Positions 1 through 64,000 of a stretch of DNA of 64,000 bases are shown piece by piece. The position numbers and the translations under genes were made by a program. The notes beneath the pieces are model-generated. The model had not been told where the DNA came from. It was given only the letters and a program-made list of their open reading frames with translations, and did no database searches. Source of the DNA: Terriglobia bacterium (GTDB lineage Bacteria > Acidobacteriota > Terriglobia > JAJPHL01 > JAPKYU01); the NCBI GenBank assembly GCA_965206645.1, contig CBDBKE010000004.1:32001-96000 (forward strand). The letters are read 5' to 3'. Position 1 is the stretch's first letter. The number at the start of each line of letters is the position of its first letter.

Positions 1-443
1 CTGAGCCGTACCTGGGAGCCCCTTGGGGGAGTCCTGCGCGCCCCAAAGGGCCACCTATCATGGGTGTCCTCCAAGTTTCCGAAGAGGATATCTTCGCCAA
101 CCGTAGCACGGACTCTCTTAGTCGACCCTTTACAAGGAGCGGTTCTCCCGTGTCTGGCTGTGCTCCGAATGGGCGGCCCTGAAACCTGGATTCGATGGTG
201 CTGATACCGGTATCGATCTGGTCGTCGAGAAGCGCTAAGGCTGCGCTATTCAGTGCAAGTGTCCACAAGGCCGACAGGCGGTGGACCTGGATAACCAGAC
301 CGACGTTACGCGACCAGCGCCGACGCTGGGGCAGGGCGGGACTCGGTGGTAGGCTGCGCTGGCATTGTGGTCTACCGTGAGGAGGCCTCGATCGTCTGAA
401 CGCGAATGATCCTGAATCGTGTAGAATCGTGTGGGAGGTGCAG

Positions 444-884
444 ATGGCCAGAAGAATGGTGGCCATTGTGGTCGCGACGGTTATCATAGCTCTGACATTC
501 GCACCACGTGTGGCATTGACCCAGGAAAAGAAGACGGAACGCATTGCCATTTCGGAGCTGAAGAAGAAGCTCAACAGCGGCGCGAAGTTCCTCTTGATCG
601 ATGTCCGCGAGGACTGGGAAATGAAAAGGGACGGTGCGATCCCCGGTGCCATCCACATCCCGGTGGCCGAGCTGGACAAGCGGATGAAGGACATCCCCAA
701 GAATATCCGGCTTGTCTTCTACTGAGGGGGTGGAGGGCGCGCGTCGCGCGCTGCCGAGAAATTTGTCAGAGCGGGCTACAAAGCAGGTCAGTTTTGCGGC
801 ATTCGGGATTGGAAGAAAGAAGATCAGAAGGTCGTTGAGAAGGTAGATCGGCCGGCGGAAGGATCGATCCGGCCGAAGCCGTAG
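444..884 (+). CDS. Secreted rhodanese-like protein, probable selenoprotein (in-frame TGA at 723-725)
   Basis: GGAGG RBS before ATG 444, then a signal peptide and rhodanese motifs LIDVRE and GAIPGAIHIP. TGA falls at the catalytic Cys position (LVFY-U-GGGGRAS). The frame stays open with a rhodanese-like C-terminus (GIRDWKKE) to TAG TAG at 882-887. Confidence 0.75.
736..752 (+). promoter_or_regulatory. Candidate bacterial SECIS hairpin
   Basis: GCGCGC(737-742)-GTC-GCGCGC(746-751). The loop starts 17 nt after the TGA and begins with GU, as in the bacterial SECIS consensus. Confidence 0.5.
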
Positions 885-912
885 TAGATTCCCAGTCGGG
901 ACATGTCACAAA

Positions 913-938
913 CGGCGGTCTGTGACCGCCGCTTTTCT
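913..938 (+). terminator. Probable intrinsic terminator
   Basis: CGGCGGTC-TGT-GACCGCCG followed by CTTTTCT, just after the extended rhodanese stop. Confidence 0.5.
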
Positions 939-1105
939 ACGTTACCTGGACCGTGTTACCTGGATCGTCGTCCGAGGCCGCTGACCGAATCAAGGGACAC
1001 CCCACGCCATCCAGGCTGGACCATAGGTAAACACTAGGCCCTGTGTGGGGACTGTCGGCCTTGTTCGGGAGGCCTACTTCCCCAAGCGGCGGGCAGGATG
1101 ACCCT

Positions 1106-1543
1106 CGCTGATGCGCGTGTTATCCTGGCGAGGCTTCCTGCTGAAATGAAGCTTGTGGGCCCACACCGTTCAGTTTGGCAAGAATCTATCCTGCCATTCC
1201 CATCGCTCTGCGTTCCATTCGCCGGAGCATGGCGCGTCCGGTTCCAGGTACCCCGTCCCGGTTGCAATTCCCCAACCGGGCTTGCCGCCTCCGACCGGAA
1301 GACGGGTATGGGATTGCGCCATTTGCCGCTGAGCTTCGCCGGTACCGGTGGGTCCGACGCAACACTCGCGCCAGAACGGTCCCCTCGCCTTCCGGCGTTT
1401 GGCACTCGCTGTTGCCCTTGTCGGCCCTGCCCGAACCGGCTTCGGCGGCGCTGTTCCTCCCGCGTCAGGGTTTGGCCGTTTCCGCCATTCGGGGTGAGCG
1501 GAAACGCTCACAAACCCTTAACTTCAAAAGGAGGAAACAGGTC
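1106..1543 (+). repeat. Structured noncoding leader, copy 1 (paralog of 19936-20373)
   Basis: About 440 bp aligns by eye with 19936-20373, with indels. Several inverted repeats; precedes the same small gene in both copies. Confidence 0.8.
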
Positions 1544-1792
1544 ATGGCTAACCCCAAACCCGTTGCTGAAGTCCGTATCGGTCGCGTCAAGGCTGCGATT
1601 TGGCCGAACAAAACCGAAGGCCGCACGAGGCACAATGTCACCTTCTCCCGTCTCTACAGGGACGGCGAGAAATGGAAGAGGACGCAGAGCTTTGGTCGCA
1701 ACGACCTGTTGGTGCTGGCGAAAGTGGCCGATCAGGCCCGCTCGCGCATCTTCGAGCTTCAGCAGGAAGAACAGCCGGAGGCGGAGTCCTAG
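1544..1792 (+). CDS. Small conserved mobile-element protein, putative ssDNA-binding (copy 1)
   Basis: AGGAGG RBS; 82 aa MANPKPVAEVRIGRVKAAIW...SRLYRDGEKWKRTQSF. Near-identical paralog at 20374. The ssDNA-binding function is inferred from the beta-rich aromatic/basic pattern and acidic tail. Confidence 0.75.
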   Translation: MANPKPVAEVRIGRVKAAIWPNKTEGRTRHNVTFSRLYRDGEKWKRTQSFGRNDLLVLAKVADQARSRIFELQQEEQPEAES

Positions 1793-1805
1793 TGTGCGGC
1801 AGGCA

Positions 1806-1842
1806 TCGGAGAGCGGCGGGGCCGGTACCCGCCGCTCTCCGA
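1806..1842 (+). terminator. 15-bp perfect hairpin after the small gene
   Basis: TCGGAGAGCGGCGGG / CCCGCCGCTCTCCGA. A related hairpin follows copy 2. Confidence 0.55.
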
Positions 1843-2102
1843 ACCTTCACAAGTGAGCCTGACACGTTTTGATGGTTGAACAGAGCCTGCTTTACATTAC
1901 GCTGAATATGAATTGCGGGCGGCTCAGTCTGCGTTTATGAATAGGCCAGGTTAAGCCAGAACAAGCCTGGAATAAGCCAACCTGCAGTTTCACAAGCGTT
2001 TCCAGCGTGCTTGCTTATGCCGATTCATGCACCAATGCCACTTGATGATGCAAAGAAGTTCTGCACGTGAGCGTTTATGAACCATCGGCCTACGATCAAA
2101 TT

Positions 2103-2203
2103 ATGAGCCACTCCGTCCGTAGTCATCTTCGCCTTGAGATTGATGCCTACGACGATACCATCCGCAAGTTCATCCCAGGCTACGAAGAAGGATTGACCAG
2201 GGC
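2103..2203 (+). pseudogene. 5' stub of class I SAM methyltransferase (CmoA-like N-terminus) cut by IS3
   Basis: MSHSVRSHLRLEIDAYDDTIRKFIPGYEE, then the IS3 left IR at 2204. Confidence 0.5.
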
Positions 2204-2581
2204 TGACGTGACCGGGGTTTTTTGTGCCAGGTGAAATGAGAGAGAATTCACCTGAGAAGGAGCCCCGATCATGTCGACGAAGAGGTATAAGCCGGAGCAG
2301 GTTGTAAACCTCCTCCGGCAGATCGAAGTGGAGACTGCCAACGGGAAGACCACGCCGCAGGCCTGCAAGGAAGCGGAGATCCACACGCAGACCTACTACC
2401 GGTGGCGGAAGGAATACGGCGGGTTGAAACGAGAGCAAGCGAAACGGCTGAAGGAGTTGGAGAAGGAAAACGCTCGCCTGAAGCGGTTGGTGGCGCAGTT
2501 GTCGCTGGAGAAGCAAGTTTTGCGGGAGGTGGCGGAGGGAAACTTCTAAGCCCTGAGCGGCGTCGTTGTGCGGTGGAGCGG
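2204..2581 (+). mobile_element. IS3-family remnant (left IR, orfA 2271-2549, start of orfB)
   Basis: TGAC-start IR; orfA with QTYYRWRKEYGG; GGAAACTT frameshift region; orfB lost after about 2581. Confidence 0.9.
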
Positions 2582-2671
2582 GCCGGGCTCCGCCCTTGAC
2601 ACCGTTTCCACTAGCCCTGATAGTCTCCCTATGTATCCGCAATTCCGTTTCCTAGGCAAGGAGGAGCGATA

Positions 2672-2989
2672 ATGGGGCTAGTGGGCAAGTTCTCTTTTAT
2701 CGTCGGACTGGCGATTGCTGTGGCCGGAGGCTTAGGCTTTGAACAGGCTTGGTTTGGCTGGGTACTTGCAGTACTCGGCCTGATCGTCGGATTCTTGAAT
2801 ATCAGCAACAAGGAGAGTCAGACCTTCCTCTTAGCGGCGATAGCGCTGATCGTAGCGGCCAACGCCGTCGGAGCGATCCCCTACGTCGGAGAGGGGACGA
2901 CCCGGATCATCGCAAATCTCGTGCTCTTCCTGGGGGGCGCGGTCTTGGTCGTAGCGGTTAAGAGTCTGTTCGCGGCAGCGAGAGACTGA
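2672..2989 (+). CDS. Small 4-TM membrane protein of unknown function
   Basis: AGGAGG RBS; 105 aa with four hydrophobic helices and a GLIVGFLNI..KE..FLLA motif. Confidence 0.8.
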   Translation: MGLVGKFSFIVGLAIAVAGGLGFEQAWFGWVLAVLGLIVGFLNISNKESQTFLLAAIALIVAANAVGAIPYVGEGTTRIIANLVLFLGGAVLVVAVKSLFAAARD

Positions 2990-3341
2990 AGTCGCTCTGA
3001 CGCGGGCGTCATCGAGTCCGGAAAGCTTTCTCGCGAAAGCGGCGTTCTCACCGAGTCGCTTTCAGCGCCGCCTGAGCCGCGGTGTCCTGGTCATTTGCGG
3101 AGACGTGTGCGGAACCGATTAGCGCTGCACAAAGGTATCGCCAAACGAATCAATACTGCGACACCGTTTCGCAGCGCCAGAGTCCTTGAAAACCCGTAAG
3201 GCTTGGGATCGTTGCAAAGACGTTCCTTTGAGCAACTACGTCCATCGATAGAGCGGCTGACAATTAGCACTGCCGAGCGTGCCACCCTTGAGCCTTGATA
3301 TATCTTATGCTGGACGTCTCTTGTCGGCCATGAAGAAAGAG

Positions 3342-4172
3342 GGATGTGTTGCAACTTTCAAAAATCAGCAAGAGAGCGACTGGTTGGGTCGACCGGGCCC
3401 CATCTTATGCAGCCACTTCGAACAGCTTGTTGATGAACTGAATCTGTTGCCGAACATCTGAACCGTTCACCCGTCTCGCCTGTCCCTTCCGGATCATGTG
3501 TATGGCCTCGTATCCCTGAATCGTTCGCCGCGCCGCGTGGAATTCACGAAAACCCTGCTTCGCCTTTACGCGTCGTTCGATCGCTCGATGATCCTGCTCC
3601 AGGATGTTGTTCAAGTATTGGACAGGCCGGTGGCGGCAACGGCGTCGCAAGATTCCTTCCTGCTTCAGTCCTGAAATCGTAGCGCCATAAAGGCGTGCCT
3701 GGTCGGTGTTGATGACGCGGGGCTGCGGATGCGACGGATCCGTCAGCGCCTTGCGAAACAGGCGTTTGGCCGTAGCGGCATCGCGCAACCCCGAGAGCAC
3801 GAAGTCGATCGTGGCACCGGTGGAATCGATGGCTCGGTAGAGGTAACACCAGCGACCCTTGACACGAATGTAGGTCTCATCGACACGCCAGGACTTATTG
3901 GTTGGCTTGAGATGACGGCGTAGCCGCTCCTCCAGTTCGGGACCGTAGCGCTGGACCCAGCGCCAGATTGTCGTATAGTCTGTCTTCAGGCCGCGCTCGC
4001 CGAGCAGCTCTTCGACATCGCGGAACGAGAGTGAGTACCGTAGGTACCAGCGCACAGCGCAAAGAATCAGCTCGGGCTCGGTTTGTCGCCACTTGAAGAT
4101 CACCGGTCGGATTGTCTTTTTCATGATCTCTTCAGGTTGCCAGTCGCCGTCGGCCAAAGTTGCAACACAACC
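3342..4172 (-). mobile_element. IS6-family element, transposase 3405-4124
   Basis: IRs GGATGTGTTGCAACTTT / AAAGTTGCAACACAACC; motifs WRVDETYI, YLYRAID, YLNNILEQDHR. No target duplication seen. Confidence 0.95.
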
Positions 4173-4250
4173 GCCCCGATCGTTCAACCGGGAATCAGTG
4201 GGTCGTGGCCGGGGTGAAGGAAAGGGAAGTCCCCATACGGACGTGAAACA

Positions 4251-4487
4251 CTACAGGACAGAGCTAAGAAACCTTTTCACTATTTGTAGTCCAACCAGAA
4301 GAACCACCGGCGAGAAATCCAGTCCACCCATGGACGGGAGCGCGCGCCGAATCGGCTGTAACAGCGGTTCGGTAAGCCTGTTAACAAACTGGACAACCGG
4401 GTTGCCAGATGGGAGGTGGACCCACGAGAGTATGACCGCGCCTAAAACGATCAACGAGTAGAGATCGATGATATTGATCAGAATCAT
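4251..4487 (-). CDS. yggT: YggT family membrane protein
   Basis: ILSW...NP...LTEPLL.PIRR.LP..GGLDFSP signature. Confidence 0.85.
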   Translation of the reverse strand: MILINIIDLYSLIVLGAVILSWVHLPSGNPVVQFVNRLTEPLLQPIRRALPSMGGLDFSPVVLLVGLQIVKRFLSSVL

Positions 4488-4762
4488 AAGTTGCAGTCAT
4501 TCATCCTGAATTCCCAGTTTGGGCTTCTGCCCGTAACAGGGTAGCCCTCTCTTCTCCTGAACACAATCAATTCACCGCCGGAAGCCAGGCACGGCCGGAT
4601 CGAACTACGGCCCAGTCGTTGAAAAAGATCAAGATCAGTTGGCCCGCATTGAACTACGCCACGGCCAAGGGGGTGCTAATCTTGCACCCCTCGCCGCCCT
4701 CGATCCTGCCGGCGCAGCGCCGTCTCTTGGAATAGCGGCTGGATAGGACTTTACAGGCATAG

Positions 4763-6832
4763 ATGAACGAGGCTGAACGTAAGAAGTACGACGAAGCAGA
4801 GGCCAGCGGACTATTACCGCGACTTCGATTAGTCGTGCAGTCGTACTGTGCACCAATCTGGTGGGAGATCGACGGCAAGACCATTCTCGGCAGCGGCTCG
4901 ATGTGCGTGATCGCAACGCCACAATCCGTCTTCGGTGTCACCGCCAACCATGTGCTCACGATTTACGAGAAACACAAGGTCGCGCATCCCGACGCGTTCT
5001 GTCAGCTTGGTAGCGCGCCCTTCGACCCTATCCGGAATCTGATTGCGCGCAGCAAGTGTTGGGATCTCGCGACGTTTGGAATCCCCGATTTCACGCTGAA
5101 GCACTGGGGCCGACACAACCGGATCTACGAGACGGAGGCTTGGCCACCGCCTGCTATCAAGAAGAATGATCAAGTCATTCTTGGCGGGTATCCGACGAAC
5201 CGTCGGACTCAAATGACCTGCCTGGCGATTTCCGGACCAGCTGAAGCCTGAGAGAATGGCGCCCTCGGAGAAACGAGGGAGCCATGAAGAAGACCCGGTT
5301 TACCGAAGAGCAGATGGTGACGATCCTCCGCGAGGCCGATCAGCGGCCCGTTCCGGAGGTGGCCAAAAAGAACGGCGTCAGCGCCCAGACGCTCTACGCC
5401 TGGCGGAAACACTTCGGCACGTTGGAGCCCGCCGATGTGAAGCGGCTGCGGCAGCTCGAGCAGGAGAACGGCCGGCTGAAAAAGATGGTGGCCGATCGAG
5501 ATCTGGAGATCGACGTGCTCAAGGAGATCACCCGAAAAAAATGGTAGGCGCACGCGTGCGCCGGCCGCAGGTCGCGTATGCACGTGCACGCGGTCTGTCG
5601 GGTCGCCGCGCGTGCGCCTTGCTCTCCGTCGCACGGTCCACGCTGGGCTACCAGTCGCGGCTGGTCGACCGGGATGCCCCGGCGCTGGCCGCGATGCGTC
5701 GTCTGGCGGCGCAGTATCCGCGGTACGGCTATCGCCGGATTCGGATTTTCCTAAAACGCGAAGGGCACACGATGAGCACGGACCGGACCCATCGCCTCTG
5801 GCGCCAGGCGGGGTTGCAGGTGCCTCGGCGGCGGCCGCGGCGCCGGGTCGCCCTGAGCCGGCCCCGCCCGGTGCCCGCCACTGCGGTCAATCACGTCTGG
5901 GCGTACGACTTCGTGTTCGACACCTGCGCGAATGGGCAGACGCTCAAGTGCCTCACCGTCGTCGACGAATGGACCCGCGAGTCACTCGCGATCGACGTGG
6001 CCGGCGGCATTCGGTCCGGGCGCGTTATCGAGGTGCTCACGCAGCTCGTGAGCGTCCACGGAGCCCCACGTTACCTCCGGTCCGACAACGGCCCCGAGTT
6101 TGTCGCGGGTGCGATTCTCCGGTGGCTGCTCCAGGCGCAGATCGAAACCGCGCTCATCGAGCCGGGGAAGCCGTGGCAGAATGCGACCGACGAATCGTTC
6201 AACGGGAAGTTCCGCGACGAGTATCTGAGCCTGCAGTGGTTTCGGAACCGCGTGGACGCGAAGGTGGGGATCGAGCAATGGCGACGGCACTACAACGACG
6301 TGCGACCGCACTCGAGCCTTGGCTATCTGACGCCAGCCGAGTTCAAAGCGCAGCTCCGTGCTGGCTCGGATGACGGTGGGCGCTCGCCGGCGATGCCGGC
6401 TCACGCTGACCAAGAAGAACACGAGAGCGACTTAACCATGCCGACTGGCGCTGTTCTCCAGTAATCGGTGGTCCGAAGAAAGCCGGCAGGTCACAAACTC
6501 CTGGAGAGAGGCCCGCAACGATGACCAGCGACTTCGTGTCGTTCATCGCCCGAGCGGACAACTGGTCGGAGAACCACATGTCGTTCTGCTTCGACTCGAA
6601 CAGCTGGTACTGGCCTCAAGGCGAGGAACTGCCCCCCAATCTGGAGTTCAGTGGTGCTAGCGGGGGACCGTGTTTCCTGATGGTGCCCAAGGAAGATCGA
6701 ATCGAACTCGCAGGATTTATTTATGAGGCGCACACGGAGTACGAGGTCATCCGGGTCAGACAGGCGAACCTTATTACCCCAGACGGGACTATCGACCCAC
6801 CCCCAGTCGGAGCGCAGCCGCCGAGAGGCTAA
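4763..6832 (+). pseudogene. Trypsin-like serine protease split by IS3
   Basis: TANHV (His) and DLA (Asp) lie before the IS, GASGGP (Ser) after it. Removing the IS and one CAAA restores the frame RRTQTPGERPATMTS. Confidence 0.85.
5214..6493 (+). mobile_element. IS3-family element (IS407-like), orfA 5284-5547, orfB to 6464
   Basis: TGACCTGCC...GGCAGGTCA ends; 4-bp target duplication CAAA; A7 slippery site at the orfA end; DDE motifs WAYDF, SDNGPEF, ESFNGKFRDE. Confidence 0.95.
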
Positions 6833-7016
6833 CGACGAGAAGCCGGCTGAGCGAGCATCGCTGTAAATCCGGCCCAAGGATTGCAGGAGAACTGGCCTAC
6901 CGCGTGGGTCGTGTCGGGCTCTAGGTTGCCTCGTGACGGCGAACGAGGGGCGGGCACTCTAGCCGTCTGCCGCCCCAGTAATCGCTCCTGGGTCCGCTCA
7001 GCGCCGGTGACGCTGG

Positions 7017-8455
7017 GAGGGTGTCCTGAACTCAGTTGAAAGTTCGTAGCGGCGGTTCGGAGCCATCATACTACGCCACCTCCCGTCGAGTGGCCAACTT
7101 TGATCCTTCGAGGATCGCTTTCAACATCCACAGGTCCTGGTACCCCATCAGGCGGCGGAAGTTTTTCTCCGTGGCCAGGAAGCTGGAGGCGACCCAGCGC
7201 TGGACCATGGCCGCATCCCGCCAGCGGCACACCCGGCGAGTTCGCAACCTCACTCCCGCCTGCGGACTCTCGATGAGATTGGTGGTGGCCAGACAGCGAT
7301 GTAGCGAAGCCGGAAGCCCCAGCCGGTTGATGGTGAAACATTCCTCCAGACCCTCCCGTAAGCTGGCCGCCGCGGCCGGACAATCTCGCTCCAACCATTG
7401 GGCCAACTTCTCCAGCTTGGCCCTGCCGGTCTTCGGATCCAACCGCCAGGCGGCCCGCATCGCCGCCCGCACCTGGTCCCGCTCTGGCTCCGGCAACCGG
7501 TCCAGGACGTTGCGCAACTTGTGGGCGCGGCAGCGCTGCACCGGCTGCTCGGCCCCGAACACGGCGCGGATCGCCGCCCGCAAGGCCTTCGAGCCGTCGA
7601 TCACAAACAGCCGTTTCTGGGCCGGCTGCACCCCTCGCCGCACTAAACCTTCCAGCAAGTCCTGGACGGCCGCGGCGTTCTCCGTAGCCCCCTGCTGAAT
7701 CCCCAGCACGTGCTTGTGCCCTTCCGCATCCACGCCCACAGCCGCAATCACGTGATGGTCGCCAAACACCATCCCGTCGATGTAGAGGATCAGCAACTCT
7801 ACTTCCTCGAAGCGGCGGTTCAACAGACGTTCTAACTCGGCTGCGGCAGCCTCCATCGTTTCCCGGCTGACCGTGGAGCGCGACACACCCACGGTGTCCG
7901 CCATCTCCGGCAACACCCGCTGGTACTGCCGGGTCGAGACGCCCCGCAGCAAGATATCCAACATCCGGGCCCCCAGACCCTCGCCCTCCTGCATGGCTTC
8001 GTAGGCCGGGAGGGGAACTTCTTTCCCCGCTCCCCGGCCTGGCCGCCGGAGCCGTGGCCTGTGCACGGCCAGCTTTCTCTCCTTCAGGCGCACCCGTCCC
8101 CGCTGGCGCCCATACCAGCCCACCCCACGGCGCCGCCGGCCCTGACGGCGTGGACCGGCCACCTGCGCGGCCGACAACTCCAGCACCGCTTCAATCGCCG
8201 CCCTACCCACCACGTCGATCAGCTCGTCGACGGCTAACCGCGATTGTTCGATCAACTCCACCCAGGGCAGCAGAAACTGCCCGTGGCGAGCCAGGTAGGC
8301 AGCCAGTTTGCGGGAGCTTCGGCTATCGCTCCGGCCTAGGATGTGGTAGCTTCTCTGCACGGCGGTTCCCCTTTCCAGAAAGTTTCCCAACCCGATTCTA
8401 CGGAACCAGGTCAGCGAACCGCCGCTCAACTTTCAACTAAAGGTGAGACACTCTC
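7017..8455 (-). mobile_element. IS256-family element, transposase 7071-~8360
   Basis: IRs GAGGGTGTC / GACACTCTC; 8-bp target duplication GACGCTGG; YIDG, VIDG, QRC..H and TTNLIES motifs. Second copy at 40215. Confidence 0.95.
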
Positions 8456-8630
8456 GACGCTGGAGACGCTCGATTGCCTCGTGATATTTGTCAGGGATAT
8501 CGCCAGCGACGACGCCGAGCAGGTCGCTTTCGAGCTCGCTGACACGATCCTCTAGCCCTTCAATCCGCTTGTCGACGACGTGGGCTCCGTATAGCCCCAC
8601 CCCCACCACGACCAACCAGGTCCATTCCAA
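8456..8630 (-). pseudogene. Small membrane-anchored coiled-coil protein hit by IS256 near its 3' end
   Basis: MEWTWLVVVGVGLYG... The original end (HRR-stop) lies beyond the IS near 7000. Confidence 0.45.
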
Positions 8631-8958
8631 ATTTCACCTCCCACCGCGAGCTGGCGGCTTTTTCCACATAAACCCTGTGAATCGGGGCAGTTTTCCTCGG
8701 TCAAACACCCTCACACTCACGTAGTAAAAGAACAAGTGGTAAATACACACATAATCAGGGCTGATGATGAGTGGAAATCTCCATTCGGGGATCTCGACCG
8801 AGAAAAAGCAAGTAGCCTCCGCAGCCGGTCGGGTCAATGGCTCCGCCGTCCGCCGCTCTGCTTCAGCCCTGCGGGTGACTCCGCCCGCCCGCTACGGCTC
8901 CAGGTCCAATAGGGCCGTAAGGGAACCTTACGGCCCGTCAGGACGGCCAGGAACGGTC

Positions 8959-9174
8959 TCATTTTTTGGGGTCGGAAATCTTGAGAAATTGACGGACTCG
9001 ATCAAGATTCCAGTTCTTTTCAAGCTCGTACCTCAGAGAACCGCGATCTTTCTTGGGTCTGGTCACCAGATGCCAACCTGTTACAAACCAGCGAGTAATA
9101 GGCTCAAGAATATGCCTAGTGAAAATCCCGAGAACCCATCCAAGCACAAGCCACAGGACATCGGACATGGACAT
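8959..9174 (-). CDS. Small membrane protein downstream of mobC
   Basis: GAGGTG RBS inside the mobC end; abuts the mobC stop; N-terminal TM helix. Confidence 0.5.
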   Translation of the reverse strand: MSMSDVLWLVLGWVLGIFTRHILEPITRWFVTGWHLVTRPKKDRGSLRYELEKNWNLDRVRQFLKISDPKK

Positions 9175-9512
9175 CAGGACACCTCTTTGGGGCGCGGCAA
9201 CAGGTCGAAGAGCGCCCGGTCGCGGTCCCGTTCTAAGAACTCATCGAGGCCCTTGCTGACCCTTTTCATGGAAACCGGGTCGTTCTGGATGATGTCATCC
9301 AGGTAGCTTCCCAGGAGGATCAAGCGGCGGGTCCGGAGCTTGCGTTCTTTGGCATTGATACGGACCTGTGCGCGGAGAATCTGGCGCTCCAAGAGGCTTT
9401 TCTTTTTGCTCCGGAGTTCCTTCAATTCCGCTTCGCGCTTGGAGAGACTATCCTCCAGTTCTGCCTTACGTTTGTTGAGTTCGTCGAGTTCTTTTTGAGG
9501 GTCGCGGACCAT
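9174..9512 (-). CDS. MOBQ relaxosome accessory protein (MobC/MobS-like)
   Basis: Coiled coil then ERKLRTRRLILLG...LDEFLERDRDRALFDL; divergent from the relaxase across oriT. Confidence 0.75.
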   Translation of the reverse strand: MVRDPQKELDELNKRKAELEDSLSKREAELKELRSKKKSLLERQILRAQVRINAKERKLRTRRLILLGSYLDDIIQNDPVSMKRVSKGLDEFLERDRDRALFDLLPRPKEVS

Positions 9513-9527
9513 GCCTGGCGATAGTGA

Positions 9528-9560
9528 AGGGCGCACTTTAGGGTTTTGCTTCGCAAAACC
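9528..9560 (-). other. MOBQ-type oriT
   Basis: Minus strand reads AAAGTGCGCCCT (cf. RSF1010/pSC101 TAAGTGCGCCCT), next to the perfect IR GGTTTTGC-TTC-GCAAAACC. Confidence 0.8.
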
Positions 9561-9590
9561 AGGTGCTCCGGAAAGTGCAAGGGCAGGCGC

Positions 9591-9921
9591 GTGGCCATCT
9601 TTCACTTGGACGTGAAAACCGGCACTCGCGGCGGCGGCCAATCGGCCAGCGCCAAGTTTGATTACCTTGGGCGCGAGGGCCGCTATGCCAAGGACGCCGA
9701 AGAACTGGAATACAAAGAGAGCGGCAACCTGCCCGCTTGGGCAGAGGACGATGCCGGCAAATACTGGCAGGCGGCAGACGACCACGAGCGGGTCAACGGG
9801 CGGCTGTACCAGCAGGTGGAAGTGGCGTTGCCCGTGGAGCTGGACGAGCGGCAGCGCCGCGCGCTGGCCGGCAGCTTCGCCGAGAGGCTGAGCAGGGAAG
9901 AGCGGCTGCCCTATACGCTGG
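9591..9921 (+). pseudogene. mobA: MobA/MobL relaxase N-terminus truncated by IS3
   Basis: VAIFHLDVKTGTRGGGQSASAKFDYLGREG...YWQAADDHERVNGRLY...EVALPVEL. The His triad is missing. Confidence 0.85.
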
Positions 9922-11184
9922 TGACCTGCCCCCGGTTGTTGGTCCACTTTTTATGTTAGTCCATAAGCCGTTGCAGCCGGGTGGAGCGGAGCGGAACCCG
10001 GCGGTAACGGCAAGATTGCTTCCGGGGCTGGCGGCCGGTAGCCCAACGCGCTGTGCGGGCGAACTTTGTTATACTCCCGTCGCCATCCCTCAATCAACAC
10101 CTTCGCTTCCCGCAAGGTGTAGAAGATCTCTCCATTGAGAAACTCGTCTCGAAACTTCCCGTTCAACGATTCTACATACCCGTTTTCCCATGGGCTCCCC
10201 GGCTCGATGAACAAGGTCTTTACCCCTACCCGCTCCAGCCAGTTCCGAACCAACCGTGCTGTGAACTCGGACCCATTGTCCGAGCGAATGTAATCGGGAA
10301 CTCCTCGCTCCACAAACAAGGCTGCCAGCCGTTCCAAGACACTCATCGAATCAGCTCGCCGTCCTACGTCGATCGCCAAACATTCTCGCGTGTACTCATC
10401 CACCACCGTCAACATCTTCAGGGGACGACCGTCCCGGGTTCGATCTGCCACAAAATCGTACGCCCAGACATGATCCCGCCAGCACGGTCTTAACCGAAGA
10501 CACGACCCATCGTTCAACCACAGGCGGCCTTTCCGGGGTTGTTTCTTCGGCACTTTCAGCCCCTCCTGCCTCCAGATTCTCTCCACGCGCTTATGGTTCA
10601 CCCGCCACCCCTCCCGTCGCAACAGCGCCGTGATTCGCCGGTAGCCGTATCGACCGTACTCGCCGGCTAACTGCAGCGTCCGGGTCACCAGTCGCGGTTC
10701 ATCCTGTGGTGTCAAGGTTCGATGCCGCTGGGTGGATCGGTACTGCCTCAGCACTCGACACGCCCGCCGCTCCGACACTCCCAAGGTCTGGCAGACACGC
10801 TCCACTGCCTGCCTCCGTCGGCGCGGGCTCAGAAGTTTCCCGAGGATGCCTCCTTCAGAATCGCTAGGTCCAACGCCTGATCCGCTACCAACTTCTTCAG
10901 TCGGCCATTCTCCCGTTCCAGTTCCTTCAGTCGCCTCACCTGATCAACCCGTAAGCTCCCGTACTCCTTCCGCCATCGATAATATGTCTGCTCTGTGATT
11001 CCCAACTTCCGACAGACCACTCCCGTTGTCTGGCCCTTAGCCAGTTCCACTTCTGCCTCTCGTAGATGTCGGATGATCTGTTCGGCCGTATCCCGCTTCT
11101 TAGCCATCCTTCCCCCTTTTTCAAGTCCAGTTGAAACCCTTTACTCTAACTTATCAACTGGACCGTTTTTGGGGGGGCAGGTCA
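9922..11184 (-). mobile_element. IS3-family element, orfA 10829-11107, orfB to 9951
   Basis: TGACCTGCCCCC IRs at both ends; DDE motifs; no target duplication. Confidence 0.95.
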
Positions 11185-11331
11185 CCTGTGGGAGGGTAGG
11201 ATTTGGGGATGAGAGGCATGGGTTCAAGATCAGTGGTAGGGTATACTTCTCGAGTGATCAAAGGCGCTGCAACTGGCGTGCCCCAGGGTGTTCCATTCGG
11301 GTGCCCGGACCAGCGTTGAAAGGGGACTCTG

Positions 11332-11565
11332 ATGCCAAAGGCTACCGAGGAGCTGGCTGCACTCGAGGAAGTCGCAGATAAACTTGATCTGATCCTACGA
11401 GTGATGGCCCTACAAGTCGCGGAAGACAAGAGCGTTACCGAAAGGGCCCGTCTTCTGAAGATGGCCGGCGTGGATAACCAGACCATCGCGGAAGTGCTGA
11501 ACACGTCTGTGGGAACAATCCGCGTGTTGACTTCCAACCTCCGCAAGCACAAGACGGCCAAGTGA
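11332..11565 (+). CDS. Small HTH protein 1
   Basis: AGGGG RBS; LKMAGVDNQTIAEVLNTSVGTIR is a sigma70-r4/LuxR-like HTH. Confidence 0.75.
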   Translation: MPKATEELAALEEVADKLDLILRVMALQVAEDKSVTERARLLKMAGVDNQTIAEVLNTSVGTIRVLTSNLRKHKTAK

Positions 11566-11575
11566 GAGCGCAATC

Positions 11576-11833
11576 ATGGTGAACACTGAGCGAACGGAAA
11601 CTCTACTGGCACTTATACTGCTGCAACAAATGAAATCGGCGTCTCAGCAGGACAAGATTGTTCAGCTGAACATAGCAGGATTCTCGAACCTTGAGATCGC
11701 GAACGTCCTGGAGACGACCCCGGCTGTGGTTGCCCAATCGGTCTACACGGGTCGGAAACGCGCTGACGGTAAATCCGGGAAGAGGTCGAAGAAAGCGGCA
11801 AAGAAATCAAAGCGCAAGTCGCGGGGCCGATAG
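11576..11833 (+). CDS. Small HTH protein 2 with Lys/Arg-rich tail
   Basis: LNIAGFSNLEIANVLETTPAVV aligns with protein 1; starts 10 bp after it. Confidence 0.75.
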   Translation: MVNTERTETLLALILLQQMKSASQQDKIVQLNIAGFSNLEIANVLETTPAVVAQSVYTGRKRADGKSGKRSKKAAKKSKRKSRGR

Positions 11834-11845
11834 CTGAGGTTTTAC

Positions 11846-12355
11846 ATGCCCGCCATCGGCGACTTCCGAACAACTACATTTGATGTCGGTCGAGTAAAGA
11901 CCTCAGGCCGGAACGTTGGCTCCAACGTTTATTGGAAACTCTATGCCATCGAGAATGTCATAAGAGTCATCATTCATTCCGTTCTGAGTGCCCAAATCGG
12001 TTCCAACTGGTGGTCTACGGCCGTCGATTCACGTATCCAGGGCAAAGTCCAGCGCTTCCGTGCCACCTACGGAGCTAGTCCCTGGCACAGCTCACCTGGG
12101 CAACACGAAATCTACTACCTAGATTTGTCGGATTTAAACGAGATCATGCGAGCTAATAGCAATCTGTTTGCGCCGGTTGTGCCGGACGTGCATCAGTGGA
12201 TTGCCCGCATTGAGCAGGTACGTCTGCCGCGCAACATCGTTGCCCATATGAACTGGCCCCATCAAACGGACCGCCAACGCATCGAGGTCACGTACAAAGA
12301 CGTCCGGGCTCTAGCGAACCAACTCGCGGGATCGTTGGCGCTGTCGATACCTTAG
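11846..12355 (+). CDS. Swt1-like HEPN domain protein (predicted RNase)
   Basis: LYAIENVIR, GSNWW, YLDLSDL and an RxxxxH motif (RNIVAH); GAGG RBS. Confidence 0.8.
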   Translation: MPAIGDFRTTTFDVGRVKTSGRNVGSNVYWKLYAIENVIRVIIHSVLSAQIGSNWWSTAVDSRIQGKVQRFRATYGASPWHSSPGQHEIYYLDLSDLNEIMRANSNLFAPVVPDVHQWIARIEQVRLPRNIVAHMNWPHQTDRQRIEVTYKDVRALANQLAGSLALSIP

Positions 12356-12472
12356 GGACAGACCGCCATACGAGAGACTGGCCGCTGTGTTATCTGCTTG
12401 TAAAAACTCCGAAGTCAAGGTCCGCAGCAGCCCGCCCAATGGCTCAGGACCGTTTCAGCCCGCTCCGGTCTT

Positions 12473-12626
12473 TGGGCGAACCGCCGCAAGCGGGAACTAC
12501 TGGAGATACTAGATCGGCTCAGCACTTCGATCGAAGAGTTGGACCAGGCCGCGAAACAGGAAGCCGAGGGCCGCGCTGAGGCAGTGTGTTTGATGACCCA
12601 ATCGGGAGTGGGACCGGTCACGGCAC
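12473..12626 (+). mobile_element. IS110-family transposase internal fragment
   Basis: RELLEILDRLSTSIEELDQ...LMTQSGVGPVTA, matching the IS110 L.TIPGVG..TA motif. Confidence 0.6.
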
Positions 12627-12745
12627 GGTATTGTCAAGTTGAGGCTGACGGCTGTTTTTGATGCTCAGCATGGTGGGTTCGAGACGGGCTGGAGCCCAAT
12701 ATCTTGGGGGTCGATCGCCGAGCTTTTCGTCAACTTGACAATGCC
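12627..12745. mobile_element. MITE-like element, 119 bp
   Basis: Terminal IRs GGTATTGTCAAGTTGA / TCAACTTGACAATGCC (15/16); related to the ends of 20813-20943. Confidence 0.7.
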
Positions 12746-13094
12746 GTCCAATGACCTCTTCCTTGCATCGATGAGCCTCGGAGAACTGGTGCGCGGCGCC
12801 CACCGTGTGAAGGACAAGGTGAAGAGGGAGCGTTTCAAGAGATGGATCTATCATGATCTGGCCGCCCAATTCCAGGGACGCATCCTTCCTTTCGATCAAG
12901 AGGCGGCGGTGATCTGGGGCGAGATCATGGGCAATGGCGACAGAACCGGCCACCCAAAACCAATGGGCGATGCGCAGATCGCTGCCGTGGCGCGACGGCA
13001 CGATCTGACGTTGGTCACACGCAACACCAGGGATTTTACGGATATGGATGTGGCTCTTATCGATCCATGGAAACCCGGCGCATCTTTGGGGTGA
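12746..13094 (+). pseudogene. vapC: VapC/FitB PIN-domain toxin, 5'-truncated
   Basis: SLGELVRG, ILPFD, DAQIAAVA...LVTRNTRDF...IDPW. The N-terminal LDTN motif and the antitoxin are replaced by the MITE. Confidence 0.8.
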
Positions 13095-13177
13095 GGGCAA
13101 TCATTGACCCTCAAGCGCTCCCTCCCGTGGTTTGTTTAAGGCGCGTGGGAGAATGGGCCGACTGATTTGGAAGAACG

Positions 13178-14065
13178 ATGAAACGGGCAAAAAGGAGACA
13201 GACGGCGGTTCTTGCCCTTTCCGTGCTGGCGTTGACGCTAATCGCGCCTTGGGCGCTCGGGCAGGACCCGGACCCGCTCACGGAAATCCGCCGCCGCGCC
13301 GATCAGGGTGACGCCGATGCCCAATTCTTACTCGGCCTCCGGTACGCCAACGGCGAGGGCGTGCCGGAAAACGATGCTGAGGCTGTGAAGTGGTATCGGC
13401 TCGCCGCCGAGCAGGGTCACGCCAATGCCCAGTTCAACCTCGGGGTCATGTACGCCAACGGGCGGGGCGTTCTCAAGGACGAGGCCGAAGCCGTGCGCTG
13501 GTTTCGGCTCGCTGCGGATCAGGGTGACGCCGGTGCGCAGCTCCAACTCGGTCTCATGTACGCCAACGGGTGGGGCGTTCTCAAGGACGATACCGAAGCC
13601 GTGCGCTGGTACCGTCTGGCCGCCGACCAGGGTAACGCCACTGCGCAGTTCAATCTCGGGTTCAAGTACGCCAACGGCGAGGGCGTGCCGGAAAACGATG
13701 CCGAAGCCGTGCGTTGGTACCGTCTGGCCGCCGAGCAGGGTCACGCCGGTGCCCAAAACAACCTCGGTCTCAAGTACGCCAACGGCGAGGGCGTAGCGCA
13801 AGACCTGGCCGAAGCCGTGAAGTGGTATCGGCTCGCCGCCGAGCAGGGGGACGCCATGGGCCAATACGCCCTCGGGGTCATGTACGACTACGGCAAGGGG
13901 TTACCGGATGATTACGTGCTCGCCTATGCCTGGTACAACCTTGCCGCCGCGCAAGGAAACGAGGTGGCTAGGAAGAACAAAGACAATCTCCGGACGCGCA
14001 TGACCCCCGACCAAATCGCGCGGGCGCAAGAACTAAGCGCGACCCTTTTCGACCGCATCAACTAG
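13178..14065 (+). CDS. Secreted Sel1-like repeat protein
   Basis: Signal peptide plus six 36-aa repeats (AQFNLG.MYANG.GV..D.AEAV.WYRLAAEQG). Confidence 0.95.
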   Translation: MKRAKRRQTAVLALSVLALTLIAPWALGQDPDPLTEIRRRADQGDADAQFLLGLRYANGEGVPENDAEAVKWYRLAAEQGHANAQFNLGVMYANGRGVLKDEAEAVRWFRLAADQGDAGAQLQLGLMYANGWGVLKDDTEAVRWYRLAADQGNATAQFNLGFKYANGEGVPENDAEAVRWYRLAAEQGHAGAQNNLGLKYANGEGVAQDLAEAVKWYRLAAEQGDAMGQYALGVMYDYGKGLPDDYVLAYAWYNLAAAQGNEVARKNKDNLRTRMTPDQIARAQELSATLFDRIN

Positions 14066-14165
14066 CACTCTGGTTATGTTTTCTCTCAGCTCACTGGGCG
14101 GTGGCTCAAAAAGCAGGTAGCTCCGACGAAAGGGGTTGTCTGAGAGGAACATGGGAGAATAGGGC

Positions 14166-14291
14166 ATGCAGCGTCAACGCGGCGAGTTGGTTCCGATCGG
14201 TGATGCCTTGGCCGATTTGGGCGGTCCGGTGAAAGCGATCCGCGACGCCACGCCCCAGGCGCAGCACCACTTCACCCAGGCCGCGCAATGA
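14166..14291 (+). pseudogene. Plasmid RepA N-terminal stub
   Basis: MQRQRGELVPIGDALADLGGPVKAIRDATPQAQHHFTQ. The upstream DNA and first codons repeat at 27929-28013. The RepA assignment is from family recollection. Confidence 0.5.
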
Positions 14292-14761
14292 GTGATGATG
14301 AAAAAAAGGCAGCAAGCGAGCTGCAAGTATTCGAGGATTTTATAAGTCGCCCGGGTTTGCCGATTGATCGCCAATCAATCAGGAAATGCGCTCCTCCGGA
14401 GCCCGACATTCTCTGCAAGGTGTCTGGTGAATACGTTGCGTTCGAACTCGCTGAAGTTTGTTCACCAGAAATTCCTAGAGAGATTTCTCATATACCTCCG
14501 ACTGGGGGTGTATCGAATTTTATTCGGTCGGGTGATCCTTTACCTGAAATCGCAAGGAAGAAAATAATAAAATCTAAGAACTACCGGACTGACTATCCAA
14601 TCGAGCTTCTTTTCTACACAGACGGTCGAGTCGTGCAGCCGCCAGATGTGAGTAGATCTTCAATTCAAGATTCATTCAGTAGTGACGCTGGTCGTTTTCG
14701 CAGAGTGTGGTTCATGGGGCAACCTAACGAAACTTGTGAATGTGTTGTTGATGAGACATAG
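14288..14761 (+). CDS. Hypothetical protein, possible PD-(D/E)xK nuclease fold
   Basis: PEPDILC...VAFELAE; AT-richer than flanks; ATGA overlap with the repA stub. Confidence 0.6.
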   Translation: MSDDEKKAASELQVFEDFISRPGLPIDRQSIRKCAPPEPDILCKVSGEYVAFELAEVCSPEIPREISHIPPTGGVSNFIRSGDPLPEIARKKIIKSKNYRTDYPIELLFYTDGRVVQPPDVSRSSIQDSFSSDAGRFRRVWFMGQPNETCECVVDET

Positions 14762-14961
14762 AGTTGATTCTGCATCCCTCGACACCGACCATCTCTCCGT
14801 CATCCGCCCCGGCCCGTCTCGTGGAGGAAAAACATGATGGCACACCAAAAAACCGTTGAACTCGTAGAAGTAGAACATAAGCACGATCCCGTGCTTTGTC
14901 CCAAGTGCGGGGAAAAGGCGCTGAAAACAGCCTGTCCGGTCAAGCCGATGCCAGATCCCCC

Positions 14962-15064
14962 TGACCTGACCGGCCCTTTTTGTACCGAGTGGAAAGAGAG
15001 AGAATCCACTTGAGGAGGCAGTCCGGTCATGCCAACCCGGAATTACACACCAGAGCAGATCGTG
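14962..15064 (+). mobile_element. IS3 left-end remnant
   Basis: TGACCTGACCGG IR and orfA start MPTRNYTPEQIV. Confidence 0.8.
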
Positions 15065-15065
15065 C

Positions 15066-15286
15066 ATGACGATCAAAGCAAACGTGACCCAAGAGAAAAC
15101 CGATCCTGAGAACCGAGTGCTCCTTCCGTTCAGGGCATTTCTGCTGGTTTCGCTGTTCTTGGTCGTTGCTCCTGTCTGCGTCGCGCAGCAACGAGAGGCC
15201 GCTATCGAGGTCTTCGTTGTCGGAGGTCCTTATGCTTATGGGAACTTGGTGTTATCCCCTCAATCCACTTCGATATCCCCGCAATG
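15066..15286 (+). pseudogene. 5' part of a secreted protein cut by IS3
   Basis: Hydrophobic signal (FLLVSLFLVVAPVCVA-QQ), then the IS IR at 15287. Confidence 0.4.
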
Positions 15287-16460
15287 TGACCTGACCGGCA
15301 CTTTTTGTACCAAGTGGAAAGAGAGAGAATCCACTTGAGGAGGAAGTGAGGTCATGCCGACAAGGAGTTACAAGCCGGAGCAGATTGTAGCGGTGCTACG
15401 GCAGATAGAAGTGCAGATGGGGAACGGGAAGACTGCGCCCCAAGCCTGCAAAGAAGCTGGAATCCACACCCAAACCTACTACCGGTGGCGGAAGGAATAC
15501 GGCGGGCTGAAGGTGGTGCAGGCAAAACGGCTAAAGGAGTTGGAGAAGGAAAACACGCGGCTGAAGCGGTTGGTAGCGGAGCTTTCTCTGGAGAAGCAGG
15601 TGCTGCGGGATGTGGCACAGGGAAACTTCTGAGCCCTGAGCGGCGGCGTTGTGCGGTGGAGCGTGCGTGGGAGCAACACGGGTTGTCGGAACGGCATGCC
15701 TGCCGGCTGCTGGGGCAATGGCGAGGGACACAACGATACGAGCCGATTCATCGGGTGGACGAGGATGCTCTGACCCGAGTGATCATTGCCCTGGGAGCGA
15801 AGTACGGGCGATATGGCTACCGGAGGATCACAGCGTTGCTGCGGAGTGCGGGCTGGGAAGTGGGCAAGGACCGGGTGCAGCGGATTTGGCGGCGGGAAGG
15901 GCTGAAAGTGCCGCAAAAACAAAGGCCGCGAGGACGGCTGTGGCTGAACGACGGTTCCTGTGTACGACTGAGGCCGGAGCGACCGAACCACGTGTGGAGC
16001 TACGACTTCATGAGTGCCAGAACGCACGAGGGGAGAACGCTGCGGCTGCTGACCTTGCTGGATGAGTACACGCGGGAATGCCTGGCGATCCGGGTGGAGC
16101 GGAGGATGGGCAGCCAACAAATCATTGAGGCGTTGTCGGACGTGATGTTGTGGCGAGGGATACCGGAACAGATTCGATCCGACAATGGTCCCGAGTTCAT
16201 CGCCAAACAACTGCGCCAGTGGTTGGCAAATCTAGGGACCGGGACACTGTACATCGAACCGGGCAGTCCCTGGGAGAACGGGTACTGCGAGAGTTTCAAT
16301 GGGAAGCTGCGGGACGAATGCCTGAATGGAGAGATCTTCTACTCGTTGAAGGAGGCACAGGTGCAATACAACACGGTGATTGAACAGTGGAGAGTGCAAT
16401 ACAACACGGTGCGGCCGCACTCGGCGCTCGGCTATAGGCCCCCGGCGCCGGGGGCCTATA
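15287..16460 (+). mobile_element. IS3-family copy lacking its right end (ends at internal palindrome)
   Basis: orfA 15354-15632 and orfB; near-identical to 28931-30180 up to the palindrome. Confidence 0.95.
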
Positions 16461-17856
16461 GAGTCTGTGTGAGCAAACCGCTCTTGCGAGTCACGTATAA
16501 TGCGCCTTAAGGGGGCGCGATGAAATTCTTGACCTACAACCCGGAGCAAGCGTATCTGCTACCGCCCAGCGTGCGGGAGGTGCTGGGAGAAGATCACATC
16601 TGTTTTTTTGTGCACCAAGTCGTGGAGCGGCTGGAACTGAGTGCGTTTGAGCAGGGCTACGTGGAAGAAGGCCGCCCGGCCTATCATCCGGCGCTGTTGC
16701 TGAAGGTGTGGCTGTATGCCTACGCGCTGGGCGTGACCTCGGCCCGCCGTCTGGAACAGCGGGTGCGGGAGGACCTGGCGTTCCGTTATCTGGCGGCCGG
16801 AGCGGGGCCGGACTTTTGGACGCTGAACCAGTTTCGGACGCGGCACGCCCGTGCCCTGAACGATCTGTTCACACAGGTGGTGGAGTTGGCGCGGTCGCTG
16901 GGGATGGGGCGGCTGGGACACGTGGCCATGGACTCGACGCGGGTGGCGGCCAACGCCTCGCAGGACCGGGTGGAGACGGTGGCCAAGTTGAGGGCAGAGC
17001 GAGCCAAAATTCGGCGGCAGATTCGTCGCTGGCAGAAACAATGTGACACGCAGTCCTGCGAGGAAGCGGCTGGCCAGCAACTGAGCGGCAAGCAGATGGC
17101 AGCGCTGGAGAAGCGGCTGGAAGAAATCCCGCGATGCCTGGAGCGGTTGCGCAAAAGCGGGCTGAAGCGGCGTTCGGAAACCGATCCCGACAGCCGGTTT
17201 TTGCGCGACCGCAAGGGATTCACGCTGGGTTACACGGCGGAGGTGGCGGTCAGCGAAGATCATCTGATTGTCGAGCAGCACGTGGGGCAAAACGCCACCG
17301 ACAACGCGACGCTGGTCCCTCTGGTGGAGGCGGTCGAGCGGCGCTGCCGGGAACGCCCGCAGAAGGTCAGCGCCGACAGCGGCTTCTTTTGCTTGGAGAC
17401 CATCGTGGAACTGGCCCAGCGTGGCCTGGACGTCTATGTGCCCGACTCGAACTTGGCGCGGGAACTGAACCGAGGCCAACGCGCGCCCGGAGCACCTGCT
17501 GTACGGCATCCGGAACATCGGCGAATGCGACGCAAGCTGCGCGACCCGGCCGGCCGGGCGGTTTATCAGCGGCGCAAGGCGATCGTGGAACCAGTGATCG
17601 GGGTTTTGAAAGAACAGCGTGGAATGCGGCAGTTCCGGCGGCGGGGCCTGGAGAAGGTCGCGGTGGAGTTCGCGCTGGCCGCAACGGCCTTCAACCTCAC
17701 CCGCCTGTGGCGCAACAAACCGAAGCTAAATCAGGAAGGCTAGTTCAGCAGACTCCCGGACCGGCGACTCGGCGAAGATCGAAACACCAGAATTCTGGAG
17801 CGAATCATGATCCCTTTTGATTTCCAGCCAGCTAAACCGAGTTTCCACACAGGCTC
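16461..17856 (+). mobile_element. IS1182-family element, transposase 16520-17743
   Basis: GRPAYHP.LLLKVWLYAY, MDSTRV.ANAS, ADSGF and RKAIVEPV.G motifs; IRs GAGTCTGTGTG / CACACAGGCTC; same palindrome on both sides. Confidence 0.92.
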
Positions 17857-19018
17857 TATAGGCCCCCGGCGCCGGGGGCCTATAGCCGAGCGCCGAGTGC
17901 GGCCGCACCGTGTTGTATTGCACCCTCCACTGTTCAATCACCACCTGTGCCTCCTTCAACGAGTAGAAGATCTCTCCATTCAGGCATTCGTCCCGCAGCT
18001 TCCCATTGAAACTCTCGCAGTACCCGTTCTCCCAGGGACTGCCCGGTTCGATGTACAGTGTCCCGGTCCCTAGATTTGCCAACCACTGGCGCAGTTGTTT
18101 GGCGATGAACTCGGGACCATTGTCGGATCGAATCTGTTCCGGTATCCCTCGCCACAACATCACGTCCGACAACGCCTCAATGATTTGTTGGCTGCCCATT
18201 CTCCGCTCCACCCGGATCGCCAGGCATTCCCGCGTGTACTCATCCAGCAAGGTCAGCAGCCGCAGCGTTCTCCCCTCGTGCGTTCTGGCACTCATGAAGT
18301 CGTAGCTCCACACGTGGTTCGGTCGCTCCGGCCTCAGTCGTACACAGGAACCGTCGTTCAGCCACAGCCGTCCTCGCGGCCTTTGTTTTTGCGGCACTTT
18401 CAGCCCTTCCCGCCGCCAAATCCGCTGCACCCGGTCCTTGCCCACTTCCCAGCCCGCACTCCGCAGCAACGCTGTGATCCTCCGGTAGCCATATCGCCCG
18501 TACTTCGCTCCCAGGGCAATGATCGCTCGGGTCAGAGCATCCTCGTCCACCCGATGAATCGGCTCGTATCGTTGTGTCCCTCGCCATTGCCCCAGCAGCC
18601 GGCAGGCATGCCGTTCCGACAACCCGTGTTGCTCCCACGCACGCTCCACCGCACAACGCCGCCGCTCAGGGCTCAGAAGTTTCCCTGTGCCACATCCCGC
18701 AGCACCTGCTTCTCCAGAGAAAGCTCCGCTACCAACCGCTTCAGCCGCGTGTTTTCCTTCTCCAACTCCTTCAGCCGTTTTGCCTGCACCACCTTCAGCC
18801 CGCCGTATTCCTTCCGCCACCGGTAGTAGGTTTGGGTGTGGATTCCAGCTTCTTTGCAGGCTTGGGGCGCAGTCTTCCCGTTCCCCATCTGCACTTCTAT
18901 CTGCCGTAGCACCGCTACAATCTGCTCCGGCTTGTAACTCCTTGTCGGCATGACCTCACTTCCTCCTCAAGTGGATTCTCTCTCTTTCCACTTGGTACAA
19001 AAAGTGCCGGTCAGGTCA
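17857..19018 (-). mobile_element. IS3-family copy, inverted, lacking its right end
   Basis: orfA 18673-18951; mirror image of 15287-16460. Confidence 0.95.
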
Positions 19019-19116
19019 GATGTAGGCGCCACCCAGGGGTTCGAGACAGGAATCGGTTGGCGATTCTGATCGAAGAAGGACGTCACCGTGAGGATCGAAC
19101 AGAGCCAGAGCCAACG

Positions 19117-19350
19117 ATGAAGCGCAAAGACGACGGGTTGACTCTAATCCGTGAAATTTTGAGCGAGCTTCCCGCGCCGGTGAAGCCGGCCGCTAAGCCT
19201 CAAGCGGTTCACCCATTCACGCGCTTCAACCAGGTTAACCAGTTGGTCGGGGCCAGTGAAGCGGACCTGGGTTTCATGGCACGGTTGCATCGGGCATACC
19301 GGAGTCAGGCAAAAGTGCGTCGAACTTGCGCCGTTTCCGCTTGTCCATGA
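19117..19350 (+). pseudogene. Plasmid RepA N-terminal remnant (divergent)
   Basis: PQAVHPFTRFNQVNQLVGASEADLGFMARL resembles and extends the 14166 stub (PQAQHHFTQ). Confidence 0.45.
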
Positions 19351-19722
19351 GGCCCGCATCATGAAGATCGGATGCGGTTTCATGGACCGCCCCGAGGGCG
19401 TCACTTCGATACGCCTTGCTCGTCAGGGTGTATACGCGTATAATAGTTTAACGTTTTTATGTTATGCGCTTATTAATACTCCTTAGCCACTAGTTCTGCT
19501 ATCGACGGCAGCCCACGGTCCTTGAATACCCGATCGAGGCCCTCCATCAACAGGGTGTGCATCTTGGTATTTTTTTCAGAGGCCAAGCGGCGCACCTGTT
19601 CATAGACCGGCAACGCGAGATAGGCGGTCTGCTGCTTGATGCCTGTCTAATGTGGAGCAGGCCGAAAACGGGAATGGTCATTCCGGTCTCTCCCGTGGCC
19701 AAAGCAATGGCAGCCTTTCCAT

Positions 19723-19908
19723 GTGGACGAACCTTCACAGAAGAACGCCAAGCCGGCGAAGACCCATGAGCCGACAAAGCGGCTCGGTGTTGATGTGCTG
19801 GTCTCAGTCCATCGGCGCGTCAAGACAGCGTGTAGCGCCGCACACCACCAGATGTTCGCAGAGCGACGGCACTTAATCGAAGCTCGCATATTCGTAGCTA
19901 GAAAGTGA
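19723..19908 (+). CDS. ParG-like ribbon-helix-helix protein, possibly degenerate
   Basis: EPTKRLGVDVLVSVHRRVKTACSA...M.E.R.LIE pattern typical of plasmid RHH partition proteins. Confidence 0.45.
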   Translation: MDEPSQKNAKPAKTHEPTKRLGVDVLVSVHRRVKTACSAAHHQMFAERRHLIEARIFVARK

Positions 19909-19935
19909 GATCGGAAGTGGCGGGGACTGCTCCCC

Positions 19936-20373
19936 CGCTGATGCCCGTGTTACCCTGGCGAGGCTTCCTGCTGAAATGAAGCTTGTGGCCCCACGCCGTT
20001 CACTTTGGCAAGAATCCATCCTGCAATTCCTTTCGCGCTGCGTTCCATCCGCCGTGGGATAGCGGTCCGGTTCCAGGTGCCCCGTCCCGGTTGCGATTCC
20101 CCAATCAGGCTTGCCGCCTACGACCGGAGAACGGGTGTGGGGTTGCGCCATTTGCCGCTGGCCTTTGCTGGTTCCGCTTTGTTCCGACGCAAGGCTCGCG
20201 CCAGAACGGTCGCCTCGCCTGGAGGCGTCTGGCACTCGCTCTTGCCCTTGTCGGCCCTGCCCGTCACTGGCTTGGCGGCGCTGTTCCTCCCGTGTCAGGG
20301 TTTGGCCGTTTCCGCCATTTGCGGGTGAGCGGAAACGCTCACAAACCCTTAAACTTTCAGGAGGAAACACATC
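19936..20373 (+). repeat. Structured noncoding leader, copy 2
   Basis: Paralog of 1106-1543. Confidence 0.8.
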
Positions 20374-20622
20374 ATGGCTAACCCCAAACCCATCTCTGAA
20401 GTCCGCATCGGTCGCGTCAAGGCTGCGATTTGGCCGAACGAAACCGAAGGCCGCACGCGGCACAATGTTACCTTCTCCCGTCTCTACAAGGACGGCGATG
20501 AATGGAAGAACACGCAGAGCTTCAGTCGCAACGACCTGTTGCTGCTTGCCAAAGTGGCCGATCAGGCCCACTCGCGTATCTTCGATCTTCAGCAGGCAGA
20601 AGAGCCTCAGGCAGAATCCTAG
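20374..20622 (+). CDS. Small conserved mobile-element protein, putative ssDNA-binding (copy 2)
   Basis: 82 aa paralog of 1544-1792; GGAGG RBS. Confidence 0.8.
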   Translation: MANPKPISEVRIGRVKAAIWPNETEGRTRHNVTFSRLYKDGDEWKNTQSFSRNDLLLLAKVADQAHSRIFDLQQAEEPQAES

Positions 20623-20812
20623 TGCGACGCGCATCAGAGAGCGGCGGGGCAATCCCCCGCCGCGATCCGATCCTTTCGACAAGGAGAATGAACATGAACT
20701 GCATCGTGAGCGAAGTCTCCCAAGCTTTCCTGGCGGCGGCCGAGAAATGACTTGCGCGGTGAACGGTATTACCGTACATTATTATCGTGAGCGTTCGCTC
20801 TGTCCGCCACCG

Positions 20813-20943
20813 GGTACTGTCAAGTTGAGTAGAATCTGCCCGTTTTGCGGAAGGATTCTGCTGGATCAGAGACTGAGAATCAATGACTTAGCGGTGGCGG
20901 CGGGCGGCGAGAATGCCGCCAAACTGCTTAACTTGACAGTACC
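20813..20943. mobile_element. MITE-like element, 131 bp
   Basis: IRs GGTACTGTCAAGTTGAGTAG / CTGCTTAACTTGACAGTACC (18/20). Confidence 0.7.
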
Positions 20944-21251
20944 TTTCAGAGCCCGAATCGCCGCGCGGTAAGATGCTCAAATACAACACCGCTGAAATGT
21001 TGCAAGCGCAGGCGGCGGGTCAGTGGGATAGGCGAAGAGGAGACGTTCTTCAGAGGAATCTCGACGAATCACTTCGCATTCTGCGGGACAAGTCCGCAGC
21101 CTTCAAACGACGGTTTCGCGCCCGCGACATGTGACCCGTGTTCACGACTCCAGTCTGAAGCCCGGAGTCGTTACGGGCTAGCCCATGAGTCGCTGGACTG
21201 TTCAAGATGCGGAGGATTTCCGGATCATCTACGGTCTTGCCTTCTCGTCAC

Positions 21252-21557
21252 TTACTCGCTGAGCACCCGCACAACCGCCTCTGGGTCACGGTCAATGACG
21301 GTCAGCAGGATGCGGGCGGCGCGATCTGGAACACGGCGTCCCTGTTCCCATTCCTGAACGGCACGCGCGTCGAGACCGAATCGGTCCGCAAATTTCTGGC
21401 GACTCAACTTCATGCGCTTCCGTATCGCAAGAATATGCTCTGCCGCAGGATCGTCGACAATGCGGCAAGGTAAATCTGCTTCGCCGCGCACATGGGCAAG
21501 GACCTCGCCCAAGGCCGCCTCGATCTCCTGACCCACCTTGGTTCGTTCCGTCGTCAT
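21252..21557 (-). CDS. higA: HigA-like XRE antitoxin
   Basis: IRKRMKLSRQKFA...VQEWEQGRRVP; overlaps the toxin stop. Confidence 0.85.
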   Translation of the reverse strand: MTTERTKVGQEIEAALGEVLAHVRGEADLPCRIVDDPAAEHILAIRKRMKLSRQKFADRFGLDARAVQEWEQGRRVPDRAARILLTVIDRDPEAVVRVLSE

Positions 21558-21886
21558 CGGCTTATCTCTTCTTTCTTGATCGCGGCCACCAGCCGCGACA
21601 GGGCTTTTCTGTCTGCTGCAGTCACGTCATCACGGTCGGCCTTCGCATAGGCTGTCAACATGTAGATTGCCTCCGGTCCTACGTGGTGGAAGTAAATCGT
21701 TCGGATTCCACCTCGCTTTCCCCGTCCCGATCCTTTCCACCGTAACTTGCGAATACCTCCGGTTCCACGGAGCAACGATGCACTGCCAGGATCGGCAACG
21801 ATTGCCGCCTCCATTTTCTGGCGCTCCGCTTCCGACATGAGCTTGCGAACAACGCGCTCGTAGGTTCTAGTGGCGAAGATTCGCAC
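21554..21886 (-). CDS. higB: HigB2/RelE-family toxin
   Basis: GTGGIRKLRW...GKRGGIRTIYF...LTAYAK; toxin-first gene order. Confidence 0.88.
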   Translation of the reverse strand: MRIFATRTYERVVRKLMSEAERQKMEAAIVADPGSASLLRGTGGIRKLRWKGSGRGKRGGIRTIYFHHVGPEAIYMLTAYAKADRDDVTAADRKALSRLVAAIKKEEISR

Positions 21887-21894
21887 TGGCCTTT

Positions 21895-21924
21895 AATATG
21901 CGGCAATGCCGCATATTCTGTCAA
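21895..21924 (-). promoter_or_regulatory. higBA promoter with palindromic operator
   Basis: TTGACA -35 on the minus strand; perfect IR AATATGCGGCA-A-TGCCGCATATT spans the spacer and -10. Confidence 0.75.
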
Positions 21925-22162
21925 GGCTGTCCTTACGACGGAGAAGCCGCCTTATTGGCAAGATCACCCGCGGCATACGCCGCTGAAGCGTTCCGTCTTG
22001 ACCGTATCAACGCGTGAGGGCCGGCTTGTCAGCACGGGTCTCCGTGCCATGCTCTTTCGCTCGACGTATGCAAGGCATAGAATCAGACACGGTATACGAC
22101 ACACGGCGGCGCTCGCAGGACGGCGCCGTTGCCCTCATGTCTCAAACGACCGTTTACGACAC

Positions 22163-22219
22163 ATGCTGATCGGCTACGCCCGCGTCTCCAAGGCGGACGG
22201 CTCCCAGTCGCTGGACCTG
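22163..22219 (+). pseudogene. Serine resolvase N-terminal stub; res-like region upstream (~22080-22162)
   Basis: MLIGYARVSKADGSQSLDL, then an abrupt switch to the promoter repeat. Confidence 0.75.
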
Positions 22220-22332
22220 CCGCGCGGTGGCCTTCTCTGGGCTGCCCGGGTCTCGGCCGTTTCCTGTATTGTTTCCTTCCGAATTCTCCCGATCGGGTAG
22301 TGACTAGGTGGCGAGGGAGTGCTTGCAATACG
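22219..22332 (+). promoter_or_regulatory. Duplicated ~115-bp regulatory block, copy 1
   Basis: Aligns with 23606-23719; shared core GAATTCTCCCGATCGGGTAG containing the palindrome CCCGATCGGG. Confidence 0.65.
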
Positions 22333-22465
22333 CTGTCGGCTATTCGCGCCCTCCCGGCAATTCGCCGCGGAAAAGCCGCATTCTGGAGCGCGCACGCGAC
22401 CGCTCCAGGACATCAACAGCGTCACAGGTGCTGTTCATCCTGGCCTGGCTGAAGGAAGACTCGCC

Positions 22466-23602
22466 GTGAGCGACCAAGACGAGTTCGCGCGGATCCTGGC
22501 GTCGTTGTACCAGGCCACGCTCGACGATCGCCACTGGCCGGTGACCTCCGCCCTGATTGACGAAGCCTGCGGCATCACGGGCAATTGCCTCTTGGTCGGG
22601 GAAGGCCCGCCCGACAACATCCGGGCCATGTTCGTCGGGGTGTACGCTCGGGGGGAGCGCCAGGCAGACCTGGAACGCGAGTACCTCCAGGTCTACCATT
22701 CCATCGACGAAGCGGTGCCGCGCCTGCGGCAACTGCCCGACAGTCAGTTGGTGCCCATCGCTGACCTGTACACGGCCGAGGAGTTGAAGAGCTCACCGAG
22801 CTACAACGACATCTTGCGCCGGGCCCACTACCAGCAGGGCCTGAACGTGCGCCTGGACGGGCCGGATCGCTCGCATATGACGTGGGGTCTCGGCGATCCG
22901 GTGGCGTCGGATGGCTGGGGGTCGGCGAAGATCGCGCTGCGGCAGAGGCTGCTGCCCCAGATCCGGCACTTTGTGTGCGTCCGGCAGGCGCTGGTCCGGG
23001 CCGGGGCGCGGGCCACGACCGCGGCCGCCCTGCTAGAGAATCCCCGGATTGGGGTCATCCACCTGGACCGGCGCGGGCAGATCCTGGAGGTCAATGACCG
23101 CGCCCGCAGCCTCCTGCGACGCGGCCAGGGGTTGTCGGACCGGGATGGAGTGCTGCGAACGCGGCAGCCGGCCGATCAGCGCCGTCTTGAACGGCTCGTG
23201 GCCGGCGCGCTGCCGACCGCCGGGGCCGTCCCGGTCAGCGGGTCGATGCTGCTGGCCCGCGCAGCCGGAGCCCCGCCGTTCGTGGTGCATGTCAAACCCG
23301 TCGCGGTGCCCCAACCGGACTACGGCGCGCGCTACGTGGCCGCGTTGGTTCTGATTGTCGAGCCGAGGAGCCAGCATCGGATCGACCCCGACCTGGTGGC
23401 CAGGACCCTGGAGCTGACACCGATGGAGAGTCGGATTGCGGTCGGGCTGGCCGAAGGCAAGAGCGTTCGGGAGATGGCCGAGGCCACGGGGCGCACCCCA
23501 GGCGCCATCACCTGGCACCTGAAGCAGATCTACCGGAGACAGTCGATCTCCGGGCAGGTGGATCTGGTGCGGCTGGTGCTGTCACTCACTGAGTTCGAGT
23601 AA
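22466..23602 (+). CDS. PAS + LuxR-type HTH transcriptional regulator
   Basis: GVIHLDRRGQILEVN (PAS-like); LTPMESRIAVGLAEG...HLKQIY...QVDLVRLV (LuxR HTH); GTG start after GAAGGAAG. Confidence 0.85.
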   Translation: MSDQDEFARILASLYQATLDDRHWPVTSALIDEACGITGNCLLVGEGPPDNIRAMFVGVYARGERQADLEREYLQVYHSIDEAVPRLRQLPDSQLVPIADLYTAEELKSSPSYNDILRRAHYQQGLNVRLDGPDRSHMTWGLGDPVASDGWGSAKIALRQRLLPQIRHFVCVRQALVRAGARATTAAALLENPRIGVIHLDRRGQILEVNDRARSLLRRGQGLSDRDGVLRTRQPADQRRLERLVAGALPTAGAVPVSGSMLLARAAGAPPFVVHVKPVAVPQPDYGARYVAALVLIVEPRSQHRIDPDLVARTLELTPMESRIAVGLAEGKSVREMAEATGRTPGAITWHLKQIYRRQSISGQVDLVRLVLSLTEFE

Positions 23603-23605
23603 ACC

Positions 23606-23719
23606 GCCACGCGGTGGCGTTCTCTGAGCGGCCCGGTTCTCGGCCGCTTTCCGCCTTTTTCCTTCTGAATTCTCCCGATCGGGTAGCGACTGGGCGGCGC
23701 GGAAGTGCATGTAATACAC
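23606..23719 (+). promoter_or_regulatory. Duplicated regulatory block, copy 2
   Basis: See 22219-22332; lies upstream of the surface-protein gene. Confidence 0.65.
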
Positions 23720-23990
23720 GGCCGGTCTCTCACGACTGCCCGGGACGGTCTGGCGCAGCTGCCGGTCGCGCGCTTCGCGCAACGGGCGTGACGTCACGAT
23801 GGGTCTTGAGGCGTGGCGGAGGAGCGAACCGTGACACCTCTTGCACCCATCCACGCCCGCCGTCTGGTTTTTCCTGATGTGTGCAGCGGCGAGGGCGGTG
23901 ACCCGGTCGGAACGGCACCGAGGGAGAAAAGTGATGAATAGCTCGAACAAAAGCTTGACAAAAGCAATGAGGTCCGGTGCTAGCCTCATA

Positions 23991-24044
23991 AGAGCCGAGA
24001 GCCGAGAGCCGAGAGCCGAGAGCCGAGAGCCGAGAGCCGAGCCG
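23991..24044 (+). repeat. Simple sequence repeat (AGAGCCG)x7 + AGCCG
   Basis: Counted directly; lies 57 nt after ATG 23934. Confidence 0.95.
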
Positions 24045-25229
24045 TTCTTATTGCCTAAGCTCAACCTCTCCGTCTGAGTTCTCCGCCGCGCCCGCCGGGG
24101 CGCGGGATCGAGACCGTGCCCGTCGGCACGCCCGTCCAGGCCGCGCCGGCGCCACCGTCCTCGTCGTGGGCCTGCTGCTCCTCGGGGCAGCCGCGGCGGA
24201 GGCGCAGACGTCGGTCACCTTCGTGAGCAACCAAGGGCAATTGGCCGATGACAGCGCCAGCACCAGTGGCAACGACCATGCGCAGCTGTTCCACACGGGT
24301 GCCCACGCGAACGGCTACACGTTCACCGGCATGTACGTCAGCTCCGAGGACGCCGAGGGCGACGACTTCGACGTCGAGATCTGCGAGGCGGATACCACCG
24401 CGAACGAGTTTCCAACCGCGACCTGCACGGCCCTGACGGCGCCGGGCAGCTTCGCGGCCGGGCTCGTGCAGTTCACGCACACCGGCCTCGCCCTCTCGGC
24501 GAACACCAACTACGTGGTGGTGATCAAGCAGCGCGGCACCGGGAGCGTGGAGCTCAACTCCACCCCCTCCGGCGCAGAAGATACGACCGGCCTCTCGGGG
24601 TGGAGCATCAAAGACACGTTCTACTGGAACAACAGCGGCACCTGGACGGTTAAGTCCGGGGCCAACGAGGCGCTCCGCATCATCCTCCAAGGCTATGCAC
24701 GGACCACCGTCACCACATGCAGCGTCGCCGCGATGCAGAACCAGGTCTGGACGGAAAACCTGACGGTGGGGACACGGATGGTCGCCAGCGTCACGTTTCT
24801 GGGCTGGAACGACTCGGGGGATTTCACCGGGGCAAGCCTGACGGACCAGGATTTCACATTCGGCGGGGATACCTACAACCTAGACCAAATATCCCTATCA
24901 GGGAGGGGTACTAACTCTCATATTCGACTCGGCGAACGTCGGAGACATCGCGACACAGGCAACCCGCGACAAACTCATACTTTACGTCGGCAGCGACTCG
25001 TTCAACTTGGAGGCGGGAACACTCGCGAGCAACCAACGGACCATAAACTGGACCGGAACCAGCCTCTCGTGGGCCGCGAGCGACTCCGTCTGCCTGGCGG
25101 TGACGGAAGTCGTCGTCCCGCCGGCCGTCCTCACCCCGGACGTCTCGTCGGTCGCGCTGACCTCCGACCCGGCAGCTCTCGACGGAGTCCGGCGTCACCT
25201 ACGACCGCGAGACCCAGTCGAGCTATGCC

Positions 25230-27905
25230 GTGACGCTGAAGGCTGACGACGACAACGGCGGCACCGACACCATCGCGGTGACGATCACGCTCACCAACGT
25301 CATCGAGCCGCCGGACCGGCCTGCGGCCCCCTCGGTGACCGCGACGGCGGGCACGACGGACAGCCTGTCGGTGAACTGGACGACACCGTCGAACACCGGT
25401 CCCGCCATCGACAACTACGACCTGCAGTACCGGGAAGGCACCAGCGGGAGCTGGACCAACGGCCCCCAGAACGTGAGCGGCACCAGCGCGACGATCGGGA
25501 GCCTGACCGCGAACACCCTCTACCAGGTGCAGGTGCTGGCGAGCAACGCCGAAGGCGACAGCCCCTGGTCGCTGCCCGGTTCGGGGCAGACCGGCACGCT
25601 GGGGGCGCCAGACGTGCCGCACAGCCTCGACGCCACGCCCGGCAACCGGCAGGTGATGCTCAGTTGGGTCCAGCCATCCGGCGGCGCGGCGCTCACGCAC
25701 TACGAATACGAGCAGGACGGGTCCGGGACTTGGACCTCCACGGGCGGGAAGGCCCCCAGCTACACGGTGACCGGCCTGACCAACGGTCAGTCCTACACGT
25801 TCCGGGTGCGGGCGGTCAACAGCGCCGGGCCGAGCGCGGCCTCGGGTTCGTGGACGGCCACGCCCACGACCACGGAGCCGGAGGCGCCGCAGAGCCTGAG
25901 CTTCACGACCGGCGACCAGCAGGTGACGCTGCGCTGGAGGGCGCCCACGAACGACGGCGGGCCGCCGATCACGCACTACGAATACGAGCAGGACGGGTCC
26001 GGGACCTGGATCTCCACGGGCGGGACGGCCACCAGCTACACGGTGACCGGCCTGAACAACGGCCAGACCTACATGTTCCGGGTGCGGTCGGTCAACGCCC
26101 TGGGCAGTGGTGCTGTGGTGACGCTCGAAGCCACGCCATCTCCGTCAACCGGCAGAGGTGGCGGCGGTGGCCCACGCCAAACGGTGCCGTCCGCGCCCAG
26201 GAATCTGCTGGCGGAGGGTGGAGACGGGCAGGTGAAGCTGACGTGGGAGGCGGCGGAGAACGACGGCGGCTCTGAGATCAGGGATTACGAGTACCGCATC
26301 GACGGGAAGGGACGCTGGATATCCATCGGCTCCACCGACACCACCCATACGCTCACCGGTCTCGTCAACGGCACGGAATACGTCTTCGAGGTGCGGGCGG
26401 TGAACCGGATCGGCAGGGGCCGGGCTTCCAACCGGGCCGAGGCCACGCCGGAAGCGCCGGAAGTGTTTGCCCTGGACTTTGCGCATTTCGCCAATGGGAC
26501 CGGCATCACCTCCGAGATGGTGCTCGTGAATGTGTCCTCCCATCCGATCCGGCCCGCAATCTACTTTTACGATCGAGGGGGCCATCTCATTGACCCCGAA
26601 TCGGTGGTGGACGTGACGGTCGATCTGGAGGTCGCCGAGGACGGAAGCCTGACCGTCCGGACGGAAATGGAGCCGCTGGGGGAACTCACGATTTCAACCC
26701 ACGGGCAAGGCGAGCTGGTGTCGGGATCGGTGAAGGTCCTCTCCGACGGTCCCATCGGCGGCGGCGTGCGCTATGGCGTCCCAGAGATCGGGGTGGCCGG
26801 GGTAGGAGCCAGCCCGCCCGTCCGGGATGTCCTTTTCCCGGCCCGCCGCCAGGAGGGAGGAATCCGCACGGCGACGGCGCTCCACAACCTGGGAGCGGAA
26901 GCGATGGGGGTGAGCTGCCGATTGATGAGCGGGGGCGTCTCGCTGGAAGAGGTGGAGATTCCTCTGGAGGCCAACGGGCAGGCTTCCTGGTTCATCGAAG
27001 AGGCGTTCACCGCAACCGATACGTCCGATTTCCTGGGGTCGGTGCGCTGCACCGTGCTCGGTAGCAGACGGTTCACCGCCATCGCCGTGGAGATGGATGC
27101 CGCCCAGCGCATCTTCAACACGCTTTCGGTGGTACCGGTGGACTGGACGGGAGGCGGGGGCGGGGAGACGGTCCTGGATTTTGCGCATTTCGCCAACGGG
27201 ACTTGGATCACCGATCTGGTGTTCTTGAATCTGTCCATCCAGCCGAGCCGTCCCGCCCCCACCCCCTTTCATACGGCCATCCTTCCGAGCCGTCCCGAGA
27301 TTTATTTCTACGACACCGAGGGCAACCCGATTGCCGCCGAATCGGTGGTGGACATCACGGGCGATCTGGAGATCACCGAGGACGGCGCTCTGACGGTCCG
27401 CACCGAGATGGAGCCGCTGGGAGTACTCACGATCTCGACCCACGGGCGAGGGGCGCTGGTGTCGGGATCGGTGCGGGTGGTCTCGGAGGGTCCCATCGGC
27501 GGGATGCTCCGGTTTGAGCACCCCGACCTCGGAGTGGCCGGGGTGGGAGCCAGCCCGCCCGTCAGCGACGTCCTCTTCCCGGTGCGCCGCCAGGAGGGAG
27601 GAATCACGACGGGGGTCGCGCTCCACAACCTGGAATCGAGTGCGGGGTTGGTGCACTGCGATTTGATGCGAGAGGGTGTGCTGCTCGACGGCGCGAGCAT
27701 CCCTCTGGAGGCCAACGGGCAGACGGCCTGGCTCATCGACCAGGCGTTCCCCGACACCGATACGTCCGACTTCGCAGGGTCGGTGCGCTGCAGTGCGCCA
27801 GGAGGGGATCTGTTTACCGCCGTGGCCCTGGAAATGGATCACGGCACCCGCATCTTCACGACGCTTCCGGTGGTGCCGGTTCCAGAGAGGACGGATCGGG
27901 AATAG
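25230..27905 (+). CDS. Distal ORF: four fibronectin type III domains plus a duplicated C-terminal domain
   Basis: Repeats with W..P...G...Y.Y and GL.NG..Y.FRVRAVN; two LDFAHFANG-led C-terminal repeats. No signal peptide of its own. Confidence 0.8.
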   Translation: MTLKADDDNGGTDTIAVTITLTNVIEPPDRPAAPSVTATAGTTDSLSVNWTTPSNTGPAIDNYDLQYREGTSGSWTNGPQNVSGTSATIGSLTANTLYQVQVLASNAEGDSPWSLPGSGQTGTLGAPDVPHSLDATPGNRQVMLSWVQPSGGAALTHYEYEQDGSGTWTSTGGKAPSYTVTGLTNGQSYTFRVRAVNSAGPSAASGSWTATPTTTEPEAPQSLSFTTGDQQVTLRWRAPTNDGGPPITHYEYEQDGSGTWISTGGTATSYTVTGLNNGQTYMFRVRSVNALGSGAVVTLEATPSPSTGRGGGGGPRQTVPSAPRNLLAEGGDGQVKLTWEAAENDGGSEIRDYEYRIDGKGRWISIGSTDTTHTLTGLVNGTEYVFEVRAVNRIGRGRASNRAEATPEAPEVFALDFAHFANGTGITSEMVLVNVSSHPIRPAIYFYDRGGHLIDPESVVDVTVDLEVAEDGSLTVRTEMEPLGELTISTHGQGELVSGSVKVLSDGPIGGGVRYGVPEIGVAGVGASPPVRDVLFPARRQEGGIRTATALHNLGAEAMGVSCRLMSGGVSLEEVEIPLEANGQASWFIEEAFTATDTSDFLGSVRCTVLGSRRFTAIAVEMDAAQRIFNTLSVVPVDWTGGGGGETVLDFAHFANGTWITDLVFLNLSIQPSRPAPTPFHTAILPSRPEIYFYDTEGNPIAAESVVDITGDLEITEDGALTVRTEMEPLGVLTISTHGRGALVSGSVRVVSEGPIGGMLRFEHPDLGVAGVGASPPVSDVLFPVRRQEGGITTGVALHNLESSAGLVHCDLMREGVLLDGASIPLEANGQTAWLIDQAFPDTDTSDFAGSVRCSAPGGDLFTAVALEMDHGTRIFTTLPVVPVPERTDRE

Positions 27906-27953
27906 ACGCCGGTAGTGTCCCTGTCTTGTCTGAGGGGCATGGGAGAATAGGGC

Positions 27954-28049
27954 ATGCAGCGTCAACGCGGCGAGTTGGTTCCCGTCGGTGAAGTCATCGC
28001 CGATCTGCCTGACACCCTATTCTCTTACGCCCGTTCAGAAAGGCGCTAA
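27954..28049 (+). pseudogene. Plasmid RepA N-terminal stub
   Basis: CATGGGAGAATAGGGCATGCAGCGTCAACGCGGCGAGTTGGTTCC is identical to the stub at 14166. Confidence 0.5.
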
Positions 28050-28248
28050 GAGCGCTTCTTGGGACGTAGCAAGCGAATCACTGACGTACGACTGACTTCG
28101 AGGGGCTTGGCAAGGCAGGATTTGTCGTAACCTTTTGGTTCCAGAGGTTTATCTTCCAGAGAAAATCAGAGAGAGTGCCTTGAGTGTTTCCGTAGCTCGC
28201 CGGTCCGCTCGTTACTAGGGAGATGGGAAATCGAATCCGCTATCGGGT

Positions 28249-28930
28249 ATGGCGATGACACCCGGCCCCCTAAATCACTGTCGTCCTAGCACATTTTCCG
28301 CCGCATGCCCAGGGTGCGGACGGACCCTCCTTGGCCTTCTCGCCGCCTTGTCGGCGGGCCTGCCCACCGTCTTCGCGGCGGTTACTGTCGTAGTGTTGGT
28401 GTCGCTGTTCCCGGCCACGGTCGAGGGGCAGGGCGACTCTGAGCCGTGTCCAGGCGGCGGCTATAACCCGACGCCGACGGCGGTAGAGGTTACGGCAGTT
28501 CCCATCGTGGTCACGTCCACGACTGCGGACTACTTCGTGCTGTATGTGAAGCACGATGTAGATGGTACGGAGGTGGAACTGCCTGTCCTGGTGAAGTTGG
28601 GGGAAGCGGGCACGACCACGCTGGCCGAGAACGTGGAGGCGCTGCCCAAGGAGCGCTACCGGGTTGAGAAGTACCTCGTCGCCGACCCCGCCGACGTCGA
28701 CGGTGACTGCACCGACGACATCACCGAACTCGCGGACCCGGTGGGTATGAACCCGGTGAACCCCGCCGCCGCCATCGAACTCAGCGACGGCGCAGTAGCC
28801 GTTCCGGACCAGGAAACACGCGAGATGATCTCCACCCGATCCAACGCAAGACGGTACCTCAAGTTCGTTCTGTTTGACATGGACACCGACGCCCCGGGTG
28901 TTTACTTCATGAACACCGAGACGCACCCGG
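28249..28930 (+). pseudogene. Secreted protein truncated by IS3
   Basis: Hydrophobic N-terminus and an acidic DVDGDCTDD loop; runs into the IS IR at 28931. Confidence 0.6.
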
Positions 28931-30180
28931 TGACCTGACCGGCACTTTTTGTACCAAGTGGAAAGAGAGAGAATCCACTTGAGAAGGAAGTGAGGTCATG
29001 CCGACAAGGAGTTACAAGCCGGAGCAGATTGTAGCGGTGCTACGGCAGATAGAAGTGCAGATGGGGAACGGGAAGACTGCGCCCCAAGCCTGCAAAGAAG
29101 CTGGAATCCACACCCAAACCTACTACCGGTGGCGGAAGGAATACGGCGGGCTGAAGGTGGTGCAGGCAAAACGGCTGAAGGAGTTGGAGAAGGAAAACAC
29201 GCGGCTGAAGCGGTTGGTAGCGGAGCTTTCTCTGGAGAAGCAGGTGCTGCGGGATGTGGCACAGGGAAACTTCTGAGCCCTGAGCGGCGGCGTTGTGCGG
29301 TGGAGCGTGCGTGGGAGCAACACGGGTTGTCGGAACGGCATGCCTGCCGGCTGCTGGGGCAATGGCGAGGGACACAACGATACGAGCCGATTCATCGGGT
29401 GGACGAGGATGCTCTGACCCGAGCGATCATTGCCCTGGGAGCGAAGTACGGGCGATATGGCTACCGGAGGATCACAGCGTTGCTGCGGAGTGCGGGCTGG
29501 GAAGTGGGCAAGGACCGGGTGCAGCGGATTTGGCGGCGGGAAGGGCTGAAAGTGCCGCAAAAACAAAGGCCGCGAGGACGGCTGTGGCTGAACGACGGTT
29601 CCTGTGTACGACTGAGGCCGGAGCGACCGAACCACGTGTGGAGCTACGACTTCATGAGTGCCAGAACGCACGAGGGGAGAACGCTGCGGCTGCTGACCTT
29701 GCTGGATGAGTACACGCGGGAATGCCTGGCGATCCGGGTGGAGCGGAGAATGGGCAGCCAACAAATCATTGAGGCGTTGTCGGACGTGATGTTGTGGCGA
29801 GGGATACCGGAACAGATTCGATCCGACAATGGTCCCGAGTTCATCGCCAAACAACTGCGCCAGTGGTTGGCAAATCTAGGGACCGGGACACTGTACATCG
29901 AACCGGGCAGTCCCTGGGAGAACGGGTACTGCGAGAGTTTCAATGGGAAGCTGCGGGACGAATGCCTGAATGGAGAGATCTTCTACTCGTTGAAGGAGGC
30001 ACAGGTGGTGATTGAACAGTGGAGGGTGCAATACAACACGGTGCGGCCGCACTCGGCGCTCGGCTATAGGCCCCCGGCGCCGGGGGCCTATAGCCCTCCC
30101 CTGCCACTGAAACCAGTTTCACAGCCCCAGGCTGCGATGTAAACTCTCACTACGGTTGGTACAAAAAATCGGTCTGGTCA
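28931..30180 (+). mobile_element. IS3-family element, full length 1250 bp (orfA 28998-29276, orfB to 30142)
   Basis: TGACCTGACC / GGTCTGGTCA ends; GGGAAACTT frameshift site; no target duplication. Confidence 0.97.
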
Positions 30181-30897
30181 GCAGCCACACCGGACGTGGA
30201 TCGGCACTACTCCATCTTCCAGACGCTTGGGGAGCGGTTCGTGATGGTTCGCTGGCACAGGCCGGGCGGGACGGCGGCGGCGCTGCGGGCGATGGGCCAG
30301 GACCGAGCGCGGGTCCGCCAAGAGCTACGCAACGCAGTCGCCGCGCTGTTCGGCTCCCTGCCAGAGCAGCAGCCTGCGCTCCCGGAGGAGCTTGGGCGCC
30401 GGATCGCCGCGCTGGCGGAGTTTGTCGTGGTGGCGCGGACCCAGGTGCCCAGGGACGGGCGCACCAAACACGTAATCTACGTCCCGGAGCCGGAGGCTCC
30501 AACTTGGCTGGCGCAACAGTTGGCGCAGCTTGCCAAGGGATCGGCGTTGCTGGCAGGCCGCGAGACCGTCACCGATGAAGACGTTGCTATTGTTCAGAGG
30601 GCTGGCATGGATTGCATCCCGGCAACACGCCGCAGGATTATAGAAGTCTTGATGCGAGGCAAGCACCGTTCGGCAATCATGCTGGCTTCGGCGCTCAAGA
30701 TGCCGTGGTCAAGCTATTCTTACGCGATGATGGACTTGAAATCCCTGGGGTTGGTGGACTCCTCCTATGACCACGAAGAGGGCGAAACCGTCCAATGGCT
30801 CACGCGGCAGGCCAAGTGGCTCCTCCGCGAGGCCGGTGTCCGCAACAGGAGGGGACGGCTCGTGAGGCGGGATTCGGGGGTTTGGCGCCGATGTTAG
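30181..30897 (+). pseudogene. C-terminal part of AAA+/MCM-like ATPase with a terminal HTH, 5' lost to IS3
   Basis: AATPDVDRH...LGERF (sensor 1/Arg finger-like), EAPTWLAQQL and GRETVTDED lid pattern. The family call is inference. Confidence 0.45.
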
Positions 30898-32122
30898 CTC
30901 GGAAACCCGGTCGGCGTGACTGGCTGTTTCCGCGTCCGCGATAGCCAGAAAACTGGCGCGGCGAATAAGATGGACGAGGTGATGGATGCAGTGGGGCGAT
31001 ACGCGCAGGCGGTAAATTGTCCACCGCAGAGAGAGGCAGTATTGCTCGTATGAGGCGCTCTATCCCACGCACGTCGCCCTTCTCATCGGGTGTGGCGAAA
31101 GATATTGCATGGCCATCTACGCCCACCCGTCCGGTGCGTCCAATGCGATGGACGTAATCTTCCGGGCTTCGTGGAAGGTCGTAATTCATAACGAGTTCGA
31201 TACCTTTCACGTCTATCCCGCGCGCAGCGATGTCGGTTGCAACGAGGATGCGATATTTTCTGTTCTTAAATCCTTCGAGGGCTTCTTTTCGCTGGCCAAG
31301 AGATCGATTTGAGTGAATCTCCGCAGCAGTGTGTCCTAAAGCGCGAAGCTGTGCAGCAATTCTTTTTGCGCCGACTTTCATGCGGGCAAATATAAGTACC
31401 GACCCGCGATATTCGGTCACAATCTTTTCGAGAAGCCGAGGCTTATCTTGTTTGTGGACGAAGAAAAGTTCCTGCGTGATTTTCTCCGGCGGAGAGCCGG
31501 ATGGAGCAACCTCGATCCGAACCGGGAATTTCATCTGCGTTTGCGCGATGGTCACGATGTCCTGCGGCATCGTAGCCGAAAAAAGCATTGTCTGTCGTTC
31601 ACGGGGAAGTGCTGCCAATATCCGGTTGAGCTGCGGAGCAAAACCCATATCGAGCATCCGATCAGCCTCATCAAGAACGAGGGTGGCGACTGATTTTAAG
31701 GAAACTGTCTTCTGTTCTAAGTGATCGATAATCCTTCCCGGCGTGCCGATCACGATCTGTGGATTCCTGCGAAGCGCTTTCACCTGGCGGCTGATGGATT
31801 CTCCGCCGATCAAAACTGCCGTAAGTAGCCGAAGCGGACCGCCGATCTTCTCGAACGTTTCGTTGACCTGCATTGCTAATTCCCGCGTAGGAAGAACAAC
31901 CAGCCCCTGTTTACCCTGAAGGGCAGCTTGTACTATGGGCACGCCGAAAGCAAGAGTTTTTCCCGTTCCAGTTTGCGCGACACCGATGAGGTCTTTTCCC
32001 TCTATGGCCGCAGGAATACACTTCTCCTGGATGGGCATAGGAGCAGCAAAGTGAAGTTTGTCGAGTATTGCGATTATGTTTGGGGCAATGCCGAGATCGT
32101 AAAAACCGGGGTGGGAACTCAT
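30800..32122 (-). CDS. DEAD-box RNA helicase (RhlE-like)
   Basis: Q motif, AQTGTGKT, PTRELA, DEAD, SAT, ARGID, HRIGRTGR. Confidence 0.95.
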   Translation of the reverse strand: MSSHPGFYDLGIAPNIIAILDKLHFAAPMPIQEKCIPAAIEGKDLIGVAQTGTGKTLAFGVPIVQAALQGKQGLVVLPTRELAMQVNETFEKIGGPLRLLTAVLIGGESISRQVKALRRNPQIVIGTPGRIIDHLEQKTVSLKSVATLVLDEADRMLDMGFAPQLNRILAALPRERQTMLFSATMPQDIVTIAQTQMKFPVRIEVAPSGSPPEKITQELFFVHKQDKPRLLEKIVTEYRGSVLIFARMKVGAKRIAAQLRALGHTAAEIHSNRSLGQRKEALEGFKNRKYRILVATDIAARGIDVKGIELVMNYDLPRSPEDYVHRIGRTGRVGVDGHAISFATPDEKGDVRGIERLIRAILPLSAVDNLPPARIAPLHPSPRPSYSPRQFSGYRGRGNSQSRRPGFRANIGAKPPNPASRAVPSCCGHRPRGGATWPAA

Positions 32123-32473
32123 CGCAGATCACTCTCCGTGGTGTTAAAACTCATGTTGCCGACATACAAGCTTTTCATTTCTTTTTGTCTCCTTAAAGTC
32201 GCCGCTGCGCCCGTGCGGAGCGGTCGCGTACCCCGCGTCAGCACATTGCTGCAGACCGGCTATCCGGAATTTGATGGAGTCAATCGGGCAGGAAGCAAAC
32301 GATAGAGCGAAATGCTTTCAGACGAACCGACTTCTTCAAATACGCATGGCAGTATAACACAGTACGACAAGGATGTGGGAACAAATTAAGCGTCTACCGC
32401 ATCTCCGAGAAGCTGGGCGCGGAGGGGAGGCGTATTGGCAGCAGAGACTATTCGATCTTGGTTCAAGCGAGGG

Positions 32474-34184
32474 TTAGCGAGAGTTGATCGTCCCGCGGCA
32501 CTTCGCTGATCCACATTTGCACTTAACCGTGACCTGATTGCGACTGAAATTATAGTCAACAGTTAGCTCCTCACCAATGTGGATAGCGCGCCTGCTCATG
32601 AAAAGAATACGTCCCTTAACGACCCACGAGCACAAATTTGGTTCACAACTGTGGTTGACGTACTCAGCCCCGCTGCCGGCGACTGAGCCGTCTATTGTCC
32701 AATAGTTGTTGCCAGCTCAACCGGTCGATGCAACACAAGCGTTAAATCGTTCTGCCGGAGTTTCAAACTCCAGCGTCTGACGGGGCCGTTCGTTCAGCTG
32801 ACGTGCCACCTTGTTCAGATGCGCCTGAGAGTGCACCGACAAGTCCGTTCCCTTGGGGAAGTACTGTCGGAGTAGACCGTTGGTGTTCTCATTCGAACCG
32901 CGCTGCCATGGACTCTGAGGATCACAGAAGTATACGTCAATGTCGGTCGCCAACGTGAACCGTCGATGCTCGGCGAGCTCCAGGCCTCGATCCCAAGTCA
33001 GAGATTTGTACAGTTCCGTCGGCAGCTTCTTCGCGTGCTTGATGAGCGCCGACACGACCGTCTCCGTTTTCTTGCTGGATACTTTCGTAAGCATCACGTA
33101 GCGCGTATGACGTTCGACCAGAGTCGCAATGTGGCTGTTCTTCGATCCGGACAGCAGATCGCCTTCCCAATGACCGGGCACGGCACGATCTTCGACCGAG
33201 GCCGGGCGCTCACGGATCGATACGATGTCGGTGATCTGTCCTCGTCCATGGCCTCTCAGACTTGCATGTCGGGATCGACGAATCGTCCGCTTTGACCGCA
33301 GATGCTGCATCAGCTCTGCCTTCAGCGCACCGCGGGCTTGAACAAACAGGCTGCGGTAGATGGTCTCGTGAGACACGTGATAGGACGGATCCTTCGGATA
33401 GGCTCGTTTCAGCCAGCTGGCGATCTGCTCAGGCGACCAGTTTATGCTGAGCTTTCTGGCCACTACCCGTCGTAGTTGTGGATGCTTGACCAGCTGACAC
33501 CGCTTCGGCCGGCGGGCCCTCTCCCCGGCTTGCTCATCGGCCTCCGCTGCTCGATAGTCATTATCGCCGCCATTCCGCCGAATCTCCCGGCTCACCGTCG
33601 ATGGTGAGCGACCCAGCAACCCGGCGATGGATCGTATCGATTGATGTGCCGCAATGCCTCGAGAGATCTCTTCGCGCTCCGACAACGTCAGTGCCCAACA
33701 TGAACGGCGTGGTGGCCGAGGACGGATGCCTCCGTACGGAGCAAGCTGATGGTAAACAGACGATGGCTGCTTACAAAACACTCGTCCAATCGACTTGAGC
33801 GACTCCCCTCGTTTCCACCGATCCCACACCTCCTCCAGTTCCGCCAGCGTGTAACCGCGACGAGCTCTTTGCTTCATCCGCATACACTCCACCTCCTCCT
33901 TTCAAGGCAAAGTGTTGCGTCGATGGGTTGAGACCACCGTTCAAAGCGAACAAATAAGAGGTGCGCCGCCGGACATGTCGTGACAACTGGTGCGGCGGAA
34001 ACTTTTCTCCAGTGTACTCTATGACCTTCCGTCGAGGTGGAATGGACTCCGTTGTGAAAACTCCCAGCCCATGGATCGGCGATTGTCGACTTACGAGGCG
34101 ATAACGTGAGAAGCGGCCATTGATTCTAGCGGTCCGAGTACGGCCATGACTTTCTCGCTTGTAAAGAGTGTTATTAGCCGACAT
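32474..34184 (-). pseudogene. SET-domain lysine methyltransferase split by IS30
   Basis: SPIHGLGVF...IEYTGE precede the IS; NHSCEPN, ELTVDY and post-SET CKCGSAKCRG follow it. Removing the IS plus 2 bp restores FALNNYWTIDG. Confidence 0.9.
32710..33938 (-). mobile_element. IS30-family element, transposase 32717-~33880
   Basis: GHWEGDL, TWDRGLE and PWQRGSNENTNGLLRQYFPKG motifs; IRs; 2-bp target duplication GT. Confidence 0.95.
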
Positions 34185-34237
34185 TTTAATTAGGGCAATG
34201 GACGTCGTAGGCACCTCGCCCCCCGGGGAATCCAAGG

Positions 34238-34271
34238 CACTTGTCCGGTTAGCGCGTTATACGTCCAAGTG
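34238..34271. other. 34-bp imperfect-palindromic site A (recombinase-site-like)
   Basis: CACTTGTCCGGTTA-GCGCGT-TATACGTCCAAGTG; same arms as 36591 and 50976 in reverse orientation. Confidence 0.6.
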
Positions 34272-34375
34272 GACTGCGTGGCAGCATAAGGAAGCACTAA
34301 CCGACTAGTAGGGACCTGCCACTGAATCTGAGGCGAACGTCTTCTGCTCAGAGACTTGGAGCGAGGCGAAGCAGA

Positions 34376-36016
34376 CTATTGCACGGCGATAGTGACCGTG
34401 TTGCTCGGGACGCCGTTTTGCAGCAGTAGCAGGGGCACAGACGAGCCCGCCTCAACATCTGCCGGGATTTCCACGTTCACCTGGTAGAGGCCTACAAAGC
34501 CCGGTGCCAGCCCGGCAAAGTGCACCGCTGCCGTCCGACCGCCCACCTGCGCCTCCACCGGCACCACCACTCGGGCCAGAGGCTCGGCTCCTGGCGCCGC
34601 CTGGCCCGAGGCCACCAGCGGATTGGTCGCACCCAGCCCGGTGCAGAACACCTGTATGATTTCACCCGCTGCAGCGGGCGCCGCGCTATCCACCAGCTGC
34701 CCCTGCGCGTCCAGGATCGCCCCCTGTCCGCTGCCTTGCTGGTTGGTGCTAAAAATCCCGGGCCGCGCCTCTGCCAGCGTGATTGTCGCCGGTACGGTGA
34801 CCGCCTCCGGGCCGCTGCCATCGCGCCGCGTCTGCACCACCACGTGCGGCCGGCTGTTGGGGGCTAACTCAAACGGGATTTGCGCGTTGATCTGCCCATC
34901 ACTGGTGAAGAACAGCGGTACCTCCACGCCTCCGATGTTCATGGTTGCACCACCCAGCGTGGTTTCTAGCGGCACCTGTGAAGCAAAACTCAGCCCGCTG
35001 GCCAGGTTGAGCCCAAACACCAACACAATGCTGCCTGGCGCCAGCGCTTCGCCCGACGCAAAGCTGGCCCCGTTCACTACGCCGCCGGCAAACAAGGCCG
35101 ACACCGTCGGGTTGGCTTGCACTTGGCCCTGCGCCTGTACCACCGCGTCGGCCAGCGGTGGCAGGCTGGCCCGCACCGTCACAGTCACCTGCGCCGCCGA
35201 GTTCACTGGCTGCCAGGTGCCCACGTAGATGCCGTTGCGCAGACTCGCCAGCACCAGCGGCGGGTCGCCGCTCGAGAAGCTGGCCACCACTGTCGCGGTC
35301 TTCACCGTGTCGCCGCAGTCGTTCACCACCTGCGCCTGGATCGGGGTGGGGAAGCTCACCGGCGAGGCGAAATTAATTCCCAACGTGCGATGCACCACCA
35401 GCAGTTGCTGCGGTGCACACTCCTGCTGCGCCTCGAAGTCGAAGGCTCTTGCTAACGTGTGCGGCTCGGATCCCCCGGCCGCTCCCGCAGTGCCTACCAC
35501 CAGGAACAGGATCCCCACCCTCTGTGAGGGGACTACCTGCGAGGGATTATCCAAGTCACTGAACTGGAATGCCAACTGGCCCCGGTAGGCACCGGGCGCA
35601 AGTTCACCCAGCGTGGGTTGCACGACTACTCTCCTGGGATCGTCAGCAGAAAGCGCCAAGTTGGGCGGCAGAATCTCCAACCAGTCGCCCCCCTCAAGGG
35701 CAAACAGGCCGCTGCGCGCTTCCAAGTTCCCGGGCGCGGCCGTACTCACGCGCACGCTTTGCGAGCCGGGCGAAAAGGTCCCGGCAGGAGTAGCAAAGAT
35801 CAGGTTTGTCGGCCGCACCACCACCCCCGGATGGCTTCCCGCTGGCAACACATCCAGGGTTACGGTCACAAGCTGGGGCGAGTTGTTCGCTCCCAATGCG
35901 TTCACGCGGATGAGCCCGCTGTATCGACCAGCGGGCAGCCCGCTCGGGTTCACCTCCGCCTCCACTAGAGGAACCTGGAGCGATGCCGCATCGCTGCTTC
36001 CGCTGGCTGGCGACAC
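34376..36016 (-). pseudogene. TIGR03437-type (Solibacter C-terminal domain) surface protein, 5'-truncated
   Basis: VVNGASF...APGSIV.VFG, QINAQIPFE, and GLAPGFVGLYQVNV...SNTVTIAVQ. An IS3 remnant replaces the 5' end. Confidence 0.8.
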
Positions 36017-36466
36017 GGTGCGGGTAGAGCGAAGGATGGGCAGTCAGGAGGTCATCGAGACGTTGTCGGACGTGATGCTGTGGAAGGGCATTCCAGAGCA
36101 CCTTCGCTCTGATAACGGGCCCGAGTTCATTGCCCAACAGCTGCGCCAGTGGCTGGCGAAACTAGGGACCGCGACGCTGTACATCGAACCGGGCAGCCCT
36201 TGGGAGAACGGATACTGTGAGAGTTTCAATGGGAAGCTGCGGGATGAATGCCTGAATGGAGAGATCTTTTACTCCTTGAAGGAGGCACAGGTGGTGGTGG
36301 AACAGTGGCGGGAGGAATACAACACGAGGCGGCCACACTCGGCGCTGGGCTATAGGCCCCCGGCGCCGGGGGCCTATAACCCTTTCCTACTACCAAAACC
36401 GGTTTCACGGCCCCAGGCTATGATGTAGACTCTCACTACTGTTGGTACAAAAAATCGGTCCGGTCA
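36017..36466 (+). mobile_element. IS3 remnant (3' orfB + right IR), diverged variant
   Basis: SDNGPEF...ESFNGKLRDE; ends CCGGTCA. Confidence 0.9.
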
Positions 36467-36590
36467 GTTGCCCCCCTGGAAAGCGATTGAGCAAGGCTAC
36501 ATCCCCCAAGGGTCGCATGTCCACTTCGCCGGGGAACAGCAATGCCGGATAGGTCCCCACTAACGGGCTAGTGTTTATCAATCCCGGTGT

Positions 36591-36624
36591 CACTTGGACG
36601 TATAGTCGGCTATCCGGACAAGTG
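36591..36624. other. 34-bp site B
   Basis: CACTTGGACGTATA-GTCGGC-TATCCGGACAAGTG, identical to 50976-51009. Confidence 0.6.
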
Positions 36625-36675
36625 ACCCTCTACGCCCGCCAGGGTAGTGGGTCAGTTTCCGATAAGCGCGTTATA

Positions 36676-37139
36676 CCCGGAATTTCCTTTTTGGCCTTCC
36701 GGCGATTGAAAATATACACGCATCTGCGTCCCAGCGAGTACAATGTTTTCTCCGCGAGGACCATCGGCTCCGAGCGTCCCTTTCGGGGTCCCCTAAAACC
36801 GTCCGATCAGCATCCAAACCCAGCTTTTTCAGACAACTCTCCATACCTGGGGGATAGCGGCATCGTTTTCTTGTGTGCCGTAGCCCAGGCTATCCCGACG
36901 GGAGTGCCAATCCATCGATCCGCCCCAGCATGCTGGCAAACAGCCGTCGGGTCAAATGGCCCTCGGCCAGCAGGAGCCAGTAGTACCGTGCGTGTTTTGC
37001 GAGCCGTCCTCCGGTTTTCACCAGCCGCTGCTGGAGGCTCGTCAAGGACCATTTCTCGATTCTCTGTGGCTGCACTAGCCGTCGCCACAGGTTGCCCAGG
37101 TTGTAGGCGATGATCGTCAGCCAAAGCCGTACCTCGTTA
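36676..37139 (-). mobile_element. IS1380-family 3' remnant with terminal IR
   Basis: NEVRLWLTIIAYNLGNLWRRL...KTGGRLAKHARYYWLLLAE; the end CCCGGAATTTCCTTTTTG matches 41728. Confidence 0.85.
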
Positions 37140-38389
37140 TGACCAGACCGATTTTTTGTACCAACCGTAGTGAGAGTTTACATCGCAGCCTGGGGCTGTG
37201 AAACTGGTTTCAGTGGCAGGGGAGGGCTATAGGCCCCCGGTGCCGGGGGCCTATAGCCGAGCGCCGAGTGCGGCCGCACCGTGTTGTATTGCACCCTCCA
37301 CTGTTCAATCACCACCTGTGCCTCCTTCAACGAGTAGAAGATCTCTCCATTCAGGCATTCGTCCCGCAGCTTCCCATTGAAACTCTCGCAGTACCCGTTC
37401 TCCCAGGGACTGCCCGGTTCGATGTACAGTGTCCCGGTCCCTAGATTTGCCAACCACTGGCGCAGTTGTTTGGCGATGAACTCGGGACCATTGTCGGATC
37501 GAATCTGTTCCGGTATCCCTCGCCACAACATCACGTCCGACAACGCCTCAATGATTTGTTGGCTGCCCATCCTCCGCTCCACCCGGATCGCCAGGCATTC
37601 CCGCGTGTACTCATCCAGCAAGGTCAGCAGCCGCAGCGTTCTCCCCTCGTGCGTTCTGGCACTCATGAAGTCGTAGCTCCACACGTGGTTCGGTCGCTCC
37701 GGCCTCAGTCGTACACAGGAACCGTCGTTCAGCCACAGCCGTCCTCGCGGCCTTTGTTTTTGCGGCACTTTCAGCCCTTCCCGCCGCCAAATCCGCTGCA
37801 CCCGGTCCTTGCCCACTTCCCAGCCCGCACTCCGCAGCAACGCTGTGATCCTCCGGTAGCCATATCGCCCGTACTTCGCTCCCAGGGCAATGATCGCTCG
37901 GGTCAGAGCATCCTCGTCCACCCGATGAATCGGCTCGTATCGTTGTGTCCCTCGCCATTGCCCCAGCAGCCGGCAGGCATGCCGTTCCGACAACCCGTGT
38001 TGCTCCCACGCACGCTCCACCGCACAACGCCGCCGCTCAGGGCTCAGAAGTTTCCCTGTGCCACATCCCGCAGCACCTGCTTCTCCAGAGAAAGCTCCGC
38101 TACCAACCGCTTCAGCCGCGTGTTTTCCTTCTCCAACTCCTTTAGCCGTTTTGCCTGCACCACCTTCAGCCCGCCGTATTCCTTCCGCCACCGGTAGTAG
38201 GTTTGGGTGTGGATTCCAGCTTCTTTGCAGGCTTGGGGCGCAGTCTTCCCGTTCCCCATCTGCACTTCTATCTGCCGTAGCACCGCTACAATCTGCTCCG
38301 GCTTGTAACTCCTTGTCGGCATGACCTCACTTCCTCCTCAAGTGGATTCTCTCTCTTTCCACTTGGTACAAAAAGTGCCGGTCAGGTCA
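37140..38389 (-). mobile_element. IS3-family element, full length
   Basis: Near-identical to 28931-30180; no target duplication. Confidence 0.97.
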
Positions 38390-39526
38390 AACCCTGCCTC
38401 ATTTCCAGAGGAGGCTTTCGCTCAGTTTGCCCCCCGGCCCCAGGGAGCCGAAGACGAGCTATCGGAGTCGGATCAACAGTTGTCCCCTCTGGATGCCATT
38501 GCCGGCCTGTCGGCAATTCAGGACAGGTTGCAGCAACTGGAACGGAAAGATTGGCGAGTCTGGTCAGCGGCTCTCGCGGTGCTGCTGCTGATGGGGACCG
38601 TGCTGGCACTCTCCTCGGCGTCCTTCTGGACACAGTTTTCCATCGTGCTGCTTTTCAGCGCCTATGCCGTGGTCCAGCAGATGGTGAGCAGACGAATCCG
38701 GCATGAGCTGTCCCGGCAGGTTGATTCGATGTTGCTGTCCCAGCAGATTGACTCGGTCTTCAACCTGAAATTCCGGACCGAGGATTCTCACCAGCTGGCG
38801 ATGCTGGATCCCGTCACCGGACTGTACAACCGCCGCTTCCTCGAGGAGCACCTATCTACCGAGCTGGCCCGATCCCAGAGGGAGGAAAATTCACTCACCG
38901 TGGTGGCGCTGCATCTGAAGGACTTCGCGCAGATCATCGACTCCTACGGACGCTCGGCCGGCGATCTGGTGCTGAAGCATTTTGGCGCACAACTCAAGAA
39001 AGCGATCCGAAACTCGGATTTTGCCGCGCGCACAGGCCAGGACGAGTTTATGGTGCTGTTCCCCGAAGGTAGACCCGAGCAGGTGCCGGCCACGCTTCTC
39101 CGCATGGCGGATCTGGAAGTGGACTTTCGTGCGGAGAAGATTCCAGTCAGCTTTGTTTCTGGGTGGACCGCCTATCAACCTGGCGACTCCCCCGGCCAGC
39201 TCTTGGATCGTGCCGAGCAGGCGGTTCTTGCCGACAATCAAACCGGCCAGGCCGAGCAGGAGGCCGTAGAGGCCCCAAGCGCAGTTTCTCCCGCTGAAGA
39301 AGATGGAGTCGCGGAGGCGCCCGGCATGCAGGGTGGCCCACAACCTGAACCAACTGCTGACGCTGGGCGACGGGTACGCCGAGCTAGCGCCAGATCAGAT
39401 AAGCCGGGCCGCTCCGCTACGCGGCGACGTGGAGTAATACCTGCGGCCGCTCCGGTAGGTGAATTCGCTGCTCTGGCGGCGGCTGCTCTAAAGCCGGGGC
39501 CCAGCGATGAACCCCAAGGTGCTTGA
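38390..39526 (+). pseudogene. Membrane GGDEF-domain protein, degenerate and probably 5'-truncated by IS3
   Basis: Two TM helices; DPVTGLYNRR; the signature reads RTGQDEF and the metal-binding DxD reads HLKDF. Confidence 0.75.
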
Positions 39527-39641
39527 CCTGCATGGCCTGTTGACCAAATTAACGGTCATCCGCGCCGCTGCTGGTCCAAAAGTACCGGGCAGAATGTAAC
39601 TACTGGCCTATTGGAGGCTTGGGGCGGCTGCGCTTAACTAG

Positions 39642-40067
39642 GTGCTGTATATGGAAGACAAGTTCGTAGGGCGAGTTGGTAGAAGCGACATTCTCCGAGC
39701 TATTACCCTGCTCGCTTTGCTCGCTTGCATAGTAACCATAGGCGTGTCGGCGGGCTGGCTCTATCCCCGAAAAGCTATCACCATCGAAAAGTTAGAGCGC
39801 AGCTTCGAGGCGACCCGTCATTATCTCGAAAACGGAGGAAACGCCTTCATCCGCTTCTTGAACCAGCCATTACCAATCCGCGTGGCTAGTCCGGCGCTTG
39901 AGAATGCGGAATCTTCTCAAGATGCGCGTTTAGAAATCCGCCCCCTGGAACCCTTCTCCAGCGGCGACACCAAGAAGCAGAACAAACGCAGGCATCTCGC
40001 GATTGGCGGAGCGTTATTGCTGATTCTCATTGTGCTTGACCGGTGGAGAAACAGAAGTCTGAACTGA
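39642..40067 (+). CDS. Hypothetical protein with N- and C-terminal TM helices
   Basis: Two hydrophobic segments and a basic C-terminal tail. Confidence 0.55.
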   Translation: MLYMEDKFVGRVGRSDILRAITLLALLACIVTIGVSAGWLYPRKAITIEKLERSFEATRHYLENGGNAFIRFLNQPLPIRVASPALENAESSQDARLEIRPLEPFSSGDTKKQNKRRHLAIGGALLLILIVLDRWRNRSLN

Positions 40068-40214
40068 AGGCCAGGTCCTCGGCTGCACATAACTCCGTCA
40101 GAATTCCTTCTCCTATTCTTACTGCACACCTGGCTGGTCATCGTACCCCCGCCGATGACCGGTCACATGTCACCGAATACAAGACAGCAAAGATTCACTG
40201 ACGAGCTGGCCGCT

Positions 40215-41653
40215 GAGAGTGTCTCACCTTTAGTTGAAAGTTGAGCGGCGGTTCGCTGACCTGGTTCCGTAGAATCGGGTTGGGAAACTTTCTGGAAAGG
40301 GGAACCGCCGTGCAGAGAAGCTACCACATCCTAGGCCGGAGCGATAGCCGAAGCTCCCGCAAACTGGCTGCCTACCTGGCTCGCCACGGGCAGTTTCTGC
40401 TGCCCTGGGTGGAGTTGATCGAACAATCGCGGTTAGCCGTCGACGAGCTGATCGACGTGGTGGGTAGGGCGGCGATTGAAGCGGTGCTGGAGTTGTCGGC
40501 CGCGCAGGTGGCCGGTCCACGCCGTCAGGGCCGGCGGCGCCGTGGGGTGGGCTGGTATGGGCGCCAGCGGGGACGGGTGCGCCTGAAGGAGAGAAAGCTG
40601 GCCGTGCACAGGCCACGGCTCCGGCGGCCAGGCCGGGGAGCGGGGAAAGAAGTTCCCCTCCCGGCCTACGAAGCCATGCAGGAGGGCGAGGGTCTGGGGG
40701 CCCGGATGTTGGATATCTTGCTGCGGGGCGTCTCGACCCGGCAGTACCAGCGGGTGTTGCCGGAGATGGCGGACACCGTGGGTGTGTCGCGCTCCACGGT
40801 CAGCCGGGAAACGATGGAGGCTGCCGCAGCCGAGTTAGAACGTCTGTTGAACCGCCGCTTCGAGGAAGTAGAGTTGCTGATCCTCTACATCGACGGGATG
40901 GTGTTTGGCGACCATCACGTGATTGCGGCTGTGGGCGTGGATGCGGAAGGGCACAAGCACGTGCTGGGGATTCAGCAGGGGGCTACGGAGAACGCCGCGG
41001 CCGTCCAGGACTTGCTGGAAGGTTTAGTGCGGCGAGGGGTGCAGCCGGCCCAGAAACGGCTGTTTGTGATCGACGGCTCGAAGGCCTTGCGGGCGGCGAT
41101 CCGCGCCGTGTTCGGGGCCGAGCAGCCGGTGCAGCGCTGCCGCGCCCACAAGTTGCGCAACGTCCTGGACCGGTTGCCGGAGCCAGAGCGGGACCAGGTG
41201 CGGGCGGCGATGCGGGCCGCCTGGCGGTTGGATCCGAAGACCGGCAGGGCCAAGCTGGAGAAGTTGGCCCAATGGTTGGAGCGAGATTGTCCGGCCGCGG
41301 CGGCCAGCTTACGGGAGGGTCTGGAGGAATGTTTCACCATCAACCGGCTGGGGCTTCCGGCTTCGCTACATCGCTGTCTGGCCACCACCAATCTCATCGA
41401 GAGTCCGCAGGCGGGAGTGAGGTTGCGAACTCGCCGGGTGTGCCGCTGGCGGGATGCGGCCATGGTCCAGCGCTGGGTCGCCTCCAGCTTCCTGGCCACG
41501 GAGAAAAACTTCCGCCGCCTGATGGGGTACCAGGACCTGTGGATGTTGAAAGCGATCCTCGAAGGATCAAAGTCGGCCACTCGACGGGAGGTGGCGTAGT
41601 ATGATGGCTCCGAACCGCCGCTACGAACTTTCAACTGAGTTCAGGACACCCTC
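40215..41653 (+). mobile_element. IS256-family element (second copy)
   Basis: Near-identical to 7017-8455 in opposite orientation; flanks do not form a duplication. Confidence 0.95.
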
Positions 41654-41727
41654 GTGCCCGCTTGGGTACAAGAACTGTCCCGTCTACGGCACTGATTGCA
41701 TCCTCTCGCACCTCGCAGCCCTATTAA

Positions 41728-42844
41728 CCCGGATTTCCTTTTTGAAAACGCAGCGGCAACCTTCAGCTAACCTCCAACGTCAATATTGATACTGGTTGCA
41801 GCATCAATCGGAGCGTTCGGAGGCGTAAACCCAATGGGTGAGAGCGGAAAACAGGGATTTCAGCTGTCGTTCAACCGATTTCTGCGAGTCGGATTTCAGG
41901 GATCACGGGTGACTTCCAATGGTGGACTGATTCTGGTCCGGGAGTTGGATGAGCGTCTGGGATTCAGCGAACTCATTGACGAGCACCTGACCGATTCGCG
42001 GGCAAACAATGCTCGGTTTTCTTTCGCGGACTTGCTGCGGCAGTCGGTCTACAGTCGCCTAGCTGGATACGAGGATGTAAATGATGCCGAGCGGCTGTCG
42101 CAAGACCCGACCTTTCGGCTGATTGGTTCAGAGAAGACTTGGGAACGAGGCGCGGCGCTGACCTCCAGGTTGCAAACTTTCGAGACGGAGATGCTGGCGA
42201 AGGTGGAGAACTTCGTCGGGTTAGCCCGGATCAACCGGGAACTGATCGGAAAGGTCGAAGCCTTCCAGTGGCACTACCGAGCGGTGCTGGATATGGACTC
42301 AACCGAGATTCCGGTCTGCGGGGAGCAGGAACAGAGCGCCTACAACGGACACTTCGAGTCCACTTGCTATCACCCGCTGCTTTTGTTCAATCGAGACGGC
42401 GACTGTCTGGCGGCCCAGGTCCGTCCGGGCAACGTGCACAGTGCCGAGGGTTGGGAGAAACTCCTGTTACCCGAGATTGAGCGCCAGCAAAGAATGGGAA
42501 AAGAGATTGCGTTTCGGGCGGACGCGGCCTTTGCCAAGCCGGAGGTGTACGAGGCATTGGAGGAACGGGGTGTGAAGTACGCAATTCGCATCCCGGCCAA
42601 CGATATTCTGCAGCGAGACATCGAAGAGCTACTGAAACGCCCCGTGGGAAGGCCCACCAAGAAACCGCTGGTCGAGTACAAGGGGTTCTTGTACCAGGCA
42701 GCCGGTTGGAAGACGGCTCGAAGGGTGGTGGCGAAAGTAGAGCATCATTCCGGGGAGTTGTTCCCGCGAGTGGGGTTCATTGTAACGAATCTGACGCTGC
42801 CGAATCGGGCGGTGGTGCGGTTCTATAACAAGCGCGGCACCGCA
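41728..42844 (+). mobile_element. IS1380-family 5' part (transposase from ATG 41834) cut by IS3
   Basis: TSNGGLIL, LDMDSTE, CYHPL, RADAAF and FYNKRGTA motifs; left IR CCCGGATTTCCTTTTTG. Confidence 0.9.
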
Positions 42845-44095
42845 TGACCTGACCGGCACTTTTTGTACCAAGTGGAAAGAGAGAGAATCCACTTGAGGAG
42901 GAAGTGAGGTCATGCCGACAAGGAGTTACAAGCCGGAGCAGATTGTAGCGGTGCTACGGCAGATAGAAGTGCAGATGGGGAACGGGAAGACTGCGCCCCA
43001 AGCCTGCAAAGAAGCTGGAATCCACACCCAAACCTACTACCGGTGGCGGAAGGAATACGGCGGGCTGAAGGTGGTGCAGGCAAAACGGCTAAAGGAGTTG
43101 GAGAAGGAAAACACGCGGCTGAAGCGGTTGGTAGCGGAGCTTTCTCTGGAGAAGCAGGTACTGCGGGATGTGGCACAGGGAAACTTCTGAGCCCTGAGCG
43201 GCGGCGTTGTGCGGTGGAGCGTGCGTGGGAGCAACACGGGTTGTCGGAACGGCCTGCCTGCCGGCTGCTGGGGCAATGGCGAGGGACACAACGATACGAG
43301 CCGATTCATCGGGTGGACGAGGATGCTCTGACCCGAGCGATCATTGCCCTGGGAGCGAAGTACGGGCGATATGGCTACCGGAGGATCACAGCGTTGCTGC
43401 GGAGTGCGGGCTGGGAAGTGGGCAAGGACCGGGTGCAGCGGATTTGGCGGCGGGAAGGGCTGAGAGTGCCGCAAAAACAAAGGCCGCGAGGACGGCTGTG
43501 GCTGAACGACGGTTCCTGTGTACGACTGAGGCCGGAGCGACCGAACCACGTGTGGAGCTACGACTTCATGAGTGCCAGAACGCACGAGGGGAGAACGCTG
43601 CGGCTGCTGACCTTGCTGGATGAGTACACGCGGGAATGCCTGGCGATCCGGGTGGAGCGGAGAATGGGCAGCCAACAAATCATTGAGGCGTTGTCGGACG
43701 TGATGTTGTGGCGAGGGATACCGGAACAGATTCGATCCGACAATGGTCCCGAGTTCATCGCCAAACAACTGCGCCAGTGGTTGGCAAATCTAGGGACCGG
43801 GACACTGTACATCGAACCGGGCAGTCCCTGGGAGAACGGGTACTGCGAGAGTTTCAATGGGAAGCTGCGGGACGAATGCCTGAATGGAGAGATCTTCTAC
43901 TCGTTGAAGGAGGCACAGGTGGTGATTGAACAGTGGAGGGTGCAATACAACACGGTGCGGCCGCACTCGGCGCTCGGCTATAGGCCCCCGGCGCCGGGGG
44001 CCTATAGCCCTCCCCTGCCACTGAAACCAGGTTTCACAGCCCCAGGCTGCGATGTGAACTCTCACTACGGTTGGTACAAAAAATCGGTCTGGTCA
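42845..44095 (+). mobile_element. IS3-family element, full length (+1 nt near orfB end)
   Basis: Near-identical to 28931-30180. Confidence 0.97.
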
Positions 44096-44303
44096 ATAAC
44101 AGTGCCTAGTTAAGCGGAGCCGCAGCAAATGGCCAATAGCCCCGCAGTTACATGCGGGCCGCTGTTCCCGGCGCCGGTCTTTGCTTGGTACCTTCGGACT
44201 AGCGGGCGCGCGCCCAGCAGGTGGAAACTAGGGCTGGCTGGTGGAGGGTCTCCACCATGCGAGCAGGGCTACGCCACCGGGAGTGTAGGTTAGGGCTGGC
44301 GCG

Positions 44304-45585
44304 GGTGGTCTCAACCCATCGACGCAACACTTTGCCTTGAAAGGAGGAGGTGGAGTGTATGCGGATGAAGCAAAGAGCTCGTCGCGGTGCCTTGAAAGGA
44401 GGAGGTGGAGTGTATGCGGATAGCTCGTCGCGGTTACACTGGCGTCGCTGGCGGAACTGGAGGAGGTGTGGGATCGGTGGAAACGAGGGGAGTCGCTCAA
44501 GTCGATTGGACGAGTGTTTTGTAAGCAGCCATCGTCTGTTTACCATCAGCTTGCTCCGTACGGAGGCATCCGTCCTCGGCCACCACGCCGTTCATGTTGG
44601 GCACTGACGTTGTCGGAGCGCGAAGAGATCTCTCGAGGCATTGCGGCACATCAATCGATACGATCCATCGCCGGGTTGCTGGGTCGCTCACCATCGACGG
44701 TGAGCCGGGAGATTCGGCGGAATGGCGGCGATAATGACTATCGAGCAGCGGAGGCCGATGAGCAAGCCGGGGAGAGGGCCCGCCGGCCGAAGCGGTGTCA
44801 GCTGGTCAAGCATCCACAACTACGACGGGTAGTGGCCAGAAAGCTCAGCATAAACTGGTCGCCTGAGCAGATCGCCAGCTGGCTGAAACGAGCCTATCCG
44901 AAGGATCCGTCCTATCACGTGTCTCACGAGACCATCTACCGCAGCCTGTTTGTTCAAGCCCGCGGTGCGCTGAAGGCAGAGCTGATGCAGCATCTGCGGT
45001 CAAAGCGGACGATTCGTCGATCCCGACATGCAAGTCTGAGAGGCCATGGACGAGGACAGATCACCGACATCGTATCGATCCGTGAGCGCCCGGCCTCGGT
45101 CGAAGATCGTGCCGTGCCCGGTCATTGGGAAGGCGATCTGCTGTCCGGATCGAAGAACAGCCACATTGCGACTCTGGTCGAACGTCATACGCGCTACGTG
45201 ATGCTTACGAAAGTATCCAGCAAGAAAACGGAGACGGTCGTGTCGGCGCTCATCAAGCACGCGAAGAAGCTGCCGACGGAACTGTACAAATCTCTGACTT
45301 GGGATCGAGGCCTGGAGCTCGCCGAGCATCGACGGTTCACGTTGGCGACCGACATTGACGTATACTTCTGTGATCCTCAGAGTCCATGGCAGCGCGGTTC
45401 GAATGAGAACACCAACGGTCTACTCCGACAGTACTTCCCCAAGGGAACGGACTTGTCGGTGCACTCTCAGGCGCATCTGAACAAGGTGGCACGTCAGCTG
45501 AACGAACGGCCCCGTCAGACGCTGGAGTTTGAAACTCCGGCAGAACGATTTAACGCTTGTGTTGCATCGACCGGTTGAGCTGGCA
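44304..45585 (+). mobile_element. IS30-family element, second copy with rearranged 5' end (ORF 44466-45578)
   Basis: Same transposase sequence as 32717; local duplication at 44334-44450. Confidence 0.93.
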
Positions 45586-45831
45586 GTTCAAAGCGAACAA
45601 ATAAGAGGTGCGCCGCCGGACATGTCGTGACAACTGGTGCGGCGGAAACTTTTCTCCAGTGTACTCTATGACCTTCCGTCGAGGTGGAATGGACTCCGTT
45701 GTGAAAACTCCCAGCCCATGGATCGGCGATCGTCGACTTACGAGGCGATAACGTGAGAAGCGGCCATTGATTCTGGCGGTCCGAGTACGGCCATGACTTT
45801 CTCGCTTGTAAAGAGTGTTATTAGCCGACAT
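45586..45831 (-). pseudogene. Second copy of the SET-domain gene 5' half
   Basis: 45586-45889 matches 33939-34242 with a few differences; the 3' half is absent. Confidence 0.85.
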
Positions 45832-45972
45832 TTTAATTAGGGCAATGGACGTCGTAGGTACCTCGCCCCCCAGGGGAATCCAGGCACTTCTTAAATCGCT
45901 TGTGAGATGGCGCGAGGGAGGATACAATCACCCACGATAGCCAAACACATTTGATGCGAAGGAGGATTCGGC

Positions 45973-47529
45973 ATGGCCACTGCCACAACTGAAATTCGGC
46001 CCCTCACTGCTGCCGCATTCACTACGCCCGACAAGTTTACCCAGTTCTGCAACAACGGCGGTAAGCCGCTGGGTGGAATCATTGGCGGCGAAAGGGTTTC
46101 CGGATCGATGAATGCGACGTTCCAGACAACCGACCCCGGGTCGCAGGAACTGCTCGCCACAGTATGCGAGATGGGCGAAGCGGAAGTCGCGCTGGCCGTC
46201 GACGCTGCCAGCCGAGCATTCCATGGCGACCTTAGGAAAGGCTGGAGAGACGTCGACATCGAGGAACGCATTGGGTTGGTGAACAAACTGGTTGAGTTGT
46301 GCGACCGAGACCGAGACGTTTTGCTTGCCTGCGAAATTCGGGACGGTGGCAAGGTGTCAGCATTGGCTGAAGGCGACTTCACACAGATTCGTGCGTCTGC
46401 CGAGTACTTTTGCGGAGTTGCTCGGAAGATCGCGATGGGTGACGGGCCGGCGGTGCAGGTCGCCGACGGCATCAAAGGCTTTGCCCATCGCGAACCTTGG
46501 GGAGTTGTCGCTGGAATCATCCCCTGGAACTATCCGATCGTGCTGACATCGTGGTTCATGTTCCCGGCTTTGCTGGCCGGGAATACGGTTCTATTCAAGC
46601 CAGCGGAAAACACCCCGCTTTCGGCTCTCTACATCGCCAAGCTGGCCGAAGAAGCGGGCTTCCCGCCAGGCGTCATCAATGTGTTGCCAGGTCGCGGCGA
46701 AATCACCGGCCAGTGCATCGCCGAACACCCGGGCATCCGATATATCTCGTTCACCGGTTCGCCGGGCGTTGGACAGGCTATTCTTCGTACCTGCGACCGA
46801 CATGGCACGCGGATGAAGCGTGAAATGGGCGGCAACGGCGCTGCGATCGTGCTGGACGATGTGGATCCCGAAGTCGTCGGCCGTTTGATTGGTCGATATA
46901 CCAACCAGCACTACGGCCAGACTTGCTGCACGATTCACCGAGTGTATGTCCACAGTAAGATTGCCGATGGTTTCGTCGACGCGCAACGTACCTTCTTCGA
47001 AAACTTGAAGATCGGCTACCAAGCCGAGGAAGGAACACAATTGGGCGCGGTGGTCAACCCGACGCAACGCCGGCGCATCCTGCAGGCACAACAAGAAACC
47101 GTCGCTCGTGGTGGCCAGGCGATCCTTCCAGGTGGCGTGGCGGAAGTGACCGGTCGAGACGGTTTCTATTTGAAACCCGCATTGTATCGCACGACGCCAG
47201 GAGTCAACTGCAATCCCGTGGAGGTATTCCACACCTTCGCAACCGTATGCCCGGTGAACTCCCCCGAGGAGGCGTTGGAACTGGCCAACAGTTCGCCCTA
47301 CGGACTCGGAGCGAGCGTTTGGACCAAAGACATTGACCGCGGTGTTGCCTTGGCCAAGCAGTTCCGCGACGGCACATGTCAAGTCAACTGCCACAACTCG
47401 ATCGCTTACGGTCTACCTTACGGTGGCCAGGGAATTTCGGGCGGTCCCGGCGGCGGTGTCAACTGCGAAGATACTTTGCTTGACTACACCCAAGTCAAAG
47501 CGGTCTACGTGGCCGAGTATCCAGGTTAG
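45973..47529 (+). CDS. Aldehyde dehydrogenase family protein
   Basis: IIPWNYP, FKPAENTP, FTGS, catalytic EMGG and GQTC, YGLGASVWT. Confidence 0.95.
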   Translation: MATATTEIRPLTAAAFTTPDKFTQFCNNGGKPLGGIIGGERVSGSMNATFQTTDPGSQELLATVCEMGEAEVALAVDAASRAFHGDLRKGWRDVDIEERIGLVNKLVELCDRDRDVLLACEIRDGGKVSALAEGDFTQIRASAEYFCGVARKIAMGDGPAVQVADGIKGFAHREPWGVVAGIIPWNYPIVLTSWFMFPALLAGNTVLFKPAENTPLSALYIAKLAEEAGFPPGVINVLPGRGEITGQCIAEHPGIRYISFTGSPGVGQAILRTCDRHGTRMKREMGGNGAAIVLDDVDPEVVGRLIGRYTNQHYGQTCCTIHRVYVHSKIADGFVDAQRTFFENLKIGYQAEEGTQLGAVVNPTQRRRILQAQQETVARGGQAILPGGVAEVTGRDGFYLKPALYRTTPGVNCNPVEVFHTFATVCPVNSPEEALELANSSPYGLGASVWTKDIDRGVALAKQFRDGTCQVNCHNSIAYGLPYGGQGISGGPGGGVNCEDTLLDYTQVKAVYVAEYPG

Positions 47530-47810
47530 TCATCCAGCCAAGACTTCGGCATGCCGGTCGCCAGCCTCAATAGCTGGTAAGTTGCTATCCGGAAAAGTGA
47601 TCTCCCGTCATACAGGGCAAGACAGGCTACCGCAGTTTTTATACCGACGAGACAAACATCATCCGGTTCACGAGCGAAGACCGCCCCGCTACCGCCGACG
47701 ACCCACCACTGTGATGGTGTGACGAGATGGGTCTGCGATCGGACCCGCCGTAAGTTGGTTTGATCTCTATGTCGTTTGTGATATTGAAGGACCGACAAAG
47801 GAGCGCATGA

Positions 47811-48050
47811 ATGCCCAGACTAGCTAGGATACTGCGTCAGCTGAAAGCCCAGAGACAGGTAGCTCAAGCTGAAGCAGACAAGCTCGACCGAGCCATCGAG
47901 GCTCTGACCGAAGGACAGAGAGGTTCCGGACGACCACCTGGTAGAAAGCGTCGGGGCTTCTCTGCTGCTGCTCGCAAGAAGATGTCTGCCGCTCAAAGAG
48001 CCCGCTGGTCCAAGATCAAAGCCCGTAAGAAAGCAGCGAAGACCGTCTGA
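47811..48050 (+). CDS. Small basic coiled-coil protein, putative nucleoid-associated
   Basis: AAGGAG RBS; N-terminal coiled coil, GRPPGRKRR, SAAARKKMSAAQRARW. Confidence 0.75.
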   Translation: MPRLARILRQLKAQRQVAQAEADKLDRAIEALTEGQRGSGRPPGRKRRGFSAAARKKMSAAQRARWSKIKARKKAAKTV

Positions 48051-48370
48051 GTGAGGGAGAACGCCACGTCCCTCAAAGCGCCATCACTCTGCCAACACCA
48101 GCCCTCTAATAGCGGATCGTCTGCGAATCGCCGGAGGGATTGCTGGCGGGTTCACGAAAGGAAGGCGGGAGTCCCATTTCGACGCGCACGAATCAGCAGC
48201 GAATCCGCGTCCAACTTGCACTAGCTGCCGCCCCACCTCGGGGGCCGTAGGCGGGACGGAGGGTTCCTCCTATGTGGGGTCTTGACTGGATCGCATCGTC
48301 TAATGCCGTCTGGTGATAGCACACCGCTACGGCAGCTACCAGTGCCACCATAACGGCACCACGTCGCGTC

Positions 48371-49822
48371 TTATTCTTCCGCGATGCTGTAGAGATGTCG
48401 CCCGCCGCGCAGCAGCAGCTCGCGGCCGACGGCGGCCGGGGAGGCGGTGAAGCTGTCGTCGAGCTGGTTTAGAGCGAGCGCTTTGGGGTTGTCCTCATGG
48501 GTAAGAACTATGGTGGCGCCGTTGCGGTCCGTGACGTACACTCGGCCGGCTGCTGCGACGGGCGAGGCGAACACCGTGCGCAGGCCAGTGAGTCGGATTG
48601 GGCCGGGCTGATCTTCTCCCGTCCGGGCATCGACACGCGTGAGGACACTCTGAAAATGGGCGATGAAGTACAACGTCTCTCCGTAAAGCAACGGCGAGGG
48701 CACATACGGTGCCCCTCGCGTGCGGACCCACGCCACCTGCCCGGTCTCGGTGATGTCACCCTTGGCACCGTCGAGGCGAATGGCAAGCATGCCCGGCCTG
48801 TCGTAGGTGCTGCCGGCATAGACCATGCCGCCTCCCGCGGCGGGCGAGGCAACCACGTTCTCCACCGAGAGCCCCTTGCCCTCCCAGATCATCGCACCAG
48901 TGGCTAGGTCGTATCCGCGCACGCGCTGCGAACCGCTGATGATGACCTGCGGCCGGCCGCCGTGCTCGACCACGATGGGCGTGGTCCACGAACTGCTCGC
49001 CTCGCGCTCGGTCCGCCAACGCTCCTGCCCCGTCCGCTTGTCGAACGCGACGACAAATGACGGGCCTTCGTGATCCCAGTTGAGGATTAGTGTTTCGCCG
49101 TACAGCGCCGGGGAACTGCCCTCGCCATGGCCGTGCAGTGTGTGCATTCGGCCAAGGTCGGCTTGCCACTTCAACTTACCGTCGAAGTCCAGGCAGTACA
49201 GGCCGTAGGAACTGAAGGAAGCAAACAGAAGTTTGCCGTCGGTCACAGGGGAAGCGGACGCCAGGCTCGAGGTGAAATGCCCGCCCTCGTGCGGCAGGGC
49301 CTTGCGCACAGTCCGTTCCCAGAGGACGCTTCCATCGCGGCGGTCAAGCGCCATGACGATGAACTTGACGCGACGCGTGATGGGATTTTCGTCGTGGCCG
49401 CCGGGACGGCCGCTGTATCTAGGCGACAGGGCGTCACCGGAAGGAACGGCGGCAGTGACGAAGACACGGTCGCCCCACACGATCGGTGTCGAATGGCCTT
49501 TGCCCGGCAGCTCGACCTTCCACCGGATGTTCTTCGTCTCGCTCCATTCGATTGGCGGATCGGCGTGCGGCGCGACGCCCGTGGCCAGCGGCCCACGCCA
49601 CTGCTGCCAGTTGTGCATCGCATCGGTCAAAACCTCGGGCGGCGAAGGGGTCAGGGGCGCCTCGACCGGTACGACACCGATTCGGTTTTGCGGCTCGGGC
49701 GGCGACAATTCACGCGGGCGATTCACCCATTCCGCCACGAGGTTGATCCCCGCCATGACCACAACGATCAGCAGGATCACCATAGCCGGCGAGGATGTAC
49801 GTTGTCTTTGTCTTTCTATCAT
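48371..49822 (-). CDS. PQQ-like/BamB-like beta-propeller protein
   Basis: WQQWRGP, GHSTPIVWGDRVF and repeated SSP...G...W blades; N-terminal TM anchor. Confidence 0.88.
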   Translation of the reverse strand: MIERQRQRTSSPAMVILLIVVVMAGINLVAEWVNRPRELSPPEPQNRIGVVPVEAPLTPSPPEVLTDAMHNWQQWRGPLATGVAPHADPPIEWSETKNIRWKVELPGKGHSTPIVWGDRVFVTAAVPSGDALSPRYSGRPGGHDENPITRRVKFIVMALDRRDGSVLWERTVRKALPHEGGHFTSSLASASPVTDGKLLFASFSSYGLYCLDFDGKLKWQADLGRMHTLHGHGEGSSPALYGETLILNWDHEGPSFVVAFDKRTGQERWRTEREASSSWTTPIVVEHGGRPQVIISGSQRVRGYDLATGAMIWEGKGLSVENVVASPAAGGGMVYAGSTYDRPGMLAIRLDGAKGDITETGQVAWVRTRGAPYVPSPLLYGETLYFIAHFQSVLTRVDARTGEDQPGPIRLTGLRTVFASPVAAAGRVYVTDRNGATIVLTHEDNPKALALNQLDDSFTASPAAVGRELLLRGGRHLYSIAEE

Positions 49823-50126
49823 GCGTTACCTGCCCTTCTCCGCCAGCAGACTGTCGATGACCGCATCGGTGGGGTCGAGTTAAATATGAAAATTTGAAAC
49901 ACACCAGCGGTGGTTTTGCGAAGCGTACTCATGCCCCGGCGAAGGTGTTGACATGCGGAAATTGCAGTTGAGACCCCACTGGGACAACAAACAACAGGGT
50001 TAGGCTCACTCTGGGTAAGTAAGCAATACGAGGAGAGCGTCTCTTCGACTCTTCCATTTCTCTTCGGCCTCCTCTGCAGGGCTTTTCAATGCGGTTCCGC
50101 GGTGGGGGCGGCAACTCCACACGAAT

Positions 50127-50561
50127 TCACTTTTTGGCTAGGTTTTCATAGCGATCTTCAACAGCACTCTCCCTGGTCGTCGGAAGACCACGGGGAGCCC
50201 AGCCCGGGAAAGTTAACTGCCCCATCTCATCGGTTTCTCCACCGAATCCGCCGCGCATATCTAGGATGTTGGCGAACCCGGCCTGTAGCAAGACCTCGGC
50301 CGCTTTCATGGAGCGGCCTCCTTTCTGGCAACCAGTAATACATTTCACGTCCTTGCCAACATTGGCCTCCACGATCTCCACAAATCGGGGATTGAACTGC
50401 ATGCGCCCGAACGGGTCCGGTTCCACGACGGGAACGTTTTTGGCCCCCGGCACGTGTCCCGCCTCAAACTCCGGGACGGTTCGCACATCCAGGTAGATGT
50501 ATCCAGTATTGGAATCGAGCAGCTCCTTGGCTTGTTCCGGTGTAATGCGTTTGATTTCCAT
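50127..50561 (-). CDS. Rhodanese-like protein (Cys form)
   Basis: YLDVRT..EF..GHVPGA, CQKGGRS, MRGGF. Confidence 0.9.
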   Translation of the reverse strand: MEIKRITPEQAKELLDSNTGYIYLDVRTVPEFEAGHVPGAKNVPVVEPDPFGRMQFNPRFVEIVEANVGKDVKCITGCQKGGRSMKAAEVLLQAGFANILDMRGGFGGETDEMGQLTFPGWAPRGLPTTRESAVEDRYENLAKK

Positions 50562-50975
50562 GCTTGCTCCCTTGCCTATTTGTTCAATTAAACACTGGGT
50601 GACGGTAGGTCTTCACAGCCTCACCCAGAATTCGATGGGATGAACCTTCGCTTTCTCATTCGGTTTCTACTTCTACATCGTTTCCGTTACCCGAACGGAA
50701 AAACTCTTACACTCGGCTCAAGATTCTACGCCAGCCACCCTGTCGGCTCAAGCTCAGATGACCATGGCCTCCTTGTAAATACGGCCAATAAACTAGGCCA
50801 CAGCACCTCCGCGAACTCTTCGCGTCTTGGGTGCTGGCAAAGACCACCTCTCGCCGGAAATGCCGGATAGACCCAGCCTATTCCCCCTGTTCTTTCCGGT
50901 CCGGCTGCTCCCGAATGGTCGCCGACTCGGAAAGTCCCTCAGCGCCTTGCGGCTCCTCCTCTGACTGTCAGCGGT

Positions 50976-51009
50976 CACTTGGACGTATAGTCGGCTATCC
51001 GGACAAGTG
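50976..51009. other. 34-bp site C
   Basis: Identical to site B; companion motif at 51046-51071. Confidence 0.6.
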
Positions 51010-51148
51010 CCTACCTTGAGCAGCGTCACTCAATAGCTGAGAGCAGATAGGCCCCGACTAGTCGGTTAGGATTTACTTATCCTTTCAGGAAGGAACTTCC
51101 AAACCCCCCATGTGTCAGGACCTCCCCGAACCCGAAGGTGCCTAAGGC

Positions 51149-51964
51149 TCAGATACTATGGCACTTGCGACTCAGCTTAACCGCTCGCCGCACCCACCAC
51201 CCCTTGAGGCGTGTAAATAGTTTCCAGTCCTTGATTGTCAGCGATTCAATGTCCGTCGGGAGGTGAGTGAGCAACTCGAAACCATCCTTGGTGACAAGAA
51301 CCGTATCGGAATGACGGAGGCCGCCGATTCCCTTCAGGTAGATTCCCGGCTCAATGCTGATCACCATATTTTCAGCGAGAATATCAGGGCGGCCCTCCGC
51401 GACCCAGGGAGCCTCGTGATTTCCCAGGCCAAACCCGTGGCCGGTTCGGTGCAGTCGCACTTCTTCGCCGCTGTAGCCTTCCTGTTGAAGGAAATCGTTG
51501 ACGGCACGGTCCAGTTCACTGCACGCAACGCCGGGACGCACCTTGTCGAAGGCAATACGGCGGGCTTGTCTCATTGCCTCGAACGCCTTCCTGATTTCCG
51601 GCGATGGCGGATCGGTGAAGTAGGTCCGCTCGCACTCTTCCGCATAGCCGTTGACGCGGGTGAGCACTAAGGCTACATGCGGTCCTCGGTTAAGCCGGTC
51701 GCACAAGTCGGGGACCGAATGCGGTTCCGCGCTGCGAGGGGCTGCCCACGTGGCCATCAACACTTTCGTTGTCAGCGGATCCCAATCATCGACCTCGCGG
51801 ATGGTCCGCAGGGTAACGACGCGGGTTTGGGCAAAGCCCTCGGCAACGGTGGAGCCGTAGTAGGAAGCAGCGAGGAGACACTGAACCCCCAGGTCAGCGT
51901 AGCCGGCCGAGCGTCGGATCATCGCGATCTCGGTCTCGGATTTGATCAGGCGCAACCGTTCGAC
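51149..51964 (-). pseudogene. M24 Xaa-Pro peptidase, 5'-truncated by IS3
   Basis: LRLIKSETEI, HRTGHGFGL..HEAP, ISIEPGIY, GLRHSDTVLVT. Confidence 0.85.
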
Positions 51965-53220
51965 TGACCAGACCGATTTTTTGTACCAACCGTAGTGAGA
52001 GTTTACATCGCAGCCTGGGGCTGTGAAACTGGTTTCAGTGGCAGGGGAGGGCTATAGGCCCCCGGCGCCGGGGGCCTATAGCCGAGCGCCGAGTGCGGCC
52101 GCACCGTGTTGTATTGCACCCTCCACTGTTCAATCACCACCTGTGCCTCCTTCAACGAGTAGAAGATCTCTCCATTCAGGCATTCGTCCCGCAGCTTCCC
52201 ATTGAAACTCTCGCAGTACCCGTTCTCCCAGGGACTGCCCGGTTCGATGTACAGTGTCCCGGTCCCTAGATTTGCCAACCACTGGCGCAGTTGTTTGGCG
52301 ATGAACTCGGGACCATTGTCGGATCGAATCTGTTCCGGTATCCCTCGCCACAACATCACGTCCGACAACGCCTCAATGATTTGTTGGCTGCCCATCCTCC
52401 GCTCCACCCGGATCGCCAGGCATTCCCGCGTGTACTCATCCAGCAAGGTCAGCATCCCTCGCCGCAGCGTTCTCCCCTCGTGCGTTCTGGCACTCATGAA
52501 GTCGTAGCTCCACACGTGGTTCGGTCGCTCCGGCCTCAGTCGTACACAGGAACCGTCGTTCAGCCACAGCCGTCCTCGCGGCCTTTGTTTTTGCGGCACT
52601 TTCAGCCCTTCCCGCCGCCAAATCCGCTGCACCCGGTCCTTGCCCACTTCCCAGCCCGCACTCCGCAGCAACGCTGTGATCCTCCGGTAGCCATATCGCC
52701 CGTACTTCGCTCCCAGGGCAATGATCGCTCGGGTCAGAGCATCCTCGTCCACCCGATGAATCGGCTCGTATCGTTGTGTCCCTCGCCATTGCCCCAGCAG
52801 CCGGCAGGCATGCCGTTCCGACAACCCGTGTTGCTCCCACGCACGCTCCACCGCACAACGCCGCCGCTCAGGGCTCAGAAGTTTCCCTGTGCCACATCCC
52901 GCAGCACCTGCTTCTCCAGAGAAAGCTCCGCTACCAACCGCTTCAGCCGCGTGTTTTCCTTCTCCAACTCCTTCAGCCGTTTTGCCTGCACCACCTTCAG
53001 CCCGCCGTATTCCTTCCGCCACCGGTAGTAGGTTTGGGTGTGGATTCCAGCTTCTTTGCAGGCTTGGGGCGCAGTCTTCCCGTTCCCCATCTGCATTTCT
53101 ATCTGCCGTAGCACCGCTACAATCTGCTCCGGCTTGTAACTCCTTGTCGGCATGACCTCACTTCCTCCTCAAGTGGATTCTCTCTCTTTCCACTTGGTAC
53201 AAAAAGTGCCGGTCAGGTCA
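51965..53220 (-). mobile_element. IS3-family element, full length with 6-nt insertion
   Basis: Near-identical to the other copies; no target duplication. Confidence 0.97.
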
Positions 53221-53399
53221 GGTCAGCGGCATGAGGGGGCAACTCCTGTTTGGTGTCTTCCTGTTGCCCCCAGAGTTGCCCCACATGCAGGGGCGGCTGT
53301 CCCGGAAACTGAGGGGACCATGTCGGACAGTATAACAGGCCTAAAGCCCGTATGAACAGTGCCTTATGGGTGGTTATTGGACCCGGTCGGACTGATAAA
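53221..53399 (-). mobile_element. Island att end with P4-type integrase stub (MPLT) and arm-type repeats
   Basis: Directly 3' of tRNA-Glu. Minus strand has TGGGGCAAC/TGGGGGCAAC repeats, AGGAG, then ATG CCG CTG ACC cut by the IS3 IR. Confidence 0.6.
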
Positions 53400-53474
53400 T
53401 GGTAGCGGTACCGGGAATCGAACCCGGGTTCCCAGATTGAGAATCTGGTGTCCTAACCCCTAGACGATACCGCC
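53400..53474 (-). tRNA. tRNA-Glu(CTC)
   Basis: GGCGGTA acceptor stem, CCAGA-TTCTCAA-TCTGG anticodon arm, GGTTCGATTCC, encoded CCA. Confidence 0.97.
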
Positions 53475-53533
53475 ACTTTGGACCCAGTGTAGCCAGCGAT
53501 CGGTAGGTCGTCAAGCGAGACGGAAGGGGAAGG

Positions 53534-53842
53534 TCAGTTCAACCGAACGTGGGCGCGCAAGCGGCGCAACTTGGCCCGGCTGATGCCGCGAATGATCAAC
53601 AGCTCCTCGACGCGGCGGAACCGCCCGTTGCGGCTGCGATGGTGAATGATGGCGCGCGCAGTGGCCGGTCCGACACCCGGCAACTACTGCAGTTCGGTGG
53701 CTAAGGCACTGTTGACGTCCACCGGTTGAGCGGGAGGCGGCCTGCCTGCTGGCTTTTTTTCAGCTGGCGTCTTATCTGCTGGGGCTGTGAGTGCGTTGAT
53801 GGCCAGCAGCAGGAGCGCACACAGTAAAACAGCCCGAAACAT
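53534..53842 (-). pseudogene. comEA: ComEA-like helix-hairpin-helix protein with in-frame TAG at codon 53
   Basis: Signal peptide, VDVNSA...ELQ*LPGVGPATA...GRFRRVEEL..IRGI; absent from the ORF track. Confidence 0.8.
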
Positions 53843-53882
53843 AGCCCGATCGTACACCCAGAGCTTGCATTAGACTAGACCG

Positions 53883-56066
53883 GTGCCCGAACCTCCTTCG
53901 GCCGCCGAACTGCTGTCGCCGGGAGGCTCCGTAGCTCGCCTGTTACCCCACTACGAGGCCCGTCTCGAACAGCAGCAGATGGCCGAACTGGTGGACCGCG
54001 CGCTTGGAGAGAACAAGCTCGCGGTCATCGAAGCCGGCCCCGGCACGGGAAAGAGTTTCGGCTACCTGTTCGCCCTCTTGCTGCATGCCCTCCGGACCGG
54101 AACAGCGGCGGTGGTCAGTTCCAGCACCCACGTCCTTCAGGACCAGCTTATCCAGAGGGACATTCCTTTCACGCAAAGAGTTCTGGAAGAACATGGCATC
54201 GAGTTCCGGGCGGCGGAAGTCAAGGGTATGGGCACGTATTTGTGTCGACTTGCACTGGCGGAGACCTCGGGCGCCCTGATTGTGGATTTCCCGGACGCCG
54301 TAGGGAAGCTGGAGCGCTGGGCCGAGCAGGCTCGCGAAGGCACACGGAGCGAAGCGCCCGCCGTCCCCCCTGAGGTATGGGAGCAAGTCCGCGCCGAGCG
54401 CGACACTTGCACCCGCGACAGGTGCCGCTTCTACGACTCCTGCTTCTTCTTCAACGCTCGCCGGCGTGCCGCCCAGGCACACCTGTTGGTGGCCAACCAT
54501 AGCCTGGTGTTCGCCGACCTGGCAATCAAAGAGGAAGGCGGCCGCGTGCTACCCCACTACACGGTTTTGGTCCTGGACGAAGCTCACAACGTCGAAGACG
54601 CAGCCACTCGCTTCCTGGGCTTGGAGATCAGCCTGTCCGGTCTGAAGATGCTGCTGCACCGCCTGTACGATGGGCGCGGGCGAGGCGCGCTGCCTGGGCT
54701 GGAGCAGGCAGTGCCTGACTTTCGAAGATTGCCGGCGGGCGAGCGTCGCGCCCTACCCGACTTCCTTCAGCGGCAAGTCTATCCGGAGGTGGGTAATGCC
54801 GAGGCGGCGCTGGAGAACGCCTTCCGGGGCATCGAGCGCGCTTACCACGAGCTGGTGCCCAACCCGGAGCATGCCCGGGAAATCCCGAAGCCGCTGCGGC
54901 TGACGCCGAGGATTTACGAGCACGGCGCGCTGGTCCACGCGCAGGTGGCAACTCACCACATGGCAGCGACGCTAGAACTGGTCGCGAACCGCGTGGGGCA
55001 ATTCCTTCGCCGAGTGGAACCCGCCGAGGACCTTCTGAACAGCCGCGATTTTATCACCGCGCGCTCGGCTTGCCGATCCCTCCGCGAACGCGCCCTGGAC
55101 ATCAAGGACTTTTTCGAACCCACCAGTGGCGTGGGAGAACTTGTGAAGTGGATCCAGCCGGATACTACGAAGAAAGGCGCCTTTCGCCTCAAGCTGGCCT
55201 CGGCACCGCTAGATTTGGCGCCGCACCTGGAACAGCGCCTGTTCAAGAAACTCGATGCCTGCCTCCTGACCAGCGCCACTCTGGCTGCCGGCCGCCAGTT
55301 TGAGTACATTCGCGAGCGGCTCGGCCTGGCCGGCGATCTGGCGCCCCGCACCGAGACGCTGCTATTGGATTCCCCGTTTGACTACCAGCGGAATGTGCTG
55401 GTCGGAATCCCCGACGACCTGCCTGAGCCCACTGATCGCGGGCAGGACTTTCAGCAAGAAGCAGCCCGGTTTATCTGGCGGGCGCTGAAGGTGTCGCGTG
55501 GCCGGTCGCTGGTGTTGTTCCATGCCTGGTTCACGCTGCGGGCCACCCACCAGCTGATCGCTCCACATGCGGAGAAACTTGGCTTCCGTGTGCTCTGCCA
55601 GGGTGAGCTTTCCAGGAACCGCCTGATTGAAGTCTTCCGGCGGGACCTGAACTCAGTGCTACTGGCCACAACCAGCTACCGCGAGGGCATTGACGTGCCA
55701 GGCGAAGCGCTCTCCAATCTGATCCTGCACCGGCTCCCATTTCCGGTGCCGGACGAGCCGGTGACCGAAGCCCGCATGGAGCGTATCGAAGAAGACGGGA
55801 GGAGCAGTTTTCGGGAGTACGAGCTGCCGGCCGCCGTCATCGCCTTTAAGCAGGCGTTCGGCCGGCTGATCCGACGCCGAACCGACTACGGGATTTTCCT
55901 GTGCCTGGATAAGCGGCTCCTCACACGGCGCTACGGCGGGCAGTTCTTGCAGGCTTTACCGAGGTGCGAGATCGTGGGGGGGCCAAAAGAAAAAGTCCTG
56001 GGGCGCGCAGCTGAGTTTCTGCGGCACCGGGACCAAAGTGGGTCGCCACGCAGTGGGACCCTTTAG
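53883..56066 (+). CDS. DinG/YoaA-family Fe-S helicase
   Basis: EAGPGTGKS, Cys cluster, ANHSL, DEAH, TSATL, EGIDVPG, QAFGRLIR. Confidence 0.93.
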   Translation: MPEPPSAAELLSPGGSVARLLPHYEARLEQQQMAELVDRALGENKLAVIEAGPGTGKSFGYLFALLLHALRTGTAAVVSSSTHVLQDQLIQRDIPFTQRVLEEHGIEFRAAEVKGMGTYLCRLALAETSGALIVDFPDAVGKLERWAEQAREGTRSEAPAVPPEVWEQVRAERDTCTRDRCRFYDSCFFFNARRRAAQAHLLVANHSLVFADLAIKEEGGRVLPHYTVLVLDEAHNVEDAATRFLGLEISLSGLKMLLHRLYDGRGRGALPGLEQAVPDFRRLPAGERRALPDFLQRQVYPEVGNAEAALENAFRGIERAYHELVPNPEHAREIPKPLRLTPRIYEHGALVHAQVATHHMAATLELVANRVGQFLRRVEPAEDLLNSRDFITARSACRSLRERALDIKDFFEPTSGVGELVKWIQPDTTKKGAFRLKLASAPLDLAPHLEQRLFKKLDACLLTSATLAAGRQFEYIRERLGLAGDLAPRTETLLLDSPFDYQRNVLVGIPDDLPEPTDRGQDFQQEAARFIWRALKVSRGRSLVLFHAWFTLRATHQLIAPHAEKLGFRVLCQGELSRNRLIEVFRRDLNSVLLATTSYREGIDVPGEALSNLILHRLPFPVPDEPVTEARMERIEEDGRSSFREYELPAAVIAFKQAFGRLIRRRTDYGIFLCLDKRLLTRRYGGQFLQALPRCEIVGGPKEKVLGRAAEFLRHRDQSGSPRSGTL

Positions 56067-56186
56067 GCCGCCATCTCTTTTCAGGGTGGTTCAGGATGGG
56101 ATACTAGGCCAGGCGCTACCGGGCCTTGCTGACTGACCCGGTCCCCCAGTAAAATAAGCATTGCTTCCTCTGGCGGTGCTACCCAC

Positions 56187-56260
56187 TGGGAGATGGTGTA
56201 ATGGTAACACGGCAGACTCTGGATCTGCTTATCCAGGTTCGAATCCTGGTCTCCCAGCCA
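56187..56260 (+). tRNA. tRNA-Gln(CTG)
   Basis: TGGGAGA acceptor stem, GCAGA-CTCTGGA-TCTGC, GGTTCGAATCC, CCA. Confidence 0.97.
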
Positions 56261-56392
56261 ACTACGATCAGCACGGTTGTCAGCTTGAATTGACAGCGGT
56301 TGCTGGCGTATGATTTCGGGCGGCATGGAAGCTCGGATCGGGCATTCCGGGTATAATCGCTGGACCAAATAACGGGAGTAGCCTCTACGATT

Positions 56393-56764
56393 ATGAAGAA
56401 AATCCTTGTGGCTGAAGACGACGCTTCGATTCGCCGCATTGTGGAGATAGCTTTGGCTGAGGAAGGGATGGAGGTCATTCCCGCCGTCGACGGCGAAGAG
56501 GCGTTTCAGAAAGCGTTGAAAGAGCAACCAGATGCAATACTGCTGAACATCATGATGCCGAAGATGAATGGCCTGGAAGTTTGTGCGAAGCTGAAAGCCA
56601 ACCAAATAACAGCTGAGCTTCCGATTGGGTTTCTCACCGCGCAAAAGGAATTCAGCTCCTATAAACAAGCCCAAGAACTAGGAGGCTTGCTCTACGTCAC
56701 CAAACCCTTCGAACCCAAGAGGCTAGTTAACTTCGTGGGAGTATTGATGGCTTCGAAGGGGTAA
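56393..56764 (+). CDS. Single-domain response regulator with Asn at the phosphoacceptor position
   Basis: ILVAEDD, PDAILLNIMMPKMNG, FLTA, TKPF. Confidence 0.9.
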   Translation: MKKILVAEDDASIRRIVEIALAEEGMEVIPAVDGEEAFQKALKEQPDAILLNIMMPKMNGLEVCAKLKANQITAELPIGFLTAQKEFSSYKQAQELGGLLYVTKPFEPKRLVNFVGVLMASKG

Positions 56765-56784
56765 GTTCTTGGGCGCACCCACCC

Positions 56785-56875
56785 GGATGGTGCAACACGG
56801 CGCGGCCCCATGCGGAGCGCTAGTACGGACTCTGGATCTGCTTATCGAGGTTCGCGAATCCTGGTCTCCCAACCA
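56785..56875 (+). pseudogene. Degenerate tRNA-Gln copy
   Basis: GACTCTGGATCTGCTTATCGAGGTTCGCGAATCCTGGTCTCCCAACCA matches the 3' half of 56187-56260; the 5' part is rearranged. Confidence 0.75.
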
Positions 56876-57082
56876 ATTCTCCCTTAGTCAGTGCAACAAT
56901 CTCCGATGAAGTTCGGTTGCCGGAGCGGGATGTATGGAACGCCTGCTATCTTGCGGGGCGCGTGTTGAAGCAGTTACGCCACAATCTGAAGAATGGGATC
57001 GCCGTAAACGTCGGTGAGCCACAATGCTCGACGCTTGTTGGATTACAATAAGACCACTGCCGGTCAGATGAGGAGTCTTAAG

Positions 57083-58003
57083 ATGCGTGACGTCATCGTC
57101 ATTGGGTCCGGGTGCGCGGGGCTGACCGCGGCCCTCTACGCCGCGCGAGCGAACCTGAAACCCCTAGTCATTGAGGGCTGGGAAGCCGGCGGGCAATTGA
57201 GCTTGACCACAACGGTTGAGAATTATCCCGGCTTTCCCGAAGGAGTGATGGGACCGGACCTGATTCAGAAAATGAAGGAACAGGCCGCCAAATTCGACAC
57301 TGAGTACAAGCAGGGCTCGGTGACCCGAGCCGACCTTGCCCAGAGTCCCTTTCGAATCTGGGTGGAGGACGAGGAATTGCAAACCAGGGCGTTGATATTG
57401 GCCAACGGGGCCTCAGCCCGTCTGCTGGGCCTGGACGCGGAGAAGAAGTTGATGGGCCACGGGGTTTCCACCTGCGCCACTTGCGACGGCTTTTTTTTCC
57501 GCGGCAAGAAAGTGCTGGTGGTGGGCGGCGGGGACTCGGCCATGGAGGAAGGTACCTTCCTCACCAAATTTGCCGCCTCCGTAAACATCATCCACCGGCG
57601 CGATCAGTTTCGCGCCTCCAAGATCATGCTGGAACGCGCTCGCCGCAATGACAAGATCAAGCTCACCGTGGATACAGTCGTCGAAGACATTTACGACCCC
57701 AGCCGGGGGCAGGTCACCGGAGTGAAGCTGCGCAACGTGAAATCCAAACAGCCGAGCGAGCTGGAAGCCGACGGCGTCTTTCTCGCCATCGGCCACCAAC
57801 CCAACACCGACGTGCTCAAAGGCCAGATCGAGCTGGATCCCGAGGGATACGTAGTGACCCAGGACCACGTCCGCACCAGCGTCGAGGGGGTATTTGCCGC
57901 CGGCGACGTGCAAGACCGTGTCTTCCGCCAGGCTGTTACCGCTGCTGGCAGCGGGTGCATGGCCGCCATTGCCACGGAAAGGTGGCTGGAAGCCCAGCAC
58001 TAG
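57083..58003 (+). CDS. trxB: Thioredoxin reductase
   Basis: GSGCAG, VENYPGF, CATCDG, GGGDSAMEE, FAAGDV, QAVTAAGSGC. Confidence 0.95.
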   Translation: MRDVIVIGSGCAGLTAALYAARANLKPLVIEGWEAGGQLSLTTTVENYPGFPEGVMGPDLIQKMKEQAAKFDTEYKQGSVTRADLAQSPFRIWVEDEELQTRALILANGASARLLGLDAEKKLMGHGVSTCATCDGFFFRGKKVLVVGGGDSAMEEGTFLTKFAASVNIIHRRDQFRASKIMLERARRNDKIKLTVDTVVEDIYDPSRGQVTGVKLRNVKSKQPSELEADGVFLAIGHQPNTDVLKGQIELDPEGYVVTQDHVRTSVEGVFAAGDVQDRVFRQAVTAAGSGCMAAIATERWLEAQH

Positions 58004-58031
58004 TTTTCCTCTTCGCTCTCCTCCGCTGCGC

Positions 58032-58946
58032 ATGCTGATCCGAAGCCTGCTGCTCCACTTGGCCGAGCGGCCTTCCATTCAAAAATTCATGCTGGAGTCG
58101 CGGGCCGTGCGCGCGCTGGCCCGCCGGTTCGTGGCCGGGGAAACAATCGAGGACGCACTACGTGCCGCCTGTGCAGTGCAGGAGGCCGGCTTCAGCGTCA
58201 GTCTGGACTACCTGGGCGAGCACGTCACCAACGAGGCGGAAGCCGCTGCTGCGCGCAACGTCTATCTCCAACTACTGGATGAGATTCAGGCTCGAGGCCT
58301 GAACACCAATGTATCGGTCAAGCTGACACAGCTAGGTCTGGACCTTTCCACGGAGCACTGCCAGCAGCGGCTGGCGGCGGTGGTGGAGCGAGCCGCTACC
58401 TACGGCAATTTTGTGCGGGTGGATATGGAAGGCTCCGGGTACACGGAGCGCACTCTGGAGTCGGTGCGCGCACTGCGGCGGCGGTTCGACAACCTGGGCG
58501 CGGTCATCCAGGCCTATTTGTATCGCACCGAGCAGGATGTCGAACAACTGCTGGCGGAAGGTATCCGCATCCGCTTGTGCAAAGGCGCCTACGACGAGTC
58601 GCCCGAAGTGGCCTACGCGCGCAAGTCCGACGTGGACGGCAACTTCCTGCGGCTGATGCGGCGGTTGCTTCCCAGCGGCCTCTATCACGCTATCGCCACG
58701 CACGATCCGCGGATGGTCCGCGCCACACGGGACTATTGCCGGGCCCAAGGAATTGGCCCGGAGGCGTTCGAGTTTCAGATGTTGTACGGAATCCGGCGCG
58801 ACCTGCAGCAGCGCCTGCGCCGTGAAGGATACCGGATGCGTATCTACATCCCCTTCGGGCGTCAGTGGTTTCCCTACCTGACCCGGCGTTTGGCCGAGCG
58901 TTCCGCCAACTTGGTATTCTTCCTGCGGAATCTGTTCCGGGACTGA
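58032..58946 (+). CDS. Monofunctional proline dehydrogenase
   Basis: RFVAGE, DYLGE, SVKLTQLG, VDME, RLCKGAY, IATHD, FQMLYG, RRLAER. Confidence 0.93.
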   Translation: MLIRSLLLHLAERPSIQKFMLESRAVRALARRFVAGETIEDALRAACAVQEAGFSVSLDYLGEHVTNEAEAAAARNVYLQLLDEIQARGLNTNVSVKLTQLGLDLSTEHCQQRLAAVVERAATYGNFVRVDMEGSGYTERTLESVRALRRRFDNLGAVIQAYLYRTEQDVEQLLAEGIRIRLCKGAYDESPEVAYARKSDVDGNFLRLMRRLLPSGLYHAIATHDPRMVRATRDYCRAQGIGPEAFEFQMLYGIRRDLQQRLRREGYRMRIYIPFGRQWFPYLTRRLAERSANLVFFLRNLFRD

Positions 58947-59258
58947 TGAGAGGATCTGGCCAGCTGAAATCGCACGGCAAATCGTGCAGGCGCTAAACCT
59001 TCCCGAAGCGGAGGCGCGCCGAACTCGCGGCCCCACGGCTTCGCCAGCTGCCAAGCGGGGAAATTCGATCGAACCGGGGCATAGCCCGGCGGCTCACCCG
59101 CCTTTCCAGACCGAAAATCAGACTCACCGTGGTATACTGGGCCTGCGTTTGTTGCGCTCGCCCGTTCATTGACGCCGGCCACCTGGCTGGAAGTGCCGTT
59201 GGCGTCGTCCTTGGAAAGTCGAGAAGCCCAAATAGCTCAAGAACGAAGGGGATAGTTT

Positions 59259-59462
59259 GTGAAAGAAGAAGGTACTGTGAAGTGGTTCAACCCGTCAAAG
59301 GGATATGGGTTTATCCAACGGCAGACGGGCGAGGATGTCTTTGTTCATTTTTCGGCGATCCAGTCAGAGGGCTATCGGTCGTTGGAAGAGGGGCAAGCTG
59401 TTCAGTTTTCGGTCACCAAGGGTCCGAAGGGCCTGCAGGCCGAGGATGTTTCCCTTCTGTGA
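59259..59462 (+). CDS. cspA: Cold-shock protein
   Basis: GTVKWFN..KGYGFI...DVFVHFSAI; GTG start. Confidence 0.95.
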
Positions 59463-59600
59463 GTCCGAGTCCGAGCGAGCGGAGTAAGTTACTCCGCTCG
59501 CACCGTGCCTATCCTGGTAGCGGCAAGGTCGCAGCAAGATTTCGATTCCCGGGTTTTGTCCCTGCCACGTACCCTCGCCACCATTGAGAAAGGAAGAAGC

Positions 59601-59948
59601 ATGAAAAAGCTATATGTCGGGAACATGAGCTTCGAAACAACGGAGAGCGAGTTGCGATCGCTGTTTGAGCCATTTGGGGAAGTCGGCGAAATACACGTCG
59701 CGACAGATCGTGCCACGGGCCGCGCCCGAGGGTTCGCTTTCGTAGAATTGATTGACGACGAATCAGCGATCAAGGCTATGGCGGAATTGAACGGAAAAGT
59801 AGTGGCTGGTCGAGCCCTGAACGTGAACGAGGCGCGTCCCAAGCCGCAACAGAGCTTTGGCGGCGGCAGCAAACGTCGCGGCGGCGGCCGGTTCTCGCGA
59901 GATGATTACCGTGGTTCCGCACGGCAGCCCCGTGAGCCCCGCTGGTAG
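59601..59948 (+). CDS. RRM (RNP-1) RNA-binding protein
   Basis: KLYVGNM, RGFAFVE, LNVNEARPK, Gly/Arg tail. Confidence 0.95.
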   Translation: MKKLYVGNMSFETTESELRSLFEPFGEVGEIHVATDRATGRARGFAFVELIDDESAIKAMAELNGKVVAGRALNVNEARPKPQQSFGGGSKRRGGGRFSRDDYRGSARQPREPRW

Positions 59949-60016
59949 CGCAGCGAGCGTGTTTGCGGAGCGAGAGTTTGCGTCGCGTTTCCAAACTTTG
60001 ATGTGAGGGAGGGTTT

Positions 60017-60265
60017 ATGGCCCAGCGAGGACGGATGACCTTTCAAAAGCGCCAGAAAGAGATTGCGAGGAAAGAAAAGCGGCGCATGAAAGTAGAACGC
60101 CGGGTCCAAAGAAAGGCGGCCGGCGGCCTCGAACAACTCGAATTTGAGAGCCAGTCCGCGTTGGAATCGGAAACGCAAGAACCCATGGAGCAGGCCCAAG
60201 AACTCAGGGACGGGAGTTCCACCTCCGGATCGGAAACGCCAGCAGCCGAGGCAAATTCAGGCTAG
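60017..60265 (+). CDS. Small basic-N/acidic-C hypothetical protein
   Basis: GGAGG RBS; TFQKRQKEIARKEKRRMK.ERR. Confidence 0.7.
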   Translation: MAQRGRMTFQKRQKEIARKEKRRMKVERRVQRKAAGGLEQLEFESQSALESETQEPMEQAQELRDGSSTSGSETPAAEANSG

Positions 60266-60423
60266 TTTTGCCTCGATTGCATACTCCTCTGCTTTCCTCC
60301 GGACACGACGGTCCGCACCGTTGCCAAAGAGCAGTGACCATGAACAGCACGGCAAACCGATCCGTAGTCTGTCACCGTGGCGCAGCTTCTCTCTTTCTGG
60401 GCAGATGAGGAGGATGGTGGAGC

Positions 60424-60777
60424 ATGCTTATATACACGGGATTTACCGTAGTGCCGGGCGGCCGCGAATATGGTTTCTCTGTCCCCGGGAACAACACTCC
60501 AACTCGTTCCTTCACCGTAGTGATCGGGGATGCCGCCTTTCGGCCGGGCCTTCTCAAGTACCAGGAAGGACCGGAAATTTGTTACGGCAAGCTGTTGACC
60601 GCTCTTGCGGCTGAACAGAGCGATTGCCCCTTATGCGCTCGGCAGGACGTGACCGAATCGGAGGTGGCCGAGTACAAGGCTTCAGGTCGCGCAAAGGTGG
60701 GAAGGTGGAGTGAAGAACGGCGCCTGGAGGCGAAGCGACGCTTCAAGGCGAACCGTGCGCAAGGTCTGGTACGGTGA
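60424..60777 (+). CDS. Conserved hypothetical protein
   Basis: GGAG RBS; YTGF...REYGF...YQEGPEICYGKL. Confidence 0.65.
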   Translation: MLIYTGFTVVPGGREYGFSVPGNNTPTRSFTVVIGDAAFRPGLLKYQEGPEICYGKLLTALAAEQSDCPLCARQDVTESEVAEYKASGRAKVGRWSEERRLEAKRRFKANRAQGLVR

Positions 60778-60926
60778 ACCTCCATTCGCCGGCAACTTTC
60801 GCGTAGATGCTCAGGGCACCTAATTTCGGTCAACCCCAACTGGTTTCCGCTACTGGCCCGCAGAGGTTCTACGAAAAGCAGTAAGAATCCCCCAAAGTTC
60901 TGAAGGTTCCAATAAAGCTTGGAAGC

Positions 60927-61172
60927 TTACAACTTTACGACGATGCGAGTATCGGTCTCGCTGACTCCCTCCAGGTTGTGGATCCGCCCCAGGACCAGTT
61001 CGCGAAGTTCCGTCTCGTCGCTGACTTCCACGTGGGCGATCACATCGGGACGGCCCCAGCAGGCATGCACGGTTTTCACCTCGGGGATTTCGTTCATGTC
61101 CCGAATAATCTTCCGCGCCCAGCCGGCATGCACGTTGATAAACACGTAGGCCTGCATTGCCATAGCCGTCAT
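60927..61172 (-). CDS. Lrp/AsnC ligand-binding-domain protein
   Basis: AYVFINV...GRPDVIAHVE...GVSETDTRIV; GGAGG RBS. Confidence 0.85.
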   Translation of the reverse strand: MTAMAMQAYVFINVHAGWARKIIRDMNEIPEVKTVHACWGRPDVIAHVEVSDETELRELVLGRIHNLEGVSETDTRIVVKL

Positions 61173-61395
61173 TCTACCTCCACCGGTCCTCGACGCGCGA
61201 GGGCCACTCCAATAACAGGACAAGAGGGGAGCTAGACGGTCAACTCCCCGGCAGCCCGTCGTCCACGGCCTGGCTCGCGCGGGCGCACCGGTCAGCTCGC
61301 AAACTTGCCGCTTCCCGCCTGCTCCCACCGATGAGGCATAGCTGGAGCGCACACGCGGAATGTGACTCAATCAAGCGGAAGGGGCAAAGAAAAAC

Positions 61396-61611
61396 CTAAT
61401 CGGGGAAGGAGAACTTTTCGACGTCTTTCCAGGCGCTGACCTTCAAGTGGCGGCAAACCCAGCAGAGCGTATCATTGTGCTTGCTGGCTCCCGGGTTGCC
61501 ACAGACGCGACACCGGAGCGACTTGGCGGCCTCAAATTCCTCGACCGAGGCTGGTGGTGGTGGAGGGGGCGAAGGATCAAATTGGGAGTCCTTTTCTGGG
61601 CGCTTCTTCAT
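61396..61611 (-). CDS. Small CxxC-CxxC zinc-finger protein
   Basis: CRVC...CWVC with a Pro-rich linker. Confidence 0.5.
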   Translation of the reverse strand: MKKRPEKDSQFDPSPPPPPPASVEEFEAAKSLRCRVCGNPGASKHNDTLCWVCRHLKVSAWKDVEKFSFPD

Positions 61612-61763
61612 AAGAACATCCGCAGTTTCGTCTGCGTCTACTCAACAACTACTATATCACCTGCTGGTTTCTCTTGACGGGAAAAGATACACGCGTGCCG
61701 TAGCTATTATGAAACCTCAGACAGACAAAGACCAGCAGTCCAAGCGCCGGTCGAAGGCTGCCG

Positions 61764-62888
61764 CTAGCGCTCCGCGCTGGCGACGACCTCCTGGAATTGC
61801 TTCTGGAGGAAGGTGTCGGTCATGCCGGCGATGTAGTCACAGATAACTCGGTGCGGCGCTTCCTCATTTATCCTTGCCCGGTAGGCGCGGGGCAGGCGGT
61901 TGGGATGTTCCAGGTAAAGGTCGAACAATTCGGCCACCATTTCGGCGCCTCCCTCCCGCTCCCGGCGGAGTGCAGAGTGATCGTAAAGTCGCCGGTAGAG
62001 AAATTCTTTTAGGCTACGGGTGTGCTGGCTCATTTCCGGATTAAGGCTGGCCAGCCGGCGGGGGAAGTCGCGGACGTCTTCAACCGAGCCAGTCCGTTCG
62101 CGCTCCAGTGTGGCGCGAGTGCTTTCGATCAGGTCGCTGGCCAGCGCGTCCAGAACTCGCTTCAGCGTTTCGTTGAACTTCAGCTTCGGCAGCGCGGCCG
62201 CGAAGATCTGTTCCACGGCTTCAAAGTGGACGTTGAATAGTGGTACTTCGGCCCGGATCAGCTCCAGCTCGAGAAGTCCGGCTTCAAAGCCGTCATCCAG
62301 GTCGGCGGTGTTGTAAGCGATTTCGTCGGCCAAGTCAATAAGTTGTGCTTCCAGTGGTGGTTTCTTCGCCAGCAGGTACTCGGCCAGCTCTGGGTGTTCG
62401 GTTGCTGAGTAGTCGCGGGAGTGCTTGATGATGCCCTCGCGCACTTCAAAGGTCAGGTTCAGGCCGTGAAAGGCGGCATAACGCTGTTCGAAGTACTCGA
62501 CGATTCGCAGGGCGTGGAGGTTATGCTCGAAGCGATCGCCGAAGCGGCGCATCGCCCGGTCCAGGCTTTTCTCGCCGGCGTGGCCGAAGGGCGGGTGGCC
62601 GACGTCGTGGACCAGCGCCAGCGCCTCGCACAACTCCACATTCAAACGTAGAGCGGCACCAACAGTGCGGGCGATCTGGGCCACCTCGATGGTGTGGGTG
62701 AGCCGGTTGCGGAAGTGGTCGCTGTAGCGGCTGGTGAACACCTGGGTCTTGTTTTCCAGGCGGCGAAAGGCTCGGGAGTGGACGATGCGGTCGCGGTCGC
62801 GCTGGAAATCGTCGCGGTAGGGGTGAGGCGCTTCCGGAGAGCGGCGCCCCAAACTTTGCTCAACACGGAAGGCGAATGGGGCAAGCAT
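61764..62888 (-). CDS. dgt: dGTP triphosphohydrolase
   Basis: FQRDRDRIVHSRAFRRL..KTQVF, RLTHTIEVAQIAR, HDVGHPPFGHAGE, DYIAGMTD. Confidence 0.95.
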   Translation of the reverse strand: MLAPFAFRVEQSLGRRSPEAPHPYRDDFQRDRDRIVHSRAFRRLENKTQVFTSRYSDHFRNRLTHTIEVAQIARTVGAALRLNVELCEALALVHDVGHPPFGHAGEKSLDRAMRRFGDRFEHNLHALRIVEYFEQRYAAFHGLNLTFEVREGIIKHSRDYSATEHPELAEYLLAKKPPLEAQLIDLADEIAYNTADLDDGFEAGLLELELIRAEVPLFNVHFEAVEQIFAAALPKLKFNETLKRVLDALASDLIESTRATLERERTGSVEDVRDFPRRLASLNPEMSQHTRSLKEFLYRRLYDHSALRREREGGAEMVAELFDLYLEHPNRLPRAYRARINEEAPHRVICDYIAGMTDTFLQKQFQEVVASAER

Positions 62889-62932
62889 CGGGGCCAAGGC
62901 GTGCCCGAACGCACGCGCTGGCTAGCGTGGCG

Positions 62933-63670
62933 CTATTGGCTCTTCCTCAGTTCGGACAGCCGCTCGTAGGCTGCATCGGCCGCGGTGCCGTCCGGGGTCT
63001 CCTTCTGGATCTGCTGATAGATCTTTTCGGCTTCGTCCGGCTTTTGCTCGCTCAAGTGCTCGGCCAGGGTCAGTAGGGCCATTTCCCGGGAAACCAGGTC
63101 TCCCGGCCGGTCTGCCAGTTCCCGGTAGAGTTTCTCGGCCTCGTCGGATTTGCCGTTTTGGGCATAGATTCCGGCCAGCGCAAACCGGGCCAGGGGCGCC
63201 AACTGTTGGTCCTCGTCCTGCTCGGCGAGCGTGCGCAACTCGCGCATGGCTTCTTCGGTTTGACCCAGATGTTGCTTGGTCAGGCCCAGGTAGTAGCGAG
63301 CTATGCGCGGCTGGCCACCGAAGCGAAGTTTGGCGAGCCAGCCATACTTCTGAGCTATGGCCGCAAACTCTTTTTCGGCTTGGCGGTAACGCGCCTCCTC
63401 GTCGGAGAAGTTCATGTCGGGTTCCGCTGGCTGGTTCTCCGAGGTCGTGGGAGCGTAGAAGACGCGAATGGCGTGGGCCAGCTCCTCATTAGCCTGCGCC
63501 TTCCGATTCTGCACATAGAAGTAACCGCCCAGGCCCAGGACCATCACTAGGACGACGGCAATCAGCAGCAAGATCAGAGCACTGCGGTGCTGTTGGAGAA
63601 ACTGGTAGGTCCTGGAGAACTTAGTGACAAATTGATCCTTCTTGAGTTCCTTCCTGCTAATTCGCGCCAA
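62933..63670 (-). CDS. Membrane-anchored TPR protein (YfgM-like)
   Basis: RISRKELKKDQF, one TM helix, TPR helices. Confidence 0.8.
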   Translation of the reverse strand: MARISRKELKKDQFVTKFSRTYQFLQQHRSALILLLIAVVLVMVLGLGGYFYVQNRKAQANEELAHAIRVFYAPTTSENQPAEPDMNFSDEEARYRQAEKEFAAIAQKYGWLAKLRFGGQPRIARYYLGLTKQHLGQTEEAMRELRTLAEQDEDQQLAPLARFALAGIYAQNGKSDEAEKLYRELADRPGDLVSREMALLTLAEHLSEQKPDEAEKIYQQIQKETPDGTAADAAYERLSELRKSQ

Positions 63671-63796
63671 TGGTGATCTCCGAACTTACAACCACGAAAT
63701 GCTAACAGCGACCCTGCGGAACTGTCAAACGGCCCGTCTGCTCGGTCCCCACCTGCGGTGGGCCGGGCGCGACAAAGGGCGAGAAACGCAGAGGAG

Positions 63797-64000
63797 CTAG
63801 CGCGCCTGTACAGCAGACAGCCCGGCAAGGGCGCGCTGATTGGCGGGATCTAGCTCGAGCGCCCGGCTGAACAGGCGCCGAGCTTCGGGCAGCTGGCCCG
63901 CCCGCCGGCTTACCTCCCCCAGGCGGGCCCATGTTTCGCCGTCGCCGGGTTCCAGGCGCAAAGCTTCACTCAGCGCGACCCGGGCCCCGCGCAAGTCGTT
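63797..64000 (-). CDS. TPR protein C-terminus (runs off the window)
   Basis: ALRLEPGDGETWARLG...ALELDPAN. Confidence 0.65.
   Translation of the reverse strand, partial: NDLRGARVALSEALRLEPGDGETWARLGEVSRRAGQLPEARRLFSRALELDPANQRALAGLSAVQAR

Follow-up and report, generated by a model that had tools for sequence, protein, structure and literature searches.

Recurring 34-bp intergenic sites and a companion palindrome in Acidobacteriota: a probable orphan family of REP/BIME/REPIN-like repeats

Organisation of the locus

The window, by which we mean the whole stretch analysed (64,000 nucleotides; positions 32,001 to 96,000 of contig CBDBKE010000004.1, assembly GCA_965206645.1, Terriglobia bacterium), comes from a region, riddled with IS elements, of a 4.4-Mb genome of Acidobacteriota designated G000. 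An earlier note on this DNA, made from its letters alone, described 34-bp sites in which two arms flank one of two six-base centres, with a second, companion motif within 40 bp of each, and proposed a site-specific cassette or inversion system. The pattern of the 34-mer has exactly three matches in the window, where the note had placed them and all with 0 mismatches, against 0.00 expected from 100 shuffles. The companion pattern also has three, against 0.12 expected (0 of 100 shuffles reached three), at distances of 26, 20 and 40 bp from the sites. That the 34-base sites recur, far beyond chance, is confirmed. The features are collected in Table 1.

Table 1. Sites, companion motifs and associated features of the window (window coordinates)
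Feature	Position	Strand	Remarks
Small G+C hairpin, GGATTCCCC-GGGGGGCGAGG type	34214-34237	-	follows class-2 sites in several copies
Class-2 34-mer (site A)	34238-34271	-	centre ACGCGC, inner arm CACTTGGACGTATA, outer arm TAACCGGACAAGTG
Companion hairpin, b type, centre GTCGGT	34285-34320, limits approximate	-	matched part 34297-34317
Cargo: 3' part of secreted-type repeat protein gene	34376-36016	-	no Pfam match
Companion hairpin, a type, centre ACGGGC	36548-36583, limits approximate	+	matched part 36551-36571
Class-1 34-mer, centre GTCGGC	36591-36624	+	first half of X-type doublet
X-type doublet linker, 28 nt	36625-36652	+	own small hairpin ACCCTCTAC...GTAGTGGGT
Variant class-2 site, second doublet half	36653-36676	-	centre ACGCGC, outer arm ...CGGAAACTGA
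CACTT, five-base remnant of site outer arm	45885-45889	+	end of second SET-like copy
'Type A' conserved flank	50860-50975	+	precedes about half of class-1 sites in the genome
Class-1 34-mer, centre GTCGGC	50976-51009	+	between peptidase M24 gene and rhodanese gene
'Type Y' linker, then b-type companion hairpin	51010-51081	+	matched part 51049-51069, 1 mismatch

Site A has its inner arm towards the 3' end of the upstream gene, and its companion lies between the 34-mer and the stop of a 546-aa gene (34376). The small hairpin beside it has a UUCG-like loop in other copies. The fourth, variant site that the note described as cut by IS1380 is indeed present; it stops after GCGCGTTATAC, cut by one end of an IS1380-like element whose start is at about 36677. 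The SET-like segment is duplicated (33939-34242 and 45586-45889, 96% identical), and the duplication does end in the outer bases of site A, stopping 5 bases into the outer arm, so that the copy reads ...CACTT and then unrelated sequence. The third 34-mer lies between the peptidase M24 stop (51149) and the rhodanese start (50561). Comparison of this site with orthologous loci revealed an IS1380 at the break in G003 and peptidase copies with unrelated flanks.

The cargo gene next to site A is truncated at its 5' end (36016-36020) by a 450-bp IS3 remnant (36016-36470). Its C-terminal part has paralogous matches in three genomes of the same genus, and the gene runs on past the truncation point in a 3671-nt contig (X4) of one public run. 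With its gene cut short by the IS3 remnant, the segment 34272-36590 does not represent a natural unit, and the 'cargo boundaries' of the window are largely the products of nested IS3, IS30, IS256 and IS1380 insertions. The earlier description of the sites as intergenic and at cargo boundaries stands in one part, as they are strictly intergenic and lie at ends of homology or synteny, but its boundaries within the window are largely those of the nested insertions. Targeting of the sites by IS1380 was considered and rejected: only two IS ends among the 30 listed fall inside a site, each follows a target of TTAT type that is used by other copies too, and this is read as coincidence. Joints in public sequencing runs, such as that from 34272 to 36590 (side 22), were likewise rejected as a signal of excision, since these joints are matched by further copies of the repeat, the 104-bp doublet among them (four runs, short Logan contigs).

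A mosaic family of repeats

As had been supposed, the sites recur as a family in which there are two classes of centre and to which the companion is related. In G000 the 34-mer at up to 3 mismatches gave 20 matches against 0 in the reversed control, and the inner arm at up to 1 mismatch gave 31 against 0. A 12-mer inner-arm pattern at up to 1 mismatch gave 42 matches against 7 in the reversed control, some 35 of which were judged to be family members, including a third outer-arm variant. The outer arm at 2 mismatches was noise (84 against 77), and the 36-bp companion hairpin had 67 matches in a count made without a control. All G000 matches resembling family members were intergenic on our own reading. 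REPs have been described as depleted between divergent genes; here 13 of 45 intergenic matches in G000 lie between divergent genes by crude gene calls, which is no depletion.

Sites, companions and a few conserved linkers are combined into mosaic modules with at least four arrangements. The commonest is an inverted doublet, class 1 followed by class 2 reversed, giving an imperfect hairpin of 83-104 nt. The earlier observation that orientation alternates and that centre class follows the strand holds in the window but not genome-wide, where it is within doublets that class 1 is always paired with class 2 and the two are always mutually inverted. When the 15 class-1 sites of G000 were sorted by eye according to flank and linker, the flank types were found to join in free combination, precisely where the 34-mer ends (A+X 3, A+Y 4, B+X 3, B+Y 2, other 3). 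Variants within the site are linked, inner GGCCG occurring with outer TTACC in 4 of 4 cases across flank types. Larger composites, in the order companion a, class 1, 28-nt linker, class 2 reversed and companion b reversed, were found at C2:496522 and C4:2128369, and the window holds a truncated one. The companion carries the same two centre types as the 34-mers though it is a different palindrome.

Distribution and gene neighbourhood

The core was found in at least 120 soil metagenome contigs and in 0 viral contigs, with several copies per 10 kb in some contigs. Seventeen stretches in species genomes belong, by their record titles, to Terriglobia, Acidobacteriota, Acidiferrales, Acidoferrum, Thermoanaerobaculia and one Dehalococcoidia MAG, and a second family of the phylum has the same units. 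Outside G000, 83 of 86 distinct loci are intergenic (crude gene calls), and outside this genus the elements are mostly solitary and lie between ordinary unrelated genes. The 118 nearest neighbour ORFs of the 86 loci match 97 Pfam families, none in more than two ORFs; the largest neighbour cluster, protein kinases, accounts for 7 of 97 loci. The earlier note had named operators at fixed distances from TSSs as a competing explanation. The gene ends facing the 86 loci comprise 62 3' ends and 53 5' ends at scattered distances, the orientation of sites relative to flanking genes is inconsistent across loci, and a reading as operators or promoters was rejected for want of any fixed distance or side. 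No sigma-70-like spacing around the TATAGT/TATAAC hexamers was seen by eye.

Folding and conservation of the arms

As single-stranded DNA the doublets fold far better than shuffled sequences (z -4.2 to -5.7). A single class-1 site also folds (z -3.3), into a hairpin with two 2x2 GA/GA internal loops, whereas a single class-2 site does not (z -0.4). The class-1 inner stem is not kept in metagenome variants. In 80 copies from metagenomes the outer-arm bases beyond CGGA vary freely, and conservation extends as one block from the inner arm into the centre. In the basic unit of about 34 bp, the inner arm and the first four bases of the centre are well conserved (CACTTGGAYGTATA followed by GTCG or ACGC), and the outer arm varies more (TWWYCGGA...). 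The inverted arms of the earlier note are in this way partly upheld: the arms in G000 agree at 10 of 13-14 positions, a partial symmetry, but in the family at large the outer arm lacks conservation. No compensating changes between the outer arms of doublet partners were seen by eye. The constraint on hairpin pairing as such appears weak, and recognition of each arm by its sequence would suit the observations equally. A partner site at up to 3 mismatches was found at 8 of 82 loci (with 2 control hits), and many more degenerate partners were recognised by eye, which makes the first figure a poor measure of how many loci hold doublets. No conserved GTAG or CGTC tag lies outside the palindrome, CGTC occurring only within the inner arm. 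Rfam 15 at gathering scores found two tRNAs only in the window, and two repeat loci searched at E up to 1 gave 0 matches.

Gene content at the sites and the case for a recombinase

Single-gene segments bounded by modules differ between sister genomes, which is evidence in favour of a system of the kind first proposed. On that reading the sites would be targets of a recombinase encoded elsewhere, with single-gene segments between them and inner arms facing the cargo. Centres beginning GTCG and ACGC would be incompatible, so that the two sites around a segment could not recombine together and each would recombine with a like site elsewhere, giving exchange of a cassette by double crossover. In the slot G001:C10:899905-901942, compared with G000:C2:777147-778437, the flanks are colinear and 95-97% identical while the cargo is an FHA-domain gene and a 179-aa ORF in one genome and a 378-aa ORF in the other. 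Homology on the right side sets in with base 16 of the class-1 site. For the left side, a reading of the printed sequences shows identity falling inwards from the class-2 centre, the outer arm being 14/14 identical and the inner arm and companion clearly more diverged. Breaks at both site centres, as a site-specific recombinase predicts, were found in this one slot, although its right junction is, on the G000 side, without any inner arm. A second candidate, site #8 of the G001 survey (G001:C2:255342), breaks at base 26 or earlier and is ambiguous. Elsewhere, breakpoints are found at the ends of modules or 5 bases into an outer arm. To the question raised in the earlier note, whether gene content switches at the spacer, one slot answers with breaks at both centres, but most breakpoints are at module ends.

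Several other loci point the same way. In the array G001:C2:222300-225781 three doublets in the same orientation separate two cargos, one with an MFS transporter gene, that are 1.4 Mb apart in G000, each beside modules. An rpoD-like paralogue lies in a site-bounded segment that has the rare inner-arm variant CACATGG in both G000 and G001, with outer arms (TTACC and TATCC) and linkers that differ. A class-1 site and a class-2 site enclose a lone EthD gene in G139, and six relatives of the same genus are without sites there. In all five cases inspected the 3' end of the cargo gene is followed by a site, inner arm first.

Against this, no recombinase stands out near the sites: none, nor any transposase, is among the 25 commonest Pfam families listed for the 118 neighbour ORFs of the 86 loci, and the integrases near module-rich regions of G000 and G139 are unrelated beyond the catalytic motif. 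The integron integrase (TIGR02249) did not pass the cut-off of 265 bits in any of four genomes (best 87). Excision or integration would leave hybrid sites, inner-inner or outer-outer; in four genomes the matches to such patterns are all ordinary inner-outer sites, except for one inner-inner-like site in G003. The note had also suggested a comparison with the chromosomal dif; the sole dif-like candidate of G000 (C4:400161, partial consensus) is unlike the 34-mer. The linkage of inner and outer variants argues against crossing over in the centre, which would break it, copies outside the genus are mostly solitary and lie between ordinary genes, and homologous recombination between repeats could give the same picture. 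Since segments differ between sister genomes and one breakpoint falls in the spacer, a recombinase-driven cassette system stays a live minority reading, although an unlikely one. As a variant, the doublet may fold single-stranded into a site with an unpaired centre, for which attC and CTX-attP are precedents. The fuller proposal is quite improbable: the two centre classes would be heterospecific sites at which a trans-acting enzyme swaps single-gene cassettes, for example rpoD-like, MFS, FHA and EthD genes, by crossing over once in a centre of class 2 and once in a centre of class 1. This would be a natural form of recombinase-mediated cassette exchange, or an integrase-less attC-like system, present throughout soil Acidobacteriota.

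Transposable elements and RNA

It is quite unlikely that the units derive from a transposable element or form its ends, whether as a MITE (companion and site as terminal inverted repeats of a palindromic composite of about 200 bp) or as a non-autonomous IS200/IS605-like element, which would have one hairpin at each end on the same strand. The two complete composites and the truncated one in the window are as a MITE would predict, and on one strand the centres at both cargo ends appear to be of one type (GYCGSY), like IS200/IS605 hairpins. An integrase gene that is complete in G000 is truncated at its 5' end in G001, where a site is about 125 bp away. However, no parent with a transposase between such ends was found at 97 loci, and no target-site duplications were seen at the junctions read, which also speaks against ends of a known IS or MITE, the other competing explanation named in the earlier note. 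The modules have no fixed content. No TnpB was found, Y1 gave 0 matches in G001 and G003, both rich in site copies, and no Y1 homologue lies within 3 kb of the 97 loci. A link with RAYTs was rejected, as both Y1 (IS200-like) genes of G000 are flanked by other hairpin repeats.

We regard it as very unlikely that the elements are kept for what they do in RNA, whether to stabilise 3' ends, to terminate transcription or to act as a regulatory motif, or for binding by a chromosomal protein, and not as selfish DNA: the UUCG-type hairpin after class-2 sites, the GA/GA loops of class 1, arms conserved as sequence and not as pairs, and the position after the 3' ends of the five inspected cargo genes are in its favour, but there is no Rfam match, no preference for 3' over 5' ends, no fixed distance or consistent orientation, and no shared function among neighbouring genes.

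An orphan family of palindromic repeats

The evidence leans towards the 34-mers and their companion being units of a mosaic, orphan REP/BIME/REPIN-like family of palindromic intergenic repeats of Acidobacteriota. Two units of different centre class, inverted and with outer arms facing, form the imperfect hairpin of 83-104 nt, in which the centres make a mismatched bubble, and in this genus such doublets are joined with the companion palindrome and a few fixed linkers. The units probably spread, now or formerly, as DNA through an enzyme acting in trans. Against this, neither a clean presence/absence polymorphism of a bare unit or doublet nor a target duplication was found. Today they may serve mainly as portable homology and as fragile palindromes at which duplication, replacement of cargo and IS insertion occur, and it would be for this reason that gene content switches at the units in an IS-rich genus. 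The sites look like markers of places where gene order has changed; a cassette recombination system is not proven.

Acidobacteriota belong to the commonest bacteria of soils, and little work has been done on how their genomes change. If the units are an orphan REP/BIME-like family, they would be a phylum-wide example with two unusual features, in that the same two centre types occur in two different palindromes and that the family is also linked to the reshuffling of single accessory genes. They could mark variable slots in metagenome-assembled genomes and could be used as bait for the protein that recognises them. Were the minority recombinase reading true, they would represent a new means of moving gene cassettes.

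Comparison with known systems

The attC sites of integrons have the end-box consensus RYYYAAC/GTTRRRY (R''/R') and palindromes of about 57-141 bp. The doublets partly resemble them, in being imperfect palindromes of 83-104 bp with two inverted halves and unpaired centres, in following the 3' ends of single genes, in the three copies of one orientation that separate two cargos in G001, and in the class-2 inner arm, GTATAAC/GTTATAC, which agrees with that consensus at 6 of 7 positions. They differ in that pairing extends 9 bp beyond the R-like boxes, in that most copies outside the genus are solitary and between housekeeping genes, and in that cargo orientation and array structure are not uniform. 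Clusters of attC without an integrase are a further point of comparison, the integron integrase being absent from all four genomes.

The pdif modules of Acinetobacter and other Xer-dif sites have, as here, two unlike arms around a 6-bp centre and alternating orientation at module borders. The geometry is 14-6-14 here and not 11-6-11, the borders carry two sites with a linker (hetero-doublets with extra motifs) and not one shared site, the outer arm is not conserved, and the repeats are chromosomal and not plasmid-borne. Like lox, the site is 34 bp long, and read as 13-8-13 its arms agree at 10 of 13 positions; its two centre classes recall heterospecific lox spacers in that they would not recombine together. 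Unlike lox, no Cre-like gene lies beside any site, and the conserved block running from inner arm to centre, with variable bases off-centre, is not the pattern of a symmetric core.

The closest comparison is with the REPs and BIMEs of enterobacteria and the REPINs of Pseudomonas, and its basis is the Y and Z REPs and the BIME linker motifs of E. coli. The acidobacterial units depart from these in their host phylum, in their length (34 bp), in a second class that hardly folds alone, in the recurrence of the two centre types in a second, unrelated palindrome, and in that they flank no RAYT; nor do they have the terminal unpaired tag of the GTAG and CGTC superfamilies set out in the part of PMC3733652 available to us. 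That part lists for Acidobacteriota only TIR families, beside TIRYT genes. No description of the present family was found by full-text searches of the literature, in which PMC3733652 and PMC6006769 may list acidobacterial TIR or REP sequences. According to the accessible text of PMC3733652, two REP types can pair as hetero-dimers, REPs may cluster with repeats of other kinds, some families are orphans that lack a transposase, and REP-like repeats are present across many phyla. The features held in common are short, at least partly palindromic repeats, strictly extragenic and in tens to hundreds of copies, usually arranged as inverted pairs in which units of two types make a hetero-dimer that folds as a larger hairpin, in some families without a dedicated transposase, and combined with other conserved motifs into mosaics that lie at the joints of rearrangements.

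Sites in the window and in the source genome

The earlier note had described three 34-bp sites with a companion motif close by; each site is composed of an inner arm, a 6-bp centre and an outer arm. This observation is confirmed: the three 34-mers are present as exact matches where none is expected by chance, and matches to the companion pattern lie at 34297, 36551 and 51049 against an expectation of 0.12 (three or more in 0 of 100 shuffles). A fourth, variant site is likewise present in the sequence, interrupted where an IS1380-like element ends, and the SET-like copy terminates in CACTT, the first five bases of a site's outer arm. An IS3 remnant of 450 bp truncates the 546-aa gene that lies between sites one and two, and a contig from one public run carries this gene on past the truncation point, so the supposed cassette 34238-36624 is no natural unit. 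The product of the gene (34376-36016) has no Pfam match and may resemble the Solibacter-type C-terminal domain (TIGR03437); paralogous matches to its C-terminal region occur in each of the three same-genus genomes.

The source genome (G000; 4.4 Mb, 61% G+C, four contigs), of which the window is C4:32001-96000, contains 20 matches to the 34-mer at up to 3 mismatches (0 in the reversed control) and 31 to the inner arm at up to 1 mismatch (0 in the control). The 12-mer inner-arm pattern gives 42 matches against 7 in its reversed control, and we judge about 35 of the 42 to be family members, counting a third form with outer arm ...CGGAAACTGA. Two kinds of centre occur, TA-GTCGGC-TA in class 1 and TA-ACGCGC-TA in class 2. 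The companion, GATAGGTCCCCACTA-N6-TAGTGTTTACCTATC, forms a palindrome of 36 bp with 67 matches in an uncontrolled count, and its centres, ACGGGC (companion a) or GTCGGT (companion b), are of the same two types, which are roughly reverse complements of each other (TAGYCSGYTA).

At 30-54 kb in the window lie transposase genes of the IS30, IS3, IS256 and IS1380 types, several of them nested, and the IS3 type recurs at a large number of other genomic positions. The IS load of the genome as a whole is extreme, with many copies nested or truncated: the 1.25-kb IS3-type element has a very large number of matching places, the IS30 type has about 20, and there are about 27 IS1380-type ends. Two IS1380-type copies (C4:1177193 and that at the variant site of the window) are inserted at nearly one class-2 position, after GCGCGTTAT; these are 2 cases among 30 IS ends listed.

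Coordinates of sites, genes and elements (window positions unless a contig is named)
Feature	Position	Strand	Remark
34-mer	34238-34271	-	centre ACGCGC, exact match
34-mer	36591-36624	+	centre GTCGGC, exact match
34-mer	50976-51009	+	centre GTCGGC, exact match
Variant site	36653-36676		
SET-like copy	45586-45889		
IS3 remnant	36016-36470		
546-aa gene	34376-36016	-	
IS-type element	29129-30181		
IS-type element	32710-33938		
IS-type element	37140-38390		
IS-type element	42845-44095		
IS-type element	44304-45585		
IS-type element	51965-53220		
rpoD-like segment	G000 C4:1195672-1199313		3.4 kb
rpoD-like segment	G000 C1:360700-364070		96.5%
Sigma-70 gene	G000 C4:1195900-1197660		L038:1900-3660
Sigma-70 gene	G000 C1:362296-364070		
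Sigma-70 gene	G000 C3:544690-546541		
Slot	G001:C10:899905-901942		
Slot	G000:C2:777147-778437		
Three-doublet array	G001:C2:222300-225781		
Accessory-gene region	G139:C1:1246500-1262000		L273, L272, L066
Inner-arm/inner-arm variant	G003:C2:1087058-1087091		2 mismatches to pattern
Y1 (IS200-like) gene	G000 C4:115725-116336		about 20 kb past window end
Y1 (IS200-like) gene	G000 C4:709934-710560		
dif-like candidate	G000 C4:400161	-	

Mosaic structure and folding

Class-1 sites are preceded by either of two main conserved flanks, type A (about 115 bp) or type B (companion a plus 13 bp), and followed by type X (a 28-nt small hairpin, then a variant class-2 site reversed) or type Y (a linker, then companion b). 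At two places type Y instead joins a linker of 36 nt to a class-2 site in reverse, which makes a doublet of 104 bp with its class-1 and class-2 sites inverted. All combinations occur among the 15 class-1 sites (A+X 3, A+Y 4, B+X 3, B+Y 2, other 3), and the switch of flank type coincides exactly with the ends of the 34-mer. Class-2 sites are arranged as companion b, site, small UUCG-type hairpin and companion a. Variants within the sites are linked, GGCCG occurring together with TTACC in 4 of 4. Folding of the doublets yields long, imperfect hairpins that open into a bubble at the opposed centres (z -4.2 to -5.7); lone class-2 sites and lone companions fold no better than shuffles.

Distribution in the Acidobacteriota

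Of 401 genomes sampled from the phylum, 6, including G000, contain the strict 34-mer (up to 3 mismatches), mostly in 1-2 copies. With the outer arm freed, the pattern matched at least 120 metagenome contigs, no viral contig and 17 stretches of species genomes, whose record titles place the family in the Acidobacteriota. Nearly all of 80 fetched metagenome contigs have GTCG or ACGC as the first four centre bases, and the outer arm past CGGA is free (CAAGTG, CATGTG, AAACTGA, AAAGTGG and others); that the inner arm seems perfectly conserved is in part an effect of selecting from a large, diverse family. At 5-36 nt from many metagenome copies lies a partner in reverse orientation, more degenerate in sequence, and in some contigs there is one copy per 1-3 kb. 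The same class-2 unit occurs in many copies, with different flanks, in another taxonomic family of the phylum, that of the genus to which genome G139 belongs. A conserved flank of roughly 32 nt (GTGGCGCATTTTGCATTTTYCCCMACAAATTC) stands immediately before class-1 sites in many otherwise unrelated metagenome contigs (loci L114, L124, L130, L133, L141, L158, L171, L189 and L029) and is another mosaic module in other lineages.

Changes of gene content at the sites

Gene content switches at the sites repeatedly. The earlier note had asked whether such switches fall at the spacer; the breakpoints are of several kinds, some lying at the centre and others elsewhere. The clearest switch is a slot shared by G000 and the related genome G001, in which colinear flanks (95-97%) enclose different cargo. 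At the right junction homology runs from base 16 of the class-1 site and G000 is without the inner arm; at the left both genomes have a class-2 site and companion b, and identity, as read by eye, declines from the site centre inwards. This slot is a main support for the view that the sites are targets of a recombinase, as are a G001 array of doublet, cargo, doublet, cargo and doublet, with all doublets in a single orientation, and the constant facing of the inner arms towards the cargo. The two cargos of the array, one with an MFS transporter gene, lie 1.4 Mb apart in G000, each adjoining modules. Recombinase action predicts breaks at the centre everywhere, however, and the other joints differ; we consider it unlikely. 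Outer-outer or inner-inner hybrid sites are absent from four genomes bar one in G003, and this near-absence counts against a simple cycle of excision and integration. The boldest reading, natural exchange of cassettes through two heterospecific sites, seems quite unlikely. The hybrid in G003 is an inner-arm/inner-arm palindrome.

Among other joints, an rpoD-like gene lies in a segment bounded by two 104-bp doublets that recurs on a second contig, where homology stops two bases past the site; the segment is present in G001 with a different linker, and an rpoD copy without sites occurs in all three genomes. A full-length primary-type sigma-70 gene (regions 1.2, 2, 3 and 4) has three G000 copies, 91-96% identical, two inside site-bounded segments and one IS3-cut. 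Upstream of mnmG a site is common to G000 and G001; in G003, G002 and G005 the upstream neighbour is different and the site missing there, and in G003 it travels with the other gene. In G139 an EthD gene lies between class-1 and class-2 sites, flanked by DUF899 and a LeuA-like gene; at the LeuA locus of six relatives the sites are absent and the other flank is also non-syntenic. A 15-kb region of G139 with small accessory genes (MBL-fold, DUF4386, DUF2306, RibD_C, DUF899 and EthD), several repeat units, IS1380 and IS3 transposases and a 332-aa tyrosine recombinase has the look of a variable island.

Search for a partner enzyme

G000 gave 36 matches to tyrosine recombinases; of those checked against site positions, only C4:2131856 is within a few kb of a site, at a distance of 3.3 kb from a doublet. 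An integron integrase was not found in G000, G001, G003 or G139, and integrases near the module-rich regions of G000 and G139 showed no relationship. The single dif-like candidate, ...GATAA-GAGATA-TTATGTCAA..., does not resemble the 34-mer; it is intergenic, with divergent genes on either side, and the cumulative GC skew of its contig peaks about 90 kb away.

TnpB was searched for and not found. The two Y1 transposase genes of G000 are both flanked by hairpin repeats other than the site family, and no Y1 match was present in G001 or G003, both rich in units, nor any Y1 homologue within 3 kb of 97 loci. Each Y1 gene has its own G+C-rich hairpin repeats, of the GAGCCGCGAGCGTGAGCGAGCGG and GGCACGGCTTCAGCCGTGCC types, which are REP-like families of G000 separate from the 34-mer family. 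One of these genes fits the 'class 3' type of Y1 that PMC6006769 describes in Acidobacteria.

Gene context

Outside G000, 83 of 86 distinct loci are intergenic by crude gene calls, as are all G000 matches judged true members. Genes beside the 86 loci turn a 3' end towards the site in 62 cases and a 5' end in 53, their distances being scattered, and flanking orientation in G000 has no bias (21 tandem, 13 divergent, 11 convergent). The 118 nearest ORFs matched 97 Pfam families, none with more than 2 members; the 25 families listed belong to ordinary metabolism or signalling, and protein kinases form the largest neighbour cluster (7 of 97 loci). This context excludes an operator at a fixed distance from genes and gives no sign of an autonomous mobile element. 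That the units are transposon ends is improbable. A role as RNA elements or protein sites is more improbable still; both readings are weaker than that of a recombinase.

Comparison with known repeat families

The favoured reading, held with moderate confidence, is that the 34-mers are mosaic repeats of the REP-family or BIME type; its weak points are that their mobility is putative and that the search for a partner enzyme yielded none. Repeats of the REP type serve as joints in duplications and as targets for IS elements, which would account for the switches in this IS-rich genus. Full-text literature searches returned no description of the 34-mer family. TIR families adjoining Y1 genes of Acidobacteria are mentioned in PMC3733652. 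The 34-mer family shares with REP families and BIME-type mosaics a short unit, inverted hetero-doublets, extra motifs with linkers, a strictly extragenic position, many copies across numerous related genomes and the lack of a dedicated gene; hetero-dimers and transposase-less families belong to the description of REP families there (PMC3733652).
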